Of a DNA stretch of 64,000 nucleotides, positions 1 to 64,000 are shown one piece after another (position 1 is the first letter of the stretch; each line of letters opens with the position of its first letter). The stretch comes from Podarcis melisellensis. Taxonomy: Eukaryota. The translations under genes were made by a program, and so were the position numbers. Where the stretch lies: the NCBI GenBank assembly GCA_964234715.1, contig OZ174291.1; one strand, given 5' to 3'. The notes under the pieces are model-generated. The model was not told the origin of the DNA, did not search any database, and worked only from the letters and a program-made list of their open reading frames with translations.

Positions 1-1219
1 GTATGAGCGCTCACTTGCTAAACCAAAGCTCATTGACCACCACATCCTGGTTTCTTGCTTGTGGGGTCAAGTGGAGCCTTATCGCTCATCTGCAGCACTT
101 CCTGATAGCAGGGCAAGGAGAAAAGTCAAATTTCCAGGCCTGCAATAAGACATATGTTTCACTTCTGTCCCACTCGGGCACCAGGACAGCAAAGGGCCCC
201 TCCATCTCCCTATAACCTCTCCTCTGGGGCAAGGCCTGGTTCCCTTCTCTTTCCCCAACCCCAAAGGAAGCAGAGGTGCTAGCCCCCACCCCACCTGGAA
301 AGGAGACCGTAGCATAGCCAGGAGATGATGGAAGCCGAACTGGGGGTGTCTCAAGACGTAGGACAGGCAGAGGGAAGATGGGCCCCCGAGACAGGAGCCT
401 GGGAAGAAGGCAGCTATTTTTAGCCGCCGTCCATCTGCTTGGCAGGAGCAGAGTTTCGCTATCAGCGCAGCACGAGACGCCGTCTCCGCTTGCCCCGGGC
501 CCAAGGAGAGGGGGGCAGCGACACTCCCCAGGCATCAGGAATGCTGCTCCTTCCTGGCGAGGCATGTACACCACCTAGAACACCCTTCTCATGCCAGCCA
601 CATATTTTCAAGCTACGCCTGGAAACTTCAGCGAGGGGAATTGGAGGGGGGAGTTTCCTCCAAGGAGGCCTGAACTTGGCCAGGAGACACAGGCTATAGG
701 CCAAAAGCAGGGGGGGGGGTGGAGGAAGAGAGAGGCTCTTCTCTGCCCCTCCCAAGGACGGAACATTTCACTTAAGAAGCCACAACACGCTGGGCATACA
801 TTCAACCTCCCAGATTATACACCCCATCGAAGCAACACTCCTAATTTTAAACCCACCGCCCCCAACGAAGGGTTAGAAACCCCGTCTCCCCCAACTGGGG
901 AGGTGGTCGGGCAGCCCCTCCTTTTAGAAAAAACCCTCCTCTGTTCCTGAACATTTGTTTTATTGGGACAGCCCCAGATCTTCCTTTCCGGGCAAGGAGC
1001 TTGGTTGGGAAAGGAGGCGACATAGCTCCAGGCATCGAGAGCCACATCAAATTGAGCTTTCTGACCCAGATTCTGTTACCATTATAAAACTCTAGAAGAC
1101 AATCCTACTTTTTAAAGGCAGGATTAAAACATCCCGCTCACTCAAGGAGGCTGCAGCAAATTAGAAGCCAAGGGCCTGGCAGAAAAGAAATGCTTTTGCC
1201 TGAAGCTATGTAAGGTTGG

Positions 1220-1564
1220 GGACACGGGTGGCACTGTGGGTTAAACCCCAGAGCCTAGGACTTGCTGGTCAGAAGGTCGGCGGTTCAAACCCCCCACAAC
1301 GGGGTGAGCTCCCATTGCTCGGTCCCAGCTCCTGCCAACCTAGCAGTTTGAAAGCACGTCAAAGTGCAAGTAGATAAATAGGTACCGCTCAGGCAGGAAG
1401 GTAAACGGCGTTTCCGTGTGCTGCTCTGGTTCGCCAGAAGCAGCTTAGTCATGCTGGCCACATGAAGCTGTACGCCAGCTCCCTCGGCTAAGAAAGCGAG
1501 ATGAGCACCGCAACCCCAGAGTCGGCCACGTCTGGACCTAATGGTCAGGGGTCCCTTTACTTTC
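1220..1564 (+). mobile_element. Sauria SINE
   Basis: tRNA-like head (GGTGGCACTGTGGGTTAAACC...GGTTCAAAC), AAGTAGATAAATAGGTACC core, CCTTTAC tail; TSD ATGTAAGGTTGG. Confidence 0.9.
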
Positions 1565-4500
1565 ATGTAAGGTTGGTGCCAGGCAAGCTTCCCCCAGGAG
1601 AGCATTCTACAAGCAGGGAGCCATCACTGGGAAGGCCCTGTTCTCATGTTGATGCCCTCCGGACCTCCCATGTTACACTGATGGAGGAGCTTCACTGGGA
1701 GCGTAGCTGCTTTCAATACTTTTGAGGAGGACATCCCTCTGGACAGGGCTGGGAATTGGGAAACTGTGCCCCTGTAGGTCATGCTCCTCCTATTCAGCAA
1801 ATTGGTTCTAGCATTTGCACCATGGTGTCCCACAGCAGCCACCCAGGAAGACCTACATGAAGCCACTGAGTGAGTTTGCCCAAGGATCTGGAATAAAGTG
1901 CCCTCGGTATGCCAGCAATGCTCAGCTCTCTTCCGTCCAGGTCTTGGGACTTGCTGAACAAGCACCTGTAGCAAGTTGGACAGGTGCTAATATTCTGAAG
2001 CTCACTTCGGTAAGATGGTGGGGCTGTAGCTATGAGGTCTGTCTGACCACACTCATAGAAACATAAGAGCCCTGCAAAACCCCCAGCAAAGAAACATAAA
2101 GTTCTTGCACACCCGGCCCCCAAGGACTCAGCTATACAGCTGCAAATATAATGTTCGAAGTTCGTTTTAAGTGCATTACCAAATGTGACCTTAGGTGGCG
2201 ATGGTGAGCTAATGGGAAATTCAGTACATATTTTAAAACTTATTTTTTAAAAGCATTTTCACAGTGCGTGTTTTTTTAAATATATGTCTAGATTCAGCCC
2301 AAGTGTTACCTCTGCTTATACGCTGCTTCTCTCCAGACAGGATTCCAGGGGTGTCAATTATGCTGATGCTGTCCAGGACTGGGTTGGGCAGCTGGGCACA
2401 CATGAACCTACGAGGAGGGAGGAGAGGATCGTTAAGCCATTTGTCTCAGCCAAAAAAGCAAGCATAGGGAGGCAGACGTGGCCTGTCCCCCTCGCCACAC
2501 TTTTTGGGCAACAGAGCTAACTGATTCATAGAGTTGAGCCACGTTTCAAAGTGGGGCCTCCCACCCTCCAGCACCCACCTTCGTGTGGCACCACCCACAA
2601 AGAGAAGGGAAGGGTGCCACGAGAATGAGTGGAAGATAACTTGGGAAACAATTCACCCCCTTTACTTGCCGGGCTCCCTTGAACTTGTTTGCAGATTCGG
2701 ATCAAGACCACCACAACAGGAAACTGATCTTGAACCTTTTGACAGTGGCCCAGGGCATAATCACTAAGTTTTGGAAGCCCTTTAACCTCAATAATCTAGA
2801 CAATTATTGGTATTTCAAGACTTGGCAAATCGTCCTTCTTGGGGTGGGGGGACTCACATGAGCTAAAATTGTCCTGAGGCCAAAGTGCTTGAGATTCCTT
2901 CTTTGCCATTTTTTCTCATTTGTTTCATCCACAAACACAGTGGCTCAGGAAAGTCAGGTCCCACAGGTCTAGGTGTCTGGATTTAATACAGCCCAAAGTT
3001 ACGTTTTAATCTTTTAAGTATGAACTTGCCACTGTTTTGATTTAGACCATCAAACCCTTTGAAATCACGAACCACACACCTTTCCCCTCTGGTTAGGTTT
3101 TATTTCTGATTCAATAAATTGTGTGGCTGCATCTTGTGTATTTCCTTACTGGCAACTGAGACAACTTTTCATTTTATTTCATTGATTTTTTGCAAACATA
3201 ACAAAGAGATTATAATCTTAAAGTGTCAAAGCCTGGAAGGACAAAAGCCCAAAGATACAAAACAGCTCCAAGGTGATAATAAAGCATTAACTCATACAAA
3301 TATTCCCTTTACAAATAATAAAGATTCACTAGAAATAAAACTGTTCCCCCATGAGTTTCATTCATTAATGAGAATAAAGGTTCTATGTAGTCTTAAATGA
3401 GCCAGACACTTGCAAATACTGATTTTTAAAAATACATAGAAGGAGAGGATGCCACTGTTCCACTGAGAGTTGATCCACTTGGACTCGTAACTTTCAGCAG
3501 GGATGTTGGGGTTTCAACGAAGGATGCAGGCGACTGCCTTAGGCCTAGCCTGAGACCATCTACCGGGACCATCGACAGCAGCTCTCAGGAAGAGAGTCTT
3601 CTCCGCTCTTCTTACCAATGACCAGAGAGATGCTTGTGGGATTTGAACCTGGGACCTTCCTGCATGCAGAGCAGGCACCCTCCCAGCGAGCAGCGAAGGC
3701 CCTTCCGCAAGCTTCCCGGACCCTGTGTGAGACACGGGTTTTGCACCCCAGAATTGTGTTGAGGTTGTCAAGAGCTAGACGTTCTGCTTTTCAAAAACGC
3801 TTCCTCTCGATTTCACAAGGAGGAAGGCATGACCACGGGACACAACAGGAAGATTTGGGCAGGGTAGGAGTTGCGGCAATCGACGGGGCTCAGATGGACA
3901 AGTACCTTTTGCCCAGGGATGGGGAACTCAAAGATGACCTAAAAGATACTGTGCAACTGCAAACCATCTTCCTAGACATGTTGTTCATGATGGCTGCTGC
4001 GGCTGATGGGTGCTAGGAAATCTAACAACATCAGGGGAAGGCGGTCAGGTTCCCCCTTGAGCTAGAGACCAGGCCTGTGGGCTGGTCATAAAGTCCAGAA
4101 CATCGCCACACCACACCCCCCCCTACAATTTGGTCTCCAGGGTATCTTGCTCCAGCAGCTGACTGTAGGGTATTTATTTCGCCTGGAGACCAAACCCAAC
4201 GCAGCACCTTTAGACCTGGAAAGAATGTCCCATCTGCACTCCACATTTAAAGTGGTATCAGACCACCTTAAACAACCATGGCTTCTTCCCCCAAAGAATT
4301 CTGGGAGCTATCATTTGTTACGGGTGTGAAGGGTTCCTAGGGGAACCCAATTCTCCCCAAAGAGCTATAATTCGCAGAGTTCCCATAGAAAGAGGGAAAC
4401 CACTCTAGCAATTGCAGCTCCCAATTCTTGGGACCCTGAACAAACTGCAGCTCTCGGGATACTTTAAGGGAAGCTGTTTCTGTTTAAAGTGACATGATAC

Positions 4501-5472
4501 TGCTTTAAAAGTACAGTGCGAATTAGGCCAGAGTCTCAGCCGGCTATCCCAGCTCCTGATACACAACAGCTCTCCTCCCATCAAGGCCATCTTTGACATG
4601 GACAGAGACTAAGGGAGCAACGCATCAAGGCACTGAGGCCTGTGCTGTGCTCAGAAGAGGAAGGTCAAAAATTAGGCTCATGGGTTTGAGACCCATGTTG
4701 GGCGAAAAATCCCTGCACTGCAGAGGGTTGGGCCAGATGACTGACACGGCCTCTTCCAGCACACCCCAGTACTTATCCCGAACTTTCAGTCGCTGCTGAC
4801 TTTGCCACCAGAACATTCTCTGTCCTCTCTGTCTCAAAGCACCTCTCAGAGGCCATAGCTCATGCATGCAGAAGGCCCCGGGTTCAGTCCTCCCAAAGGC
4901 ATCTGCAGGGAGGGCTGGGAGAGGCTCCCTGAAACCCTGGCATTGCTGCCAGTCAGTGTGGGCAGCACCAAGATAGATGGACTCGGAGGAAAGCAGCTTC
5001 CCATGTCCCATGCCAAGAGAGATGGGGCCGCTTCCCCTCTCCTGAAATGCTCAAGACATCCTCCCATGACCTCGCCTGATCCATCCTCCGCCCTTGCGGG
5101 AATAATAATAATAATTTTTTATTTAAACCCCTCCCTCCCCGGTCAGAACCAGGCTCAGGGCGGCTAACACCAGTAAAATTACAACAAAAACATAATGGGG
5201 GGGGGGGAACAATTTAAAATGCAGCCTCATTTTAATAATAGCCCATAGATCAAAACCATAAGGGGAGGGAAACATAAGGGTCAGACTGAGTCCAAACCAA
5301 AGGCCAGGCGGAACAGCTCTGTCTTGCGGGCCCTGCGGAAAGATGTCAAGTCCCGCACGGAATGCTTTCCTGCACAGCCCAGCATGGGAGCAAGAGGCAC
5401 CCTCTGCCTCCTTGGTGCTCAGCACTGCAACTAGAAGAGATGAGCTTTGGAATATTGCAGACAGATTTGCAG

Positions 5473-5473
<1 letters not shown>

Positions 5474-5515
<42 letters not shown>
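5474..5515 (+). repeat. (GCT)14 microsatellite in EHD1 intron 1
   Basis: Perfect trinucleotide run. Confidence 0.95.
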
Positions 5516-5518
<3 letters not shown>

Positions 5519-5964
5519 GAATTTGCTCCCGCCTTCTCCCCGCAAGCAGCAGTGAAGGCAACAAAGACCAAAGGCCACCTCTTCCTCCCTGCACCAATTC
5601 CTCCTTGCGCAGCCCCTGCTTAACCCACAAAAGGCTGTGCACAAATCCAACTCCTGAACGCGCGGCCTGCGCTCCACCTGTACAGAGGTCCTAAGCCAAG
5701 GGTACGGGGAGGTCAGCCGTCGTCAAGGACACTGGCAAGCTGCCTCGGATAATCTTGTAAGGATCCTCTGGAGATAAGGCACCTCCCGTCCTGGGCCCCC
5801 TTCTGCTTGGCCAACATGACCATCCAGCCTCCAGAAGGACTGTGGATTCCACCTACACCTACAGCATTTGACTGGGAAGCCTTCTCAGATTACTGGGCGC
5901 AGCAGAGGGTGAAAGCAGAAGGAGAAAGGAGTTAGGTATTAAGCCACCAGCAACCCATACATTA

Positions 5965-6310
5965 GGGACGCAGGTGGCGCTGTGGGTTAAACCACAGAGC
6001 CTAGGACTTGCCAATCAGAAGATTGGCGGTTCGAATCCCCGCGACGGGGTGAGCTCCTGTTGTTCAGTCCCAGCTCCTGCCAACCTAGCAGTTCGAAAGC
6101 ACGTCAAAGTGCAAGTAGATAAATAGGTACCGCTCCGGGGGGAAACTAAACAGCGTTTCCGTGCGCTGCTCTGGTTTGCCAGAAGTGGCTTAGTCATGCT
6201 GGCCACATGACCCGGAAGCTGTACGCCGGCTCCCTTGGCCAATAAAGTGAGATGAGCGCCGCAACCCCAGAGTCAGTCACGACTGGACCTAATGCTCAGG
6301 GGTCCCTTTA
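5965..6310 (+). mobile_element. Sauria SINE
   Basis: Same consensus as 1220-1564; TSD CCATACATT. Confidence 0.9.
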
Positions 6311-6583
6311 CCATACATTTAAAGCACCAAGATACCACTTCAAGTAACCATGGCTTCTTCCTCCAAAGCAACATGGGAGCTGTTTGTTCGGGGTGCTGAA
6401 AGTTGTGAGGAGACCCCTCCTTGAGTGGCTTAACAGCCAATCCATCTTCCCAGGGGTCTGTAACTCTGCAAGGGGAATTGGCAGCGTCCTTCAAAGTCTC
6501 CACACCCTTAACAAACAGCAGCTCCCATAATTCTTTGGGGAGGAACCCATGACTTTTTAAAGTGGCACCCTAACTCTTTAAAT

Positions 6584-6721
6584 CAGGGTCTCCCAAACTT
6601 GGGCCTCTCCAGCTGTTGTTGGACTACAACTCCCATCAGCCCTAGCTAGCAGGACCAGTGGCCAGGGATGGTGGGAACTGTAGTCCAAAAACAGATGGAG
6701 AGCCAAGTCGGCGAAACCCTG
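6584..6721. mobile_element. hAT-type MITE
   Basis: CAGGG...CCCTG ends, internal palindrome GGACTACAACTCCCATC/GATGGTGGGAACTGTAGTCC, 8-bp TSD CTTTAAAT. Confidence 0.8.
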
Positions 6722-8257
6722 CTTTAAATGTATGGGGTGAATGTGGCTTTAACAGCCCTCCCCACCACACGATTCCGTGTAGGGCAAGCCAGGCAAAGCC
6801 GTCTGTAGATAAAATTCCCCAAAAGCATCCAGTTGGCAGCCAGCCACTCCAACAGCATGACCAAACTTCTCAGGGTGCAAGGAGGACTGGATACAAAATG
6901 CTGAGCTGGCCCCACACGAAGATTAGGGATGCAGCTTTTCAAAACAGTTTTCGGAAGGGCCATGCCCCCAGCAGAAGAGCACAAGCTTTGCTCAGGTCCA
7001 AGGTTCAATCCCCACATTTCCGGACGGTGCTGGTTGAGACACCTGTTCGGCAAACCCACCACTGCCAGGCAGCACAGCCACTAGCAAGCCAGATGGACCA
7101 GGTATCCTTAGCTTGTGGCAAGAAAGCATCCTATGCTCAGAGCTAGTTGAAAGCCACATGCGGGTCTGCAAAGCGCACCAACCTTGCGCAGGGAGATTTC
7201 TGGCTTACCAATCTAAACACTACAGAGGTCAGGTGGGAGTGGAACAAAAGTGTAAACACTGTCAGGGTGTAAAATTAACTAGGAGGCCCAAATTCCTCCT
7301 CTGAACTCCCAGACTGTTTTGCTAGCAAGGGAATCTGCCAGAGTTGCAAGCCGACCCTAAGTCTGCCGGAGGTCGCAGGGAGACCCAGCAGGAACTAACA
7401 ATCCCTCTTTGTGTTGACCCTGCTCTCCTGAAACAGACTTTCGGCAGCATTAACTCGTGACTGGCAAGGAATTTGATCTCGGGGCTCAAAAGGGCCCTTA
7501 AAGAGACCACTTGGCAAAAACTCTTGTTATGGGCAGTGTCAGACTTTGCAAACACTCGCTCAGATCTTCCCAGCCCACCCTTCCTGAGCAAAATTCCAGG
7601 GCACACTAGAGGGATCGGGGCTGCATGAGGACCACCCCCCTTGGAAATCAGGGCAATTCCTGACTGACGCCAAGATCCAGGGAATGAAAAGTCCATCACC
7701 ACAAGAACGTTGTATCAGAGGCAAAAAAAACCCAGAAGTTAACACCACCCCTGCTGTATGGCGGAAAGAATTTAGAATGAAACAAATTTATCAGCAACAC
7801 AGGAGGTAATTCCTGGATCAGGTAAGCTTGACCACAGTAGCGGTGACTTTAGGACTGGACTGCTGCAATACACTTCATGTGGGGCCTCCTTTGCGCTTGA
7901 CCCAGAAAGTGTGGTTAGTGCAGAATGCTGCAGCGTGGTTGATGAGTGGAGCAGACCCTGTCGGAATACCTGCTCAGAAATGTGCACTGGCTGCTGGTTT
8001 GTTAGTGGGCTAAACCCAAAGAGACTTTGTATACAAGGTTCTCTCAACAGCGTGGAACCAGCTTACTTAAAAGATCACCTTGCCCCACACATGCACCCCC
8101 TCGACTGCAGAACTAGGACTTTTACAAATGCACATGTTTGTTCCATGGATGCAAGGAATTTGATCCTTCAGGGCGACAGCATCTAAATTTTAGAACTCCC
8201 CATCCATTGACATTAGACAAGCATCTTTGCTGTATTTTTGGTGCCTGCTAAGAACCT

Positions 8258-8831
8258 GGGACGCAGGTGGCGCTGTGGGTAAAAGCCTCAGCGCCTAGGG
8301 CTTGCCGATCGAAAGGTCGGCGGTTCGAATCCCTGCTGCGGGGTGCGCTCCCGCTGCTCGGTCCCAGCGCCTGCCAACCTAGCAGTTCGAAAGCACCCTC
8401 GGGTGCAAGTAGATAAATAGGGACCGCTTTCTAGCGGGAAGGTAAACGGCGTTTCCGTGTGCAGCTCTGGCTCGCCAGAGCAGCGATGTCACGCTGGCCA
8501 CGTGACCCGGAAGTGTCTCCGGACAGCGCTGGCCCCTGGCCTCTTAAGTGAGATGGGCGCACAACCCCAGAGTCTGTCAAGACTGGCCCGTACGGGCAGG
8601 GGTACCTTTACCTTTACCTTTAAGAACCTGGCAAGTAGATAAATAGGTATCGCTCTGGTGGGAAGGGAAACGGCATTTCCGCGCGCTGCTCTGGTTCGCC
8701 AGAAGCGGCTTAGTCATGCTGGCCACTTGACTGTACGCCGGCTCCCTTGGCCAATAAAGAGAGATGAGCGCCACAACCCCAGAGTCAGTCACGACTGGAC
8801 CTAATGGTCAGGGGACCTTTACTTTTACCTT
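8258..8831 (+). mobile_element. Full-length Sauria SINE (8258-8620) plus a 5'-truncated Sauria SINE (8632-8831) in tandem
   Basis: Two SINE bodies of different subtype, separated and flanked by three copies of TAAGAACCTGG. Confidence 0.88.
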
Positions 8832-8889
8832 TAAGAACCTGGCTTAGGCAGACCTATCTAGACATGTACATTTGACACACATTTTAATA

Positions 8890-9103
8890 CAGTGGACCCT
8901 CCGGATACAAATTAAATTCGTTCCGGGGTTCTGTACTTAACCTGAAAAGTCCGTAACTGGAGGCGCTCCTTCTGCGCACAGTGTACAGAGCACTTCTGCG
9001 CATGTGCGCATGGTAAAACCCGGCAGTATATACTTCCTGGTTTGCCACATTCACAACCTGAAAGTTATGTATCCAGAACGGTACGTAACTCAAGGGTCCA
9101 CTG
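8890..9103. mobile_element. Tc1/pogo-type MITE
   Basis: TA-CAGTGGACCCT...AGGGTCCACTG-TA. Confidence 0.8.
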
Positions 9104-11019
9104 TATGTAACTGCATCCAATTATGTATATGAATATTTTGAAAAGGTTTAGGTCAGCTTGTTTTTAACTTCTGGCTTCACCGGTATTTGTTAACAACTTT
9201 TAGACTTTATGTAAATTGATTGGAGGTTTTGATGATTAAGCAGTATACAAATCCAGATAAATTAATAAAAAAAACAACAACACCAAACTAGTGGGATCTG
9301 CAACAAAGTTTTGCAGCGTGGACAGGGGGTCCTCTCCTTCAGGGCTGCAGCCAGCCACATGCTCCACCCCTTCCTCCCGTGTTTTCTCCCCCAAATCAGG
9401 ATTCCATGGCAAGGACCAGCCCTCACTTCTGAACATCACTTAAGAGCAAGAACAACAGATGCTATAAATAAAAGATGCTCCAGAATGCCAGCCCACAACT
9501 TTTAACTTTGCCAGCCCCACTTCTAAGAGCTCTGTGATGCCTCAGCAGGACAGGAGCTTGGGGGTGGGGTGGGAGGACTGAGGAAAAGTACTAGCCTAAA
9601 CCCCCACCTGACAAAACAGATCCTGGGGTGCCTGCATTTTGCCACTGACTGAATGCACACACAACTATCAAATGAAAGGCTTTTACTTGGCCAATTTTGT
9701 AGTTTTGTTCCTTTGGAAAAGGCTTGAAAAAGCCCCTCTGCTCTGGGAGGGGGGTGGGGCCTGAGCTACACTGCTAGGCCTCAATAACTCTTCCCCCTCC
9801 AGTCTGGGAACTGGCTGGGCGTGTGAGCCAAAGAGGGGATTTCTGTTGCTCTTTAAATCTGCCTGCCAAAGACAGATGGGAGAGGGCAGAAGGAAGGGAC
9901 AGTGCCCTAAAAGCCCAGGCTGGCAGCAGGGCTGGCTGACTGGGCACAGCCAGGGCACCAAGTCAGGCTGGAAAAGAAAGTGGAATTGGGCGGGTTGCAC
10001 TTTTGGATCTTATCAGCTGCAGGATGTAGAGCTCCAAAAAGTGAGCGGCAGGATCCACATCCACTACCTGGGCATAAGCCAGGGAGAGAAAAGAAGGCAG
10101 AGCAAGATTATTGACAGTAGATCCACCCAATGGATTGAAAGCACAGCCAGAGGACATACTTAACACAAGTGACTCTCCCCCAAAGAATCCTGGGAACTGC
10201 AGTTTGTTATAAGTGTGTTTGCGAACTTTATCTCTGTGAGGAGGAAACTACAGTTCCCAAGATTCCCTGGTGTGCTCTAAATGTATGGTGTGGACCTATT
10301 CAGAGGAGGCTGCACTGCAACACTCCCCCCCCACCACAAAAAATGTTTCCTTGCTCATCTTCCTTTAGGGAAAGTTTAATTTGCCGCTTGCATTTGATAT
10401 GGTACAGCACCCCACTTCTTCCCAAAGTTGTTCATCTGTGGCTTAACCCACAGCGCCACCCTGGCCCTGCCCCTAGTGAGTGTTATATCATGTCTGAGTG
10501 GGGATTTGAACTTGCTTCGTGGATCTTGCTCTCATCTAGGTGGTCCATGTCTTTTTGGCAGGGGGGTGTGCAAGATAGCAGGTCCCTCCATTCATATGAC
10601 TGGCTCAGGTTCATATGTCAGCTACAGGGCAACCTCAAGAGGGGAAGTCACCCTCTTCGAGCCTAGCAAAAACACCAAGTGAGTCCACCTTGAGTTTCCT
10701 GGAAAGCGGGAGCAGCTACCACCTAGGCCACCCCTGACTACACTGACCGGCAGTGGCTCTCCTGCGTCTGAAAGGCTGACCCTAGAGATTCCAAGGATTA
10801 GACAGTAGACCTTCTACCTTCAAAGGGTGCATTCTACTACTGAGCTCCTAAAAACAAAGATTCTAGTCCTCATGGGTCGGAATAAAGAGCCGGTTTAAAA
10901 CAAAGGAAGCTGCCTTATTGTCTCGTTTGCATCAGCAAGGTTTACAGATAACGGGTCTTTCTTCAGCCACACCTGGAGATGCTACTGGGATTCAAGCCCC
11001 TTGGAGGGAGCCCAGGACC

Positions 11020-11770
11020 CGCCCCCCTGCTGCATCCCCGTACCTGTTGAGAAAGGCGTTGCCGAAGGCGTTGAGCTTGCGGAAGGGGCGCCGGGGGTCG
11101 ACGACCAGCGCGTTGCCCGGGATGACGCCCTCGCTCTCGCCGCCCATGACGGCGATGAAGGAGTCCGTGGTGGGCTCGGGCCCGATGCGCATGCCGGGGA
11201 AGTCCTGCTCCAGCAGGTGGCGGATGAAGGTGGTCTTGCCCGTGCTGTACTGGCCCACCAGCAGCACCATGGGCTTGCTCTCCCAGTCGGCGGGCTCCAG
11301 CGCCGGCGAGTGGAAGTCGTGGAAGCGGTAGTGCTCCTCCAGCGGCAGCAGCTTGCCGGCGTACAGTTGCTTCAGACCCTCCGAGACGGTGCGGAACAGC
11401 TCGGGTTCCTTGCGCCGCCGCGCGTCGCGGCTTACCCAGCTGAACATGGCTGAGCCCAACCCTACTGCGGGCGAAGGGTGGGGGAAAGGAAGAGAAAAAT
11501 AAGATTAAAAAAAAGAGGGAGCGTTATATGCGGGGCCGGCTCCGGGTTCAAGAGCGCCTTACGCGGCAAGCAAAGTAGCCGACGGCAGCGCAACGCACCG
11601 CAGACGCCACGCGCCGCTCGGCGGCTCTCCTTATCAAGCCGCGGCGGCGGCGCCACGCCCCTCCTCAGCCCTGATTGGCCGCTCGCCGACGTGCTTGCCC
11701 CGCCCTCTTTCCTTTCCCGGCAGCCCTGAGAGCCGCAGAAGGCAAAAGTTGTTGCGCGCCTCTTTAACTT
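11020..11770 (-). promoter_or_regulatory. EHD1 CpG island and promoter
   Basis: Dense CpG over exon 1 and upstream. CCAAT box (CTGATTGG at ~11671) and GC box (CCCCGCCC at ~11698). Confidence 0.75.
11044..11447 (-). CDS. EHD1: EH domain-containing protein 1, first coding exon (rest of the gene lies left of the window)
   Basis: ATG at 11447 in a GCCATGT context. Translates MFSWVSRDARRRKEPELF...GQYSTGKT (P-loop)...GPEPTTD...KLNAFGNAFLNR. The 404-nt exon ends at an AG|GTAC donor (11044/11043). The N-terminus MFSWVS and the ATG2A/miR-192 neighbourhood favour EHD1 over EHD3. Confidence 0.96.
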
Positions 11771-13224
11771 TTGAGCGTAGAGGTACGAAAGGGAGAGATG
11801 GGCCCATCTCAGTCGGAACCGACACCGTCCACCTTGGGACCTTCGTCCAGGGGTCGCAAATTAATGGAAACAGTAATTTTTGCTCCGCCATTGTAAGACC
11901 CTTGCCACCACCAAAGCAAGGTAACGCGGGGGGAGAGAGGAACTCTGCACATGCTCAGAAGCACTCAGGCGCCTCTGAATTCAGCCTTAGCAATTAAGAA
12001 TTGAGGCGGGGGCCTCCTAAAAAAAACAAAAACGAGTGCTCATGAGCATGTGCAGAGCGTACTTCCTTTTTGCAGGCTACTCAATACCTCCATTGTTTCC
12101 CCCTCCTTTTACAGTACACACATATTAATTAAGTAAACTTATTAAGCCAGCTGTTCTCTAACAGTGATTTGCATTAAAAAAAACCATACACATTAATACA
12201 TTATACCATGGGGAGGGGAGAGAAAAAAATATATAAAAGAGTAACGCTTTTTCATACAATACCCCTTATAACGTCCATAGGATAAATAAAACAGAATCAT
12301 CTCAGTCCATCAAAGACCCAGGGGGGAAGGTAAGTCTTTACCTGCCTCTGAAAAGATGTCAGCAAACCTCACTGGGAGGAGTATTCCTCAGAGGGAGCCA
12401 ATACTGAAAAGGTCTTTTACCTATATTATGTGGGGACGTGGGAAACGAGGTCCCCTATCTGCCAAAGCAGAAGGCCGAAGTTGATTACTAGTTCCCAGCT
12501 TTTGTTTCAACTCTTAGCTTGGTTATCTAAACCTGGATTTGAAACTGCACTTTAGCCACCCAGTAGATAGGCTTAATTAGTAATCTTATTTTCATAACAA
12601 GTGGCCAGTGTTTTTTTCTGAACCAAGTGCTGTGTATCAATAAACTGAATGGCTTGTTCCAGTCGGTCATAAAGCCGTGGCTTTTATCATTGGTTCCTCT
12701 GCTTCGTGAGCTAAAGTGCAAACCCAAACCCAGATTAGATTGCCTAATTAAATCCTACTTTCCAGTTCTTAGAGCATCACTGGCAGCCTGAATAAGGAAA
12801 GGATTCTTACTATTTTAATATTGCTTTCTTTCTGTGTTTTGCCATCGGGTGAATAGTATTATATTTTGGGTCTGTATGAAACGGGGGAGTGGGTGTCAGT
12901 GCGTGGTTTACCTGCCGTAAATGATAGCAAACTGAAACTTACATGCCCCAGCCTACAGATCTGATAAACTCCAGCTCCTTTTCTGCTTTCCTGTATCATA
13001 TGATTCCCTGAGCAAGAAATTGTCCCTCCCAGTTGTTCTCATAGGACCAAAGCATTGCTTTGCTGTAACAAGTTTGAACATGCAGAGAAGGACCACCGTA
13101 GCATCTGCTTTGCATGCAAAAGGTCCTGGGTTCAAACCCTGTGGGTGTCTCCAGATAACAAAAGGCTCATGTAGCTAGTGCTGGCAATAAATGCCTGTGC
13201 TCGAGACCCTTGAGAGTCACTGGG

Positions 13225-13730
13225 AGACAGTGTGCTGTAGTGGTTAGAGTGTCAGACTGTGACCCAGCACCCCTGTTGGCCACAAAACTCACTAAGTGGC
13301 CTTGGGCCAGTCGCTGCCTCTCAGCCTGACCTACCTCGCAGGGTTGTTGGGAGGGTTAAATGAAGAGGGTTAAATGAAGAGAATCATGTCCGCCACTTTG
13401 AGCTCCTGGGAAAGGTTGGATATACTGTACAAATAATATTTATATATGGTTGTCTCCAGTGTGGTGTAGTGGTTAGAGTCTCAGGTTAGGACCTAGGAAA
13501 CCAAGGTTACTGGGTGACTTTGGGACAGTCACTGCCTCTCAACCCTAACCCACCTCACAGAGTTGTTGTGAGAATTCAATATGGCCTAGGATCTGGGAGA
13601 GACCAGGGTTTGAATTCCCTTGGCCATGGAGTTCACTGGATGATCTTGGGGACTAGTAACTGCCTCTCAGCCTGATCTACCTGGCAGGGTTGTTGTGAGG
13701 GGGAGAATCATGCACGCCTCCTTGACCTTG
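13225..13730 (+). mobile_element. Cluster of 3-4 decayed MIR/CORE-like tRNA-derived SINEs
   Basis: Repeated GTAGTGGTTAGAG A-box heads and CTGCCTCTCAGCCT..CCTACCTCACAGGGTTGTTGTGAG cores. Confidence 0.65.
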
Positions 13731-13896
13731 GAGAAAATTGCATGGGATGGGTGGGTCAGGGTGAGGCTGGCTGGGGAGTTGTAGTTCAGCAAAACTCCTG
13801 GAGGGCACCACGTTGGGGAAGGCCCACTTAGAACAGATGAAGAGCATTCATTTCTTCATTTGTTAGGGATATTTATAGTCTGTCCTCCATCTATAC

Positions 13897-14033
13897 CAGG
13901 CATAGGCCACCTCGGCCCTCCAGATGTTTTTGAGACTACAACTCCCATCATCCCTGGCTGCTGGTCCTGCTAGCTAGGGATGATGGGAGTTGTAGTCCCA
14001 AAACATCTGGAGGGCCAAGGTTGCCTCTGCCTG
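13897..14033. mobile_element. hAT-type MITE
   Basis: CAGGCATAGG...CCTCTGCCTG TIRs, palindromic body, 8-bp TSD ATCTATAC. Related copies near 32463-32580 and at the right edge (~63916-64000). Confidence 0.82.
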
Positions 14034-16862
14034 ATCTATACAGGTGCCAGGGCAGATAACAAAGCATAAAGTAAACAAATTGCACCATAAGCAGCTATAA
14101 AACAGTCAAATGCAGCAGCTGATAAGCAGAGGCAGCTAAAACCACAGAGCAGGCATAAAATAAATAAAAATAAATCACTGACTTAAATCAGGACTTTGGG
14201 GTGCCCTGGGAAGGATAGGCCCTGAGTTATCTGGGTCCCTGATCAGAATTTAGGTTCTGGGACTCAGTAGTACCAAGCTGCGCGGGCCCATTGAGCAAGG
14301 AGAATAAGAGATAAAGGATCAGCCTTAAGCTGTATGTCTGGAATGTGTAAAGAAATAATAAAGGGCAAGATGCCTTGATGGTGATGTGGGGCATCTCTGG
14401 GTTGCGAGTGATAGCCTCACCTGAGCTCCCTTCGTCCATGTCAGCGTCCTTCTGCCTCCGCTCCATTCCCTCTGCATGGCAAACCCGCCTCGGCCTCGGC
14501 AGTTTAACAGCCCGGTGGCTCTGGCTGGCCGGAATCCCTCTTTGTGAACTGGCCTCATGCATCGCCCGTGATGTCAGCAGGTTCTGGAATGAATGGTCCG
14601 CAGCTGGGGAGGAACCTCTCATTCCTAAGAATTAGACCCTTGCCTCTCCTGGGGAAGACCCCGGGCCAATTTCAAGGGGTTCCTATCCGTATATAAAGCC
14701 CATCTGCTCCAATTCAGCGGCAAATGTGGGTTTTCTCATTGAAACGAACAAAAAGCGCTCAGGAACAGACCTGGAATGCCCAGATCTATACCTAGAAAGT
14801 GCGAAGGAAAGGTAAGCATGGGTGAGCCCTAGTTCGTGGTCATTTATGAAAAGGAATAAACTCTGCATGCACTCATTCAGCTGCAGTTCCTGCATTGCAG
14901 GGGGTTGGGCCCCTTCCAAGCTCTGCATTTTTGTGATTCTATGATTCATGCGCCTTTCTATGTCCCAGCACTGGAAATTGTTTAAGAGCCCTGACCCCGA
15001 GAGAGGCCAAACCTTGAACGTGCCTTTATTGGGTTCACCCACGTTCTGGCTCAAGGCTCTTGGCATGGTCCAAACATAACATATCACAGTACTATGTGAT
15101 TCCCCCACCCCAATCAATATTAGTTAGCCAAGTGAAGGGAGACCTTTGGCTCTGCTTATCCACTCAACTTTCTCTTTCGCTGCAACACGATCTGTCTGTT
15201 GGGTGAGAAGTGGAAAGACTTTTGGGTGTGCATGCAGAGATCACAGCTCTTGTGTTTCACATTTCCTGTTTTGCCTCTAGCAGCGAGGAGTCCTGGGCTG
15301 GCCCTGATCCCCCCCCCTCTTTCAGGTGGTGAGATATAAAGCACACTGTCATGCAATAGCTGAGTTGCAAATAGAACCGCCTAATGAAAATTGGCAGAAA
15401 CATTTGGGACAGGGCCTCACATGGCAGTCCAAAACTCCAGCTGAATGGATGTGAACCTGTCGAGATATATCAGCCGAGTTAAAGATCAAGGTGGGAGTTT
15501 CTGTTTGCTTTTATAGTTCTCCATTTGAAGTTTGAACACCAGCACAGTCCTCACAACCTTTTTCCAGAAGTTAGTGTATAAAGAGGCTAAATGCATTGCA
15601 ATGTGATAGTTGAAACGAGGATTTCTGAAGATCCCCTCCTCCTTCGTGTTCCACTATCCTGACAAATGATGCTCAGCGTGGTTTTGACCAAGGAAAGTTT
15701 AGAAGCAAAAGGAGCCGTTTTTAAAGTCAAAAGTTGCAAAGCCACATGATCTGGATCAACAAAAAGTAACAGCAAACAAAACAGAATGTGCCTAGCGGTG
15801 AGGAGTGCATAGATATTAAATGTCAGTCACAAGCCAGCCAACTGTGATGTTCTAAGGATAATGAATTCATGGGAAATTGGGTAAAAATGGGGGGTGTTTC
15901 AGCCCAAAAGAGCCTTCTGTGGTGGCATGACAATACAAAACCTCAGCGTCTTCAACGAGCCTGTTTGTGGAATATATAAATATGTGAGTAAAGAATGTTA
16001 CAGATTTTCAGCTATTTCCTGAACTTCAATTTGGGAATAATCTGCAAGCTCTTGGAAAAAAATGCAAATCTCACCCCACCCAGTTTAGGGTCGCAAAACT
16101 TCTGTGGCACCTGGGGGGTGGGAGTATCTCCTCTTTTCCGTTCCCCATCCAGGATTTTGATTGGTTTTCCTTTCGCCCCACCCCACCCAACATTTGCTAA
16201 GCTGCCCCTGCTCCCTTTCATTCCCCCTCATTCCACCAGCCACGAAATTCCAATCTGCTGCGTCAGGTTTAAAGGCAGTTCTTTTAAAAAATTTTTAAAA
16301 ATCTCCTCCCAAAATCTGAGCCAAGGGAGAAAAAGCCTCAAAATGAAAGGACAAGATTTTTCCTCCCAAATAAGGGAGCGAGGCATCCTTTGGAAAGCCT
16401 TTCCCTCACAGGCGATGTGGGCCTCATATTTTCCACTGCAAAAGTCCTCCGTTTGGAGGGAGGGAAGGTTGTAGAGAGCACACCAGAACTCTAGAGCTAC
16501 GTGTTGAGGGGGAAGGGAATAAAGTGAGCCACAAAGCGTGGAGAGGAGAAGGGCTATTATCCCTCCACAGAATCGAAAAGTTGGCACCCCAGCGGTCATC
16601 TAGCCCAACCCCCTGCAGTGCAGGAAGCACAGCTAAAAAATCCCTGGCAGGCGGCCATCCAAACTTCTACTTAAACCTCCAATGAAGGAGAGTCCATCAC
16701 CTTCCGAGGGTATCCATTCTACCGCCACAAAGTTCTTCCTAATGTTTAGTCGGAATCTCTCATCTTGTAATTCAATCTGTTGGTCTGAGTCCTTCCCTCG
16801 GGAGAAGCAGAAAACAAGCTTGCTCCATCTTCCGTGTGGCAGCCCAGATATTTGAAGGTAGC

Positions 16863-17205
16863 GGGACGCGGGTGGTGCTGTGGGTTAAACCACAGAGCCT
16901 AGGACTTACTGATCAGAATGTCGGCGGTTCGAATCCCCGCGACGGGGTGAGCTCCCGTTGCTCCATCCCTGCTCCTGCCAACCTAGCAGTTTGAAAGCAT
17001 ATCAAAAGTGCAAGTAGATAAATAGTTACCACTCCGGCGGGAAGGTAAACGGCGTTTCCATACTCTGCTCTTAGTCATGCTGGCCACATGACCCGGAAGC
17101 TGTACGCCGGCTCCCTCTGCCTATAGAGCGAGATGAGCGTCACAACCCCAGAGTTGGTCATGACTGGACCTAATGGTCAGGGGTCACTTTACCTTTTACC
17201 TTTAC
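16863..17205 (+). mobile_element. Sauria SINE
   Basis: Consensus head, core and (ACCTTT)n tail. Confidence 0.88.
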
Positions 17206-18719
17206 CGCATCACCGGCACTGCATGACCTACTGAGGCATGAGGCCTCCTCCGTAAAGGAGGCCCTTGGCAGCCAAAACAGTCAGCTTCCGCTGCTTCCTG
17301 TGGGACAGAAAGGCCTCTTCTGGTGCTCAGGAGGGGTCCCATCCCACTGCCCACCCTGCAGTGTTTTATTGCACAGTGATGTGCTGAGCCGCATCTCCAG
17401 GGGAGGCTGGCTTGCCATGCCCCAAGGGTGTGCCTGGTGCCTGGCAGAGTCAAATCAAGGCAGGTGTGGGAGCAGAGGAGGCAGAGAGAAAGAGACCTGG
17501 CGCAAGCCTGCAGTTCTCTTTCCGCCTGCCCCAGAATCCTTAGAGAGGATCCTTTCTCAATCAGCTGGGCACAATGGCCCCCCTGTGAGGCTGTTTTCCT
17601 CCCCAGCCCCAGAGGCTGCTGTCATGTGAGCCTCCGAAACGGATGGGCCGGCATCCAAAGCCTCCTTTCTGGAAGCAGAGGGCGGCTGGGATTCTTTCCG
17701 GCCCAAGGTCAGGTGATGGGAGACACAGAGGAGCATTGACCACTTTGGGGTGGGGTGGGGAGCGGGGAGGCTCCTCCGAGAGTATGTCCTATCACTCTCC
17801 CCATAAAAAGGACAGAGCCTTTCATAGGCCCCAAGCACTAAAAAGATTGTGGTGCCTTTATCCCCTGTGTAAATTCAAAATGAAAACAATACCAAACAGT
17901 AAAATATTTGTATTTATTTATTTTTTGGAATGATGCAAAATACGTCGAAATGGAGGCATGCGCATGTTATGCGCAACACACGACAGGATCTGGTTTCCTC
18001 ACATTCTGTATTTCGCTCTGCTGCAGGAGGTTAGCCTGCCCACTGCGTAATCCAGCACGGAGTGGGTGCTTTTCCTCATGGAACAGTCTGCAAGGAATGC
18101 CTGGCTGTGACGATTTAGGGCAGGGCAAGGGAAGCTCTGGCCTGATCCTGCTAGGAAGCTGTAGTAAACAGGGCCTCCAATCAGGAAAAGGAAGCCATTG
18201 CTCTCTCAGCGGGGGCCCACGCTTGGGCTGTGGAAACTCCAGGCGCCTGGCCTGACATCATGACACTCTTATGTCCATTGCACAGCCACCAATGGAGCAA
18301 AGGTGAGGAAAGAATGTGTCACTCTGGCCTACATGTGCTGCTGAGTTAGGCCACAGGCCTTGTCATCTCCTTAGCCGCCTGATGCCATCTCTCTTGGGGT
18401 GGGCCTCTAGAACAGCCTGTGGTTCAGCCATAGCCCAGACACCCAGATATGCACCCACCTGGGAATCCCTGGGGTGGGGGCACCATGATCAGAAGTGCCC
18501 TCCCAGTGGGATCAGGCCGAAGGTTCTGCACCCCGCTCTCCTTGAATGGTAGTTGGGAGGAGCCCCCAAGGCTCATCTAGTCCACCTCTGCAATACATGG
18601 ATCACAGTGGACAACAGGGTTGAAAGGCCCCCAGGTCGGAGCTGAAGTCTCTCGGTTTGCCTGGCCCCTTCCTGGTGGCACCGGGGGGGGGGGAGGGGGG
18701 AGCTTGAATCTCCAGGTGA

Positions 18720-18966
18720 AAAAAGACAGTCACGTAACCGAGAAATTACACAAAACAAATGAAATACCGTGAAGATCCCTGAAACTAGAAGTAATTGACT
18801 AGAAATATTATCGTATAGAAATAAACTAAATAATAAAAATCAAAAAGTTTAAGGGGGAAAAACCCTAAACTTTTTGATTTTTATTATTTAGTTTATTTCT
18901 ATAAGATAATATTTCTAGTCAATTACTTCTCGTTTCAGGGATCTTCACGGTATTTCATTTGTTTTG
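18720..18966. repeat. Palindromic (foldback) insertion with 15-bp direct repeats
   Basis: Arms ~18749-18855 and ~18863-18968 are reverse complements with about 2 mismatches and 1 indel. TGAATCTCCAGGTGA occurs at 18705-18719 and 18967-18981. Confidence 0.9.
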
Positions 18967-19758
18967 TGAATCTCCAGGTGAGCGAGAGTGCCTTTAATAG
19001 TAATAGTAACAACAACAACAAACATTATTAAGAAGCTGTGCATTCTTCAGCCCAACAAGGAGCTGGCTGTAAATTGCAACACAGACACACTGGGGAACCT
19101 GCCCTTCTCCTCTCTCTTCCCCTCTCCCAATTAACCTCCATCTCCAGGGCGTGCCCCATGACATCGCTGCAGGCCTCCCTCTGTGACATCACCAGGGGCC
19201 GCCCCAGGATCTCAGGTTTGAGTCCTGAAATCTCAAGGTCTGGGATGCTCTTGAACTTGCAACCCCACTGGCCAACCACATGGCCATTATGGGAAGCCTG
19301 CCATTGTGATTCCCACCACTGCTTTGGGAAGGCCCCAGACCCCACCCTGCCCCAGAGAGCTGCTCCAGAGCCAGAAAGGGCCACTTGCCAAGGAGGAGGC
19401 AGGCACACCCCGTGTCTCTCTCAGCAATGGTTCCTCCATCCAAACAGGCCGGTTTCCATGCCAGGGAAGGAAGCAGAGGCTGGGGACTTTTCCTGTTGAC
19501 TTGGGCTCAATCATCAGCCACAATGAGGCTGTAACAATGGGGGCAGGGTGGCTTTTAACCCTTCACGGGGCAGGGGATGGGGGCTTTTATCCCCACACTT
19601 CTCTGCAAAGCAAGAAAGGAGACAGAGTCCCAGACTGCCTCCATCTCCCCAGCTGTGCCATCGGGGCAGGACAGTGGGGCAGGCGTTTGGAGAGCCCCTC
19701 AGCAGAATGAGCGGTAGGAGGGAGGCAAACCCAGCTGGACCGGCTTAGCACATTTTGA

Positions 19759-20367
19759 TTTTTTTTTTATAAGATATTTATTAAAGATTTTCTTAATACA
19801 ATAGAAAAAACAAACAAAATAACATATAACTTTATAATAGCCATATTTTCTTCGCTTCTTTGGACTTCCTCACGTCTCTCGTTCCTGCGTTCCAAGTTTA
19901 TCAAACTTTACACAGCAATTTATCACCTTATTTCAATTCTTATTTTATAATTTTCCAATATTGTGTCCTTAATTTTAGATAATTTTACCCAAACCTTAAA
20001 AGCTTAATTTTAGCATAATATTTATCCAAAATTTATCTTTTCTTATATTTTCACTTATCTTCATATTCCTTTCAACTAACTTAATGGTGCCATATTATTT
20101 ATAATCTTGCATCTTTCTTAACACTCATACAATTTGCAATATTTTTGTAAATAGTCCTTAAATTTCTTCCAGTCCTCCTCCACAGCCTCTTCTCCCAGGT
20201 CTCGGATTCTGCCAGTCATTTCTGCTAGCTCCATATAGTCTATCAGTTGCATCTGCCATTCTTCCAGTGTGCGCAAATCTTGAGTTTTCCAGTGCTTGGC
20301 GACAAGTATCCTTGCTGCTGTTGTTGCATACATAAAAAATGTTCGGTCCTTCTTTAACACCCTCTGG
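19759..20367 (-). mobile_element. 5'-truncated L1-clade LINE (ORF2 C-terminus, 3' UTR, polyA)
   Basis: ORF ...AARILVAKHWK...LEEW...EEDWKKFKDYL, typical of an L1 ORF2 end. AT-rich UTR, AATAAA and A-tail (T-run 19759-19768). Identical 19-bp TSD CCGGCTTAGCACATTTTGA at 19740-19758 and 20368-20386. Confidence 0.85.
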
Positions 20368-22425
20368 CCGGCTTAGCACATTTTGAAGGAAGGAAAGCAA
20401 AACACACACAACCGTCTAAAGCTGCAATTCCCAGACTCCAGGGACCACAGTTTGGAAGCCCCTGATCAAAAGTGTTGGGGGGCGACTGAGGGAGAGTGCA
20501 TTAAACCCAGCTCCAAAACTATCTCCTTGCCCCACCGCTACTCCTTTTGTTCCTGACTTCTGGAAACTCACCATGATGCATCCAAGACTAGCTCTGCACA
20601 CAAACATGGGTCTGCGTGAGCCGATGGGTGGGGTTCGAGGAGCCAGGCCAAACTGCGAGGCACGCAGAGGCCAGCTCCACCCAGGATCAGGCCAGCTGCT
20701 GTCTGCATGTTCTTGGCGCTTCGGTGATGATGCAGAGCAGCCAGCAGGGAGCTGTTGCTCCGGTGCAAGCCAGATTCCCAACTGCGTACAGCTGATTACA
20801 TGCCTGTAACTTAATCTAGAGAAGACAGAAGACCTGCCTGCTGGGGAGGAATCTTCTGATTCAGGGTTTGGAGCTTAGCCTCAGCACTGGATTCCCCAGA
20901 AGTATGTGTTTAGGGCACCAGCAAAACAAAAGCAGAAAAAAATGATGTTGTTTAAAAAAAAAAGCATTGAAGTATTCAACATGCATGGGAAAAATCAGAA
21001 CTTTGTTAAACTTCCATATTCTCATATATATTTTTATTAAATTTTCTGTTTCACAATTTAAAATACTCATTTGACATCGTTAATATATCAATGACTTCCC
21101 TTCTTCTCTTTCCACGGTTCATTTTACAAATCATAAATCCTTTACAAAAACAATACCATTCAGTATTCCATTATTGCATCCATCAAAACTTGTTTACACC
21201 GTTTTCAGCTAGACTTCCATATTCTCCACTCCACACTTACCTCCCTCCATTGGGCCCCTAATGCTCAGCTTGTTCTGGAGGGTGCTGCGCTCCCCATGCA
21301 GAATCAGGACTGCAACTCTGGCGCAGTGCTTTGGTGGGAAATGGTGGCCTGGGGTGCTTTTTACCAGCTTTGTAATAAGTACGGAGCCGGCCACATAAAT
21401 TCACACCTTGGTAACTTCCGGGATGGGCTGCTGCAATCCATTCTACCTGGGGCTGCCCTGGAAGTCTGTTCAGAACCTCCTATTGATCTAAACACATCCA
21501 ACAGTCCCAGCAATGCAGCACAGGGTATTTAATTTCACCTGTAGTTGCTGCTCCATTTCTGAGCTCCATCCCAAGTGCTGGTCCTAACCTTTTAAATCTT
21601 CTCCTCTCATAGGTTCCCACCACTATGTTTTGATCAAGGCCAGACCCCAAAGTCTTTGCCCTCTGAGGTTTGGCAGTTGGGCTTGTGAGGGGGGTATTCC
21701 TGGTACCTCAGTTGTGGGGCACCCTCCCCAGGGGCCTGGCTCAGTCACTCCCTGCTCCTCAGAACTTGGCTTTTTCCGAGGGAGACTCCGCCCATTTTCA
21801 AAAAGGAGGAAAATGCAAAATATATAGTTCACTCTCACCTAGGAAAACAGGCTGGTGGGGGTGTGTGAAATTTTGCATATTTATTATTTAATTGCTACAT
21901 TTATATCTTGCCAGTGCCTTCCTCCAAGCTGCTCAGGGCAGCAAGCATGAGTCTCTTCCCACCCACCCAGATTTTATCCTCACAACAACCCTGTGAGGTA
22001 GAAACAAAATAAATAAAAAATCATTCCAGTAGCACCTTAGAGACCAACTAAGTTAGTTATTGATATGAGCTTTCGTGTGCATACCAATAACTAACTTAGT
22101 TGGCCCCCAAGGTGCTACTGGAAGGAATTTTATTTTGTTTCGACTATGGCAGACCAACATGGCTACCTACCTGTAACTAAACCTGTGAGGTTCTGCTGAG
22201 AGAGAGGTGTTCCAAGGTCACCCAGTGAACTTCCTGGTTTGAGTGGGGATTTGAACTCGCCATCCCATTGCACTTGCCTGACTTTTGTGCTCTAGCCATC
22301 AGGCCACATTAACTCTGCTTTCCTAGTTACCCCCTTCCACCTTTGTTGACAATTGCTGCTTCTTCTTCTCCTCTTCCTTCCTTCCTTCTCTGGCCAAGGG
22401 CCGCTTGGCAGGGCGGGCGTGGAGA

Positions 22426-22510
22426 GGGACATACTTGTGCCCTACAAAACTGACAGCCAGGAGACAGGAGGGGGACTGGCTGTCAATTCATAGGTCATAG
22501 TAGTGTGCCC
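22426..22510 (-). ncRNA. MIR192: pre-miR-192 (miR-192/215 family) hairpin
   Basis: Minus strand 22498-22478 reads ATGACCTATGAATTGACAGCC (seed UGACCUA, miR-192-type GCC 3' end). The complementary 3' arm CTGTCAGTTTTGTAGGGCACAA and a GGGCAC/GTCCC basal stem are present. Position between EHD1 and ATG2A matches human MIR192. Confidence 0.95.
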
Positions 22511-24055
22511 TCGGTTTGGTTCTGCCTCGGAGCAGGATGCATCGTCCGAGCACCACTTCTTCCTGGTTGACCCATCAGGGGAAATGGGGCACAAAGCCCA
22601 CCTTGGATGCACCTGCAAAGGCCAGAACCACCTCCTATCCATGCTCTTTTCATGGGCAAATGGGCCATAGCTGGCTCCTGTCATTTCCGACAAGGCCAAG
22701 ATCAATGGATCATTGCAGGGGGTTGGACTAGATGACCCCTGGGATCCCTCCCAGCTGCACAATTCTATGAAAGGCAGCTTCCAGTGTTCTCTGGCAGCAC
22801 CCACAGCTCAGTGGGCAGAGCAGCTGCTTGGCATGCAGAAGGTCCCAGGTTCAATGACCAGCTGCTCCCATGATGGTAGCAAGTGATGGAGGGAACAGGT
22901 GATGGAGGAGCCCAGGTGGAGGTAGCAGGTGATGCAGGGGCCTGAGGCACTGGAGAACTGGCTGCCTGCAGAGTAAGCAATACTGGGCCAGAAGGACCAA
23001 CAGCCTGGCCTGGTCTGACAGCATCCTGCCTTTCTGAGGGTACCTCCAGACAAGCTGTTATTGAGCATTGATACAGATTTGTTTTGCCCCCAAATTGCAC
23101 ATGGCTGTTATACGGCATTGCCATCTAGCGGTTGTGATGGGAAACTGCATGGGGAGGGGGGAAGCGTGTGATAATACGGTACTCATATAACCTCACAAAG
23201 GTTTCGTGCATGCTCAGTGAGCATCTTTCCATGCACCTTTTGTGGGAACAAATCAGGAACAACCTCTACAGGATTATTTTGTGTCAAAGTCTTTCCCGGA
23301 CGTCACCAGCCCCACCTCTTCAGTGAAACACCCTCCCACGTGGCTTTGCGGTTTCTTATCAAGCCCTCAAAAATACCCCTTTATCTCCTCCAACAAACGG
23401 TGCTCTAGGCTTGCAGGGCGGCTGCCCATAACACATGTGCCACACAAAGGACAGACAGCAAGGAGGTTTAACAGAGGGGCCAGGGAAATAAATGCATCCA
23501 CCCCCCTCCTGTACGGAAATGGGATTTCTAAAGTGGTCAAATTTAAAAAGCATTGCCTATCAAAATGGCCCTTGGGCTGCTGCATTGCGGGGTGGGGTCA
23601 GGATTCTGCCCTGACCCACAAGGTAGAAAATAAAGCTATATAAAAGGCTTGTTGTTCTGAACAGAATTATAGAATCATAGAATGCTGCGGTTGAAAGGGA
23701 ACCCCAAGTTTCATCTAGTCCAACTCCCTGCAGTGCAGGAATCCCAGATAAGGAATTGCTGACAGATTGGGGCTATCCAATCTCTGTCTAAAATCCTCCA
23801 TTTAAGGAGATTCCACCACCTTCGGGGGTATTCACTCCACTGCCCAACAGACTTTCCCGTCAGGAAGTTCTTCCTAACATTCAGCTGGAATCTCCTCCTT
23901 ATGACTAGATGACCACTAGAGTTCTTTCCAGCCATACAATTCCACGAAACGTCCCGTTACTCACTCTCTCCATCCCTGAGCACATGATCCTCAAAGCGCG
24001 TGGGTCAAAAGATCTTTGTCCTCCTGGTCTCTCGGTGGCATCCAGATGCTTTTTT

Positions 24056-24139
24056 GGGTGCCCATCCAAAATAACAGCCCCCCCACTGGAATGGTTTGAG
24101 GCTTCCACGTGGAGTTGCTGTTACAGCCGATAGGCACCC
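24056..24139 (-). ncRNA. MIR194-2: pre-miR-194-2 hairpin
   Basis: Minus strand 24125-24104 reads TGTAACAGCAACTCCACGTGGA, one substitution from canonical miR-194-5p. The 3' arm CCAGTGGGGGGGCTGTTAT resembles miR-194-2-3p. GGGTGCC...GGCACCC basal stem; clustered upstream of miR-192. Confidence 0.95.
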
Positions 24140-25046
24140 CCTCCCTTGTCTGGGCAGGAGCCCCACACCTCCTTTCAGCTAGTGAGGGGCACTGCAGGCT
24201 GCTTCCACTGGCTGCCTTTTCCATGCTGGAGGGGACGTCTTTGGCCTTTGCTCAGGAGTGACCACGGAGCTGGGGTGTACCTGCAGTGGACAAGCTGTCA
24301 GAGGAAAGGAGGATTAGTCCAATCTCTTTGCAACACATGCGGGCCTTCATCGCCTTCTTCGGATTAAAATTTTACACTCACATATCCAACATACAACATA
24401 CAAATAAGACTTCCCTCCTCCCCTTTGTGGGTCCTATTGTTCATCATTTCCTCCTGCATCTTTTATGATAATCCAAAATATTATACCTCTCCATTGCGTT
24501 GAAAATTCACTACTGTATTAAACTACAAGTGATATTCTAATCCTACTCAAAATTTTAACTGTTTACAATGGTTTTTAAAATAAGTTATAAATTTCCCCCA
24601 TTCCTTATTAAAATTTTGGTCTCTGACTCTTCTGGTCATTTTAGCCATTTTGGCGCAATCCATCAACTTGATCTGCCATTCTTCTCTGGTAAGGACTTAT
24701 TTCCATCTCAGCAGCAATTAAGCACAACCAATGGATTAAGCCATAATGAGTGCCCCCGCACCCCTCGCAGCGTTGTCCCCACAGAGCTAAAGCACTCTGC
24801 CTGATCTTTAGAGATCTTGTCTAAAGAGCAGACAGGAAGATCTTTTACATACAAGACAGATAAAAGAAAGTTATTCACGCAGCGCATAGTTAAACCATGA
24901 ACTCCAGTCCACAGGAGGTGGCAGCAACCACCAGATTGGATTACTTTTTTTAAAAAGGAGTGGGCAAATTTGTGGAGAACGATAAAGCTATTAAGGGTGG
25001 CTCAGAATCAAAGAACAATGGGAGCATGACATAGGCTATGAAATTA

Positions 25047-25413
25047 AAGGTAAAGGTAAAGGTACCCCTGCCCGTACGGGCCAGTCTTGACAGACTCTAG
25101 GGTTGCGTGCTCATCTCACTCTAGAGGCCGGGAGCCAGCGCTGTCCGCAGACACCTCCGGGTCACGTGGCCAGCGTGACGACGCTGCTCTGGCAAACCGG
25201 CACCAGAGCAGCACACGGAAACGCCGTTTACCTTCCCGCTATAAAGCGGTACCTATTTATCTACTTGCACTTAAGGGTGCTTTCGAACTGCTAGGTGGGC
25301 AGGAGCTGGGACCGAATGACGGGAGCTCACCCCACCGCAGGGATTCAAACCGCCAACCATGTGATCGGCAAGTCCTAGGCGCTGAGGTTTTACCCACAGC
25401 GCCACCCCCGTCC
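25047..25413 (-). mobile_element. Sauria SINE (second subtype)
   Basis: Reverse-complement copy with an (AAAGGT)n tail; TSD AGGCTATGAAATTAA. Confidence 0.9.
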
Positions 25414-25515
25414 CTAGGCTATGAAATTAACCCTGCCCAATGGACTAGAATGTGATCTAAACCTCCCTTTAAGTCCGTATCAGCCCCAAAAAGGGAACTC
25501 ACTTTGAAACTCACC

Positions 25516-26822
25516 TACAGGTGAAACTTAGCACCACGGAAACTGGCGCCGATACGCCCAGGAACCTCACCAAGATGTTGGAGAGGCTGTACTTCCGCAG
25601 GCACATACCTCCACATGTGGTGGCAATGCCCTAAAATCCAACCCTTCTGGACTGCAGTCCTACAAGAGATGTGCAAACAGGTATTAGAACTCACCCCAGA
25701 ATTGGCCCTACTGAACATCTTCCAAGATCATAGTGACATTACAGAGAGCTTATAACCCACCTACTCTCAGCAGCCAGAAGCCTCATGGCTAGACACTGCC
25801 AGGAGTAAACATGGACCAATGGTATCAAATTGTATGGGAAATGGCCTGGCTGCAAAAGCTAACCAATAAACTGAAACTGGCATGGGGAGAAATAGAAGAG
25901 GACACCTTCACTCCAGTATGGCTCCCCTTTATCACGTACACAGCCCAACAAGACAATGACAAGAACGCACTGACAGCATACGAATCAATCTGGCTTACCT
26001 GACCCAACAAACCTTCCCCCCCTCCTCACAAATGCAAACAAACCTCACTGCAGACAACCACAGACAACCAGCCACACCCTGCCCCCCTAATACATCTCAC
26101 TACCAAGGAAATGTAATAAACGGATCAAAAGAGAACCTACTCAGTTGACGCTGACACAAACCCCCACATGTAAACTATACCATGGGTAGGCAAACTAAGG
26201 CCCGGCCCAATCGCTTTCTAAATCTGGCCCACAGACGGTCTGGGAATCAGTGTGTTTTTACATGAGTAGAATGTGTCCTTTTACAGTGGTACCTCGTGTT
26301 ACAGACGCTTCAGATTATGCGATTTCGGGTTGCACACCGTGCCGAACCCGGAAGTACCGTAATGGGTTACTTCTGGATTTTGGTGCTTGCGCATGCGCAG
26401 AAGCACTAAATCGTGCGCAAACGCGCCACTGTGGGTTGCGAAAACGGTGTGGGTTACGAACGTGCCTCCAGCACGGATCACGTTCGCAAGCTGAGGTTCC
26501 ACTGTATTTAAAATGCATCTCTGGGTTATTTGTGGGGCATAGGAATTCGTCCTTTTTTTCCTGTTCTTCAAAATATAGTCCAGCCGCCCCGCCCCACAAG
26601 GTCTGAGGGACAGTGGACCAGCCCCCTGCTGAAAAAGTTTGCTGACCCCTGCACTATACGAAAGAATATAAGCCTCCCCACCCCTCCTCAACTTTATACT
26701 GTACTCAGCACTAATGTCTCACAACACATGTAGCTGATTTGTAAGAAAGACTATACAACCTGGAAAAAGAGACAAGGCATGTACTTTTGTAAACCAGTAA
26801 AATCTTTAATAAAAATAAATGA
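25516..26822 (+). mobile_element. L1-clade LINE 3' fragment with nested DNA elements
   Basis: Encodes the CWRGCTSAGTYLHMWWQCPKIQPFW zinc-knuckle region, decayed further on. The 3' UTR ends at AATAAAAATAAA (~26808) and is interrupted by a hAT-like MITE (26181-26651). Confidence 0.75.
26284..26504. mobile_element. Tc1/pogo-type MITE nested in a hAT-like MITE
   Basis: TA-CAGTGGTACCTC...GAGGTTCCACTG-TA terminal inverted repeats (TIRs) with a TA TSD. Confidence 0.8.
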
Positions 26823-27156
26823 ATAAGGGTGGCTCAGCTCCGCCTCCACAGTTGGAGGCAGCAATGCTTCTGAAAACCAGTTTCTGGAAACTACAGAGGG
26901 TGGAGAGAGGGGCTATTTGTACTCAGGTCCTGCTTCACAGGCCACTGTGAGAAGAGGACACTGGAAATATTAGTATTAGTATTAGCAGTATTACTAGTAT
27001 TAGTATATTATTTTATTTATACCCCGTCCATCTGACTGGGTTGTCCCAGCCACTCTGGGCAGCTTCTGACATAATTTAAAACACAACCAAATATCAATCA
27101 TAATATCAAACCTCCCGATAGAGGGTTGACTTCAGATGTCTTCTAAAAGTCAGATA

Positions 27157-27396
27157 CAGTGGTACCTCGGGTTAAGTACTTAATTCGTTCCGGAGGTCCG
27201 TACTTAACCTGAAACTGTTCTTAACCTGAAGCACCACTTTAGCTAATGGGGCTTTGTGCTGCCGCTGCGCCCCAGAGCACGATTTCTGTTCTCATCCTGA
27301 AGCAAAGTTCTTAACCTGAAGCACTTTTTCTGGGTTAGTGAGTCTGTAACCTGAAGCGTATGTAACCTGAAGCGTATGTAACCCCAGTTACCACTG
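27157..27396. mobile_element. Tc1/pogo-type MITE
   Basis: TA-CAGTGGTACC...TACCACTG-TA with internal TAACCTGAAG repeats; the same family occurs in reverse orientation at 55296-55537. Confidence 0.8.
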
Positions 27397-29699
27397 TAGT
27401 TGTTTCCTTGACATCTGATAGGAGGGTGTTCCACAGGGAGGGCACCACCACCAAGAAGGCCCTCTGCCTGGTTTCCTATAACTTCTCTTCTTGCAATGAG
27501 GGAACTGCCAGAAGGCCCTCGCAACTGGACCTCAGTGTCCAGCCTGACTGATGGGGGTGAGACACTCCTTCAGGTATACAGATGGGCCATTGGCCTGACT
27601 CAGCTGCCGCCTCTTATGTTCTTATGATAAATCACCTGCCTTCTCTTTAAGAGTAAATGACAGGATCTCTCTCCCTTCAGTGCTGGAAAATTCTGCCTTT
27701 GAGGGACTATCAGATGTTAGCCATCCCTGCCCTTAGCCAGTCCCCAAATTCACAATTTCTCCATCTCAGGAGGCAAGGAGCAAACCGGGCGTATAACCCA
27801 GGGAGGCAGACACATTTTCTTGGCAGCTCCCTGGCACCCAGGAGAACTTTGCCCTGCTCACTTGGCACCCACAGGAAGCAATGCTAACAGCCGTGCCATA
27901 AAGAGCTGCAGCGAAGGGACTCTGGACCCGCCAGGAGCAGGTGGCCAAGGAGCTCCAGCCCAGGCCTCTGCCTTCATCTGCTGGGCTTTGTGGAACTTTG
28001 CCCAACTGCTAGGGCTGATGATCGGTCAGGGCGGGAAGGCTTTAAGGCTTTAAATGGCTTTAAATGAATAAAGAAATAAAGTTGCCATGCCTTGCCCTAG
28101 CAAGGCAACTTTCCTACCAAACCACAGGTGCCAAAGTGGGGGCATTGCTTTCATTTTCTTTTTGGTGGGGCATTGGGCCAGCTGCAGTTACCACCTCACC
28201 TTGGCCTCCACAGTCACTTACAGACTCACTGTTAAGAATCACCGTGTTCATGGAAGAAAACCATACTCGGCTACGACTAATCGCCAAAGAAGAAGAAGAC
28301 CACCTCACCATCAGCTTCCTATAACTCAGTGGTCCCCAAACCTTTTCAGGCTGTCTTGGCCCCATGAACTCACTCCCAGTGCTACCTGCGCTATCCTTTA
28401 AAAAGCATCATTAGAACAGCGGTTTGCATAACCCGCTAAGGAAGATAATAACACCATTGCATTCAAAATAATTAATTGCACAATTAATTTAAAGAAACCC
28501 AGTTAATGCTCTATAGTTGAACTAATTTGACACAACTGGTCAACTTTTCAAAGCTTTTCAGAGTCTGAAAGTCATTTACAGTGCCCCCCCCCCGGTAATT
28601 GCGTTCTTAATATTCTATTGGGAGCTGTCCAGAGTTGCTGGGGAAACCCAGCCAGGCTTGCTTAGGGGTCTCAGAGCCGGCTGCACAGCACACCCCACTG
28701 AGCCCACCACCTGCCCTGTTGCACCTGCCCCCTGAAGCAGCTGCCTTTTCCTCTTCCTCCTCATACCCAATGGTAGAGCCGGCCCTGAACGCCTCTCCTT
28801 TGGCAAATTGAGAATGCCCCACCCCCTCCATCGCCCCCCACCCAATGATAGCTTTGAAAGCAGGCAATGCCCGCTTGCTCCCAGAGTCCAGGCCAAACAT
28901 GCCAGCTGCACCCTCCAAATCAAGAGGGCACCTGGGAACAGTGGGTGCCCTCAGGGCAAGACTTTGGGGCAGAAGCCACACACCCACACCCCAAAAGGGA
29001 CACAGGAAGCTGACTTATTCTGAGAGCCAGAGCCTTGGGTCTAATTAGTTCAATATTGTCTACCCTGACTGGCAGCAGTGGTTTCAACCTGACCTGAGGG
29101 GGTGTTATCAAACGCTTCCCCCTCCCCAGCAGCCACAGGACTGCAGGTGAAGGAATACACACATTTAAATAGGCCCTAAAGATCCCTAGACATCTGTAGA
29201 CCAGCAAGTCTGCCATCGAAAATGACCTAATTGCACCACTGCTTAAGGGGGGGGGACAGGAAGGGAGAGCCCCCAAAATAAGCAGAGCTCCCTCCCTCCT
29301 TGGAGAGCATAACCTGAGCCGGGGGGCGGCGAGAGAGACACAGGTGGATGGAGCAGGAAAGGTAACACACACAATAAAAAAACACACACTCACCTTTGCC
29401 AGCAATGAAGATGGCTGTTGATAGCTACCAGCTATTATTTGTCTTTATGGTGGCAGGCAGCAATGGTTCTGAATCCCAGTTGCTGGGAACTTTGGGAGGG
29501 GAGACGGCTCTTGAGTTCGAGTCCTGCTTGCAGGTTCCCCCAAAATAAACACCTGGCTGGCCACTGCGAGAACAAGGGGGATGTGCTAGGTGGGCCATTG
29601 GCCTGTGTTGTGATCAGCGGTCCTCAAGCCCCACCGTGCGCCCCCAGGTCTGTCCCCGAGGATGCCCAGGGTGAGAACTGCTCAGCCACCCCTCTCCCA

Positions 29700-29965
29700 G
29701 GGCGCTCATAATGCCCAGGCAGGTTAATGATTACCGCGGCTGCAAATATTTGAGGATTGCTGCGGGGATGCAAAGTACAGGGCACAGGAAGACTTGTGAG
29801 GGGCCTTGGCAAAGCTCAGGGCCTCCTCCACCCTGACCTACTGGAGAGGACACTCCCCAGCCCCACCCCAAGAACCAAGCAGGCGGGGAGAAGCTCCCTC
29901 CTCCTTCCCGTCAATGCCCCCTCCCCTTTGTCTGTGGAACTGAGAAGCTGATAGGGGTTAATTCC
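29700..29965 (-). promoter_or_regulatory. Candidate promoter/enhancer of the miR-194-2/192 host transcript (HNF1, FOXA, HNF4, GATA motif cluster)
   Basis: GGTTAATGATTACC (29722-29735, near-consensus HNF1 palindrome), TGCAAATATTTG (29741-29752, FOXA-like), CAAAGTACA (29771-29779, HNF4-like), TGATAG (29949) and GTTAAT (29957). Lies 5.6 kb upstream of miR-194 on the minus strand. Confidence 0.55.
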
Positions 29966-32939
29966 TGGTTCGTATTTTTAAGAGGAAGTGTCAGGCTTAA
30001 AGACTGCAGCCCCACCCTCTCTAAACTCTCACGCTCCACCTGGAAAAACCCTTTCCCCTAGAACGCTCCAGTTCCCCTGGATGAACCAGGCGTACGCAGT
30101 GGGACAAGAGGGGGTGCACTCTGCACATGCTCAGAGGAACACCCGCTGGCGGTTTCCCCCTTCCGCAGTGCTGTCTGTCCCTTGCTCATGTCCAGCCCTG
30201 TTGGGGAGTGGGAACAGGGAATCAGGCTGGCCCCTGTTGGCTGGCACAGCCCAGCCTGCTGCTGACAGGATCCGTGCCATCGTCAGCATCATCATAGAGA
30301 GCAATGTGGTATCCTGACTTCTAATAAGCTACAAAGTAGGGGGAAGAAAGAGCAAGCGAAATCTCCATAACTACAAAAAAAGGGTCAGCTATAGTGGGAT
30401 GGATGCATCTCTCAATATTGGTTCATTTCCCCAGTCTTAAATTTATTTCTCCACATTTCTGCAGCAATTTGCATTAAAAACACACACACAATTAAAATTT
30501 GCAAGTATTTTAGTGCAACTTTCTCCTGATAAACCCATTTTGTAAGCTGTTTCCCCTAATATAATGCAATGGTGTCTGCTCTTTTCACTAATACAGGCAT
30601 TTATGTGCACACTTTATCCCAGTAAATGCATCTTGCTATACATTATGTGGCTGGAGAAGTGCTTTGCAAAATTCAGAGAGGTGCAAAATTCAAAGGGAGG
30701 CTGCATTTCAGTTCAAGGGCCCTTTTGGCAGCTGCCAAAACTTCAGTTGCCCCCAAATGCAGAACCTTGCAGGACTCGCGACTTTTGCTCTAGTTATGAA
30801 AATATGTGGAGTTTAGCATTAGCTGGAAAAAATATCTCATAAATTACTTGTGGCCTAAGGCCTGGAGGACCCTGAGATTTTATCTCATACGCAACAAACA
30901 ACCTCTCCTTGTGGCAACATGAAAACTGGTCCTAAATACTTTGCCAAGCTAATATCCAGTCTCTCCCAGATGTTCTGTGCTGCTTTCTTGTGCTTCTCCT
31001 ATTTGTTTGTTTGGTTTTATTGTATTGATTTGTTTTATTTACTTCAATAAAAAAATAAAAATAAAAAAGACCATTCTGGAATGTTCAAATCTGGCAAGTT
31101 CACCTTTGAACTTGAACTGGATCCAATATCTCCTCCCATCCTTCTTCCCAGGGGCTGGTGGATAACTTGCTAACTCAGAACACAAATGCAAACCCCCCCC
31201 CCCAGTCCAAGACGCTCCTGAACTTCCACATTCCTCCTCCTCTGTTTGGGGCTATGCAAACTCATGCAATTACACACAACGATCGCCTACTGTCACCCAG
31301 GACCGAAAGTCCCATTTCTCTGTCAGGCATGAAGGTCAGTTGTGGGGCTCCTGTTCCTCCCCCCTCCCAGTGGGTCTGGGGGCCCTGCTGTCTAATCTCA
31401 GGTGGGAACAGAGGGCCTTCAAGCTCCCCTGAGCCTCTTGCACCCCATTCCCAGCCTTCTCCAAGGAGCACAACCTACCTTAGGGTGACAACGGGACGTC
31501 CCTTGCAGATGAGCTGAGCTGCAGAGGTATTTTCCGGGTGCAGGGGGCCTCTGGGCAGAGGGCAGCCCCAGCCAGGCCTCGCTCAGCATCTGGGGCAGAG
31601 GGACCATCCTCAGCCCCCCTCCCTCCGTTTTTAGAGCCAACCCCTGCAGGCACAAACCCTGCCCTTGAATGGGCTTCTGACCTCAGCCTTCTGCTGGCAG
31701 GCCCTTGGGTGCTCTGGGTGGCCCAGTTGGGTGCCTGGAAAGGGAGGCTCCTTTCCTCTCTTATCTCCTGCAAGCAGTTGGGTGTGACCTGAGCCCAGCC
31801 AAAGGCTGCATTTTCAAGTTCTGCTCTGTTTTTTCCTGGCAGGGCTCGGCAGCCTGGGTCCCTTAGCTCCTGGCAGGCAGAATTTCAGGAGCTATAGCGC
31901 TCTCTCTTTTTTATTTTCCTGAAATGGATGGGAAATGGCATGCAGAGCTACACCTGTTGGATGTTTGCCTATCCTGCAGCCACTAAAAGTCTGGGGGTTC
32001 CAGGCCCTCTAACATTTCTCGAATGAAAATAGGGAAATTTCTCACTCTCCCCCAACTGACCCTCGTTAAACTCCCCCTCTCCATTTTTGTCCCCCACCTG
32101 CAAAGCATTTCCTATCAGAAGAGAGGCAGGTGCCACCACCACTACACCAATGGGACACAGCACACACGCCCTGCGAAAACCCCTTAATCCCGATGTTATT
32201 TTATTTTTTTCTACGGGAGATTTACAAAAAGAAAAACACACACCAATAAATAAATTTTAGAAAGGGGCAAGAGACACAATTTTTTTTTTTTTAAATCAAG
32301 ACACCTTGTGCACTGCCAAAGAGCGAGCCGGCAGTAAATCACACTGTTCAATGCTGGAGTTAACTCTTTATTAGCAAAAACACAATTTTCACAGACTTGG
32401 CTGAGTCTCAGGCCTAATGAGCGCAGCAGGTGGGTCTGGCCCCATTAATCAGTTACCAAGACCAGGCATAGGCAAACTTGGCCTACAACACCCATGATCC
32501 CTAGCTAACAGGACCAGTGGTCAGGCATGATGGGAATTGTAGTCCCAAAACATGTGGAGGGCCAAGTTTGCCTATGCCTGGGCAAAACTGAAGGTCCTCT
32601 TGTCTGCAGGGCTTTCTTCCAGGCAATTGGAGACTCTGCCTGCATGTAGCCTGTCGCTGCTCTGCCCATTTCACCCCTCTTCTGATTCTATCGCAGCAGG
32701 AGGGGGACACCCATGACTCTTCACCAGCCTAACCTGCCTCTCGGCCTCCCCCTCTCCTGCTTCAGCTTCTGCCTCTGATTCTGGACTGCTCTGCCACCGA
32801 CTCTCTCAGCTCACTGAGCCCTGTTGCTCTTCCCAGTCTTCTCCCTCTGACCACTCATCGTTGGGATACTGCCAGGGAGACGGGGGCATTTGGCAGGCCC
32901 CCAGCTGGCTCCAGCCACTGGCTGGCAGCCGGGCAATCT

Positions 32940-33279
32940 CTGGTACAGCATCAATCAGCAACACAAGCCTCAGATACGTTTAGAGACTCGGCACACTCTT
33001 ATTAGCAGAGTGAATAACTTCTCACAACGGAAGTGGCGTACAGAGACATGTGTAAGCATTGTTTACAGGCATTTATTCAGCATAGTTCAGGAACAAAGGA
33101 AAAACATGTCTGCTTCCCTTCGTGTCCAAGCACACAGCAGTATAGCAAAAGCAATATACAAACGGAAGTTCCCAGCAAGCCTGTGCTGGAAGTAAACAGG
33201 CATGTGACACACAGCAGTCATGCCTGTTCCTTTTAAGGTGGAACGGAACTATATCCTAACAGTCCCACCACCACTCCCC
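32940..33279 (-). mobile_element. Possible LTR remnant
   Basis: On the minus strand a purine-rich GGGGAGTGGTGGTGGGAC runs directly into TGTTAGGA (33261), with AATAAA about 260 nt further on. No partner LTR or coding part was identified. Confidence 0.35.
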
Positions 33280-33654
33280 AGGCTCAGGGTATCCTTCCCT
33301 TGGTGGTTCCCCAAGCTGGTTGCTCCCACCATTCCTCTGCATCCAACGAGTCCGTGACATGCCTCTGTTAAGAAACAGTGCTTCTGGACATGTGCCGAAC
33401 GCCTTCTCCTCCTCGGCACTGGGGAGCTGCTCCCAGCTCATTCAACTCTGGCCTTAGGGGCCTTAGATTCTGCTCCAGCGGCCAGCCTGAGCTCTCCAGT
33501 GGCTCTGCATGGGTGGGCGGGCTACCCTAGGAGACAGTGGGAGTTCAGGAGAACCCTGGACTAGTGAACTCACAATGGGGGGCTGTGTGGCGGGCAATGA
33601 AATTCCAGAACGCCTCCACTTGGCCTCAGAGTCACAAGCCACCTGACCAGCGCC

Positions 33655-33930
33655 ATGGCTTCCCCAAGGGAGCTGCTGCCCTTGACCCTAGTCTGGGCGC
33701 TGGTGCTGCTGGGAGGGACAAAGGGGGCTGGTCCCGAGGGTCCCTGCGAAACACAAGTACGATATCGAGAGAGCAGCTCAGAGACTGGCGGCAGCTGGCT
33801 TGGCACAATTGCTCTGCTCAGCAGTGTTTGTGCCACGTGGCTTTTTGTTTTTTATGCAATCCATTGCCTATGTGCCAGCAAGGACCGGTGCAGCCAGGGG
33901 CTAGAGGGGGACTGCGACCTGCGTTGGAAG
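33655..33930 (+). CDS. Uncharacterised single-pass membrane protein, paralog A, exon 1 (signal peptide, short ectodomain, TM)
   Basis: GCCATGG Kozak. MASPRELLPLTLVWALVLLGGTKGA (signal-like), CETQVRYR, then hydrophobic WLGTIALLSSVCATWLFVFYAIHCLC. The 92 codons end at a phase-0 AAG|GTGAGG donor. Mirrors paralog B exon 1. Confidence 0.75.
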
Positions 33931-36111
33931 GTGAGGGAACATCTACCTGTCTTCCTGTGTACCTACTGTCGGAGGGAACCGGCAGGGAGAACAGGTTGTT
34001 TGCAGAACAGAGAAAGACTGGGAAACACCAGTTAACTTTCTTTATTAAGGAAGCGGAACAGAGAACATGCAGAGACTTCTATGGGTTACTCCTGTCTTAG
34101 CAGTTGTCTGGACTGGCTTGCAACTCCCTGCTTCACTCTCTAACCTTCTGTGTCAGGCCTCTTCCTCTGTCTACGGCGAGACTCAAAGGACCCTCTCTGT
34201 TTCTGCTTGGTGACACACAGTAGACGCCTTGATCTGGGAGTTTGTGGGGCTTGCAGGCTGCCAGCAGAAAAGCTGTCAGGGTGTTTCTGCGGTGGAGATG
34301 GCAATCTGATTCCTGTTGGCTGGGGCACCTGCCCTCCTTCCAAGCTCCCAGCGTCTAGCACATCCCACCTTTTCCCCTCCTCTGAGGTGTGGCTGGTTTC
34401 CCAGGAGCCTGGATCCACATTCTCTCCCTGGGGGAAAGGTGGCTCAGGTGGGCTTCCACCTTGGTCAGGTGGCTTCAGGGCAGTCTTTATCAGGTACGGT
34501 GTTGGGGTGCAAATATCCGCCCAGCACCCCCAAGTTACCATGGATAGTGTTGGGGTGGCCATAGCTGTGCACTGCCAGCCATCTAGGTGGGGAGCAACTC
34601 TTCCCCATGCCACTGCAGGAGAGCGATCCCTGCAGAGGCTTGGGAGGGAAGCTGCGCCTGCTAGCCTTATGGTTGGTGGGGCGCCGCTGGCGGGCATGCA
34701 GGGAAAGAGGAGGCCACCGGCAAAGCCATGCAGCTCCCCCACTTGCTGGGGTGCGCCTGAGAGGCTGGCGCCCTGGCACGACGCACCACTAAGCCCTATG
34801 GGAAAGACGGCTCAGGCTGGCTTCCATCACTCCTCATCTAGCCAGTCTTTGACACTGACCTTCCCATCCATCTGCTCCATTTATCTTCCATCTTTCCTCC
34901 AAGGAGCTCAAGGTGGCAAACGTACTTCTCCTCCTCCCCATCTTATCCCCACAACAGTCCTGAGAGGTAGGTGAGGCTGAGAGGCAGTGGCTGGCCCCCG
35001 AGGTCACACCCAGTGAACTCCATGGCTGAGTGGGAATTTTAACCCCATTCTCCCAAGTCCTAGACCGACACTCTAACTGTGACACCACAACGGCAGGAAT
35101 CAGTGGGAATCGACTACTTTAGAAGGAAGCCCTAGCCTCTGCTGCTCATGCATTGGTGATCTCTGGAATAGGCTACTGCAATGCTCTCTCTCATTTGCGG
35201 GTGGATTTTGGGGCCCGATTTTAAGTGTTGACCTTTAAAATTGCATATGAAGTATTAAATGTGTCAAAAGTTATTTCATCTCCTCCAACCTTATCATACT
35301 TAGCAGAATATGTCTATCCCACCTGTATTCATTCAGAAACATGTGGTTTTTGTACATTGTTTCTCCTCTCCAAAAGCGGGCATTTTTACAAGCGAAGGTG
35401 CACCCTAAATAAAACGCACATCCCAAAATTCGGAACATTTATAAATGATTTAAACAGCACAGATTCCACCCTGGGATAGGGGGATCCCACTGTTCACTTC
35501 CTCCTTTTTTTGCAAGAACTGCCCTCTTGTTCCTCCCAAGATTCCTGCTCTTTGACCAGTTATTCTTAGCCATAACAAGAGGACCTGCCCTCTTATCCCA
35601 GGACTTATTGCGCTTACTCAGGAGCCCGGGGTGGAGAGACTATGCCAAAAGCCGTCTGAGGGTTTGCTGGATCCCTCGTACCTGGAGATTTAGGGAAGGC
35701 TGGCAAGATCTGCCTCTCAGCCAGGCTTGGAGCCTTTATCCATTGATGGTACATTTCTCAGGGGCCTTCTATAGGGGCCCGCATGCTTGTGGCAGGTGGG
35801 GCCACCGTCAAAAGTGAGTGGGGTCCTTTCCTTCTCTTCCACTTCCCCCCATTTTACCTCTCCCCAAAACGAGGGTTGCATGAATTGGGCTGAGGTTGGC
35901 AACTGGCCACCATGGCTGGCTTCAGGCTGCCCACCCTTCTCCTGTGTGTTTGGCCACCCTATCCTCAGAATGATAGAACTGTAGAGTTGGAAGGGACTGC
36001 CAAGGGTCATCCAGCCTGACCCCCTTGCTATGCAGAAATCACAATCAAAGAATCCCCTGGGGACAAGTGTTTGTTCTGAGTGGTCTGTTGCCTCTCCTCT
36101 TCCCCAAGCAG

Positions 36112-36459
36112 GGCGGCCAGGCAGCTTGTGGGGAAGGAGAAGAGAACCACCTCGCTGCATCTCAGGAGCTGGCCTGCACCCGAACCAGGGGCACGTCTCG
36201 CAAGCCGGTCTGCAGCCAGGCCCAGCAAGCCTACGCCCGGCAGCTGGCCTGCATGGAGCAAGAACTGGAAGGCTTCCTCTCCGAGGTGAGGAACCGGCGG
36301 AACGCCCTCGGAGACATCGTGGTGGAGGAGAGGTGCCCCCAGAACACGGAGCGGGGCCAAGACAAGCTGCGCATCACTGTCTACGAGATCTCAGACACCG
36401 AGGGGGCCGGGCGGCCGCAGCAGAGAAGACGCAGGCGGAAGATGCAACTTTCATATTAA
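36112..36459 (+). CDS. Paralog A, exon 2 (cytoplasmic tail)
   Basis: Pyrimidine tract with a NAGNAG acceptor (AAG|CAG|, start 36109 or 36112), phase 0 matching exon 1. CpG/GC3-rich. Contains MEQELEGFLSEVR, DKLRITVYEI and a basic tail RRRRRK; stop TAA at 36457-36459. Spliced product about 207 aa. Confidence 0.75.
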   Translation, partial: GGQAACGEGEENHLAASQELACTRTRGTSRKPVCSQAQQAYARQLACMEQELEGFLSEVRNRRNALGDIVVEERCPQNTERGQDKLRITVYEISDTEGAGRPQQRRRRRKMQLSY

Positions 36460-36474
36460 TTATATAAAAAAGAC

Positions 36475-37115
36475 ATACATGAGAGCTGAGTTGGCCTGGC
36501 TTGGAACATGGGTGCACATGGGTGTATATTGGTATACATGGGTTATGTGGAAGTACCTGGGGGTACACACTGGTATACCTGAGTGCATATGAGTGCATGG
36601 CTTGCACACGGGCGTGTACATGGGTATACATGAGTGCACGTGGGTGCATGTGAGTATACATATTTGTATGGGGGACATGGGTGGCGCTGTGGTCTAAACC
36701 ACTGAGCCTCTTGGGCTTGCTGATCGGAGGGTCGGCGGTTTGAATCCCCATGATGGAGTGAGCTCCCATTGCTCTGTCCCAGCTCCTGCCAACCTAACAG
36801 TCTGAAAGTGCAAGTAGATAAAAAGGTACCGCTGCGGTAGGAAGGTAAACAGCGTTTCTGTGTGCTCTGGTTTCCGACACGGTGTCCCGTTGTGCCAGAA
36901 GTGGTTTAGTCCTGCTGGCCACATGACCCAGAAAGCTGTCTGTGGACAAACGCTGGCTCCCTCGGCCTGAAAGTGAGATAAGCATTGCAACCCCATAGTC
37001 ACTTTAACCGTCCAGGAGTCCTTTACCTTTTCCCCCTACCTATTTGTATGGGCATACATGGGTTACTTGGGGGTATACATGGAAACATATGGGTGCAGAG
37101 GGGGTGCACATGGAT
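36475..37115 (+). repeat. Degenerate ~10-12-bp tandem repeat (TACATGGGTG-like), split by a SINE
   Basis: Recurring CATGGGT/CATGAGT/GTATAC units at 36475-36670 and 37040-37115. Confidence 0.7.
36671..37040 (+). mobile_element. Sauria SINE (older subtype) inserted in a degenerate tandem repeat
   Basis: Consensus head and core; TSD TATTTGTATGGG. Confidence 0.85.
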
Positions 37116-38377
37116 GTGCTGTGGGACTTCATGTGGCTAAAGAGAAAGTGCTATGAGGTCAGAGCTTGAGTAAAGATGGGCAGTCATGCTTAGCTACAGA
37201 GACTAAGGGGAGCCAAGAGGACTCAAATGTTATTTATTGCATTTCTATCCCATGATTTTCTCCAAAGAGCTTTATTATTGGCTTCTGCACCAAAGGAGCC
37301 AAGCCTATCATTGCAGTATTGGGAATAAAACATGGAGAGAGGAGACATTTGAACCCAGTCCCCGGATCTTAGTCACAATACTGCATATCCTCCAACATTT
37401 CTCCAATGAAAATAGGGGCTTCCTATTCCATTTTTATTATTATTATTACTATAATATTTTATTTATACCCCCACCCATGAAACTGGGTTGCCTCAGCCAC
37501 TGTGGGCAGCTTCCAACATTTATAAGAACAATAATAAAACATTACACATTCAAAAAACTTCCCTATGCTGGGCTGCTTTCAGATGTCTTCTACAGGCAGC
37601 ATAGTTACGTACTGTATTTTTTGCTCTATAAGACTCACTTTTTCCCTCCTAAAAAGTAAGGGGAAATGTGTGTGCATCTTATGGAGCGAATGCAGGCTGC
37701 GCAGCTATCCCAGAAGCCAGAACAGCAAGAGGGATTGCTGCTTTCACTGTGCAGCGATCCCTCTTGCTGTTCTGGCTTCTGAGATTCAGAATATTTGTTT
37801 TCTTGTTTTCCTCCTCCAAAAACTTGTGGTCTGGTGCATCTTATAGAACGAAAAATACGGTATTTATCTCCTTGGCTCAGGGTGTATGTGTCGGGAGTTA
37901 TATAACTCCATACCCTCCAACATTTATCCAGTGAAAATAGAGACATACTAAATCAAAGCAGGACATTCCAGGATCAGATCAGAAACTGGAATGGCTCCTG
38001 TAAATCTGGGACTGTCCCTGGAAAATAGGGTCTGATGCTGTTTGGTCTGATTTGTGCGGAGACTTGTTCAGATCACCTCAGCAAGGACTGGAGTCTCCAT
38101 CTATTGGCAGATTGAATAACCAGCAAGGTCTTGCCTTGTTAGCAAGCAGGGTGGTACATCTACTGCAGATTGATCAATAACAGATATCAAATCAAGAGGA
38201 GTCCAGCTTTCCTCCAGCCCAAGGCAGGGATGGCGATGATGACACAAAGGAGGGCAGCTGTGTGACTCTGGGCAGGAGGGAGGCTGGGCCAGAGAGGCCT
38301 CTGGCTTGCATGAAACACCAGGCAAGGCCAGTGCCTCCCTGCCCGCCCCACTTTCTGGCTTCCCCAAGCTCTTGGCC

Positions 38378-38662
38378 ATGGCTGTCAAAAGCTCCTCCCT
38401 GGCGTGGTCCTTCCTGGCCGTGGTCTTCATGATCGCAGGGGCCGCTGCTGTCCAGAGCGCCTGCGGACATCACTACCGCTACCGCAAGCCACGAGCCGAC
38501 ACCTACGAGTGGCAGGGCTACTTTGTGGCCCTGACCATCCTCCTGGGCAGCGGCTGCGGCCTGGCCTGGTGCATCCTCATTGTCACCTACAACATGGGCC
38601 AAAGGGGAGGCCAGGAGTTGCCACAGATCCCCTCTGCAGGTGAAGAGATGCCCGCAGCCATG
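38378..38662 (+). CDS. Uncharacterised single-pass membrane protein, paralog B, exon 1
   Basis: GCCATGG Kozak. MAVKSSSLAWSFLAVVFMIAGAAA (signal-like), CGHHYRYR, then TM-like YFVALTILLGSGCGLAWCILIVTY. Strong C/G-ending codon bias. The 95 codons end at a phase-0 ATG|GTGAGC donor. Confidence 0.78.
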
Positions 38663-38959
38663 GTGAGCCTCGGGGAGCTGGTGGGGCAGGAAGGAGGCAG
38701 GTTGCCAGTGCGAGAAGGAAGCGGAAGGGAGCCCCTTCTGTTGCAGGAGGCCAGGTGGTCACTTCTGCGGACCTCCAGAGGTTGCTGGACACAAGAACAG
38801 CCCGTAGGTAGCTCAGGCCAAAGCGAGGGGCCTGTGCAGTCCAGCACCCAGTTCTCACAGTGGCCAAATTCCCCATGTATCCTAGGAATCCAGATAGACT
38901 GTCGCTATGCCTGGAGGTTCCATAACAACCTAAGCCGAGTCCTTCCGCTGGATCAGGCC

Positions 38960-39520
38960 CAAGGGGGACCAACTGGTCCAGCATCCTGTTCTCACAGTGG
39001 CCAACCAGATGCCCCACTGCAAACCCAAAAGCAGGACCCAAATGCAAGGGCACTCTCCCCGCCTGCCATTCCCAGCATCTGGTATTATTCATACTGACTC
39101 TGACAGTGGCGGTTCCACACAGCCTTCTCCTCAATGAACTTGCCCAATCCTCTTTGAAGGTGGCCATCGCTGCATCTTGTGGCAGTGAGTTCCCAAGTCT
39201 ATCCACTATGTGAAGAAGGACTTTGTTTCGTCTGCCCTGAATATTCCAACATTCAGCTTCACTGGGCGGCCCTGAGTACAAGGATTATGAGGGCGGAATA
39301 AAAACTTTCTCCTTATCACCTTACACCAGGCATATTTTTACACACCTCTGCCATCTCATCCTCCTCCCTCTCTCTCTCCTTTTCTCTAAATTCAAAAGAC
39401 CCAAATGTTGTAGCCTTTCCTGGTAGGGGAATTGCTCCACCGCCTTGACAGTTTTGAGTGTCCCTTTCTGACCGTCTTCTACGATATCCCATTGGATCAG
39501 ATACAAATGGTATAATGACC
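38960..39520 (-). mobile_element. CR1 LINE 3' fragment
   Basis: Decayed RT C-terminal signature (PYQERLQHLGLLNLEKRRERG) plus a CR1-like 3' UTR. Similar fragments at ~45900-46370, 51590-51900 and 57150-57430. Confidence 0.65.
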
Positions 39521-40598
39521 ATTGGCAGGTGTGTCTAAAGACAGGGCCAGCCCAATAAATGATGCCGCCTGAGTCCAAGGACAAGATGGCTGCCGCCACC
39601 CTCTTCCAGGAACAAAAGCTGACCAGGCTGGCCATCGAACGTTGGTTCCTCCACTGCACCAGAGGGCAGGAGACCATGGCCACGTTCACACCTGACATAT
39701 AAAGAGCTATCACTTTAACAGTCCCAGCTTCCCCCGTAGCATTCTGGGAGCTGTAGTTTATAAAGGTGCTGAGAGTTGCTAGGAGACCCCTATTCCCCTC
39801 TCAGAGCAGCTACAATTCCCAGAGTTCCCTGTGAAGAGGGTATGGTTGTTAAAATCATTATGGGAACTGTAGCTCCGTGAGGAGAACCGGGGGCCTCCTA
39901 ACAACTCTCAGCACACCTCACAAACTACAGTTCCCATGATTCTTTGTTACCACTATTTAAAGTGGTAACACGGTGCTTTTAACGTGTGGTGTGGCCTTGC
40001 TTAGTGGGTTCAGAACAGGCATACACAGCTCTGCCCATTTTCTGCCCCTCAGTATGTACCGCCTGAGGCAGCAGTCTCACTCTGCCTCATGGCTGAGCTG
40101 GGCCTGTGCATTAGGATTGGGTGGGGTTGTAAGTTGCCCTGAGGTCAGAGGGAAATTAAATGAAGCGACTGCAGATAGCGGCAATTCAGGAGAGAATGTT
40201 TTAATTGTAATTTGGCCATTATTTGGTGGCACCTCCCTTTGAAAGTGTCCAAATATGGCTGCCTTAAAATAAATAGTTGAGTATCTTTGTAGGTTAAAAG
40301 GTCCTCCTACTATCTTCTCAATAGTGCCATTTCTGGTTTTGAATTTGGGTCAGGCAGAGGGATCGGTTAAGCAGAGAGAATCCTGTGTCTTGGATGAACA
40401 AGGGAGGTGGGGAAAGGATGGGTAGTTAGGAATACTTTTGTTGAAGAGGGGGTCCTGAGGAGGGAGGCTTTTACCATCAAGGCTGCACTGATCTTGTCAT
40501 ATTTGCAGGCAAGATAGGAGTCAGGGGCTAGGAATGGAAACCAGAGGGGCCTGACCTTGCAAGGCCCTGAAATGTGACCTCTTTTCTGCTTTGGACAG

Positions 40599-41693
40599 GG
40601 CCACCAAGACAAACTGACACTGAGCCCAGGGATGAACCGTGAAAGGTCCGTCAGCTTTGCGACCCTGCCTGGGCTGAAGAGCCAAGTCACAAACGAGGAG
40701 GACCAGCCTTGGCTGAAGCGACAAGTCTCAAAGGAGGAGTTTCGGACAAAGTCCCAGTTGGACACAAGCATAGGAAGTCGGACGCCGTCCCAACTGAACT
40801 TAAACCAGGGGGTTCGGGCCCCATCCCAGATGAACGCAAGCGAGGCAGTTAGCACCCTGTCACAGATGAACACAAACGATGGGGTACGGACCCTGTTCCA
40901 GATGAATGAGGCAAATAGGGTTCCAGCCCAGATGAACATGACTGAGGGGATGAGGGCCCAATCCCAGGTGGATGAAATGATTGGGAACCCCTCCCAGAGG
41001 AACGTGAACGAGGCAATTTGGACCCCCTCTCAGAGGAACATGAACGAGGTGAACAGGGCCCCCTCCCAGATGAACACGAATGAGGCCATTTGGACCCCAT
41101 CCCAGATGAACACGAACAAGGTGATTTGGACTTCCTCCCAGATGAAAGCAAATGAAGCAGTTTGGACCCCCTCCCAGAGGAACATGAACGAGTTGAAAAG
41201 GGCCCCATCCCAGATGAACATGAAGGAAGCAATTTGGACCCCCTCTCAGAACGAGGTGACTAGGACCCCAACCCAGAATAACATAAACAAGCTAAAAAGA
41301 GCCCCAACGCAGCTGAACATAAATGAAACGGTTGGGACCCCATCCCTTCCACCTCAGCAGGAAGACCAGTCCTCCAGGCCCGAAGAGCAAAGCGGTGGCA
41401 CTCTGTGGAACTTCATGGAGCAGGAGCTGGAAAGGCTTCTGAGCGCCCTACGCCTCCACCGGACCCCCACGCCAACCCCCACGGCTGAGGAGACGCCGGC
41501 CCCCTTGGCCAACGATACTCCGAGTGCCCCAGCTGAGGAGGTGCCGAAACCCACGGCTGAGGAGGTGCTGGGCCTCGACCAGACTGAGGACAAGGAGACC
41601 TTGATGCACCTCATCATCTGTGAAGTCCCCCAAGACAGAGGAGCCACCAGGGGTCGGGGGCGCAAGAGGAAAGCGAGCAGAGGACGCAAATAA
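40599..41693 (+). CDS. Paralog B, exon 2 (repeat-containing cytoplasmic tail)
   Basis: Acceptor CTTTTCTGCTTTGGACAG|GGC is phase 0 and in frame with the 353-aa ORF at 40632. Contains 12-aa SQ repeats, MEQELERLLSALR, DKETLMHLIICEV and a basic tail RGRGRKRKASRGRK. The stop TAA overlaps AATAAA. Spliced product about 459 aa. Confidence 0.78.
   Translation, partial: GHQDKLTLSPGMNRERSVSFATLPGLKSQVTNEEDQPWLKRQVSKEEFRTKSQLDTSIGSRTPSQLNLNQGVRAPSQMNASEAVSTLSQMNTNDGVRTLFQMNEANRVPAQMNMTEGMRAQSQVDEMIGNPSQRNVNEAIWTPSQRNMNEVNRAPSQMNTNEAIWTPSQMNTNKVIWTSSQMKANEAVWTPSQRNMNELKRAPSQMNMKEAIWTPSQNEVTRTPTQNNINKLKRAPTQLNINETVGTPSLPPQQEDQSSRPEEQSGGTLWNFMEQELERLLSALRLHRTPTPTPTAEETPAPLANDTPSAPAEEVPKPTAEEVLGLDQTEDKETLMHLIICEVPQDRGATRGRGRKRKASRGRK
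40743..41345 (+). repeat. Coding minisatellite of about 17 degenerate 36-bp units (consensus about TPSQMNxNEAIW)
   Basis: Recurring ACCCC(C/A)TCCCAGA(T/G)GAAC...GA units. The shorter units (9-10 aa) all keep the reading frame. Confidence 0.9.
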
Positions 41694-42899
41694 AGTGCAG
41701 AGAAAGAGAGAGGGTGGCAGGTCGGTGTGTGTGTTGTGAGGCAGGAGGAGTCATTGGTAGAAACGGCTTCCTTTGCCACCACCCTCCTGCATATATCCCC
41801 GGGAGATTCCTTGATTTTAAAACAGTTCTTCATCCCAGGAGCTCCGAAGGGCCTACATAACCCTCATGGAATTGCAGAGTTGAAAGAGACCCAAAGGGTC
41901 CTCTATTCCAACCCCTTGCAGGAATAGCAGGGACCACCCTGTTAATCTCAAAGCAACCCTGGGAGGTAGGCTAGGCTGCCCCAAGTATACCCAGTGAGCT
42001 TTGTGACTGAGCAGAGTTTTGAACGCAGGTCTCCCTCTTCTAAGTCCAACAGGCCGAACTTCCCCCAAACTGGTGCTATGGGTGTAGCCAGGATTTATTT
42101 TAGGGGAGGAACATGCTTTATGTTGGGGATGGGGGAGGTAGAACTGAGCTATCTGTGATGCAATTGGTCAGTTAGTTGAGTATTTTTATTTATTACTTGA
42201 TTTAGTGGGGGGCAGCTGTCCCACTGCTATGCCCATGCCTGGTGCCCTCCATATGTTTGGACTACAACTCCCAGCATGTCCCAGGCAGCACAGCTGTACG
42301 ATGCTAGGATTGGAGGGAGCTTGTACTGTGGTTCAAAACCTTAGGCCTGTTATTCTCAGGCTAACCTGGCTGTCAGGAGCCAGAATCAGGGGTGGTCAGC
42401 AATAAAAACACCTGGTGTCAGAAACCAAAACAGTGCAGGCCTAGTGCTCCTACCAACTCTTCCCAGTAGGCAAATTGTCCTTCTTGTAAAGGTATCCCAT
42501 GAACTAAAAGTTATCTAAAGGGCAGAGCTCAAATGACCTTTTTCACACATGATTTCATTTCTTATACAAATACCGAGGGAAATAAGTCTCTCAGTGCCAC
42601 CAGTTTTTGCCAATGTCTGGTTCATTTCAGCTCATATAGAACCTTTATTTTCTACCACGATGGAACCCGATAATGCTTTTATTTTTCAAAAGTCATTATT
42701 ATTTGTAAAGGGAGCTTTTGTATAAGCTAGCACTTCATTATCCCTCTGGAGCTGCGCTGGATGTTTCGACGTGTGTGTCCTTCCAAGCTCGTGACACTTG
42801 ATAGTTCAAATCTCTGAATCTTTGGGGTTTCTCTCTGTCTCTTTGTTATGTTTGCACCTTTTTTGTTTATTTTAAAATAAAAAAACAAATCAGCTAAGA

Positions 42900-43190
42900 A
42901 AGACCGCTGTGCCGCGAAGCTATGGCACTCTGCACATGCCCAAGGCGGCGCTTTCCCCTTCTTCTGCGCGACGGGGTGCAGTCTCGCCAGTGACCGGCAG
43001 AGGGCAGCACGAGACAAGCTTTCCTCCTGGGGGGGCGCCTTCGTCAGCTATCCCTCCGCCCCCTCCCCGCTCCCCAAACCCGGCCTCGTTTATCTCCCCG
43101 CCTCTTCGTGTCCGGCCAGGCAGATCCGCGGCGGGGCCGGGATGGGAAGGGCTAAGAGGGGCGCCCTGTAGCGCATCCCGCGCTCTCCAG
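42900..43190 (+). promoter_or_regulatory. CpG-rich promoter and probable non-coding exon 1 of the ITPK gene
   Basis: Local CpG island with GC boxes and a TGACG-type half site (~43041). Strong donor CTCCAG|GTGAGA after 43190, and a matching acceptor TTTCCTTACAG| at 46443, 10 nt before the ATG. Confidence 0.6.
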
Positions 43191-44539
43191 GTGAGAACTG
43201 GGCAGCGGGCAAAGGAAGAAGGGAGTGGTGTCTAGCGGTTAGAGCAGAGGCTGCGGCTTAGCCAGGAAGACTCATTGAGCCCCCAAAGCCACCACTGGGG
43301 GGAGGGGAACGCAGAAAAAGAAAGCGCCCCCCCCCAGCCTGCCAGTTATGGAAGGAGAAGGTGCAACTCTGCCCCAGTTTAGCGATCCGGACTTGGGGCG
43401 CTCAGTTCTCCAGGAGCTACGCTAGGTTTTATGGAGCTTGGGTGGTAGCAGCGTGCCTTTCTCAGGGTGGCGGGTGGGGTCTCCCTTCCCTTGGGTGACA
43501 TCATTTCCCTTGCTGATAGGCGGCTGGGTGGGGAGTAGGCTTTCAGGGACCAGAATCTATTGCTAAAGTCCAAGGTGTGTCTGGAGCAGGAAGAGAGCGC
43601 CTCTGAGGTTGTGCAGAGTGCCTTTGCCTCGCTATCCTGTAGCTGCCAGGGACAACTGCACTTCCAGTTTGGGGGACTAAGGAGAAGGGGGCGAGGGGGG
43701 GAGCGGGTGGCTTCTGGAGGCGCTTGACCCCTGATCACCCTTCCCCTACTTTAAATTTGATGAAAATGGGAATGGATAATGGGACTGATAGATCAGAAGA
43801 AGGGAACCCGTCCCCACCCCAGTCAAAAAGCTGCAGGGCACTTTGGGGTCTATGTTCCCCCCCCCACACACACCCTCCAGCTATGACACAGGAAGCCTGC
43901 TTTATACTGAATCCAAAGCTCAGCCCATCTAGCTCTATGTGGTCTATTATGGGGGTGGTAGGAGGGGGCTGTCCTCCCCCCCCGCCAAAATATCAGGTAC
44001 CATTTCCCCACCTAGCTTTGTATATATCTATTGTATTTTAGGGTTCAGTCTCCCAGCTGAAACCCTGGAATGTAGCTGCCAGTCAGTGTCAACTGTACTG
44101 GCCTAGGTGGAACAATGGTCTGACTTGGTATAAAGTAGTTTTCTGTGAGCCTATGCCCGGGAATGAGCTTGGGATAATTCTGCATGTGATGCATGTGTGA
44201 TGATGGCCACTAAGCAAATGGCCTTCTCCTAAAAAGAAACCAAGGCCCCAGTCCTCATGGTCCAGAATGAAGGGCTGATTTCTATAGGACAGAGGAATCT
44301 GCCTTAGACTGAGCCAGACCCTTGGTACATCTAGGCCAGTGTTGTCTGCACTGACTGACAGTGGCTATCCAGGGTTTCAGGAAGGGAAAATTTCCCAGCC
44401 CTCCCTAGAAGAAGCTGTTGGGCATGGACCCTGGGGCCCTTCTGCATGCAAACCAGGCAAGGAGTTTAAATCAGCACCCTGTTCAGAACACTGATGACTA
44501 GCATCCTCATCGGTTTTGTATGCCAGTAAGCCTGGGCTC

Positions 44540-44890
44540 AGGGACACGGATGGTGCTGTGGGTTAAACCACAGAGCCTAGCACTTGCCGACCAGAAGGTC
44601 AGCGGTTCAAATCCCCGCGACGGGGTGAGCTCCCGTTGCTCGGTTCCTGCTCCTGCCAACATAGCAGTTCGAAAGCACGTCAAAGTGCAAGTAGATAAAT
44701 AGATACCGCTCTGATGGGAAGGTAAACAGCGTTTCTGTGCACTGCTCTGGTTCGCCAGAAGCGGCTTAATCATGCTGGCCTCATGACCCGGAAGCTGTAC
44801 GCCGGCTCCCTCGGCCAATAAAGCGAGATGAGCACCGCAACCCCAGAGTCTGTCACGACTGGACCTAATGGTCAGGGGTCCCTTTACCTT
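44540..44890 (+). mobile_element. Sauria SINE
   Basis: Consensus sequence; TSD TAAGCCTGGGCTC. Confidence 0.9.
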
Positions 44891-45666
44891 TAAGCCTGGG
44901 CTCTACTTCCCAGCTACAGCCCCATCTTCAAAGGTGGTATGGTGCAAGTCATGTTGCTTTTTTTAAACCAAAAAAAGTGCTCAAATGTGGTGTGGGGTGC
45001 GGGGAGACCGATATCCCATAATGAAGCTCATTAGCATTGCTTCCTGAACCCACTTCCCAGTTTCCCACCTAATGTCAGCCCTGGGAGCCAAGTTTTTTTT
45101 TTAATTAATATTTTAATAGAAGCATTTCGTTTATAAGAAGACAGAGGGACAAAAAGAAAGAAAAGAAAAAATCTGAATGAGAATGAAAAAGAGGAAAAAA
45201 TACTCAGCTACATTTCCATATATGAGTATACAGATGTATATAATCTTATTGTCCTAATACACACAAAGTTATCAATAACATAATTTATCCTGCGTAAACG
45301 TATTCCAAATATCATTTGGATTTATCCAAAGAAAGTCTGTGTCTATAAGCTTTCTGTTCATATGTTACCAGTATTGCCACAATTAAGGGGAATTGTATCT
45401 CTCCTCCTCCAGTACATCAACAACAGTCTCTTGGTCACCATTAGGGCTGTCCCTATTTTCGCTGTCCCTTTGTCGATTTCCATACAATGGGCATATAGTT
45501 CAAAAGAATATTCACCTCTGAAAATTTTGATAATTTTTTCTGTAGTGTCTTGTTTATATAGTCCACATCCCCCCCCAAATTTTAGTAAGTGTGGGACATA
45601 GTAAAAGCAGGGGCTAAATAGTTTTCCGCCTGTAATTCAAGCATTGCTGGGAGGAGCAATCCTATA

Positions 45667-45840
45667 CAGTGGACGCTTGGGTTGCGAACGTTATCCGTGC
45701 GGGATGCACATTCACAACCCGCAGCGGTGCGTCTGCGCACACACGGGTTGCGATTTGGCACTTCTGCGCATGCGCGACCCCCGATACCTGGAAGTAACCC
45801 GTTCCGGTACTTGAAGCATCTGTAACCTGAAGTGTGACTG
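45667..45840. mobile_element. Tc1/pogo-type MITE
   Basis: TA-CAGT...ACTG-TA, related to 26284-26504. Confidence 0.7.
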
Positions 45841-46453
45841 TACTTACCAGGAAATACCTTCCCTCCCCCCCCCCCCGCAAAAAAACCCTCCCACAAATCT
45901 CTGGAAACTACTAGTGTCCATCAATAAAGGACTTTGCCAGAATGCCCATGTGCTGCCCTTAGAGAGGGAGACTGTGAACTCATTAGCCAATGAACTAGTA
46001 GCCATTGATAAGTCTCTCTTCCATGAATTGATAAGACCTCTCTTCCACATTTTCCATAGTTCAACTTTGCACTGCGCGAAGGACTTTCTTTTATCCATCC
46101 TAGCTCTTGCAATGTTCAGCTTCAACGGATGTCCAGGATTTGTTATGGGGGAGAGAAGCTTTTCTCCGTGGTCTACGTCCTCCATGCCATGCATATTTTT
46201 TTTATAAAGTCTTACTCACCTTTCCTCTGAACGAAAAAGTCCCGAACACTGCATAGGAAACTCGCTCCACCCCCCCTCCCCGCCTCGATTATGCTGTTGC
46301 CCTTTCCTGGACCTTTTCCAACTGTGCGATACCCGTTTTGAGGCGAGGCGACCAGAGCATAACTTGGATGGCCACGCAAGCTGCTTTTCTTGCCCTTCCA
46401 GCTTGCCCTGCTCCAGTAACACACACTCTTTGTTTCCTTACAGAAAGCTGTGG

Positions 46454-46951
46454 ATGAAGCCGTGCCTGAGTAGCGTCACTTCCAGCTCATCTCAGCAGGC
46501 AACCTTCCCCAGCGGACTCAAGTGGGGCCTGGCCATCCCCATGGAAGGCTATCACAGCCTGGAATGCATCCCTCCTCCACCTGCTGCCGCTGAACCAGAC
46601 CACTGGGAGGCCCCCAATACGCCTCTGGGCCCCCCCTCAGAATCAGAAGCCTTGGTGTGCGGCAGGGGAAGGGATGCCCCCCAAGGGAGGGCGGAATCGC
46701 CACCCTTGGGTGCCTCCCCCAGCAGCAACGGCCTGCAAGGGCCGCCGGCCACGCCTCCCTGTGAGGTTGCCGGAGCGGGGCCCAGCCAGAAGCCCCTTCC
46801 TGGAAGCCAGGAAGCCCCCGTCCCTTTTGACCGCTCTGTCTCGGGCTCATCGACCTGCTCTTCGCTGGGAGGGTCCTCCCAGGAGTCGGACGACGTCTTC
46901 AGCGATGCCGAGGACAGGAGCCCCCTGGGGAAGAAGCGGGTGCTGCGGAAG
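46454..46951 (+). CDS. Inositol-trisphosphate 3-kinase-like gene, coding exon 1 (disordered N-terminus)
   Basis: ATG follows the acceptor. Pro/Ser-rich, ending SVSGSSTCSSLGGSSQESDDVFSDAE, which resembles the Ser/acidic motif before the CaM-binding exon in ITPKA/B/C. Phase-0 donor AAG|GTGAGG. The start codon is inferred. Confidence 0.8.
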
Positions 46952-49900
46952 GTGAGGAGAGGGAGGGGGCAGTTGGGGGTAAAGGCAGCAGGGGAGGGAG
47001 GGGAATCGTGCCCCCCAAAGGAAACAGAGAGCCCCGCCTCAAGGCCCAGCGATTTCAGAGCAGTCAATGGACTGGCTTGCTGTGGCTCTCCAGAACTTGA
47101 GAGGGAAATGTCCTTCTCAGCCCTAAGCCTGGGGCCTTCTACATGCAAAGCAGGGGCTGTACCACTGAGCCCATGGCAAAGTAAGATTTTACCTTAAGTT
47201 TTATGCTGGTTTTAATAGATGTCATTTTTTATTGTATTTTGCTTTAATTTTTTTTGTGTAAAAAAAGAAGAAGTTGCTAATAATAATAATAATACTGGGA
47301 TTTGCGTGGCTAGCTGGAAGGTGAAATGCATACCCTCCAACATTTCTCCCATGAAAATTGGGACATTATATTCAATAATAATAATTTTGCTATTTATACC
47401 CTGACTGGGTTGCTTTATTATAAACTTAATTAAAAAATAGGGACACTTGGAGGGTCTGTAAATGGCGGCATAATTCTGTGTCTCCCGTCACCCCGGGACA
47501 ATAATGAAGCAGAGTGGATCCTATTGACATCTAAACAAAAAGTATTACACAGCCTCAGCAAGGGGATGATCCAAGGAATACGGAGAACCAAAAAGCAAAT
47601 CTGCAAGGTTAGATCTTCAGCAAGAAATAGATGGAGCTCTGTCTGAGGCTTCAGAGGAGACCTCAGATACTGACATGACCAAAGGCAATATGAAGGTCCC
47701 CAAAGGCGGGAAAGTATCTGCCATAATGGAGGAGGACAGAGACTTAGATGAGTATATTAATAATAATAACAACACTTTTCAGGACCAACCTGGCATTTAA
47801 GAGCAGCACAGCAGAGTAGGGTGGGTGGGTGCTGACTGGCCTGGTCACCCAAGATCCAAAGGCTGTGCAATGGCCTTGATGCATCTAGTGCCTCTTCTCT
47901 TAACCTGACCTGACTGAACTCATTGCCAGACCTCCCCACTAGCTATCATTGCCCGGGTACATTGTTGCTCCACATGCTGCAAAATGAGGAAACGTTTCCC
48001 ACTGTGACCTCCCAAGATCTTAGTATAGGGGTCAGAAAAGTGCAGTGCTGCTCTATAAAATGCAGGAAGGTTGTCGTCATCTATAATATTGCTGATATGA
48101 AAAGAAAAATAGTGTAGGAGGCACGAAAAGGATGAAGCACAAAGGCATGTCGCAGGACTTCCAGGCACGACTGCAGATGAGTCAGAGCTACAGTCAGCTT
48201 GAAAAAGCGGTTCCATAGCGAACTTCCTCTCTGCTGGTGCAGAGCATAGGGTTGGAGCCTTTCGCTCTGATTGCATTCACAGCCTCCGTCCTACAACCCC
48301 CTCTCGCCACAGCTGGTGCATCGGGTAGTTTTTAAATGTGGGCCTCATCTTTCACACCCGGCATCCTTCATCTCGGACCACTCCACCTTGGTTCTCATCC
48401 AGGGGACTTTTGCTCCTTCTCCTCTTTACCTTCCCGACTCTTGTACCAAATTTGGGGCAGCACCGTCCCGTTTCTGTCTTAACTTCACTCACTCATCCCT
48501 GCTAACAGGGCTGTGGCATCAAGGAGAGCTTTAGAATTATGAAATTGTTTAGATATATGTCTTGGGCCCAGGCAGCCTGAAGGGTCACATCTCCCTGTAC
48601 AAACCTGCCCAGGTGCTGAGAGCCTTGAGTGAGCACCTTCTCTCAGTCCCATCAACATCAGTTGGTGGTGACCCAAGACAGAGAGACAGAGACTTTTCTG
48701 CAGCTGCTCCCAAATTGTGGGATTCCCTCTCAGAAGAGGTTGGACTGGCTCCCTCCTTGTTTTCCTTCCACTGGCAGACTAAAACCATTTTATTCAGACA
48801 GGCCTGCGAAAACGTAAGTTGCAGGCTTGACCGATCACTGGGCTGCTGTCAGGACAAACTGCATTTTAATTTCTGGTTCTAAATGTTTTCTGGTATTTTG
48901 ATGGTTGCTTTTAACTAGTTTTTATTGCTGTGTTTTAATTATTGACGTGTTCAAACACTGTAAGCCGCCTTGAATCCCACCTTGGGAGGAAGGAAGAATA
49001 TAAGCAGATTTAAGAAGAGTAATATTTATTTATTAAGCCTGTGCGTGTGAAGAGGGGAGCACCCTTTGCAAGAGGACCGCAAGAGGACCTTTGCTTTGTG
49101 GTCCTGGATCATTAGAGATCCCTGGCCAGAGATCTTGCATTTCCAGGGATTCTGCTGCAAGGAGGATCAGGGCCTCTCTCTGGCGGGTGTCAAATCCCCA
49201 TCAGAGCCACCGAGTCAGGCTGACCTGAGGGTGCCCCCAGCAAATGTGCAAGCTGGGAGGCCTGCCTGGAGGGGGCCGGAAAGCGTGACTGTGCTGGGGT
49301 GAGCCTCCAGTTGAAGGTAGAGGATTGTCCTCTACTAACTCACAGCCCCGGGCAGGATGTTGTGGTTCTGCTGCCAGCCCAGCTGACTTGCTCTTGTGCA
49401 GGTCGAAAAAGCTCTTCTGGTGCAACAGCAGCAGCAGAGGCCTCAGCAGGGTTCTGCGGTGGTTGCCGTGTAGAGCGGTTGGGTGTGCGATGGTGAGCTG
49501 TTTGCACGTGCCGCGAGCTCAGGCGCCCTTCCTCCTTGCACAACTGGCCCCGTGCAAGCCGGAGCACACCTCTCTCCTTGCACAGCAGCAGCTCGGCCGA
49601 GATTTCCCTGTTGCTAAGCAAAGTGCTCTCTCCCCCTGACAAAGGCCTTTCCCTTCCTCTTTTCAAGGCTGAGTCTCGGCTGCTTCCTCCAAGACGGGTT
49701 TCCTCTGGCTGTGGTTAGAAATGCTGATGAATGAACTGGAGGGAAGAAAGGGGGAGGGGAGACTTGACAAGCCTCCTCCTCCTCTGCTTGGCAGGCTTCT
49801 TCTCTCTCGGCTTGTCTTTGCTGGGTCCCAGGAAAAAAGCCTCTTCTCACCCTCTCCTGTTTCCTGGGCTGCGTCTCAGGGCCAGTCCTGAGCAGGTCCA

Positions 49901-51205
49901 GCATCAGGGTTCAGCCTTGCTGGCTTCTGGGGTTGCAGGTTGCGCTGAATGAACAGAGTGGTGGGGCAGGGGAGTGTGATGGAGGCTTCCCCCCACCAGT
50001 GGCATGGCTTCGCTGAGGCTGGGTTAACCTTGGTCCAGTTTCTGCCTCCCAGCCTAACCTACTTTGCAGGTGGGAATTAACCAAGGACTCAGGCCTGGGA
50101 GGGTTCAAATCCCCGCTTGGCCACGAGGCTCACCGGGTGACCTTGGGCCAGTCACTGCCTCGCAGCAGTGACCTACCTCGCAGGGTTGTTGTCAGGGATG
50201 AATGTCGGGAGGGGGAGAACAATGCACACCACTTTGAGCTCCTCGTGGGGGGGGGGGGAAGCTGGGATAGAAATGCAACAAGTAATTGGGAGGGCTCCCA
50301 AGAGAGGGGAGAGGAGGCTGAGGGAACCCTCCCCAAGGGAGGGTGTTTGAAAAAGAGTGAGAGGCTGCCAGCTCTGCAGGCAAGGGGTGACATAACTGGG
50401 CTCCTGAGCCCCACGGGGGTGCCGCAGAAAAGAATGTAGTTGGCTAAGTGAGCCGCGTGGACTCAAAACGGTTGAAAACCTCTGCCATACGGGTATCGAA
50501 CCTGCAACCTTGTCATTATCAGCACCACATTCTAACCAACTGAGCTTCGTTTTTTGTTTTTGTTTTTCTTAATTGTTTTGTGTTCTCATTTTGTATTTTT
50601 ACATTGTTAACTGCCCTGTGATCTTCAGATGAGCGGTGGTATACAATTTTAATAAATAGTAATAGTAATAGTGATAGAAATCCCTTAGCAACTTGGGATC
50701 AGTTTACCTACAAGACTGCCTGACTCCGTATGCGCCCACTCAACTCCTTCGATCTGCAGAACTGGCTCTGTTACAGGGGCCACATAATACCCGTTCTGCA
50801 GTGGTAAGGATTCAATCTTCTAGTGAGGCAGGACCTACATGTTGGAACTCCCTGCTGACTGAGATCAGGAAGGTGCCTGCACTATACTCTTTTCGGTGTC
50901 TTCTAAACAAATTTTTGTATAGGCAAACCTACCCAGATGTTTAGAAAGCTGATGTGAATTTTAACCTATTGTTATTTAAGTTTTCTGATGTCTTCTTGTT
51001 AATTTTAGTGATCGTTTTGATGTTTTATCTTTTTTTTGTAAACCACTTTGTTGTTCTCTGCAATCAAGAGGTGCGTACATTTTATGAAGTAAATTAAGAA
51101 GTAAATAAATATAAAGCCCTCCGCCTGACCCCCCCCCTGGATCTGTGCAACTTCCTGTTTTCCCCCATCATCTCGTAACGGTCCCTGTCTTGGAATATTT
51201 CCTAG

Positions 51206-51290
51206 ACCAAGTCCTGGAAGACGTTCTTCACGATGGTGCACTGGTCCTTGCGGAGACGCAGCTCTTGGGTCCAGCTGGCCGGCCACGAAG
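51206..51290 (+). CDS. ITPK-like coding exon 2 (calmodulin-binding region to WVQLAGH)
   Basis: TAG| acceptor; TKSWKTFFTMVHWSLRRRSSWVQLAGHE; phase-1 donor AAG|GTAC. Confidence 0.92.
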
Positions 51291-52221
51291 GTACCACTAC
51301 AGGACCGGGGGGGGTGGGGTTGCATGTTGGAAGCCGGGTCCAGGAGGGGAGGTGGCCAATGCAACAGCTGCAAAGGAATCGGGGCCAGATGGATCTCCCC
51401 CACTGCAGCTTAGAAGAAGCCACTGGATCTGAGGATGCAGCGGGTAGCCCTTTCCCTTCTCCACAGTTTATTTCTGCCTCCCCAGGACCACAAGCCAGGG
51501 TTTCCGTGGGGCTCTTGGGCAAACTTAAGCACTTTGTCTCAGTTTCACCAACTTGGATGGGTTTAAAAGAGGACGGGGCAAATTCATGGAGGTAAAGAAC
51601 CTAAGCAGAGCCCTGCTAGATGAAACCAAGGGCCCATCTTTAGTCCAGCCTCCTGTTCTCACAGTGGCCAACCAGATGCTTGTGGGAAACCCACAAGCAG
51701 GACCCGAACACAAGAGCCCTCTCCCCTCCGGTGGCTTCCAGCAACTGGTGTTCAGAAGCATTTACTGTCTCCGCCTGTGGAGGCAGATACCTCTCTCCTC
51801 CATGAATTCATCCAGTCCTTTTTCAAAGCCGTCTAGGCTGGCGGTCACAGCGCTGCCTCCTGCGGGAGCAAGTTCCATAGATTAACGATGTGCTGCGCAA
51901 ATGGTAATAGATGCGTGCAATAGATTTGCCACTTCTTATGCTCTTCTGCAAGCAGGGGGACAATTGTGGACTCCCTCCAGGGTTGTAGAAGATGTGTCTA
52001 CGATTGCCAGTTGCCGAAAAGCACAAATCAGGGGAGTGTTGCTGTTGCACTCGGGTCCTGGATTCCAGTTGGTGTATCTGGCCATAATACTGGACTGAAT
52101 GGTGTGCGCGCACACACACACACACATTCTTTGGCTTGATCCAGCCGCCACTGCAGGTCTTTTACTGTGCTTCCTTCCCCTCCCTCTGTTTCTTCTGACC
52201 ATCCTCGTTCTTTCCCCCCAG

Positions 52222-52435
52222 GGAATTTCAAGCCCAGCGAAGGAGGCCAGATTCTGAAGAAGTTCAGCTCGGTGGAAGACGCCTGTCTGGCAGAGCTGAT
52301 GGCCGACGTCCTGCGCCCCTTCGTGCCCGCCTACCACGGGGTGGTGGAGGTGGGGGGCGAACGCTACATCCAGATGGACGACCTGTTGTGCGGCCTTGAC
52401 ATGCCAAGCATCATGGACTGCAAGATGGGCACCCG
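52222..52435 (+). CDS. ITPK-like coding exon 3 (kinase N-lobe, PxxxDxKxG motif)
   Basis: [14 protein letters not shown]...[12 protein letters not shown]...[11 protein letters not shown]; 214 nt with canonical AG/GT boundaries. Confidence 0.96.
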
Positions 52436-53819
52436 GTGAGAGCAGGACCTTTCTGGGGGAAAGGGGTGGGCATAGGAGGCTCCTTCATCTCAGGTGAGAC
52501 AGGAGGGGGTGAGGGGAGGGCAGAAGTCCCACAGGCACTGAAGGTGGCTTTGGGATGGAGAAGAAGATATATCCCAGGACTGTCTTCACCACTGAGCGAA
52601 GGTCATCACCAAAGGTCAGCTTGCATGGCGCTTTTCCACAGTTGTAAGTCGCCTTGAGCAGAGTTTTAGCATGCAGATACAATGGTACGTAATCCGTTCC
52701 CGAAGACCATTTGACTTCCGAAACGTTTGAAAAACAAGGTGCAAAGGGCGACCGGCAAATTCCATTGAGAAAATTGAAAAACACGCATTCGGCTTCCAAG
52801 GTGCGTTCGGAAACGGAAGCATTTTCGGTGTTTGGGTTCCGAAACGTTCGGCGTGAAAGCAGCCAGAATCAGTAAATAAAAACACATTGAAACGTATGAT
52901 GCAGAATTAAAACAATCCCCATACAAGTCACAATCAGATCGAAATATGCAAATAATAATAATAATAGCAAAATTAAACAGCGCCAGAATTCAATATCAAC
53001 CCCTACAAAACAACAACAACAACCCTCTAAGCAATACCCCACCCCAAGAGCCTGGAGGCAGCCTGTGAAGCAGGTTCTGAAGGACTTGCAGCCAGGATGG
53101 TCTCTGACTTCTTTGCCAGCCTCCGTTTTTGTAGCTGGAGTCAGTTAGATGGAAAGGCAGGAATGGGTAAGGTCCTAGAATCATAGAGTTTAAGGGACCC
53201 TGAGGGCCATCTAGTCTGACCCCCTGCAATGCAGGTCAGTGTCAGCAAGGTGGAATCGGAGGCTGTAGCTGGGTCGCCAGCAGTGGTCTGTGTTTCGCAT
53301 CTGTCTGTTGCATAAGTGGGGGGTTTTTTGGGTGATGCAGGCCTGCCGATAATAGCAGCCAGATGTGGGAGACTGCAGAGCTAGCGTGTGGGCGAATCAC
53401 TAACCGGACATCCCAGATGGATCTGCCTTGTACTGAGGCAGACCCTTGGGCCCATCTAGCTCAGTATTGCCTGCATTGACTGGCAGCAGTGGTTCCCAGG
53501 GTTTCAGGGAAGGCCTTTTCTCTGCCCTACCTAGAGGCACCACCAGGGATTGCCTCTGGGGCCTTCTGCAAACAAAACACTGACCCTCCCTCCCCCAACA
53601 TTGCAGCCAGTCCTCCTCCTTGTCCCACTCTACCACTCCCTAAGAAAATGAGAAGATCCAGTCCAGCTTCCTGTTCTCCCATTGGCTGCCCAGATGTTCA
53701 TTCGGGGAAGTCTGCAAGCAGGACCCCAGCACGAGAACCCTCTCTCCTCCGGTGCTTTCCAGCAACTGGTTTTTTGGAAGCAGTGCTGCCTTCCCTGAAC
53801 ACCTCCTGTTTCTGCCCAG

Positions 53820-54024
53820 GACGTACCTGGAGGATGAGCTGTCGGAGGCGCAGCAGCGGCCAGCGGCACGGCGTGACCTGTACCAGAAGATGGTGAAAGT
53901 CGACCCGCAGGCCCCCACCGCACAGGAGCACAGCCAGGGCGGCGTCACCAAGCCGCGGTACATGCAGTGGCGTGAGGGGATCAGCTCCAGCGCCTCCCTG
54001 GGCTTCCGCATCGAGGGAGTCACG
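53820..54024 (+). CDS. ITPK-like coding exon 4 (inositol-binding IP lobe)
   Basis: TYLEDEL...[17 protein letters not shown]...[25 protein letters not shown]; 205 nt; donor ACG|GTGAGT. Confidence 0.96.
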
Positions 54025-54077
54025 GTGAGTGGCGGCGACAGCCGAGCAGGAGGTAGAGAAACGGGGTGATAGTAACT

Positions 54078-54185
54078 CCTGCCCAGTATTGCAGGAATAT
54101 GCAGCTGTCCAGTACGGGGACTGAACCTGCAACCTTGGCATTATCAGCACCCCACACTAACCAGCTGAGCTATCCAGCTGGTCCC
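54078..54185 (-). mobile_element. tRNA-Ile(GAT)-derived short SINE (lacertid POM-like); related head at 50485-50548
   Basis: Minus strand reads GGATAGCTCAGCTGGTTAG...GGTGCTGATAATGCCAAGGTTGCAGGTTCAG...GGACAGCTGCATATTCCTGC. Matching GGGGTTGGACTAGATG-type tails are scattered through the window. Confidence 0.6.
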
Positions 54186-54191
54186 AATAAA

Positions 54192-54194
<3 letters not shown>

Positions 54195-54243
<49 letters not shown>
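54195..54243 (+). repeat. (AAT)n microsatellite at the end of a retroelement fragment in an ITPK intron
   Basis: About 16 perfect units. Confidence 0.95.
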
Positions 54244-54244
<1 letters not shown>

Positions 54245-54618
54245 TATTTTTGTTTATACCCCGCCCTTCCTGGTTCAAAGACTGGGCTCAGGGCAGCTAA
54301 CAACAAATTTAAAACACTTAATTGTAAAAGCAGCATAAAATACAGTATAAAAACATGAATAACAATAAAATTCAAAATGCAGAAATGAATTTAGGGGAAA
54401 TAAGCATTAGATAATCACCAGGGCTAGCTGGCTGAATTGGTCCTACTTGGGCTAGTGAGGAGGCCGGGGGGAGAATTAGCTGTGGGGTCTCCGAGCGGGT
54501 AATCTTCATAAAAGGAGAGGGGGGGAAAGAAAGGGGAACTAAAGACCAGGCTGAATTCAAATTATTATTATTATTATTATTATTAGAACACCCCCCACCC
54601 CAATCTCTTTCTCTGCAG

Positions 54619-54720
54619 ATCGAGGGGGGAGCCGTGCGGAAGGATTTCAAGCAGACTCGCACCAAGGAGCAGATTGTGGATACTTTCCTGATGTTCACCA
54701 AGGCCCGCCTCGACGTTCTG
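54619..54720 (+). CDS. ITPK-like coding exon 5
   Basis: IEGGAVRKDFKQTRTKEQIVDTFLMFTKARLDVL; 102 nt, phase 0/0. Confidence 0.92.
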
Positions 54721-55295
54721 GTGAGACTGGTTGGGGGGAGACAGTGGGAGCAGGGGGCGAAATCTCAGCCACTGGGTGTCCCCCCCCCCCGTCCTCTGTA
54801 CCTGGACTGCTCATTCTCAACCTGAAATAGAAGTTCACCTGATATTCACAGGAATGTTGCCCACCAGCATACTTCTGGTGCTTTTCAAGCAGTGAAGTAT
54901 AAACTTGACAGGTTTAGCACTTCACAACAACACCCCCCCCCCCCGCCCATAATTCAACAGCACCAAAGTTGAGTTCCAGTGAGAGGAATGGAGATTTCTC
55001 ATTGGGAGAGCTGTGGCCCTGTCATGTGGGATGGGGGCGTGGGACTGGTCTCTCCCGTGTTTTGAAACCTCTGGCTTCTGTGTGGTGGGAATGTAGCCTC
55101 CCATATCAAGGTAGGCATCTTGCCCCTCCCATGTTTTGCCCCCAGCCCGGCCTCCTGTTCACGTGTGGCACTCAGAAGTCGGCCCACAAGGACTTAACTG
55201 AGATGGCAAAATTAACATGTTCAGTGAGAGAAAAATCATTACTGACATTCATTGGGATCCTCTTTTAGTGAGAAAGACAAAATAAACTTGTAATA

Positions 55296-55852
55296 CAGTG
55301 GTACCTCAGGTTACATACGCTTCAGGTTACATACGCTTCAGGTTACAGACTCCACTAACCCTGAAATATTGCTTCAGGTTAAGAACTTTGCTTCAGGATG
55401 AGAACAGAAATTGTGTTCCGGCGGCGCAGCGGCAGCAGGAGGCCCCATTAGCTAAAGTGGTGTTTCAGGTTAAGAACAGTTTCATGTTAAGTACGGACCT
55501 CCAAAACGAATTAAGTACTTAACCCGAGGTACCACTGTATCTGGATTTGAAGATGGGGAAAATATTGGCATATGGAAAATAGAATAGTTGGATGCTAATG
55601 AGTGAATACAGTTGTACCTTGGAAGTCAAACGGAATCCTTTCTGGAAATCCGTTCAACTTCCAAAATGTTCGAAAACCAAATCACGGCTTCTGATTGGCT
55701 GCAGGAGGCTCCTGAAGCCAATCAGAAGCCGCAGGAGCCCCGTTGGGCGTTCAGGTTCCAAAAGAATGTTTGCAAACCAGAACAATCACTTTGCAGTGTT
55801 CGGGAGCCAAAACATCTGAGTTCCGGGGCGTTTGGGATCCAAGGTACGACTG
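55296..55852. mobile_element. Two adjacent Tc1/pogo-type MITEs (55296-55537 and 55609-55852)
   Basis: CAGTGGTACCTC/GAGGTACCACTG and CAGTTGTACCTTGG/CCAAGGTACGACTG TIRs, each with a TA TSD. Confidence 0.8.
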
Positions 55853-56195
55853 TACTATATTTATGGTGTATTATAAAAAGATACTATTGGTATGAACTTT
55901 TGCATATCTTTTGATAAGTATGAATAAAAATATATTTTTTCTTTAAAAGAAGTTTGCCCGTGAGAAAATACTATCCTGGGACTGAAAAAGCAGCCAATGT
56001 AGCAGAAACACATTTAAAGTTAAGACAGGTCCCTGTTCTATTTCTGCCCTTGAATTCCATGCCACCTGCCAGTTTAGCCAAGGCTTCCGTGACCTGCCTC
56101 TCCTAGCAAGGGGCACAGGTGTATATGGGGGGGGGGGCTTGGCCTTGATGGGGGGGACCCCATCCAAAGCCTCAATGCTCCCTCTTGCCTTGCAG

Positions 56196-56267
56196 AGCAC
56201 ATATGCAGCCCGCTTGGAGAGCATGCGCCAGGTGCTGGAGGAGTCTGCCTTTTTCAAGACCCATGAG
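56196..56267 (+). CDS. ITPK-like coding exon 6
   Basis: STYAARLESMRQVLEESAFFKTHE; 72 nt; donor GAG|GTAAGG. Confidence 0.93.
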
Positions 56268-58480
56268 GTAAGGCTGTCAGGGCAGGGGGAGGTTAAATTG
56301 TTTGTTCATTGTATTTATTTAAATCCCACCTTTATCTCCCAGGAGCTCATGATGGCACACACGGTTTCTGCCCCCCATTTAATCCCCACAACCACCCTGT
56401 GAGGTAGGTTAGGCTGAGAGGCAGGGACTGGCCCAAAGCTTCATGGTGGCTGAGGCAGGATTCGAACCCTGGTCTCCCCTAGGTCCTAGTCTGCCACTCT
56501 CAGGAATGGGAGACAGAGGAGAAAAAGGCCCTGCAAGTGTGTCTCTAGGACCTGCTGGATGTCTTTAACTGTGACTGGGCTGGTTTGTTATACTTTGTTT
56601 TTAGGCTTCTTCTTTTTTGGTCCTCTTTTGATTTCGAGGGTGCCTGCTCATGTAGAAAAGCAGGATATAAATTCACAAACACCAAAAACAGATTGTTATT
56701 TTTATTGTTCCCATTTATTCTTATACTAACAACAAACCCTAAGCCTATGGGATCCTCCCTTCACCCTTCTAGGGGGAAGCCTCTGGAGAGGAAAGGGGGG
56801 GGTGCAGAATATGACAAAAGGATCCCCCCTCCCGTAGGCGAGGGACTCTCCCCAGATGTGGGACAAAACCTAGGTGCTTTGTGGCTCAGTGTGAAGATGT
56901 GGACAGGACCTGTGGCCACTCTCCTTCCAGCGGCTTCTTGCTTCCCTCTCCCTCAGCATGCACTCTCTGGGGTGGGATTGGGGAACCGGTGGCCTTTGAG
57001 ATGCAGCCGGACTACAACTCCCATCACCCCTGAGCAAAAGGCCCTGCTTGTCTGGAGTCCGGAGAGCCACCAACCTAAACAGCTTTAAAAAGAGTAGAGG
57101 AATTAGACAAGGTGACACGCAACATAACACTAGACTGCCTGGATAGAAGGTAAAGCTGAATGTTAGAGGATTCTGGGCAGGTCAAAGAAAGTCCTTCTTT
57201 ACGCAGAACAGCGTTAAACTATGGAACTCACTCCCACAGGAGGCAGTGATGGTTTTAAAAGGGGACTGGCCAAATTCACAGGCTATGCTTCTGAATCGCA
57301 GTTGCTGCAAACCATGGGAGGGGAGAGTTGCTCTGGATCTCAAATCCTGTTTGTGGGTTTCCCATCAGTGCGTCTGCTTGGCCACTATGAGAACAGGATG
57401 GTGGGTCCCAAATGGCCTGATCCAGCAAGCTCTTTTCAGGTGCTTTTGGCACCCCATCCCTGCCACAGATGCAGCTCTTAAACCGACTTTAGCCGCAATT
57501 GCCAAGGACAGGCCCTTCACATTTCCAGCTCCTAAAACCAAGCCTGAGGGAACGACTGCCTCCTTGGCGCCCTCCTTTCCTGTCACCTTGCCAAAGCTGT
57601 TGCGTTGGATCCAGGAAGGTACATCTTAAGAGTCTGAGCACCTCCAGGACCGCCCTGAGGCTTGTAAAATGAGAGGAGCTCTTGGCTCACACTCCTGGCG
57701 GTAAACGCAGGTGGGGAGTGCCGGCAGGAATCAGGCCAAGGCAGGCCACTGAAACACCAAGGGGATGTTTGGTTTGCAGAAGTAGTGTGTGGGGAGTAAC
57801 CCTAAAGGAGCAGCTTCCCCTCCTCCAACAAACCAATGAGGGCTGAGATGAAAACATGAACAAAGATCTTACAAAAGAAGCAACTCTAGTACTCGAGTCT
57901 ATCGCTGATTTCAAGCCAGACTTGTTTGGTTTACCATTGTTTTTATTTTAGTTTGATTTTTAAAGCATTTTAATTTAGCCATATTGATTTCAGGGAAGAA
58001 TAGGCTTTTTAGCAGGGAGCTATAGTTTTGTGGTTAAATGTTTTAATTCCTTGTGTTTTTATCTTGCATTATTTACTTGTGTTTTTGTCTTGTAATTTAT
58101 TCTGTGAACTGGCCTGAGAACTTGTGATGCACAGTATATAATTTTTAATGGTTATTTTAAAGCAGCCAGTGGGGTGGCGGGAGACAGAATGGGAGTGCCC
58201 TGCGTGGAGGGAAAAGCAATCTGCAACTCTAGGAGGAGAGGCTGTTACAGGGCAGAATTTGTTGCTTTTTGACTCTCATCTTAGCTGAGAGGGGAAGGGG
58301 AAGGTGCTTTGCATATGCCCAGAGGAAACCCACCCTGCCTGAAGGCAACAGAGCCCAAGATAATCCTGTAGAAAATGGACTTATGGGCCAGACCAGAGGG
58401 GCAAAACCCTCGCTCGGTTGCTGTCCCTGTGAGCTGCCCACCTGAGGTTCCTAAAAAGCACTACTTTTTACACCCCTCAG

Positions 58481-58726
58481 GTGATTGGGAGTTCCTTGCT
58501 CTTCCTCCACGACCGGAAGGGCCAAGCCAGCGTCTGGATGATTGACTTTGGCAAGACACTACCCGCCCCGGAAAACCTCCCCTTGCAGCACAGCGTGGCC
58601 TGGGCCCCTGGGAACCACGAGGACGGCTACCTGATTGGCCTGCAGCACCTCATTGACACCGTGCAGGCCACTCTGCGGAAGGCGCAAGAACGGGGGCAAG
58701 TGCCGGCGCCCCCTGCCCACCCTTGA
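58481..58726 (+). CDS. ITPK-like last coding exon (SSLL and IDFGK motifs)
   Basis: [11 protein letters not shown]...VWMIDFGKT...[11 protein letters not shown]...; stop TGA at 58724-58726. The whole spliced CDS is 1422 nt (473 aa) with consistent phases. Confidence 0.96.
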
Positions 58727-59561
58727 GCTTGCCCGGAGGATGTCCTCCGTTGGGCGAATCTGGACGGGCACCCAACCAAAGGAGGGGAGATCCCAAGGCT
58801 GTATTAACTGTAACGGCAAGCACGCTGCAGAACGGGGCCCCGATGGGATCCAGCAATGACGTTGCCGCACTTGTTGCCTACCCAAAGGAGGACTAGCCTT
58901 CCTGCTGTCAGGAAGTAGCAGGGAGGGGAGTTGCAGCCTTCTGGGACCAGGGAGGAAGACCGGGAGCATCTTGGGACGCCCAGAGATCAACAAGGGAGCG
59001 TGTAGGAACGCAGCAACGCTCCCGAGGTTGGCACTGCCATAGGAATGAGCCAGTCCTCCCACCGATTCCCTTTGCTCTGGCTGGGAGGGACACCTGGGAG
59101 GTGCAGAGACACCTGAACTGGACAGTGGCAAGAGTAGACCCCAGGCTGGAGTGGGTGGGAGGCAGAGGCTGGTGCCGTAACCTTACAGCCAAGGGGAGCT
59201 TTGAGCTCAGACCACCCGCACCTCATTTGTGGCACATCACAAAGCTCAGGTGAGCCGGGTGGGATGAAGGAACCCCAGCGCCTTTCTCTCTGTGCATTCA
59301 TAGATTGAGACGCACATACCTGGGCAGTCAGGGGGCACCCAGGTAGCGGAGCCTGGGTTTTTGTGGAGGAAGGAGCAGATTCTGTCCTGCAGGGTTGTTC
59401 CCCCCCCCTCCAAGGCCCACATGAACCCACAGTGGTCCTGAGCCCAGTGTGGGGCTGAGGGGGGCACACTGGCACTCAGCCAGAATGGGTGGGAGCTGCA
59501 GATAGGGCCTGTCTGGGATCCAGCGGAGGCTGGGAAGGAGGCTGGACTTTCTATTCTCTTC

Positions 59562-59575
59562 AATAAAAAAATAAA
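59562..59575 (+). terminator. Polyadenylation signals of the ITPK-like gene
   Basis: Tandem AATAAA about 840 nt after the stop, followed by a GT/T-rich stretch. Confidence 0.65.
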
Positions 59576-60280
59576 ACCCTTTGCGTGCTTCTGGGCTGTG
59601 CCCTACTCAGTCTTGGCCCTCAGCCCATGGCCAGCTACTCTGAAGCTTCTGTTTCCCCCAAAAGAAACAAATTCTATTGCAGTCAAACCCCTAGGATGAC
59701 GAGGACTGCCTCACAGCCTCTGCCCCCTGCAAGCAAGCAAGCGGTTAGGGAACTGCCTGGACATTCCCTGCCAGCCTACAAGTGACTGGGGCTGGGCCAA
59801 GGCAGTGGCGTAGCGTGGGGGGTGCAGGGGGGGCCGGCCGCACGATGTGGGGGTTAGGGTTAGGGGGCGCAAATCCACGGGGTAGGGGGCACAAATTACT
59901 TGCCTTGCCCCGGTTGCTGACAACCCACGCTACGCCACTGGGCCAAGGTGGAATTCATAGAATCACAGAATTGTAGAGTTGGGATTGTGTGGGTCGTCTA
60001 GTTCAACCCCCTGCAATGCAGGAACTGCAGCTACAGGATCCCTGACAAATGGCCCCCAGAGCTCTGTTCAAAATTCTCCAGTGAAGGAGAGCCCACCACC
60101 TCCCAAGGCAGTCCGTTCCACTGTCAAGACAGTCAGAAAGTTCATCCTAATGGAATCTGCTTTCTTGTCATTTGAATCCAGTACGTCTGGGTGCTATCTT
60201 CTGGGGCAGCACCTAACAAGCTTGCTCCACCTTCTGTGTCGCAACCCTTCAGATATTTGAAGATGGCTATCCTATCCCCA

Positions 60281-60631
60281 GGGACACGGGTGGCGCTGTG
60301 GGTTAAACCACAGAGCCTAGGACTTGCCGATCAGAAGGTCGGCGGTTCAAATCCCCGCGACAGGGTGAGCTCCCGTTGCTCAGTCCCTGCTGCTGCCAAC
60401 CTAGCAGTTCAAAAGCACATCAAAGTGCTAGTAGATAAATAGGTACTGCTCCAGCGGGAAGGTAAACGGTGTTTCCGTGCGCTGCTCTGGTTCGCCAGAA
60501 GCGGCTTAGTCATGCTGGCCTCATGACCCGGAAGCTGTATGCCGGCTCCCTTGGCCAATAAAGCGAGATGAGCGCCGCAACCCCAGAGTTAGTCACGACT
60601 GGACCTAATGGTCAGGGGTCCCTTTACCTTT
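60281..60631 (+). mobile_element. Sauria SINE
   Basis: Consensus sequence; TSD TATCCTATCCCC. Confidence 0.9.
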
Positions 60632-62600
60632 ATCCTATCCCCTCAGAGTCTCCTCCAGACTAAACATCCCCAATTCCCATAAGGCTTCGTTTTCCAGGCC
60701 CTTGATCATCCTCTGCACACCTTCCAGCTTGATCAATAGTCTCCTTAAAATTGTGGTGCCCAGAACCGGACACAGGACTCGAGACGGGGTCTGACCAAGG
60801 CAGAACAGAGCATTGCTATGTTACTGTTCTGTACTTTTCCTTCCATGAAGGGAAGCAAGATTCTAGTCCCTGTGGGAGCATTGGAGGCAGGCCACTGAAA
60901 GCCCTTGGGATGGGTTATGCAAGAGAGCCGAAAGGGGCCTCAGGCCAAGCACCGCTTCCCCTTCTCTTTCCTCATTCTTCTGTGAAGTGTTTTGCAACAT
61001 TGCCAGGGAGACTGGGCACAAACAGCACCCCGTTCCCAGGACTGATGCCAGCGGACCTCTACCTTGGAGACATCTCCTCCTCCTCCCCCACCAGCCTCCA
61101 AAGCCAATGTCAAGTTCGGCAGAGGAACTGGGCCCATCCCCACCCCTTTAAGCCCTGCAGATTTTAACACCCCCGATTCTTCACTGCTACCCATCATCTT
61201 TCCCTCCCCTCAACCCCACTAACTCTTCAACAAGACTGGTTGCTATGGAGATGGTTTTCATTTCCTAACAAGGTGAGAGAGGGTGGCGGGAATAGCCACC
61301 CAGGGAGTGGGGAAGAGGGAATTGGGGCCTCGCAGCAGCAGGCAAACAAGTGATTTGAAGCAGGTTGCTGCCCAAAGCAAGAAGGGGGGGGGACTGGGGT
61401 CCCAATTCACCAATCTGCAAGTGTTACTCTTTTGGGAAATGCCAGGCATACCTATTCAGAGGGGGCTGAAGAGGAGTTAATGGAGGGGCCAGAATTTTTC
61501 GATTGCATTGCAATCTCGCCTTTCCCTCCAAGGGGTTCAAGGTGATGCACGTGGTTCCCACTCATTAATTCCCACAACCCTGTGAGGTAGATTAGGCTGA
61601 AAGGCAGCAGCACTCGGAGAGCTCCATGGCACAGTGCGGATTCGAACCCTGGTCTCTCCCAGGTCCTAGCTTGGCACTCTAACCACTGTACACCACAGGC
61701 AATCAAGAAGGGTATTGGGCAGAAGGGATGCAGGACTGGTCCCTATTCGGACACCCCTCAGCGTAGAGGCCTGAGCAGGGAGGACAAGGGCCAAGGAGCA
61801 GGGCTGAGCAGCAGAGCGCGCCACTTTGCACGTGAAAGGTAAGGATTTTTACAGGAGAAGCAGGCTGCAAGTGGGCGCACACTTGAATCCAGGACAGCTC
61901 CGGCTGGCTGGGGAGAAGGCGGCGGCACCTTTAAGTGATTCTAGGGAGTAAGTGGCTAAGTGGCATTTCTGCCTGTGGTTAGAGCCGGGTCTGAACCCCT
62001 GGCATCTTGAGGCAGGGCTGGAAAGAGCCTTCTGGGCCTGAGATACTGCCAGTCAGTGTAAGCAACACTGGGCTAGATGGTCTGACTGTGTAGGGCCGCT
62101 TCCCAAAACTGCAGAGAAGTCACTTCTCCCACCCTGGGACCCGCCAGCTGTTTCGGACTACAACTCCCATCAGCCCCTAGCTGGCACTGAGTAGAAGGGA
62201 GGGGAGGAAGGGGGAACCTTCTTCACTGCTGCTGCTGCATTCCGGAAACCAGAAACTTGACCTCAGGCAGCTGGCAGATCGCCTAGTTTCTCCAGAGTAG
62301 CACAATCCTGCCCCCTGCTGGCTGCTAGGAGTGTTGCTGACTGATGCTGGTAAGAGCTCCCAATCCCTTGAATGCAGAAAACGTGCTCACCCCCCACTCC
62401 AGCAAAGCAAGCCCTTCTGGGGCAATCACAGAATTTTAGAATTGGAAGTTCCAAGGTCATAGAGTCCAACCCCCTGCAATGCAGGAACGGCAGCCAATCC
62501 CTGCCTGCTCCTTCCTTGCCACACACACTTCCTGCAACATGCATGCTCCACGCCCCCCCCCAGCACAGCACGCAATCTGGGCTCAGCCCTCCGGTCCTCC

Positions 62601-62606
62601 TTTATT
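62601..62606 (-). terminator. Probable ATG2A polyadenylation signal
   Basis: TTTATT on the plus strand (AATAAA on minus), about 750 nt downstream of the stop. Confidence 0.55.
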
Positions 62607-63358
62607 GTGGAAATATCTCTGGCTTTTGTAACATCCAGGCTGAAGGAAAGACGTTCTGGGGAGCCCAAAAAGCTTGTGCAGAACTTTTTGCTTTGCTGCT
62701 GGTCAGAATGAAACTGAATCGTGTGGTTGTGGCTGCCTGGGTTGGTTCTCCTGTTCTCCCCACAAACACACCAGCCCCCCAACGCCCCCAACATGGGTGC
62801 CTGTGTCAATTCCTGCTTCTGTACCTGAAAGGAGTCGCATCCCTGATCTGTACAGCACATCAAAACATTGTCCGACAGGGCAAAACAGGCCAAGAAAAGG
62901 ATACTTCACCCCCTTACTGAATGCCTATGGAAGCAGGAGCTGAAAACAAGTCACGTCCTTTAATGTTCAGCCAACCTTCCGTCTCTCCCAACAACCCCAG
63001 AGAGAGAGGGAGACAGAGAGAGACAGAGAGAGAGAGAGAGAGAAGTTGCAGCCTGCAGCTCATGCACCAAATGGATGGCAGAAGCTATACTCCTGACAAG
63101 TACAAAAACAAGGGCGAGGCAAGAGGAGGTGGCACCACCCTCGTGATGCCAGGCGTGCTGCTGCTTGAGAGCGCGCCAATCCCGCCAAGCAGAAGCTCTT
63201 CCCCACCACGTGGTTCTTCTTCTGCGGGTGGCAAGGCTGGCAAAGCGGGAGGCTGCGTCCTTTCGCTGGCCCTGCCAATGTCCTGAACGGGGTAGATTAA
63301 GAGGAACGGCCCCGCTTCTGAGCCCGGGTCAGTGGAAGGCGGCAGTGGCAGCGCCCGG

Positions 63359-63595
63359 TCAGTCCTGAGCCTCTTCTGAGCGCCACTTCAGGGACTCCTC
63401 CTTCCGGGCGTCGGGCTTGATCTGGTTGCGCATACCGCCCAGGAGGTTGGAGGTGGCTTCCGAGGCCACGATGAGGGGCTTGACCACGGTGGGAGGGATC
63501 TGCCGCAGGACGCCTCCCACCGCCCCGGTGATGCCTTTCTGCTCGTGGCCACGAGTCGCCACGTCGCAGATGGCCTGGGCTGTGTCGATGACACC
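63359..63595 (-). CDS. ATG2A: Autophagy-related protein 2A, last coding exon
   Basis: Acceptor CTTCTTTCTCCAG|. Translates GVIDTAQAICDVATRGHEQKGITGAVGGVLRQIPPTVVKPLIVASEATSNLLGGMRNQIKPDARKEESLKWRSEEAQD*, matching the ATG2A C-terminus; syntenic with EHD1. Confidence 0.95.
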   Translation of the reverse strand, partial: GVIDTAQAICDVATRGHEQKGITGAVGGVLRQIPPTVVKPLIVASEATSNLLGGMRNQIKPDARKEESLKWRSEEAQD

Positions 63596-64000
63596 CTGGA
63601 GAAAGAAGAGGAGGAGGAGTCTGGATTTGATATCCTGCTTTATTACTACCCAAAGGAGTCTCAAAGCGGCTAACATTCTCCTTTCCCTTCCTCCCCCACA
63701 ACAAACACTCTGTGAGGTGAGTGGGGCTGAGAGACTTCAGAGAAGTGTGACTGGCCCAAGGTCACCCAGCATCTGCATGTGGAGGAGCGGAGACGCGAAC
63801 CCGGTTCACCAGATTACGAGTCCACCGCTCTTAACCACTACACCACACTGGTGCAGAGGAGGAGGTAGAAGGATGGAGAGAGAGCGTGCATCAGGACCTG
63901 CCAGAGGGCTGTAAACAGGGTTTCTCCAACTTGAGTCTCCAGCTGTTTTTGGACTACAGTTCCCAGCATCCCATACCACTTGGCCTGCTAGCTATGGATG

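Follow-up and report, generated by a model that had tools for sequence, protein, structure and literature searches.

FAM209 is one of only two proteins of the inner nuclear membrane known to be necessary for acrosome attachment in the mouse (PMC8627553). The mouse protein, 170 aa long, has a signal peptide, a transmembrane (TM) segment and its C-terminus inside, and it was published as restricted to mammals and devoid of homology to other proteins (PMC8627553). Its gene lies at the border of the Tfap2c-Bmp7 domain (PMC6137755). We consider here two tandem genes, A and B, found in a stretch of 64,000 nucleotides of lizard DNA (the window) in the order mir-192/194, A, B, a gene with an inositol-polyphosphate-kinase (IPK) domain and ATG2, an order that differs from that of the mouse neighbourhood. 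The reptile proteins resemble FAM209 (mouse Fam209, human FAM209A/B) in being small type I proteins that cross the membrane once: behind a signal peptide come a short luminal stub, a TM helix and then a tail of some 100 residues, in which a single amphipathic helix is central and a short motif, hydrophobic or acidic, comes after it. The topology agrees with hydropathy and with an AF2 model, the cleavage site of the signal peptide being putative. They differ from FAM209 in size (186-220 aa against 170 aa), in a longer linker and in an Arg/Lys-rich C-terminus, while gene B adds some 250 residues of 12-residue repeats to an otherwise A-like framework and matches no Pfam family at all, that of FAM209 (PF15206) included. 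Taken as a whole, the pair is probably best explained as a diverged, FAM209-like reptile family.

Gene A, on the plus strand, begins with GCCATGG at 33655. Its first coding exon (33655-33930, 276 nt, 92 codons) encodes, to judge from sequence and hydropathy, a signal peptide, a luminal stub of about 24 aa that carries C-E-x-Q-x-R-Y-R (CETQVRYR), a TM helix (around residues 47-76) and a juxtamembrane Cys-rich stretch. A phase-0 GT..AG intron of 2181 nt follows (33931-36111), with donor AAG/GTGAGG at 33930/33931 and acceptor ...ccccaagcag/GGC at 36111/36112; the acceptor is a tandem NAGNAG (AAG CAG, 36106-36111), and A-type RefSeq isoforms that are 208 and 209 aa long count as evidence for this intron and its double acceptor. 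The second coding exon (36112-36459, 115 codons and a stop codon at 36457-36459) encodes a long amphipathic helix (..QAYARQLACMEQELEGFLSEVRNRR..), the invariant motif DKLRITVYEI and a basic C-terminus. Transcript contigs of four runs are consistent with the acceptor, in a comparison with a 6-kb stretch outside which exon 1 lies: in X1, X2, X3 and X5 the exon-2 pieces set in at 36110, with 41-307 extra letters upstream, and transcripts end at 36438-36482. Exon 1 is also present in a RefSeq model of Podarcis raffonei (P0001), whose product has one more Leu in its signal peptide than that of gene A; the AF2 model of P0001 has helices at residues 5-20, 48-82 and 127-166, of which the TM helix (48-82) and the tail helix (127-166) reach a pLDDT of 85-91, the remainder being disordered.

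Gene B repeats this plan downstream on the same strand. Transcript contigs begin at 38299 (record 11) and 38296 (record 18), which delineates a 5' UTR at 38296-38377, and the coding sequence starts with GCCATGG at 38378. Exon 1 (38378-38662, 285 nt, 95 codons) encodes a signal peptide, a luminal stub with C-G-H-H-Y-R-Y-R and a TM helix, placed by hydropathy around residues 47-73 with, as in gene A, an N-terminal signal-like segment in the same exon. The intron (38663-40598, 1936 nt, phase 0, GT..AG) runs from ATG/GTGAGC at 38662/38663 to ...ctttggacag/GGC at 40598/40599, and exon 2 (40599-41693, 364 codons and a stop codon at 41691-41693) encodes Ser/Gln/Asn-rich repeats, a LWNFMEQELERLLSALRLH helix, a Pro/Glu/Thr-rich linker, the motif MHLIICEVP and a basic C-terminus. 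The exact joint, 38661/2^40598/9, is directly visible in contigs from three runs, X1 (depth 19.6), X2 (262.8) and X3 (337.2). Altogether, contigs of the pair were found in four RNA-like runs from two studies, the tissues of which are coded. A poly(A) signal, AATAAA, overlaps the stop codon of gene B (41689-41694), and the longest contig (record 18) ends at 41709; such very short 3' UTRs are compatible with spermatid transcripts and are not evidence for them.

Much of what a sequence-only reading had proposed for these genes is thereby borne out: the two-gene architecture, with GCCATGG starts in Kozak context, a first exon of 92 or 95 codons and phase-0 introns of about 2 kb, has the expected GT..AG sites and the joints of RefSeq models; hydropathy agrees with a signal peptide and a single TM segment in each exon 1; and the collinear motifs (CETQVRYR/CGHHYRYR, a Trp before the TM segment, MEQELEGFLSEVR/MEQELERLLSALR, LRITVYEI/MHLIICEV and basic C-termini) are all in place. 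As for the junction reads that it called for, the gene B joint was recovered exactly in three runs and gene A yielded only acceptor-consistent contigs, in four. The surroundings it described were incomplete, the IPK-domain gene also lying between gene B and ATG2, and its view of an unrecognised, candidate new family was too strong, in that RefSeq models exist in P. muralis and P. raffonei and A-type proteins repeatedly match PF15206 below threshold.

The same joints are used by RefSeq models of P. raffonei (LOC128403970 and LOC128404173) and P. muralis (LOC114586971 and LOC114586058) and by the annotation of P. lilfordi (CAI5797957 and CAI5797956), all with an exon structure identical to that of genes A and B. 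The family is thus already in the databases, unnamed and with no function given, as "uncharacterized protein LOC..." in the first two species and "Hypothetical predicted protein" in the third. At the protein level, exon 2 of gene A is 98% identical to that of P. raffonei and exon 2 of gene B 95% identical to that of P. muralis, the exon 1 protein of gene B being identical to that of P. muralis (100% over residues 1-95 of P0004). The window, which comes from a further Podarcis-like lacertid, differs by about 4-6% in non-coding DNA. Compared with P. raffonei and P. lilfordi, exon 1 of gene A is 95.7-97.1% identical and the other exons 98.2-99.3%, against some 92-96% for flanks and introns. One could argue that these ORFs are transcribed and untranslated, belonging to lineage-specific non-coding or decaying loci where they persist by chance; the repeat region of gene B is indeed quick to evolve, with a variable copy number. 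Yet in all four comparisons, made with two Podarcis genomes, dN/dS stays well under 1 (0.12/0.17 for A, 0.22/0.36 for B; one-sided binomial p of 1e-3, 2e-3, 5e-4 and 2e-2), the frames are intact in three Podarcis genomes with a sole indel of 3 nt, exons are more conserved than introns, and motifs are kept between lizards, snakes and turtles, so that this explanation is extremely improbable. Genes A and B are under purifying selection, as had been anticipated from the motifs.

The family extends well beyond Podarcis. An exhaustive HMMER search retrieved 17 representatives, all with E<1e-10; those that are named belong to lacertids, cordylids, iguanians, geckos, skinks, varanids, snakes and turtles. 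Proteins of the A type are found throughout squamates and also in turtles, with DKLRITVYEI nearly invariant in the alignment; B-type exons are common to Lacertidae and Agamidae, a B orthologue being known in Pogona that retains LW.FME.ELERLL.ALRLH, M..II.EVP and the basic end. Both window genes share the phase-0 intron after the TM region, the C-x-x-Q-x-R-[YF]-R stub, the ME.ELE..L helix, the hydrophobic [IV]-x-[YCH]-E-[IV] motif and the basic C-terminus, a plan also present in orthologues or paralogues of Pogona, Pantherophis, Sceloporus and turtles. In a snake, mir-194 lies 7.8 kb upstream of the family gene, and the IPK-domain gene, about 4.9 kb downstream, is common to turtle and Podarcis.

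Aligned directly, A and B appear poorly related: BLASTP gives E 8.6 for exon 1 and 0.003 for the tails, where the likeness is confined to a 22-residue helix (E ~1e-3). Comparison of exon-1 profiles, the A profile containing no B-type sequences, gives a probability of 93-95% with E 4e-7 to 3e-8. The two types are further linked by a natural hybrid gene of Pogona, P0009, since it joins a B-type exon 1 (E 6e-25, 45% identity to gene B) to an A-type exon 2 (E 4e-32). Together with the tandem position and the common exon/intron plan, this supports the paralogy of A and B. An old duplication, as first proposed from the window alone, is borne out too, with B-type exons in both Lacertidae and Agamidae. 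What is shown is a pair of paralogous protein-coding genes, expressed and spliced, that form part of a small squamate and turtle family.

The lone Cys of the ectodomain led the sequence-only reading to suggest disulfide-linked homo- or heterodimers. Such dimers would recall the small signalling adaptors of immune receptors (DAP12, CD3-zeta, TRIM or SIT type), in which a signal peptide likewise precedes a very short ectodomain with a single Cys, one TM segment and a cytoplasmic tail. In favour, lizards, snakes and turtles keep this Cys of the luminal stub in both A- and B-type proteins, and the two genes are adjacent and present in the same RNA runs. The reptile proteins differ from these adaptors in that their TM segment is free of charged residues and their tails lack ITAM and Tyr motifs, and Pfam scans found no sequence match to them. 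Moreover, the A-type copy P0016 of Pogona has Arg in place of the Cys, and for binding as such adjacency is the sole argument. We therefore hold adaptor-like dimers to be very unlikely.

The relationship with FAM209 was approached through PF15206. Its gathering threshold is 27 bits, and every match lies below it, the best coming from P0001, gene A's orthologue in P. raffonei (residues 100-190 on profile positions 58-148, E 4e-5, 23.8 bits); exon 2 of gene A itself matches over residues 7-97 (E 7.5e-4, 19.6 bits). Further tail matches come from P0003 (profile positions 88-148, E 9e-3) and P0005 (95-148, E 0.11), and N-terminal or TM matches from P0013 (residues 24-69 on positions 8-52, E 2e-4), P0010 (29-101 on 15-84, E 1.4e-3) and P0014 (22-69 on 11-54, E 5e-3). 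These six members belong to six different lineages, and their matches jointly cover both halves of the profile, 8-84 and 58-148, in collinear order; precomputed PF15206 flags are additionally present in database look-ups. Six members match one Pfam family collinearly, at best with E 4e-5. The reptile family can probably be recognised after all, and we consider it likely to be distantly related to mammalian FAM209.

The rival view is of a separate, reptile-restricted single-pass family, whose likeness to FAM209 in size, topology and one amphipathic helix would be convergence or a compositional artefact, and whose function would have nothing to do with the acrosome. It accounts for the sub-threshold scores and for the 16 of 22 scanned sequences that gave no PF15206 match, as well as for a language-model search that listed TMIE and other small single-pass families, FAM209 being absent. 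The exhaustive search with the reptile profile also reached no mammalian FAM209; this is weak evidence, because a match of about 24 bits cannot be significant at that database size. The locus, as far as 64 kb allow it to be seen, is not syntenic with mouse Fam209 (PMC6137755), which bears on orthology and not on homology. Against this view, no Pfam family other than PF15206 was matched by three or more members, whereas generic TM noise families get no further than E 0.03-0.2 and turn up again in just two near-identical gecko paralogs, a single cluster. A separate family thus seems to us rather improbable.

From its sequence, each protein is predicted to have a cleavable signal peptide, some 20-25 luminal residues that include a single conserved Cys and C-x-x-Q-x-R-[YF]-R, one TM helix and a cytosolic or nucleoplasmic tail. 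That tail would comprise an amphipathic helix of about 40 residues (..QLACMEQELExFLxEVRxRR..), a short, strand-like invariant motif (DKLRITVYEI in the A type, M..II.EVP in the B type) and an Arg/Lys C-terminus resembling a nuclear localization signal. By analogy with mouse FAM209, we tentatively suggest that these may be spermatid proteins of the endoplasmic reticulum or inner nuclear membrane, the tails of which would recruit partners by which the acrosome is tethered to the nucleus, together with membrane partners of the DPY19L2 type. A more speculative scenario, which we think unlikely as it stands, is that the place of the reptile genes, beside the ITPKC-like kinase gene in turtles and lizards alike, is where FAM209 stood in ancestral amniotes; on that view FAM209 would be an old amniote family of the spermatid nuclear envelope and not a mammalian invention, exon-level recombination in squamates would have produced A, a hybrid B' and B, and the repeat tail of B would be a new perinuclear scaffold element.

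Were a reptile relative confirmed, the origin of this fertility factor would shift back to early amniotes. Its conserved core (the luminal C..Q.R[YF]R segment, both the TM and the amphipathic helix, and [IV]x[YC]E[IV]) would guide mutagenesis of mammalian FAM209, and the natural series of A, hybrid B' and repeat-bearing B would help to assign roles to the two halves of the protein. Should the link fail, one is left with a conserved, unnamed membrane protein family of squamates and turtles, already in RefSeq.

The repeats of gene B deserve a last word. They form a 36-nt (12-codon) tandem array in exon 2 (40980-41250; TRF period 36, 7.5 copies), with fast-evolving units like TPSQMNxNEAIW, and their number varies in frame between Podarcis species. 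A joint that goes back 36 nucleotides in the contigs of X1-X3 corresponds to one extra repeat unit in organism A.

The two tandem plus-strand genes of the window, A and B, are a real, old and constrained paralogous pair. Their models, as proposed by the sequence-only reading, were confirmed exactly in the window, which contains no run of N: start codons, phase-0 introns, splice sites and stops are all in place. Gene A starts at 33655 in a GCCATGG context, and comprises a first exon of 92 codons (33655-33930, 3' end AAG/GTGAGG), an intron of 2181 nt (33931-36111, phase 0, with the pyrimidine-rich acceptor ...ccccaagcag) and a second exon (36112-36459) with its stop codon at 36457-36459. Gene B also starts in a GCCATGG context, at 38378, with a first exon of 95 codons (38378-38662, 3' end ATG/GTGAGC), a phase-0 intron of 1936 nt (38663-40598, acceptor ...ctttggacag) and a second exon (40599-41693, stop codon 41691-41693). 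Hydropathy gives exon 1 of each gene a hydrophobic signal-like N-terminal segment and one segment of transmembrane (TM) length. The exons of the window were searched singly, while full-length models of sister species, P0001 (gene A of P. raffonei) and P0004 (gene B of P. muralis), stood in for the spliced products. Exon-wise searches matched gene A to P. raffonei LOC128403970 (208 aa; exon 2 98% identical) and gene B to P. muralis LOC114586058 (459 aa; 95% identical), both with the same splice joints as the window genes. Both genes are present, unnamed, in each of P. muralis, P. raffonei and P. lilfordi.

Contigs of RNA-like sequencing runs match these structures. The runs bear coded labels and their type is recorded as "RNA? 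(a guess)"; nevertheless, spliced RNA is expected to look like this, with the intron missing and GT..AG at the ends of the joint. Gene B contigs of this kind were found in three runs of one study on a related species (X1-X3), where they extend over 38296-38661, pass to 40598 and continue to 41709. The joint, with its GT..AG ends, equals 38662^40599 (depths 20, 263 and 337), and this predicted junction is thus seen directly. Four runs, drawn from two studies, have gene A contig pieces that start at 36110, which is the acceptor 36112 plus two letters common to the end of exon 1; the pieces carry more letters upstream (301-307 in X1-X3, 41 in X5), consistent with exon 1 and some 27 nt of 5' UTR. 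For the predicted junction 33930^36112, contig starts therefore match the acceptor side, the joint being consistent rather than directly seen. Both 3' UTRs must be very short, since the AATAAA of gene B (41689-41694) overlaps its own stop codon and gene A contigs terminate 12-23 nt beyond theirs. A brain and testis transcriptome of Podarcis siculus was published in 2017 (PMC5617171). As a separate observation, contig depths reach thousands in all RNA-like runs at 36600-37000 and 37600-38000, between A and B, and at 38800-39200, in the intron of gene B; as the loose ends of these contigs contain the tRNA-like GGTTCGAATCCC, the three stretches are probably SINE-type repeats.

The corresponding loci of P. 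raffonei and P. lilfordi align collinearly with the window (identity about 92-96%), and across these species the reading frames of both genes are intact, the only coding indel being one of 3 nt, in frame, in the signal peptide of gene A. Gene A exon 1 is 95.7-97.1% identical and the other three exons 98.2-99.3%. The proposal of an old duplication under purifying selection was borne out: dN/dS (Nei-Gojobori; counts summed across the phase-0 exons; p from a one-sided binomial test against neutrality) is 0.12 versus P. raffonei (p 1e-3) and 0.17 versus P. lilfordi (p 2e-3) for gene A, and 0.22 (p 5e-4) and 0.36 (p 2e-2), respectively, for gene B. A further pair, with exon 2 of Pogona B', was out of register by one codon and was left out of account. 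Gene B of the transcriptome species has one additional 36-nt repeat unit (40990-41025) and a 15-nt deletion (41567), both in frame.

How far does this family extend? HMMER, run exhaustively on 1.84 billion representatives with a profile built from one lizard and one snake sequence, retrieved 17 proteins, each at E<1e-10. The named members occur in lizards (Podarcis, Hemicordylus, Anolis, Sceloporus, Pogona, Sphaerodactylus, Gekko, Paroedura, Lerista, Varanus), in snakes (Pantherophis, Crotalus, Naja, Ophiophagus) and in several turtles; neither this search nor a word-indexed one with a 15-sequence profile found a bird, crocodilian, amphibian or mammal member. The family alignment conserves a luminal C-E-x-Q-x-R-[YF]-R, a Trp ahead of the TM segment, a helix (..QAYAxQLACMEQELExFLxEVRxRR..), a near-invariant DKLRITVYEI[AS]D and an Arg/Lys C-terminus. 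In an AlphaFold2 model of P0001 (mean pLDDT 65), helices are confident for the TM segment (residues 48-82) and for the tail helix (127-166) only, the remainder being disordered. Comparing it with ESM Atlas shapes yielded only unrelated families at TM-scores of at most 0.36, values without meaning for a protein that has two helices and is otherwise mostly disordered; a language-model atlas search was likewise uninformative, its neighbours (TMIE, TMEM210 and similar) reaching 0.85 at most and a tail-only query returning none.

That A and B are paralogues is very likely: they have the same gene plan, lie in tandem and resemble each other at profile level, and a natural hybrid at the exon level exists. 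Direct BLASTP of A against B was not significant for exon 1 (E 8.6) and marginal for the tails (E 0.003), so homology was shown via profiles and the hybrid instead. An A-type exon 1 profile that held no B-type sequence aligned with the B-type one over 72 collinear columns (probability 93-95%, E 4e-7 to 3e-8); hydrophobic segments inflate such scores, yet the C..RYR stub is in register in this alignment. Only a 22-residue helix (E ~1e-3) is common to the tails. The hybrid comes from Pogona vitticeps, where a cluster runs from an A-type exon 1 with truncated tail, through B' (P0009), to a gene seen as a B-type exon 1 at the limit of the fetched locus. P0009 joins a B-type exon 1 (E 6e-25 against window B exon 1) to an A-type tail (E 4e-32 against window A exon 2). 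Truncation of the A copy lies in exon 2, its model P0016 stopping after ..GDILLDE. A second B'-B copy stands on the same chromosome, about 680 kb from the cluster, and there a full B orthologue was read, with repeats of its own and the conserved LWRFMEKELERLLGALRLH, M.FIIHEVP and basic end. These Pogona genes lie at L002 10196-21226 and L001 10001-19819. In Pantherophis and Sceloporus, the 10 kb that follow the A gene held no B-type exon, which would reflect loss, relocation or a greater distance.

We may now ask whether these genes belong to a known family. The sequence-only reading had called them unrecognised; they are already RefSeq models, and probably form a diverged branch of FAM209. 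FAM209 (PF15206) is the sole Pfam family matched by more than two members; other TM-type families appeared only at E 0.03-0.2, confined to two near-identical gecko paralogues. Tails match profile positions 58-148 in P0001 (4e-5, 23.8 bits), in two further reptile members, P0003 (9e-3) and P0005 (0.11), and in window gene A exon 2 (7.5e-4), while the N-terminal and TM part matches positions 8-84 in three others, P0013 (2e-4), P0010 (1.4e-3) and P0014 (5e-3). Because no score reaches the curated threshold of 27 bits and gene B has no PF15206 match, we do not file the genes as FAM209 members. We consider them FAM209-like, and comparison via the Pfam profile makes true homology likely. Mouse FAM209, reported as "only present in mammals", is 170 aa long and combines a signal peptide with a single TM segment; specific to the testis, it resides in the inner nuclear membrane, binds DPY19L2 and is required for acrosome biogenesis (PMC8627553), and it is now assigned to a DPY19L2/FAM209-Arp-CAPZA3 scaffold (PMC13752377). 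Mouse Fam209 sits at the Tfap2c-Bmp7 domain border (PMC6137755), and the reptile locus is therefore not syntenic with it. The literature searched held no link between FAM209 and reptiles. The main value of the locus lies in this likely reptile extension of a mammalian fertility factor, and in its exon-shuffled A/B'/B series.

By analogy with FAM209, the A and B proteins might act in spermatids, at the interface between nucleus and acrosome. They would enter the ER membrane during translation, the N-terminus facing the lumen and the tail lying outside, where partners would be bound by the amphipathic helix and by the invariant DKLRITVYEI motif; the basic C-terminus may aid retention at the inner nuclear membrane. 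Gene B would display the same core on a long, fast-changing repeat spacer. For the putative A/B dimers, the adjacency of the two genes is the one point in favour of binding. Two other readings were rejected: immune-adaptor-like proteins, as there is no charged TM residue and no ITAM, and a KKXX ER-retrieval signal, inconsistent among members.

Upstream of gene A lie, on the minus strand, the mir-192 (22429-22506, Rfam 61 bits) and mir-194 (24058-24139, 68.6 bits) precursors. In a snake, mir-194 (L004 2161-2242) is 7.8 kb upstream of the family gene, which makes the latter the positional orthologue of gene A. The remark that no protein-coding gene is known between MIR194-2 and ATG2A in human gave an incomplete context: between gene B and ATG2 there is also a plus-strand inositol-polyphosphate-kinase (IPK-domain) gene (46500-58723, PF03770; exons 52140-52436, 53644-54066 and 58433-58723 among others), its start near 46.5 kb set by comparison with relatives' gene calls and its exon sequences ITPK-like. 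The last coding exon of ATG2 (63362-63736, minus strand; PF13329 profile 1626-1697 of 1697, E 4e-16) is convergent with the plus-strand genes. In the turtle Caretta caretta, the family gene (L003 10001-11412, +) lies between an ABC1-kinase gene (1-1660, -) and, some 4.9 kb downstream, a same-strand IPK-domain gene (16316-21412, +), as gene B does in Podarcis with respect to the latter; the kinase linkage is thus older than the squamate-turtle split. COQ8B and ITPKC are neighbours in human. Finally, a repeat of some 350 nt, with copies 81-92% identical, is dispersed in the window (1223-1563, 5973-6322, 16869-17204 and 60285-60636), and P. raffonei and P. lilfordi have it as well, downstream of their gene B.

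Follow-up and report, generated by a model that had tools for sequence, protein, structure and literature searches.

The window, a stretch of 64,000 nucleotides from the lizard Podarcis melisellensis, harbors a gene for an inositol 1,4,5-trisphosphate (IP3) 3-kinase, here designated ITPKD, which occupies positions 46454 to 58726 of the plus strand and is divided into seven coding exons. The spliced model, based on motif positions and splice sites, comprises 473 codons with a single, terminal stop codon, and all introns show GT..AG borders. A sequence-only reading of the same DNA had described an intact 473-aa coding sequence in seven coding exons, which the splice-site model confirms, and the exon sizes given there (214, 205, 102, and 72 nt) are exact. 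Coding exon 1 (46454 to 46951; 498 nt) starts with the ATG at 46454, encodes 166 aa of a disordered Ser/Pro-rich N terminus, and ends at a phase 0 donor (AAG/GTGAGG, at 46952); it shows 96% identity, with no gaps, to the coding sequence of Podarcis lilfordi. An acceptor-like CAG lies just 5' of the ATG, ending at 46443. Exon 2 (51206 to 51290; 85 nt) shows AG/GT borders and encodes the calmodulin-binding-type segment KSWKTFFTMVHWSLRRRSSWVQLAGHE with its clade-specific 5-residue deletion. The N-lobe with the PSIMDCKMG motif is contained in exon 3 (52222 to 52435; 214 nt), and the InsP3-binding helical lobe, with a Thr in place of a near-invariant Lys, is contained in exon 4 (53820 to 54024; 205 nt). 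These are followed by exon 5 (54619 to 54720; 102 nt) and exon 6 (56196 to 56267; 72 nt), both with AG/GT borders, and by exon 7 (58481 to 58726; 243 nt plus the stop codon), which follows the acceptor CAG/GTG and carries SSLL, IDFGK, and GNHEDG.

Spliced transcript contigs of 1.5 to 2.4 kb from related lizards (4 runs, 4 studies) join exons 2-3-4-5-6 at the exact predicted junctions, among them those of exons 3, 4, and 6, which indicates that close relatives transcribe the gene and splice it as modeled. The junctions 51290/52222, 54024/54619, and 54720/56196 are each present in 4 runs. The contigs include about 50 to 90 nt of upstream sequence beyond exons 1 and 2 and extend about 1,184 nt past exon 5, placing the transcript end near 59.59 kb. 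The 3' untranslated region (58727 to 59595, plus strand) contains two AATAAA signals, at 59562 and 59570, consistent with the 3' end proposed from the sequence alone. A weak CpG-rich patch at 42.5 to 43.5 kb (GC content, 0.64; CpG observed/expected ratio, 0.57 to 0.78) includes a putative promoter or untranslated first exon on the plus strand (42900 to 43500), which starts at the 5' limit given in the sequence-only reading. Single exons or the annotated ortholog P0003 (473 aa, 96.4% identical) served as queries in the database, PDB, and family searches, and the joined spliced sequence was used for the alignment, the trees, and dN/dS; the conclusions also stand for P0003 by itself. Comparison with P. 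lilfordi gives a dN/dS of 0.148 for the whole coding sequence and 0.067 for exons 2 to 7, the kinase part.

The flanks of the gene contain further conserved features, all on the minus strand. The first coding exon of an EHD gene is found at 10992 to 11459, with matches to Pfam EHD_N and Dynamin_N and to EHD2 and EHD4 in the PDB (207 to 216 bits); full-length EHD entries in the PDB are those of EHD2 and EHD4 only, so the paralog is assigned as EHD1 by position and not by sequence. Precursors of mir-192/215 (22429 to 22506; Rfam RF00130, 61 bits) and mir-194 (24058 to 24139; Rfam RF00257, 68.6 bits) follow. The last coding exon of an ATG2 gene at 63359 to 63676 matches residues 1860 to 1938 of human ATG2A with 129 bits as well as the C-terminal end of Pfam ATG2_CAD. 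The only ATG2 entries in the PDB are those of ATG2A, and the choice between ATG2A and ATG2B is therefore made by position. The flanking context of the earlier reading is thus real, with EHD1 and ATG2A named by position. ITPKD and ATG2 are arranged tail to tail. The window contains no N.

The assignment to the IP3 3-kinases is supported by matches of exons 3, 4, and 7 to the Pfam family IPK (PF03770; 47 bits for exon 7), by the same family precomputed on P0003, and by PDB matches to ITPKA, ITPKB, and ITPKC only. The catalytic motif set of the ITPKs (PxxxDxKxG, SSLL, and IDFG) is complete, and the presence of all catalytic motifs noted earlier holds, with WVQLAGH, DCKMG (within PSIMDCKMG), IDFGK, and GNHEDG. 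In the alignment, the catalytic Lys and the Asp of IDFG are invariant in 75/75 sequences, as are the equivalents of K264, R285, K312, Y315, R319, D416, and K419, and that of M316 is almost invariant; for K264 and M316, the functions in ITPKA have been described (PMC10876669). Judged by this alignment, ITPKD keeps every residue that in ITPKA positions ATP and the substrate's 3-OH, 4-phosphate, and 5-phosphate. The helical InsP3-binding lobe, which is specific to ITPKs and separates them from IPMK and IP6K, is fully conserved. How long an IP3/calcium signal lasts is determined by IP3 3-kinases, which also produce IP4. By homology, ITPKD is predicted to be an ATP-dependent kinase acting on the 3-hydroxyl of Ins(1,4,5)P3 to form Ins(1,3,4,5)P4, an activity that would end the IP3 calcium signal and yield IP4.

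N-terminal to the kinase core, the putative calmodulin-binding segment has lost 5 residues in every ITPKD member and shows a change from K to T; in this shortened form, it is still basic and Trp containing. The Lys-Lys pair after RIEG (K336-K337 of human ITPKA) is absent from the clade: the first position of this pair is T, M, or V in 90/91 ITPKD sequences, compared to K or R in 117/125 other sequences, invertebrates included. K336 of human ITPKA presumably has a structural role, and the pair lies next to the substrate-pocket strand. Given the deletion and the missing Lys-Lys pair, ITPKD may differ from ITPKA, ITPKB, and ITPKC in its regulation or in its affinity for the substrate. Several changes that had been taken as private to the lizard protein have a wider distribution. 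In GVT for GIK, the T for K is a signature of the whole ITPKD clade, GNHEDG is common to all tetrapod members, and DLY is squamate biased; MVHWS, once listed as a B-like trait, is ancestral, being present in hemichordates.

A maximum-likelihood tree of the kinase domains, as proposed in the earlier reading, places the gene in none of the ITPKA, ITPKB, and ITPKC clades. In a careful IQ-TREE search with 75 kinase domains, ITPKD forms a clade with support values of 100/100, next to 97/95 for ITPKA, 98/95 for ITPKB, and 97/98 for ITPKC. It includes sequences of sharks, rays, coelacanth, lungfish, bichir, gar, bowfin, teleosts, amphibians, turtles, and squamates, and it lies outside the three other clades, each of which has cartilaginous-fish members of its own. 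A FastTree analysis of 216 sequences recovers the same four clades, with 91 tips in ITPKD. Several paralogs coexist within species or groups: B-clade, C, and D sequences in Hemitrygon, B and D in lungfish and in cobra, and A, C, and D in Anolis.

The tail-to-tail pair of ITPKD and ATG2 is also found in another lizard, a turtle, Xenopus laevis, and a bichir, so that an ATG2-adjacent ITPK gene is present in three nonsquamates. The proposed microsynteny thus holds for lizards, turtle, frog, and bichir but not for gar, bowfin, and the teleost Seriola, in which ITPKD lies between BSCL2 and NXF1 (plus RNASEH2C). Across seven species, every neighbor seen is the ortholog of a gene of human 11q12-q13, a region which carries EHD1, mir-194-2/192, and ATG2A. 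Three cartilaginous fishes (sharks and rays) show no neighboring gene within 10 kb of ITPKD and are not informative on synteny. An ATG2 exon was looked for and not found in the shark and ray flanks, and neither was a microRNA at the shark, ray, and bichir loci.

These results make it highly probable that vertebrates have a fourth IP3 3-kinase orthology group, represented in the lizard by this gene and most likely the remaining member of the quartet produced by two rounds of genome duplication in early vertebrates (2R). Of the features expected of a 2R quartet, two are found: a distinct, un-nested clade of cartilaginous and bony vertebrates, with a late origin from ITPKB rejected by the approximately unbiased (AU) test, and one conserved chromosomal block, with ATG2 neighbors or BSCL2/NXF1 and with sharks and rays not informative. 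Tree and synteny thus support the fourth-paralog interpretation of the sequence-only reading, in which the 2R part was an inference. The group is older than the last common ancestor of the jawed vertebrates, and the 2R origin, judged from location and taxon spread, appears the most likely one because the ITPKD locus always falls within the counterpart of human 11q12-q13. An ancient small-scale duplication, probably of ITPKB, in an ancestor preceding the jawed vertebrates, with the copy landing by chance in an 11q13-type region, seems unlikely. It is favored by the highest pairwise scores of ITPKD being those with ITPKB, by the long stem branch of the clade (0.28), by cartilaginous-fish loci that are uninformative on synteny, and by the low support for the deep order of the four clades. 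Rooted on invertebrates, the maximum-likelihood topology is ((A,C),(B,D)), with values of 85/85 for A plus C and 29/45 for B plus D, and a grouping of D with A is not rejected by the AU test (p-AU, 0.37); the tree hence does not demonstrate the symmetric branching that 2R would predict. Against the small-scale duplication stand the 11q12-q13 orthology of all neighbors in the seven species and the position beside multiparalog families (EHD, ATG2, and mir-194/192). In the human genome, EHD1/2/4, mir-194-1/215 versus mir-194-2/192, and CDC42BPA/B/G map near the ITPKA, ITPKB, and ITPKC genes or in the same paralogy blocks, to which the ITPKD block would be paralogous.

The idea of a squamate- or tetrapod-specific duplicate, or of a relocated true ortholog of ITPKA, ITPKB, or ITPKC, has a negligible probability and is refuted by the 100/100 clade and the AU test. 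Its attraction lies in the RefSeq names of the members ("ITPKB-like," "ITPKA-like," and "ITPKB") and in exon 3, whose best PDB score is that of ITPKB (2aqx, 82.9 bits). The clade, however, includes sharks and rays, its specific changes are common to sharks through lizards, and a forced grouping of tetrapod ITPKD with ITPKB is rejected (delta lnL, 123; p-AU, 2e-7). Separate A, B, and C genes, which the earlier reading had wanted confirmed for this species, are present in other squamates (Anolis A P0193 and C P0158, Lerista A P0180, and cobra B P0097). The statement that the gene is not a relocated A, B, or C gene holds accordingly, with a clade of its own in cartilaginous and bony vertebrates. 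Very improbable, too, is a decaying or noncatalytic relic with an open frame but no working IP3 kinase, as could be imagined from the loss of the near-invariant basic pair beside the substrate-pocket strand and from the shortened calmodulin-binding-type segment. The low dN/dS of the kinase part (0.067), the intact frame across all jawed-vertebrate classes having ITPKD, the splicing and expression in related lizards, and the invariance of the catalytic Lys, the Asp of IDFG, and the substrate-binding residues argue against it.

ITPKD has been retained under purifying selection in cartilaginous and ray-finned fishes, coelacanth, lungfish, amphibians, turtles, and squamates. Of the ITPKD-type matches in protein sets and trees, none comes from a mammal, a bird, or a crocodilian. 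ITPKD is absent from mammalian protein sets, as read from the lack of a mammalian protein in the clade, and to this extent the earlier claim of a loss in mammals stands. It is apparently absent from the bird and crocodilian protein sets as well; in birds, this could be an artifact of assembling GC-rich microchromosomes.

Among the known ITPKs, ITPKB (mouse, 2AQX) gives the best PDB score, with 381 bits and a gapless 275-residue alignment at about 60% identity. It shares the layout of seven coding exons and all catalytic and substrate motifs with ITPKD, with which it is weakly grouped in the maximum-likelihood tree. In contrast, ITPKB forms its own clade (98/95) with orthologs in sharks, lungfish, turtles, and snakes, shows a much longer N terminus (about 880 to 940 aa in tetrapods, compared to about 430 to 480 aa for ITPKD), and keeps SPFVM and the Lys-Lys pair, which are missing in ITPKD. 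Its locus is also different, in humans 1q42. ITPKA (human, 1W2C, 8PP8, and 9QGK) is closer in size (461 versus 473 aa) and homologous upstream of the kinase domain, with an acidic Ser-rich motif and the Trp-containing calmodulin-binding-type segment; WREGISSS is identical in both. Unlike ITPKD, its clade (97/95) groups with ITPKC (85/85), and its PDB score is lower (336 bits). The N-terminal region of ITPKA binds F-actin and probably has no counterpart in ITPKD. ITPKC (human, 2A98) shows the same IPK fold and motifs but the lowest similarity (306 bits) and its own clade (97/98).

Work on these enzymes assumes three isoforms, following the number found in mammals. The literature yielded nothing relevant on a fourth IP3K group, and the only dedicated evolutionary paper found (BMC Genomics 2024; PMC11000326), covering 8 vertebrate species, recognizes clades A, B, and C only. 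Those authors describe an expansion of the IP3Ks with the early vertebrate genome duplications, A and C as sisters, and six introns in most animal IP3K genes. The present results agree on the early-duplication expansion, on the A/C sisters, and on the six introns; the D group is not separated there. The gene is already annotated in RefSeq as "ITPKB-like." The result adds a modest step to what is known of gene-family evolution, and the kind of system is not new; a fourth ancient isoform, selectively maintained in most other jawed vertebrates, would complete the expected four-member set.

It is conceivable, and no more than a tentative proposal, that ITPKD has diverged in function from the other IP3 kinases and is more than a redundant fourth copy and that the Xenopus "Itpkb" may be ITPKD. 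In the case of divergence, the loss of the Lys-Lys pair and the shortened segment would change IP3 affinity or calcium/calmodulin control. The changes that set the clade apart, both in its regulatory segment and close to the substrate pocket, offer a natural experiment on enzyme tuning. The Xenopus enzyme published as "Itpkb" (XM_002938844) reportedly speeds wound healing and marks small secretory epidermal cells; if it is ITPKD, these functional data have been credited to the wrong mammalian counterpart. Other frog or fish studies of "itpkb" or "itpka" may likewise concern a gene without a mammalian ortholog. RefSeq names of ITPKD members are inconsistent ("ITPKB-like," "ITPKA-like," and even "ITPKB"), sometimes with two "ITPKA" entries in one species, and recognition of ITPKD corrects this mixture of A, A-like, B, and B-like names.

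The kinase gene of the window belongs to a fourth ITPK orthology group, here termed ITPKD or D, which is ancient, conserved and expressed and is without any mammalian protein. Trees were built with FastTree from 216 kinase domains and by a careful IQ-TREE search from 75 kinase domains, and the two agree. In the latter, with support given as ultrafast bootstrap/SH-aLRT, the window gene falls within a D clade supported at 100/100, besides the ITPKA (A; 97/95), ITPKB (B; 98/95) and ITPKC (C; 97/98) clades. This bears out the proposal of a fourth family member distinct from A, B and C, made from the sequence alone. D splits into a cartilaginous-fish subclade (100/99) and its sister, a bony-vertebrate subclade, with internal branching that follows the species tree. 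Cartilaginous fishes are also represented in A (Callorhinchus), B (Pristis, Hemitrygon, Pristiophorus and Stegostoma) and C (Hemitrygon). Single species or groups carry D together with other paralogues: B and C in Hemitrygon, B in the lungfish, A and C in Anolis, B in the cobra and A in Lerista.

Placing the tetrapod D genes and ITPKB in a single clade was rejected, at a cost of 123 log-likelihood units (p-AU of 2e-7). The maximum-likelihood tree rooted on the invertebrate group takes the form ((A,C),(B,D)), with the A+C grouping supported at 85/85 and the B+D side at only 29/45; a grouping of D with A is not rejected by the topology test (p of 0.37). An origin of D in the two early vertebrate genome duplications (2R) is proposed as probable and put no more firmly, because the deep topology is weakly supported and the shark loci show no synteny. 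The lamprey proteins P0140 and P0144 both lie outside the D clade, without a clear place in A, B or C, and P0140 does not have the five-residue deletion of D.

When the kinase portion of P0003, the annotated orthologue from Podarcis lilfordi, was used in a word search, the top relatives were proteins of ∼430 to 480 residues named "ITPKB-like," "ITPKA-like" or "ITPKB." Many squamates, turtles, caecilians and frogs contribute such proteins, as do the axolotl, coelacanth, lungfish, bichir, bowfin, gar, sharks and rays; longer teleost proteins come next in the list. Down to true ITPKB at ∼390 bits, this list contains no protein from birds, crocodilians or mammals. Cluster representatives were also searched exhaustively without a profile, which supplied ITPKA, ITPKB, ITPKC, lamprey and invertebrate sequences; names were retrieved for 30 of these. 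Partial sequences omitted from the tree all have their best match within the same taxa. The sole mammalian candidate, from Myotis, is of B type. Judged by protein sets, birds and crocodilians would appear to have lost the gene; genes on bird microchromosomes are often missed.

Translation, location of the ITPK motifs and exon borders define a plus-strand gene with seven coding exons: a disordered exon 1 (46454-46951), exon 2 (51206-51290), exon 3 (52222-52435), exon 4 (53820-54024), exon 5 (54619-54720), exon 6 (56196-56267) and exon 7 (58481-58726), with Pfam IPK matches in exons 3, 4 and 7. All introns start with GT and end with AG in consistent phases, and the joined frame of 473 codons contains one stop only, at its end. 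The exon sizes of 214, 205, 102 and 72 nt in the sequence-only reading match these borders exactly, all five ITPK motifs listed there are exact, and AATAAA occurs at 59562 and again at 59570, consistent with its 3' end. At its putative untranslated first exon, a weak CpG-rich patch near 42.9 kb is the sole feature found.

Transcript contigs, the P. lilfordi match and dN/dS show that the gene is intact, that it is spliced and that purifying selection acts on it. Contigs from four runs of four studies on closely related organisms, all small and with the run type "RNA?" being a guess, were aligned over 51150-56300. In each run, one contig of 1.0 to 2.4 kb omits exactly 51291-52221, 52436-53819, 54025-54618 and 54721-56195, the four predicted introns. 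The protein is identical to P0003, a RefSeq model, at 456 of 473 positions without gaps, and the P. lilfordi genome shows the same exons with identical borders. The dN/dS ratio between the two species is 0.148 overall, 0.067 for exons 2 to 7 and 0.40 for exon 1. Single exons or P0003 served as search queries, the joined model being used for alignment, trees and dN/dS only. Within the introns, the stretches 51494-51837, 53042-53557, 54074-54589 and 55278-55800 show very high summed contig depth in all four runs, peaking at ∼400,000 at 55.3 to 55.6 kb, and numerous loose contig ends; they represent high-copy interspersed repeats abundant in transcript assemblies.

The only solved structures matched by the kinase are ITPKB, ITPKA and ITPKC. 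Its domain aligns with the ITPKB crystal sequence without gaps, and the equivalents of ITPKA K264, R285, K312, Y315, R319, D416 and K419 are invariant, M316 being nearly so. On the basis of this alignment and these residues, Ins(1,4,5)P3 3-kinase activity is the best-supported, predicted function of D. According to PMC10876669, K264 recognizes the 3-OH, and M316 makes a van der Waals contact.

Three changes mark D throughout, in sharks as in lizards. Between MVHW and WVQLAG, the clade lacks five residues (SPFVM or similar), leaving a Trp-Trp spacing of 7 residues in 90 of 91 D sequences compared to mostly 11 to 13 elsewhere; the corresponding segment of ITPKA and ITPKB binds calmodulin. Leu replaces Phe before PxxxDxKxG (89/91 in D, with Phe in 117/125 others). 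The Lys-Lys pair after RIEG is gone: 90 of the 91 D sequences have T, M or V at its first position, where 117/125 others, including invertebrates, have K or R; ITPKA Lys336, a putative phosphate contact, serves here as a lead only. These changes suggest that calmodulin control or substrate affinity may be altered. Residue changes earlier regarded as private to the window gene prove to be shared: T for K is clade-wide, GNHEDG tetrapod-wide and DLY mainly squamate.

The gene is flanked on one side by an EHD first exon (10992-11459, minus strand) and the mir-192 (22429-22506) and mir-194 (24058-24139) precursors, and on the other by the last exon of ATG2 (63359-63676, minus strand), which matches the extreme C terminus of human ATG2A. 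The two precursors lie between the EHD and kinase genes on the minus strand, 1.6 kb apart, and appear to correspond to the human MIR194-2/MIR192 cluster. The window shows the order EHD1, MIR192/MIR194-2, ATG2A of human 11q13.1; compared to the human order, the kinase and two unrecognized genes sit between the microRNAs and ATG2A. Open frames without a Pfam match occupy 33655-41693 on the plus strand, especially the open reading frame (ORF) 40632-41693, and one frame encodes 353 residues with ∼10-residue repeats of the N-E-A-I-W-T-P-S-Q type. The equivalent position in P. lilfordi (L007:1515-4834) carries an annotated gene of 459 residues, and a 139-residue gene lies upstream of the turtle kinase (L002:3628-9986).

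ATG2 lies tail-to-tail with D within 5 kb in P. lilfordi, loggerhead turtle, Xenopus laevis and the bichir Erpetoichthys. The pairing, whose absence outside squamates would have spoken against the sequence-only reading, is thus at least as old as the bony-vertebrate ancestor. Ray-finned fishes above bichir carry D between BSCL2 (Seipin) and NXF1 rather than by ATG2: Seipin and NXF1-type genes are the neighbors in gar (L001), an unnamed and an NXF1-type gene in bowfin, and RNASEH2C, BSCL2 and an NXF1-type gene in Seriola (loci L008 and L009 for the latter two fishes). In human, BSCL2, NXF1 and RNASEH2C likewise map to 11q12-q13, and the placement of D in these fishes is a local rearrangement inside the same 11q12-q13-type region. 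At three shark and ray loci, where the D genes are very long, no neighboring gene is within reach.

One dedicated study divides vertebrate IP3 3-kinases into three clades (PMC11000326), and no publication recognizing a fourth was found in the literature searched. D gene models are already in RefSeq under inconsistent names (A, A-like, B or B-like). Two Pimephales "ITPKA" proteins (P0106 and P0295) fall one in A and the other in D, and the names of the Chanodichthys proteins P0094 and P0294 are likewise inconsistent. Since the X. laevis D protein P0052 carries the NCBI name "ITPKB," the Xenopus "itpkb" (XM_002938844) that features in wound-healing studies and marks small secretory cells may be the D paralogue. 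Elsewhere in the window, minus-strand ORFs at 1285-1605, 6015-6242, 44507-44818 and 60409-60558 share a recurring peptide-like frame, …GAGVQLPGHEASMTKPLLANQSS…, most likely one dispersed repeat family and not several genes.
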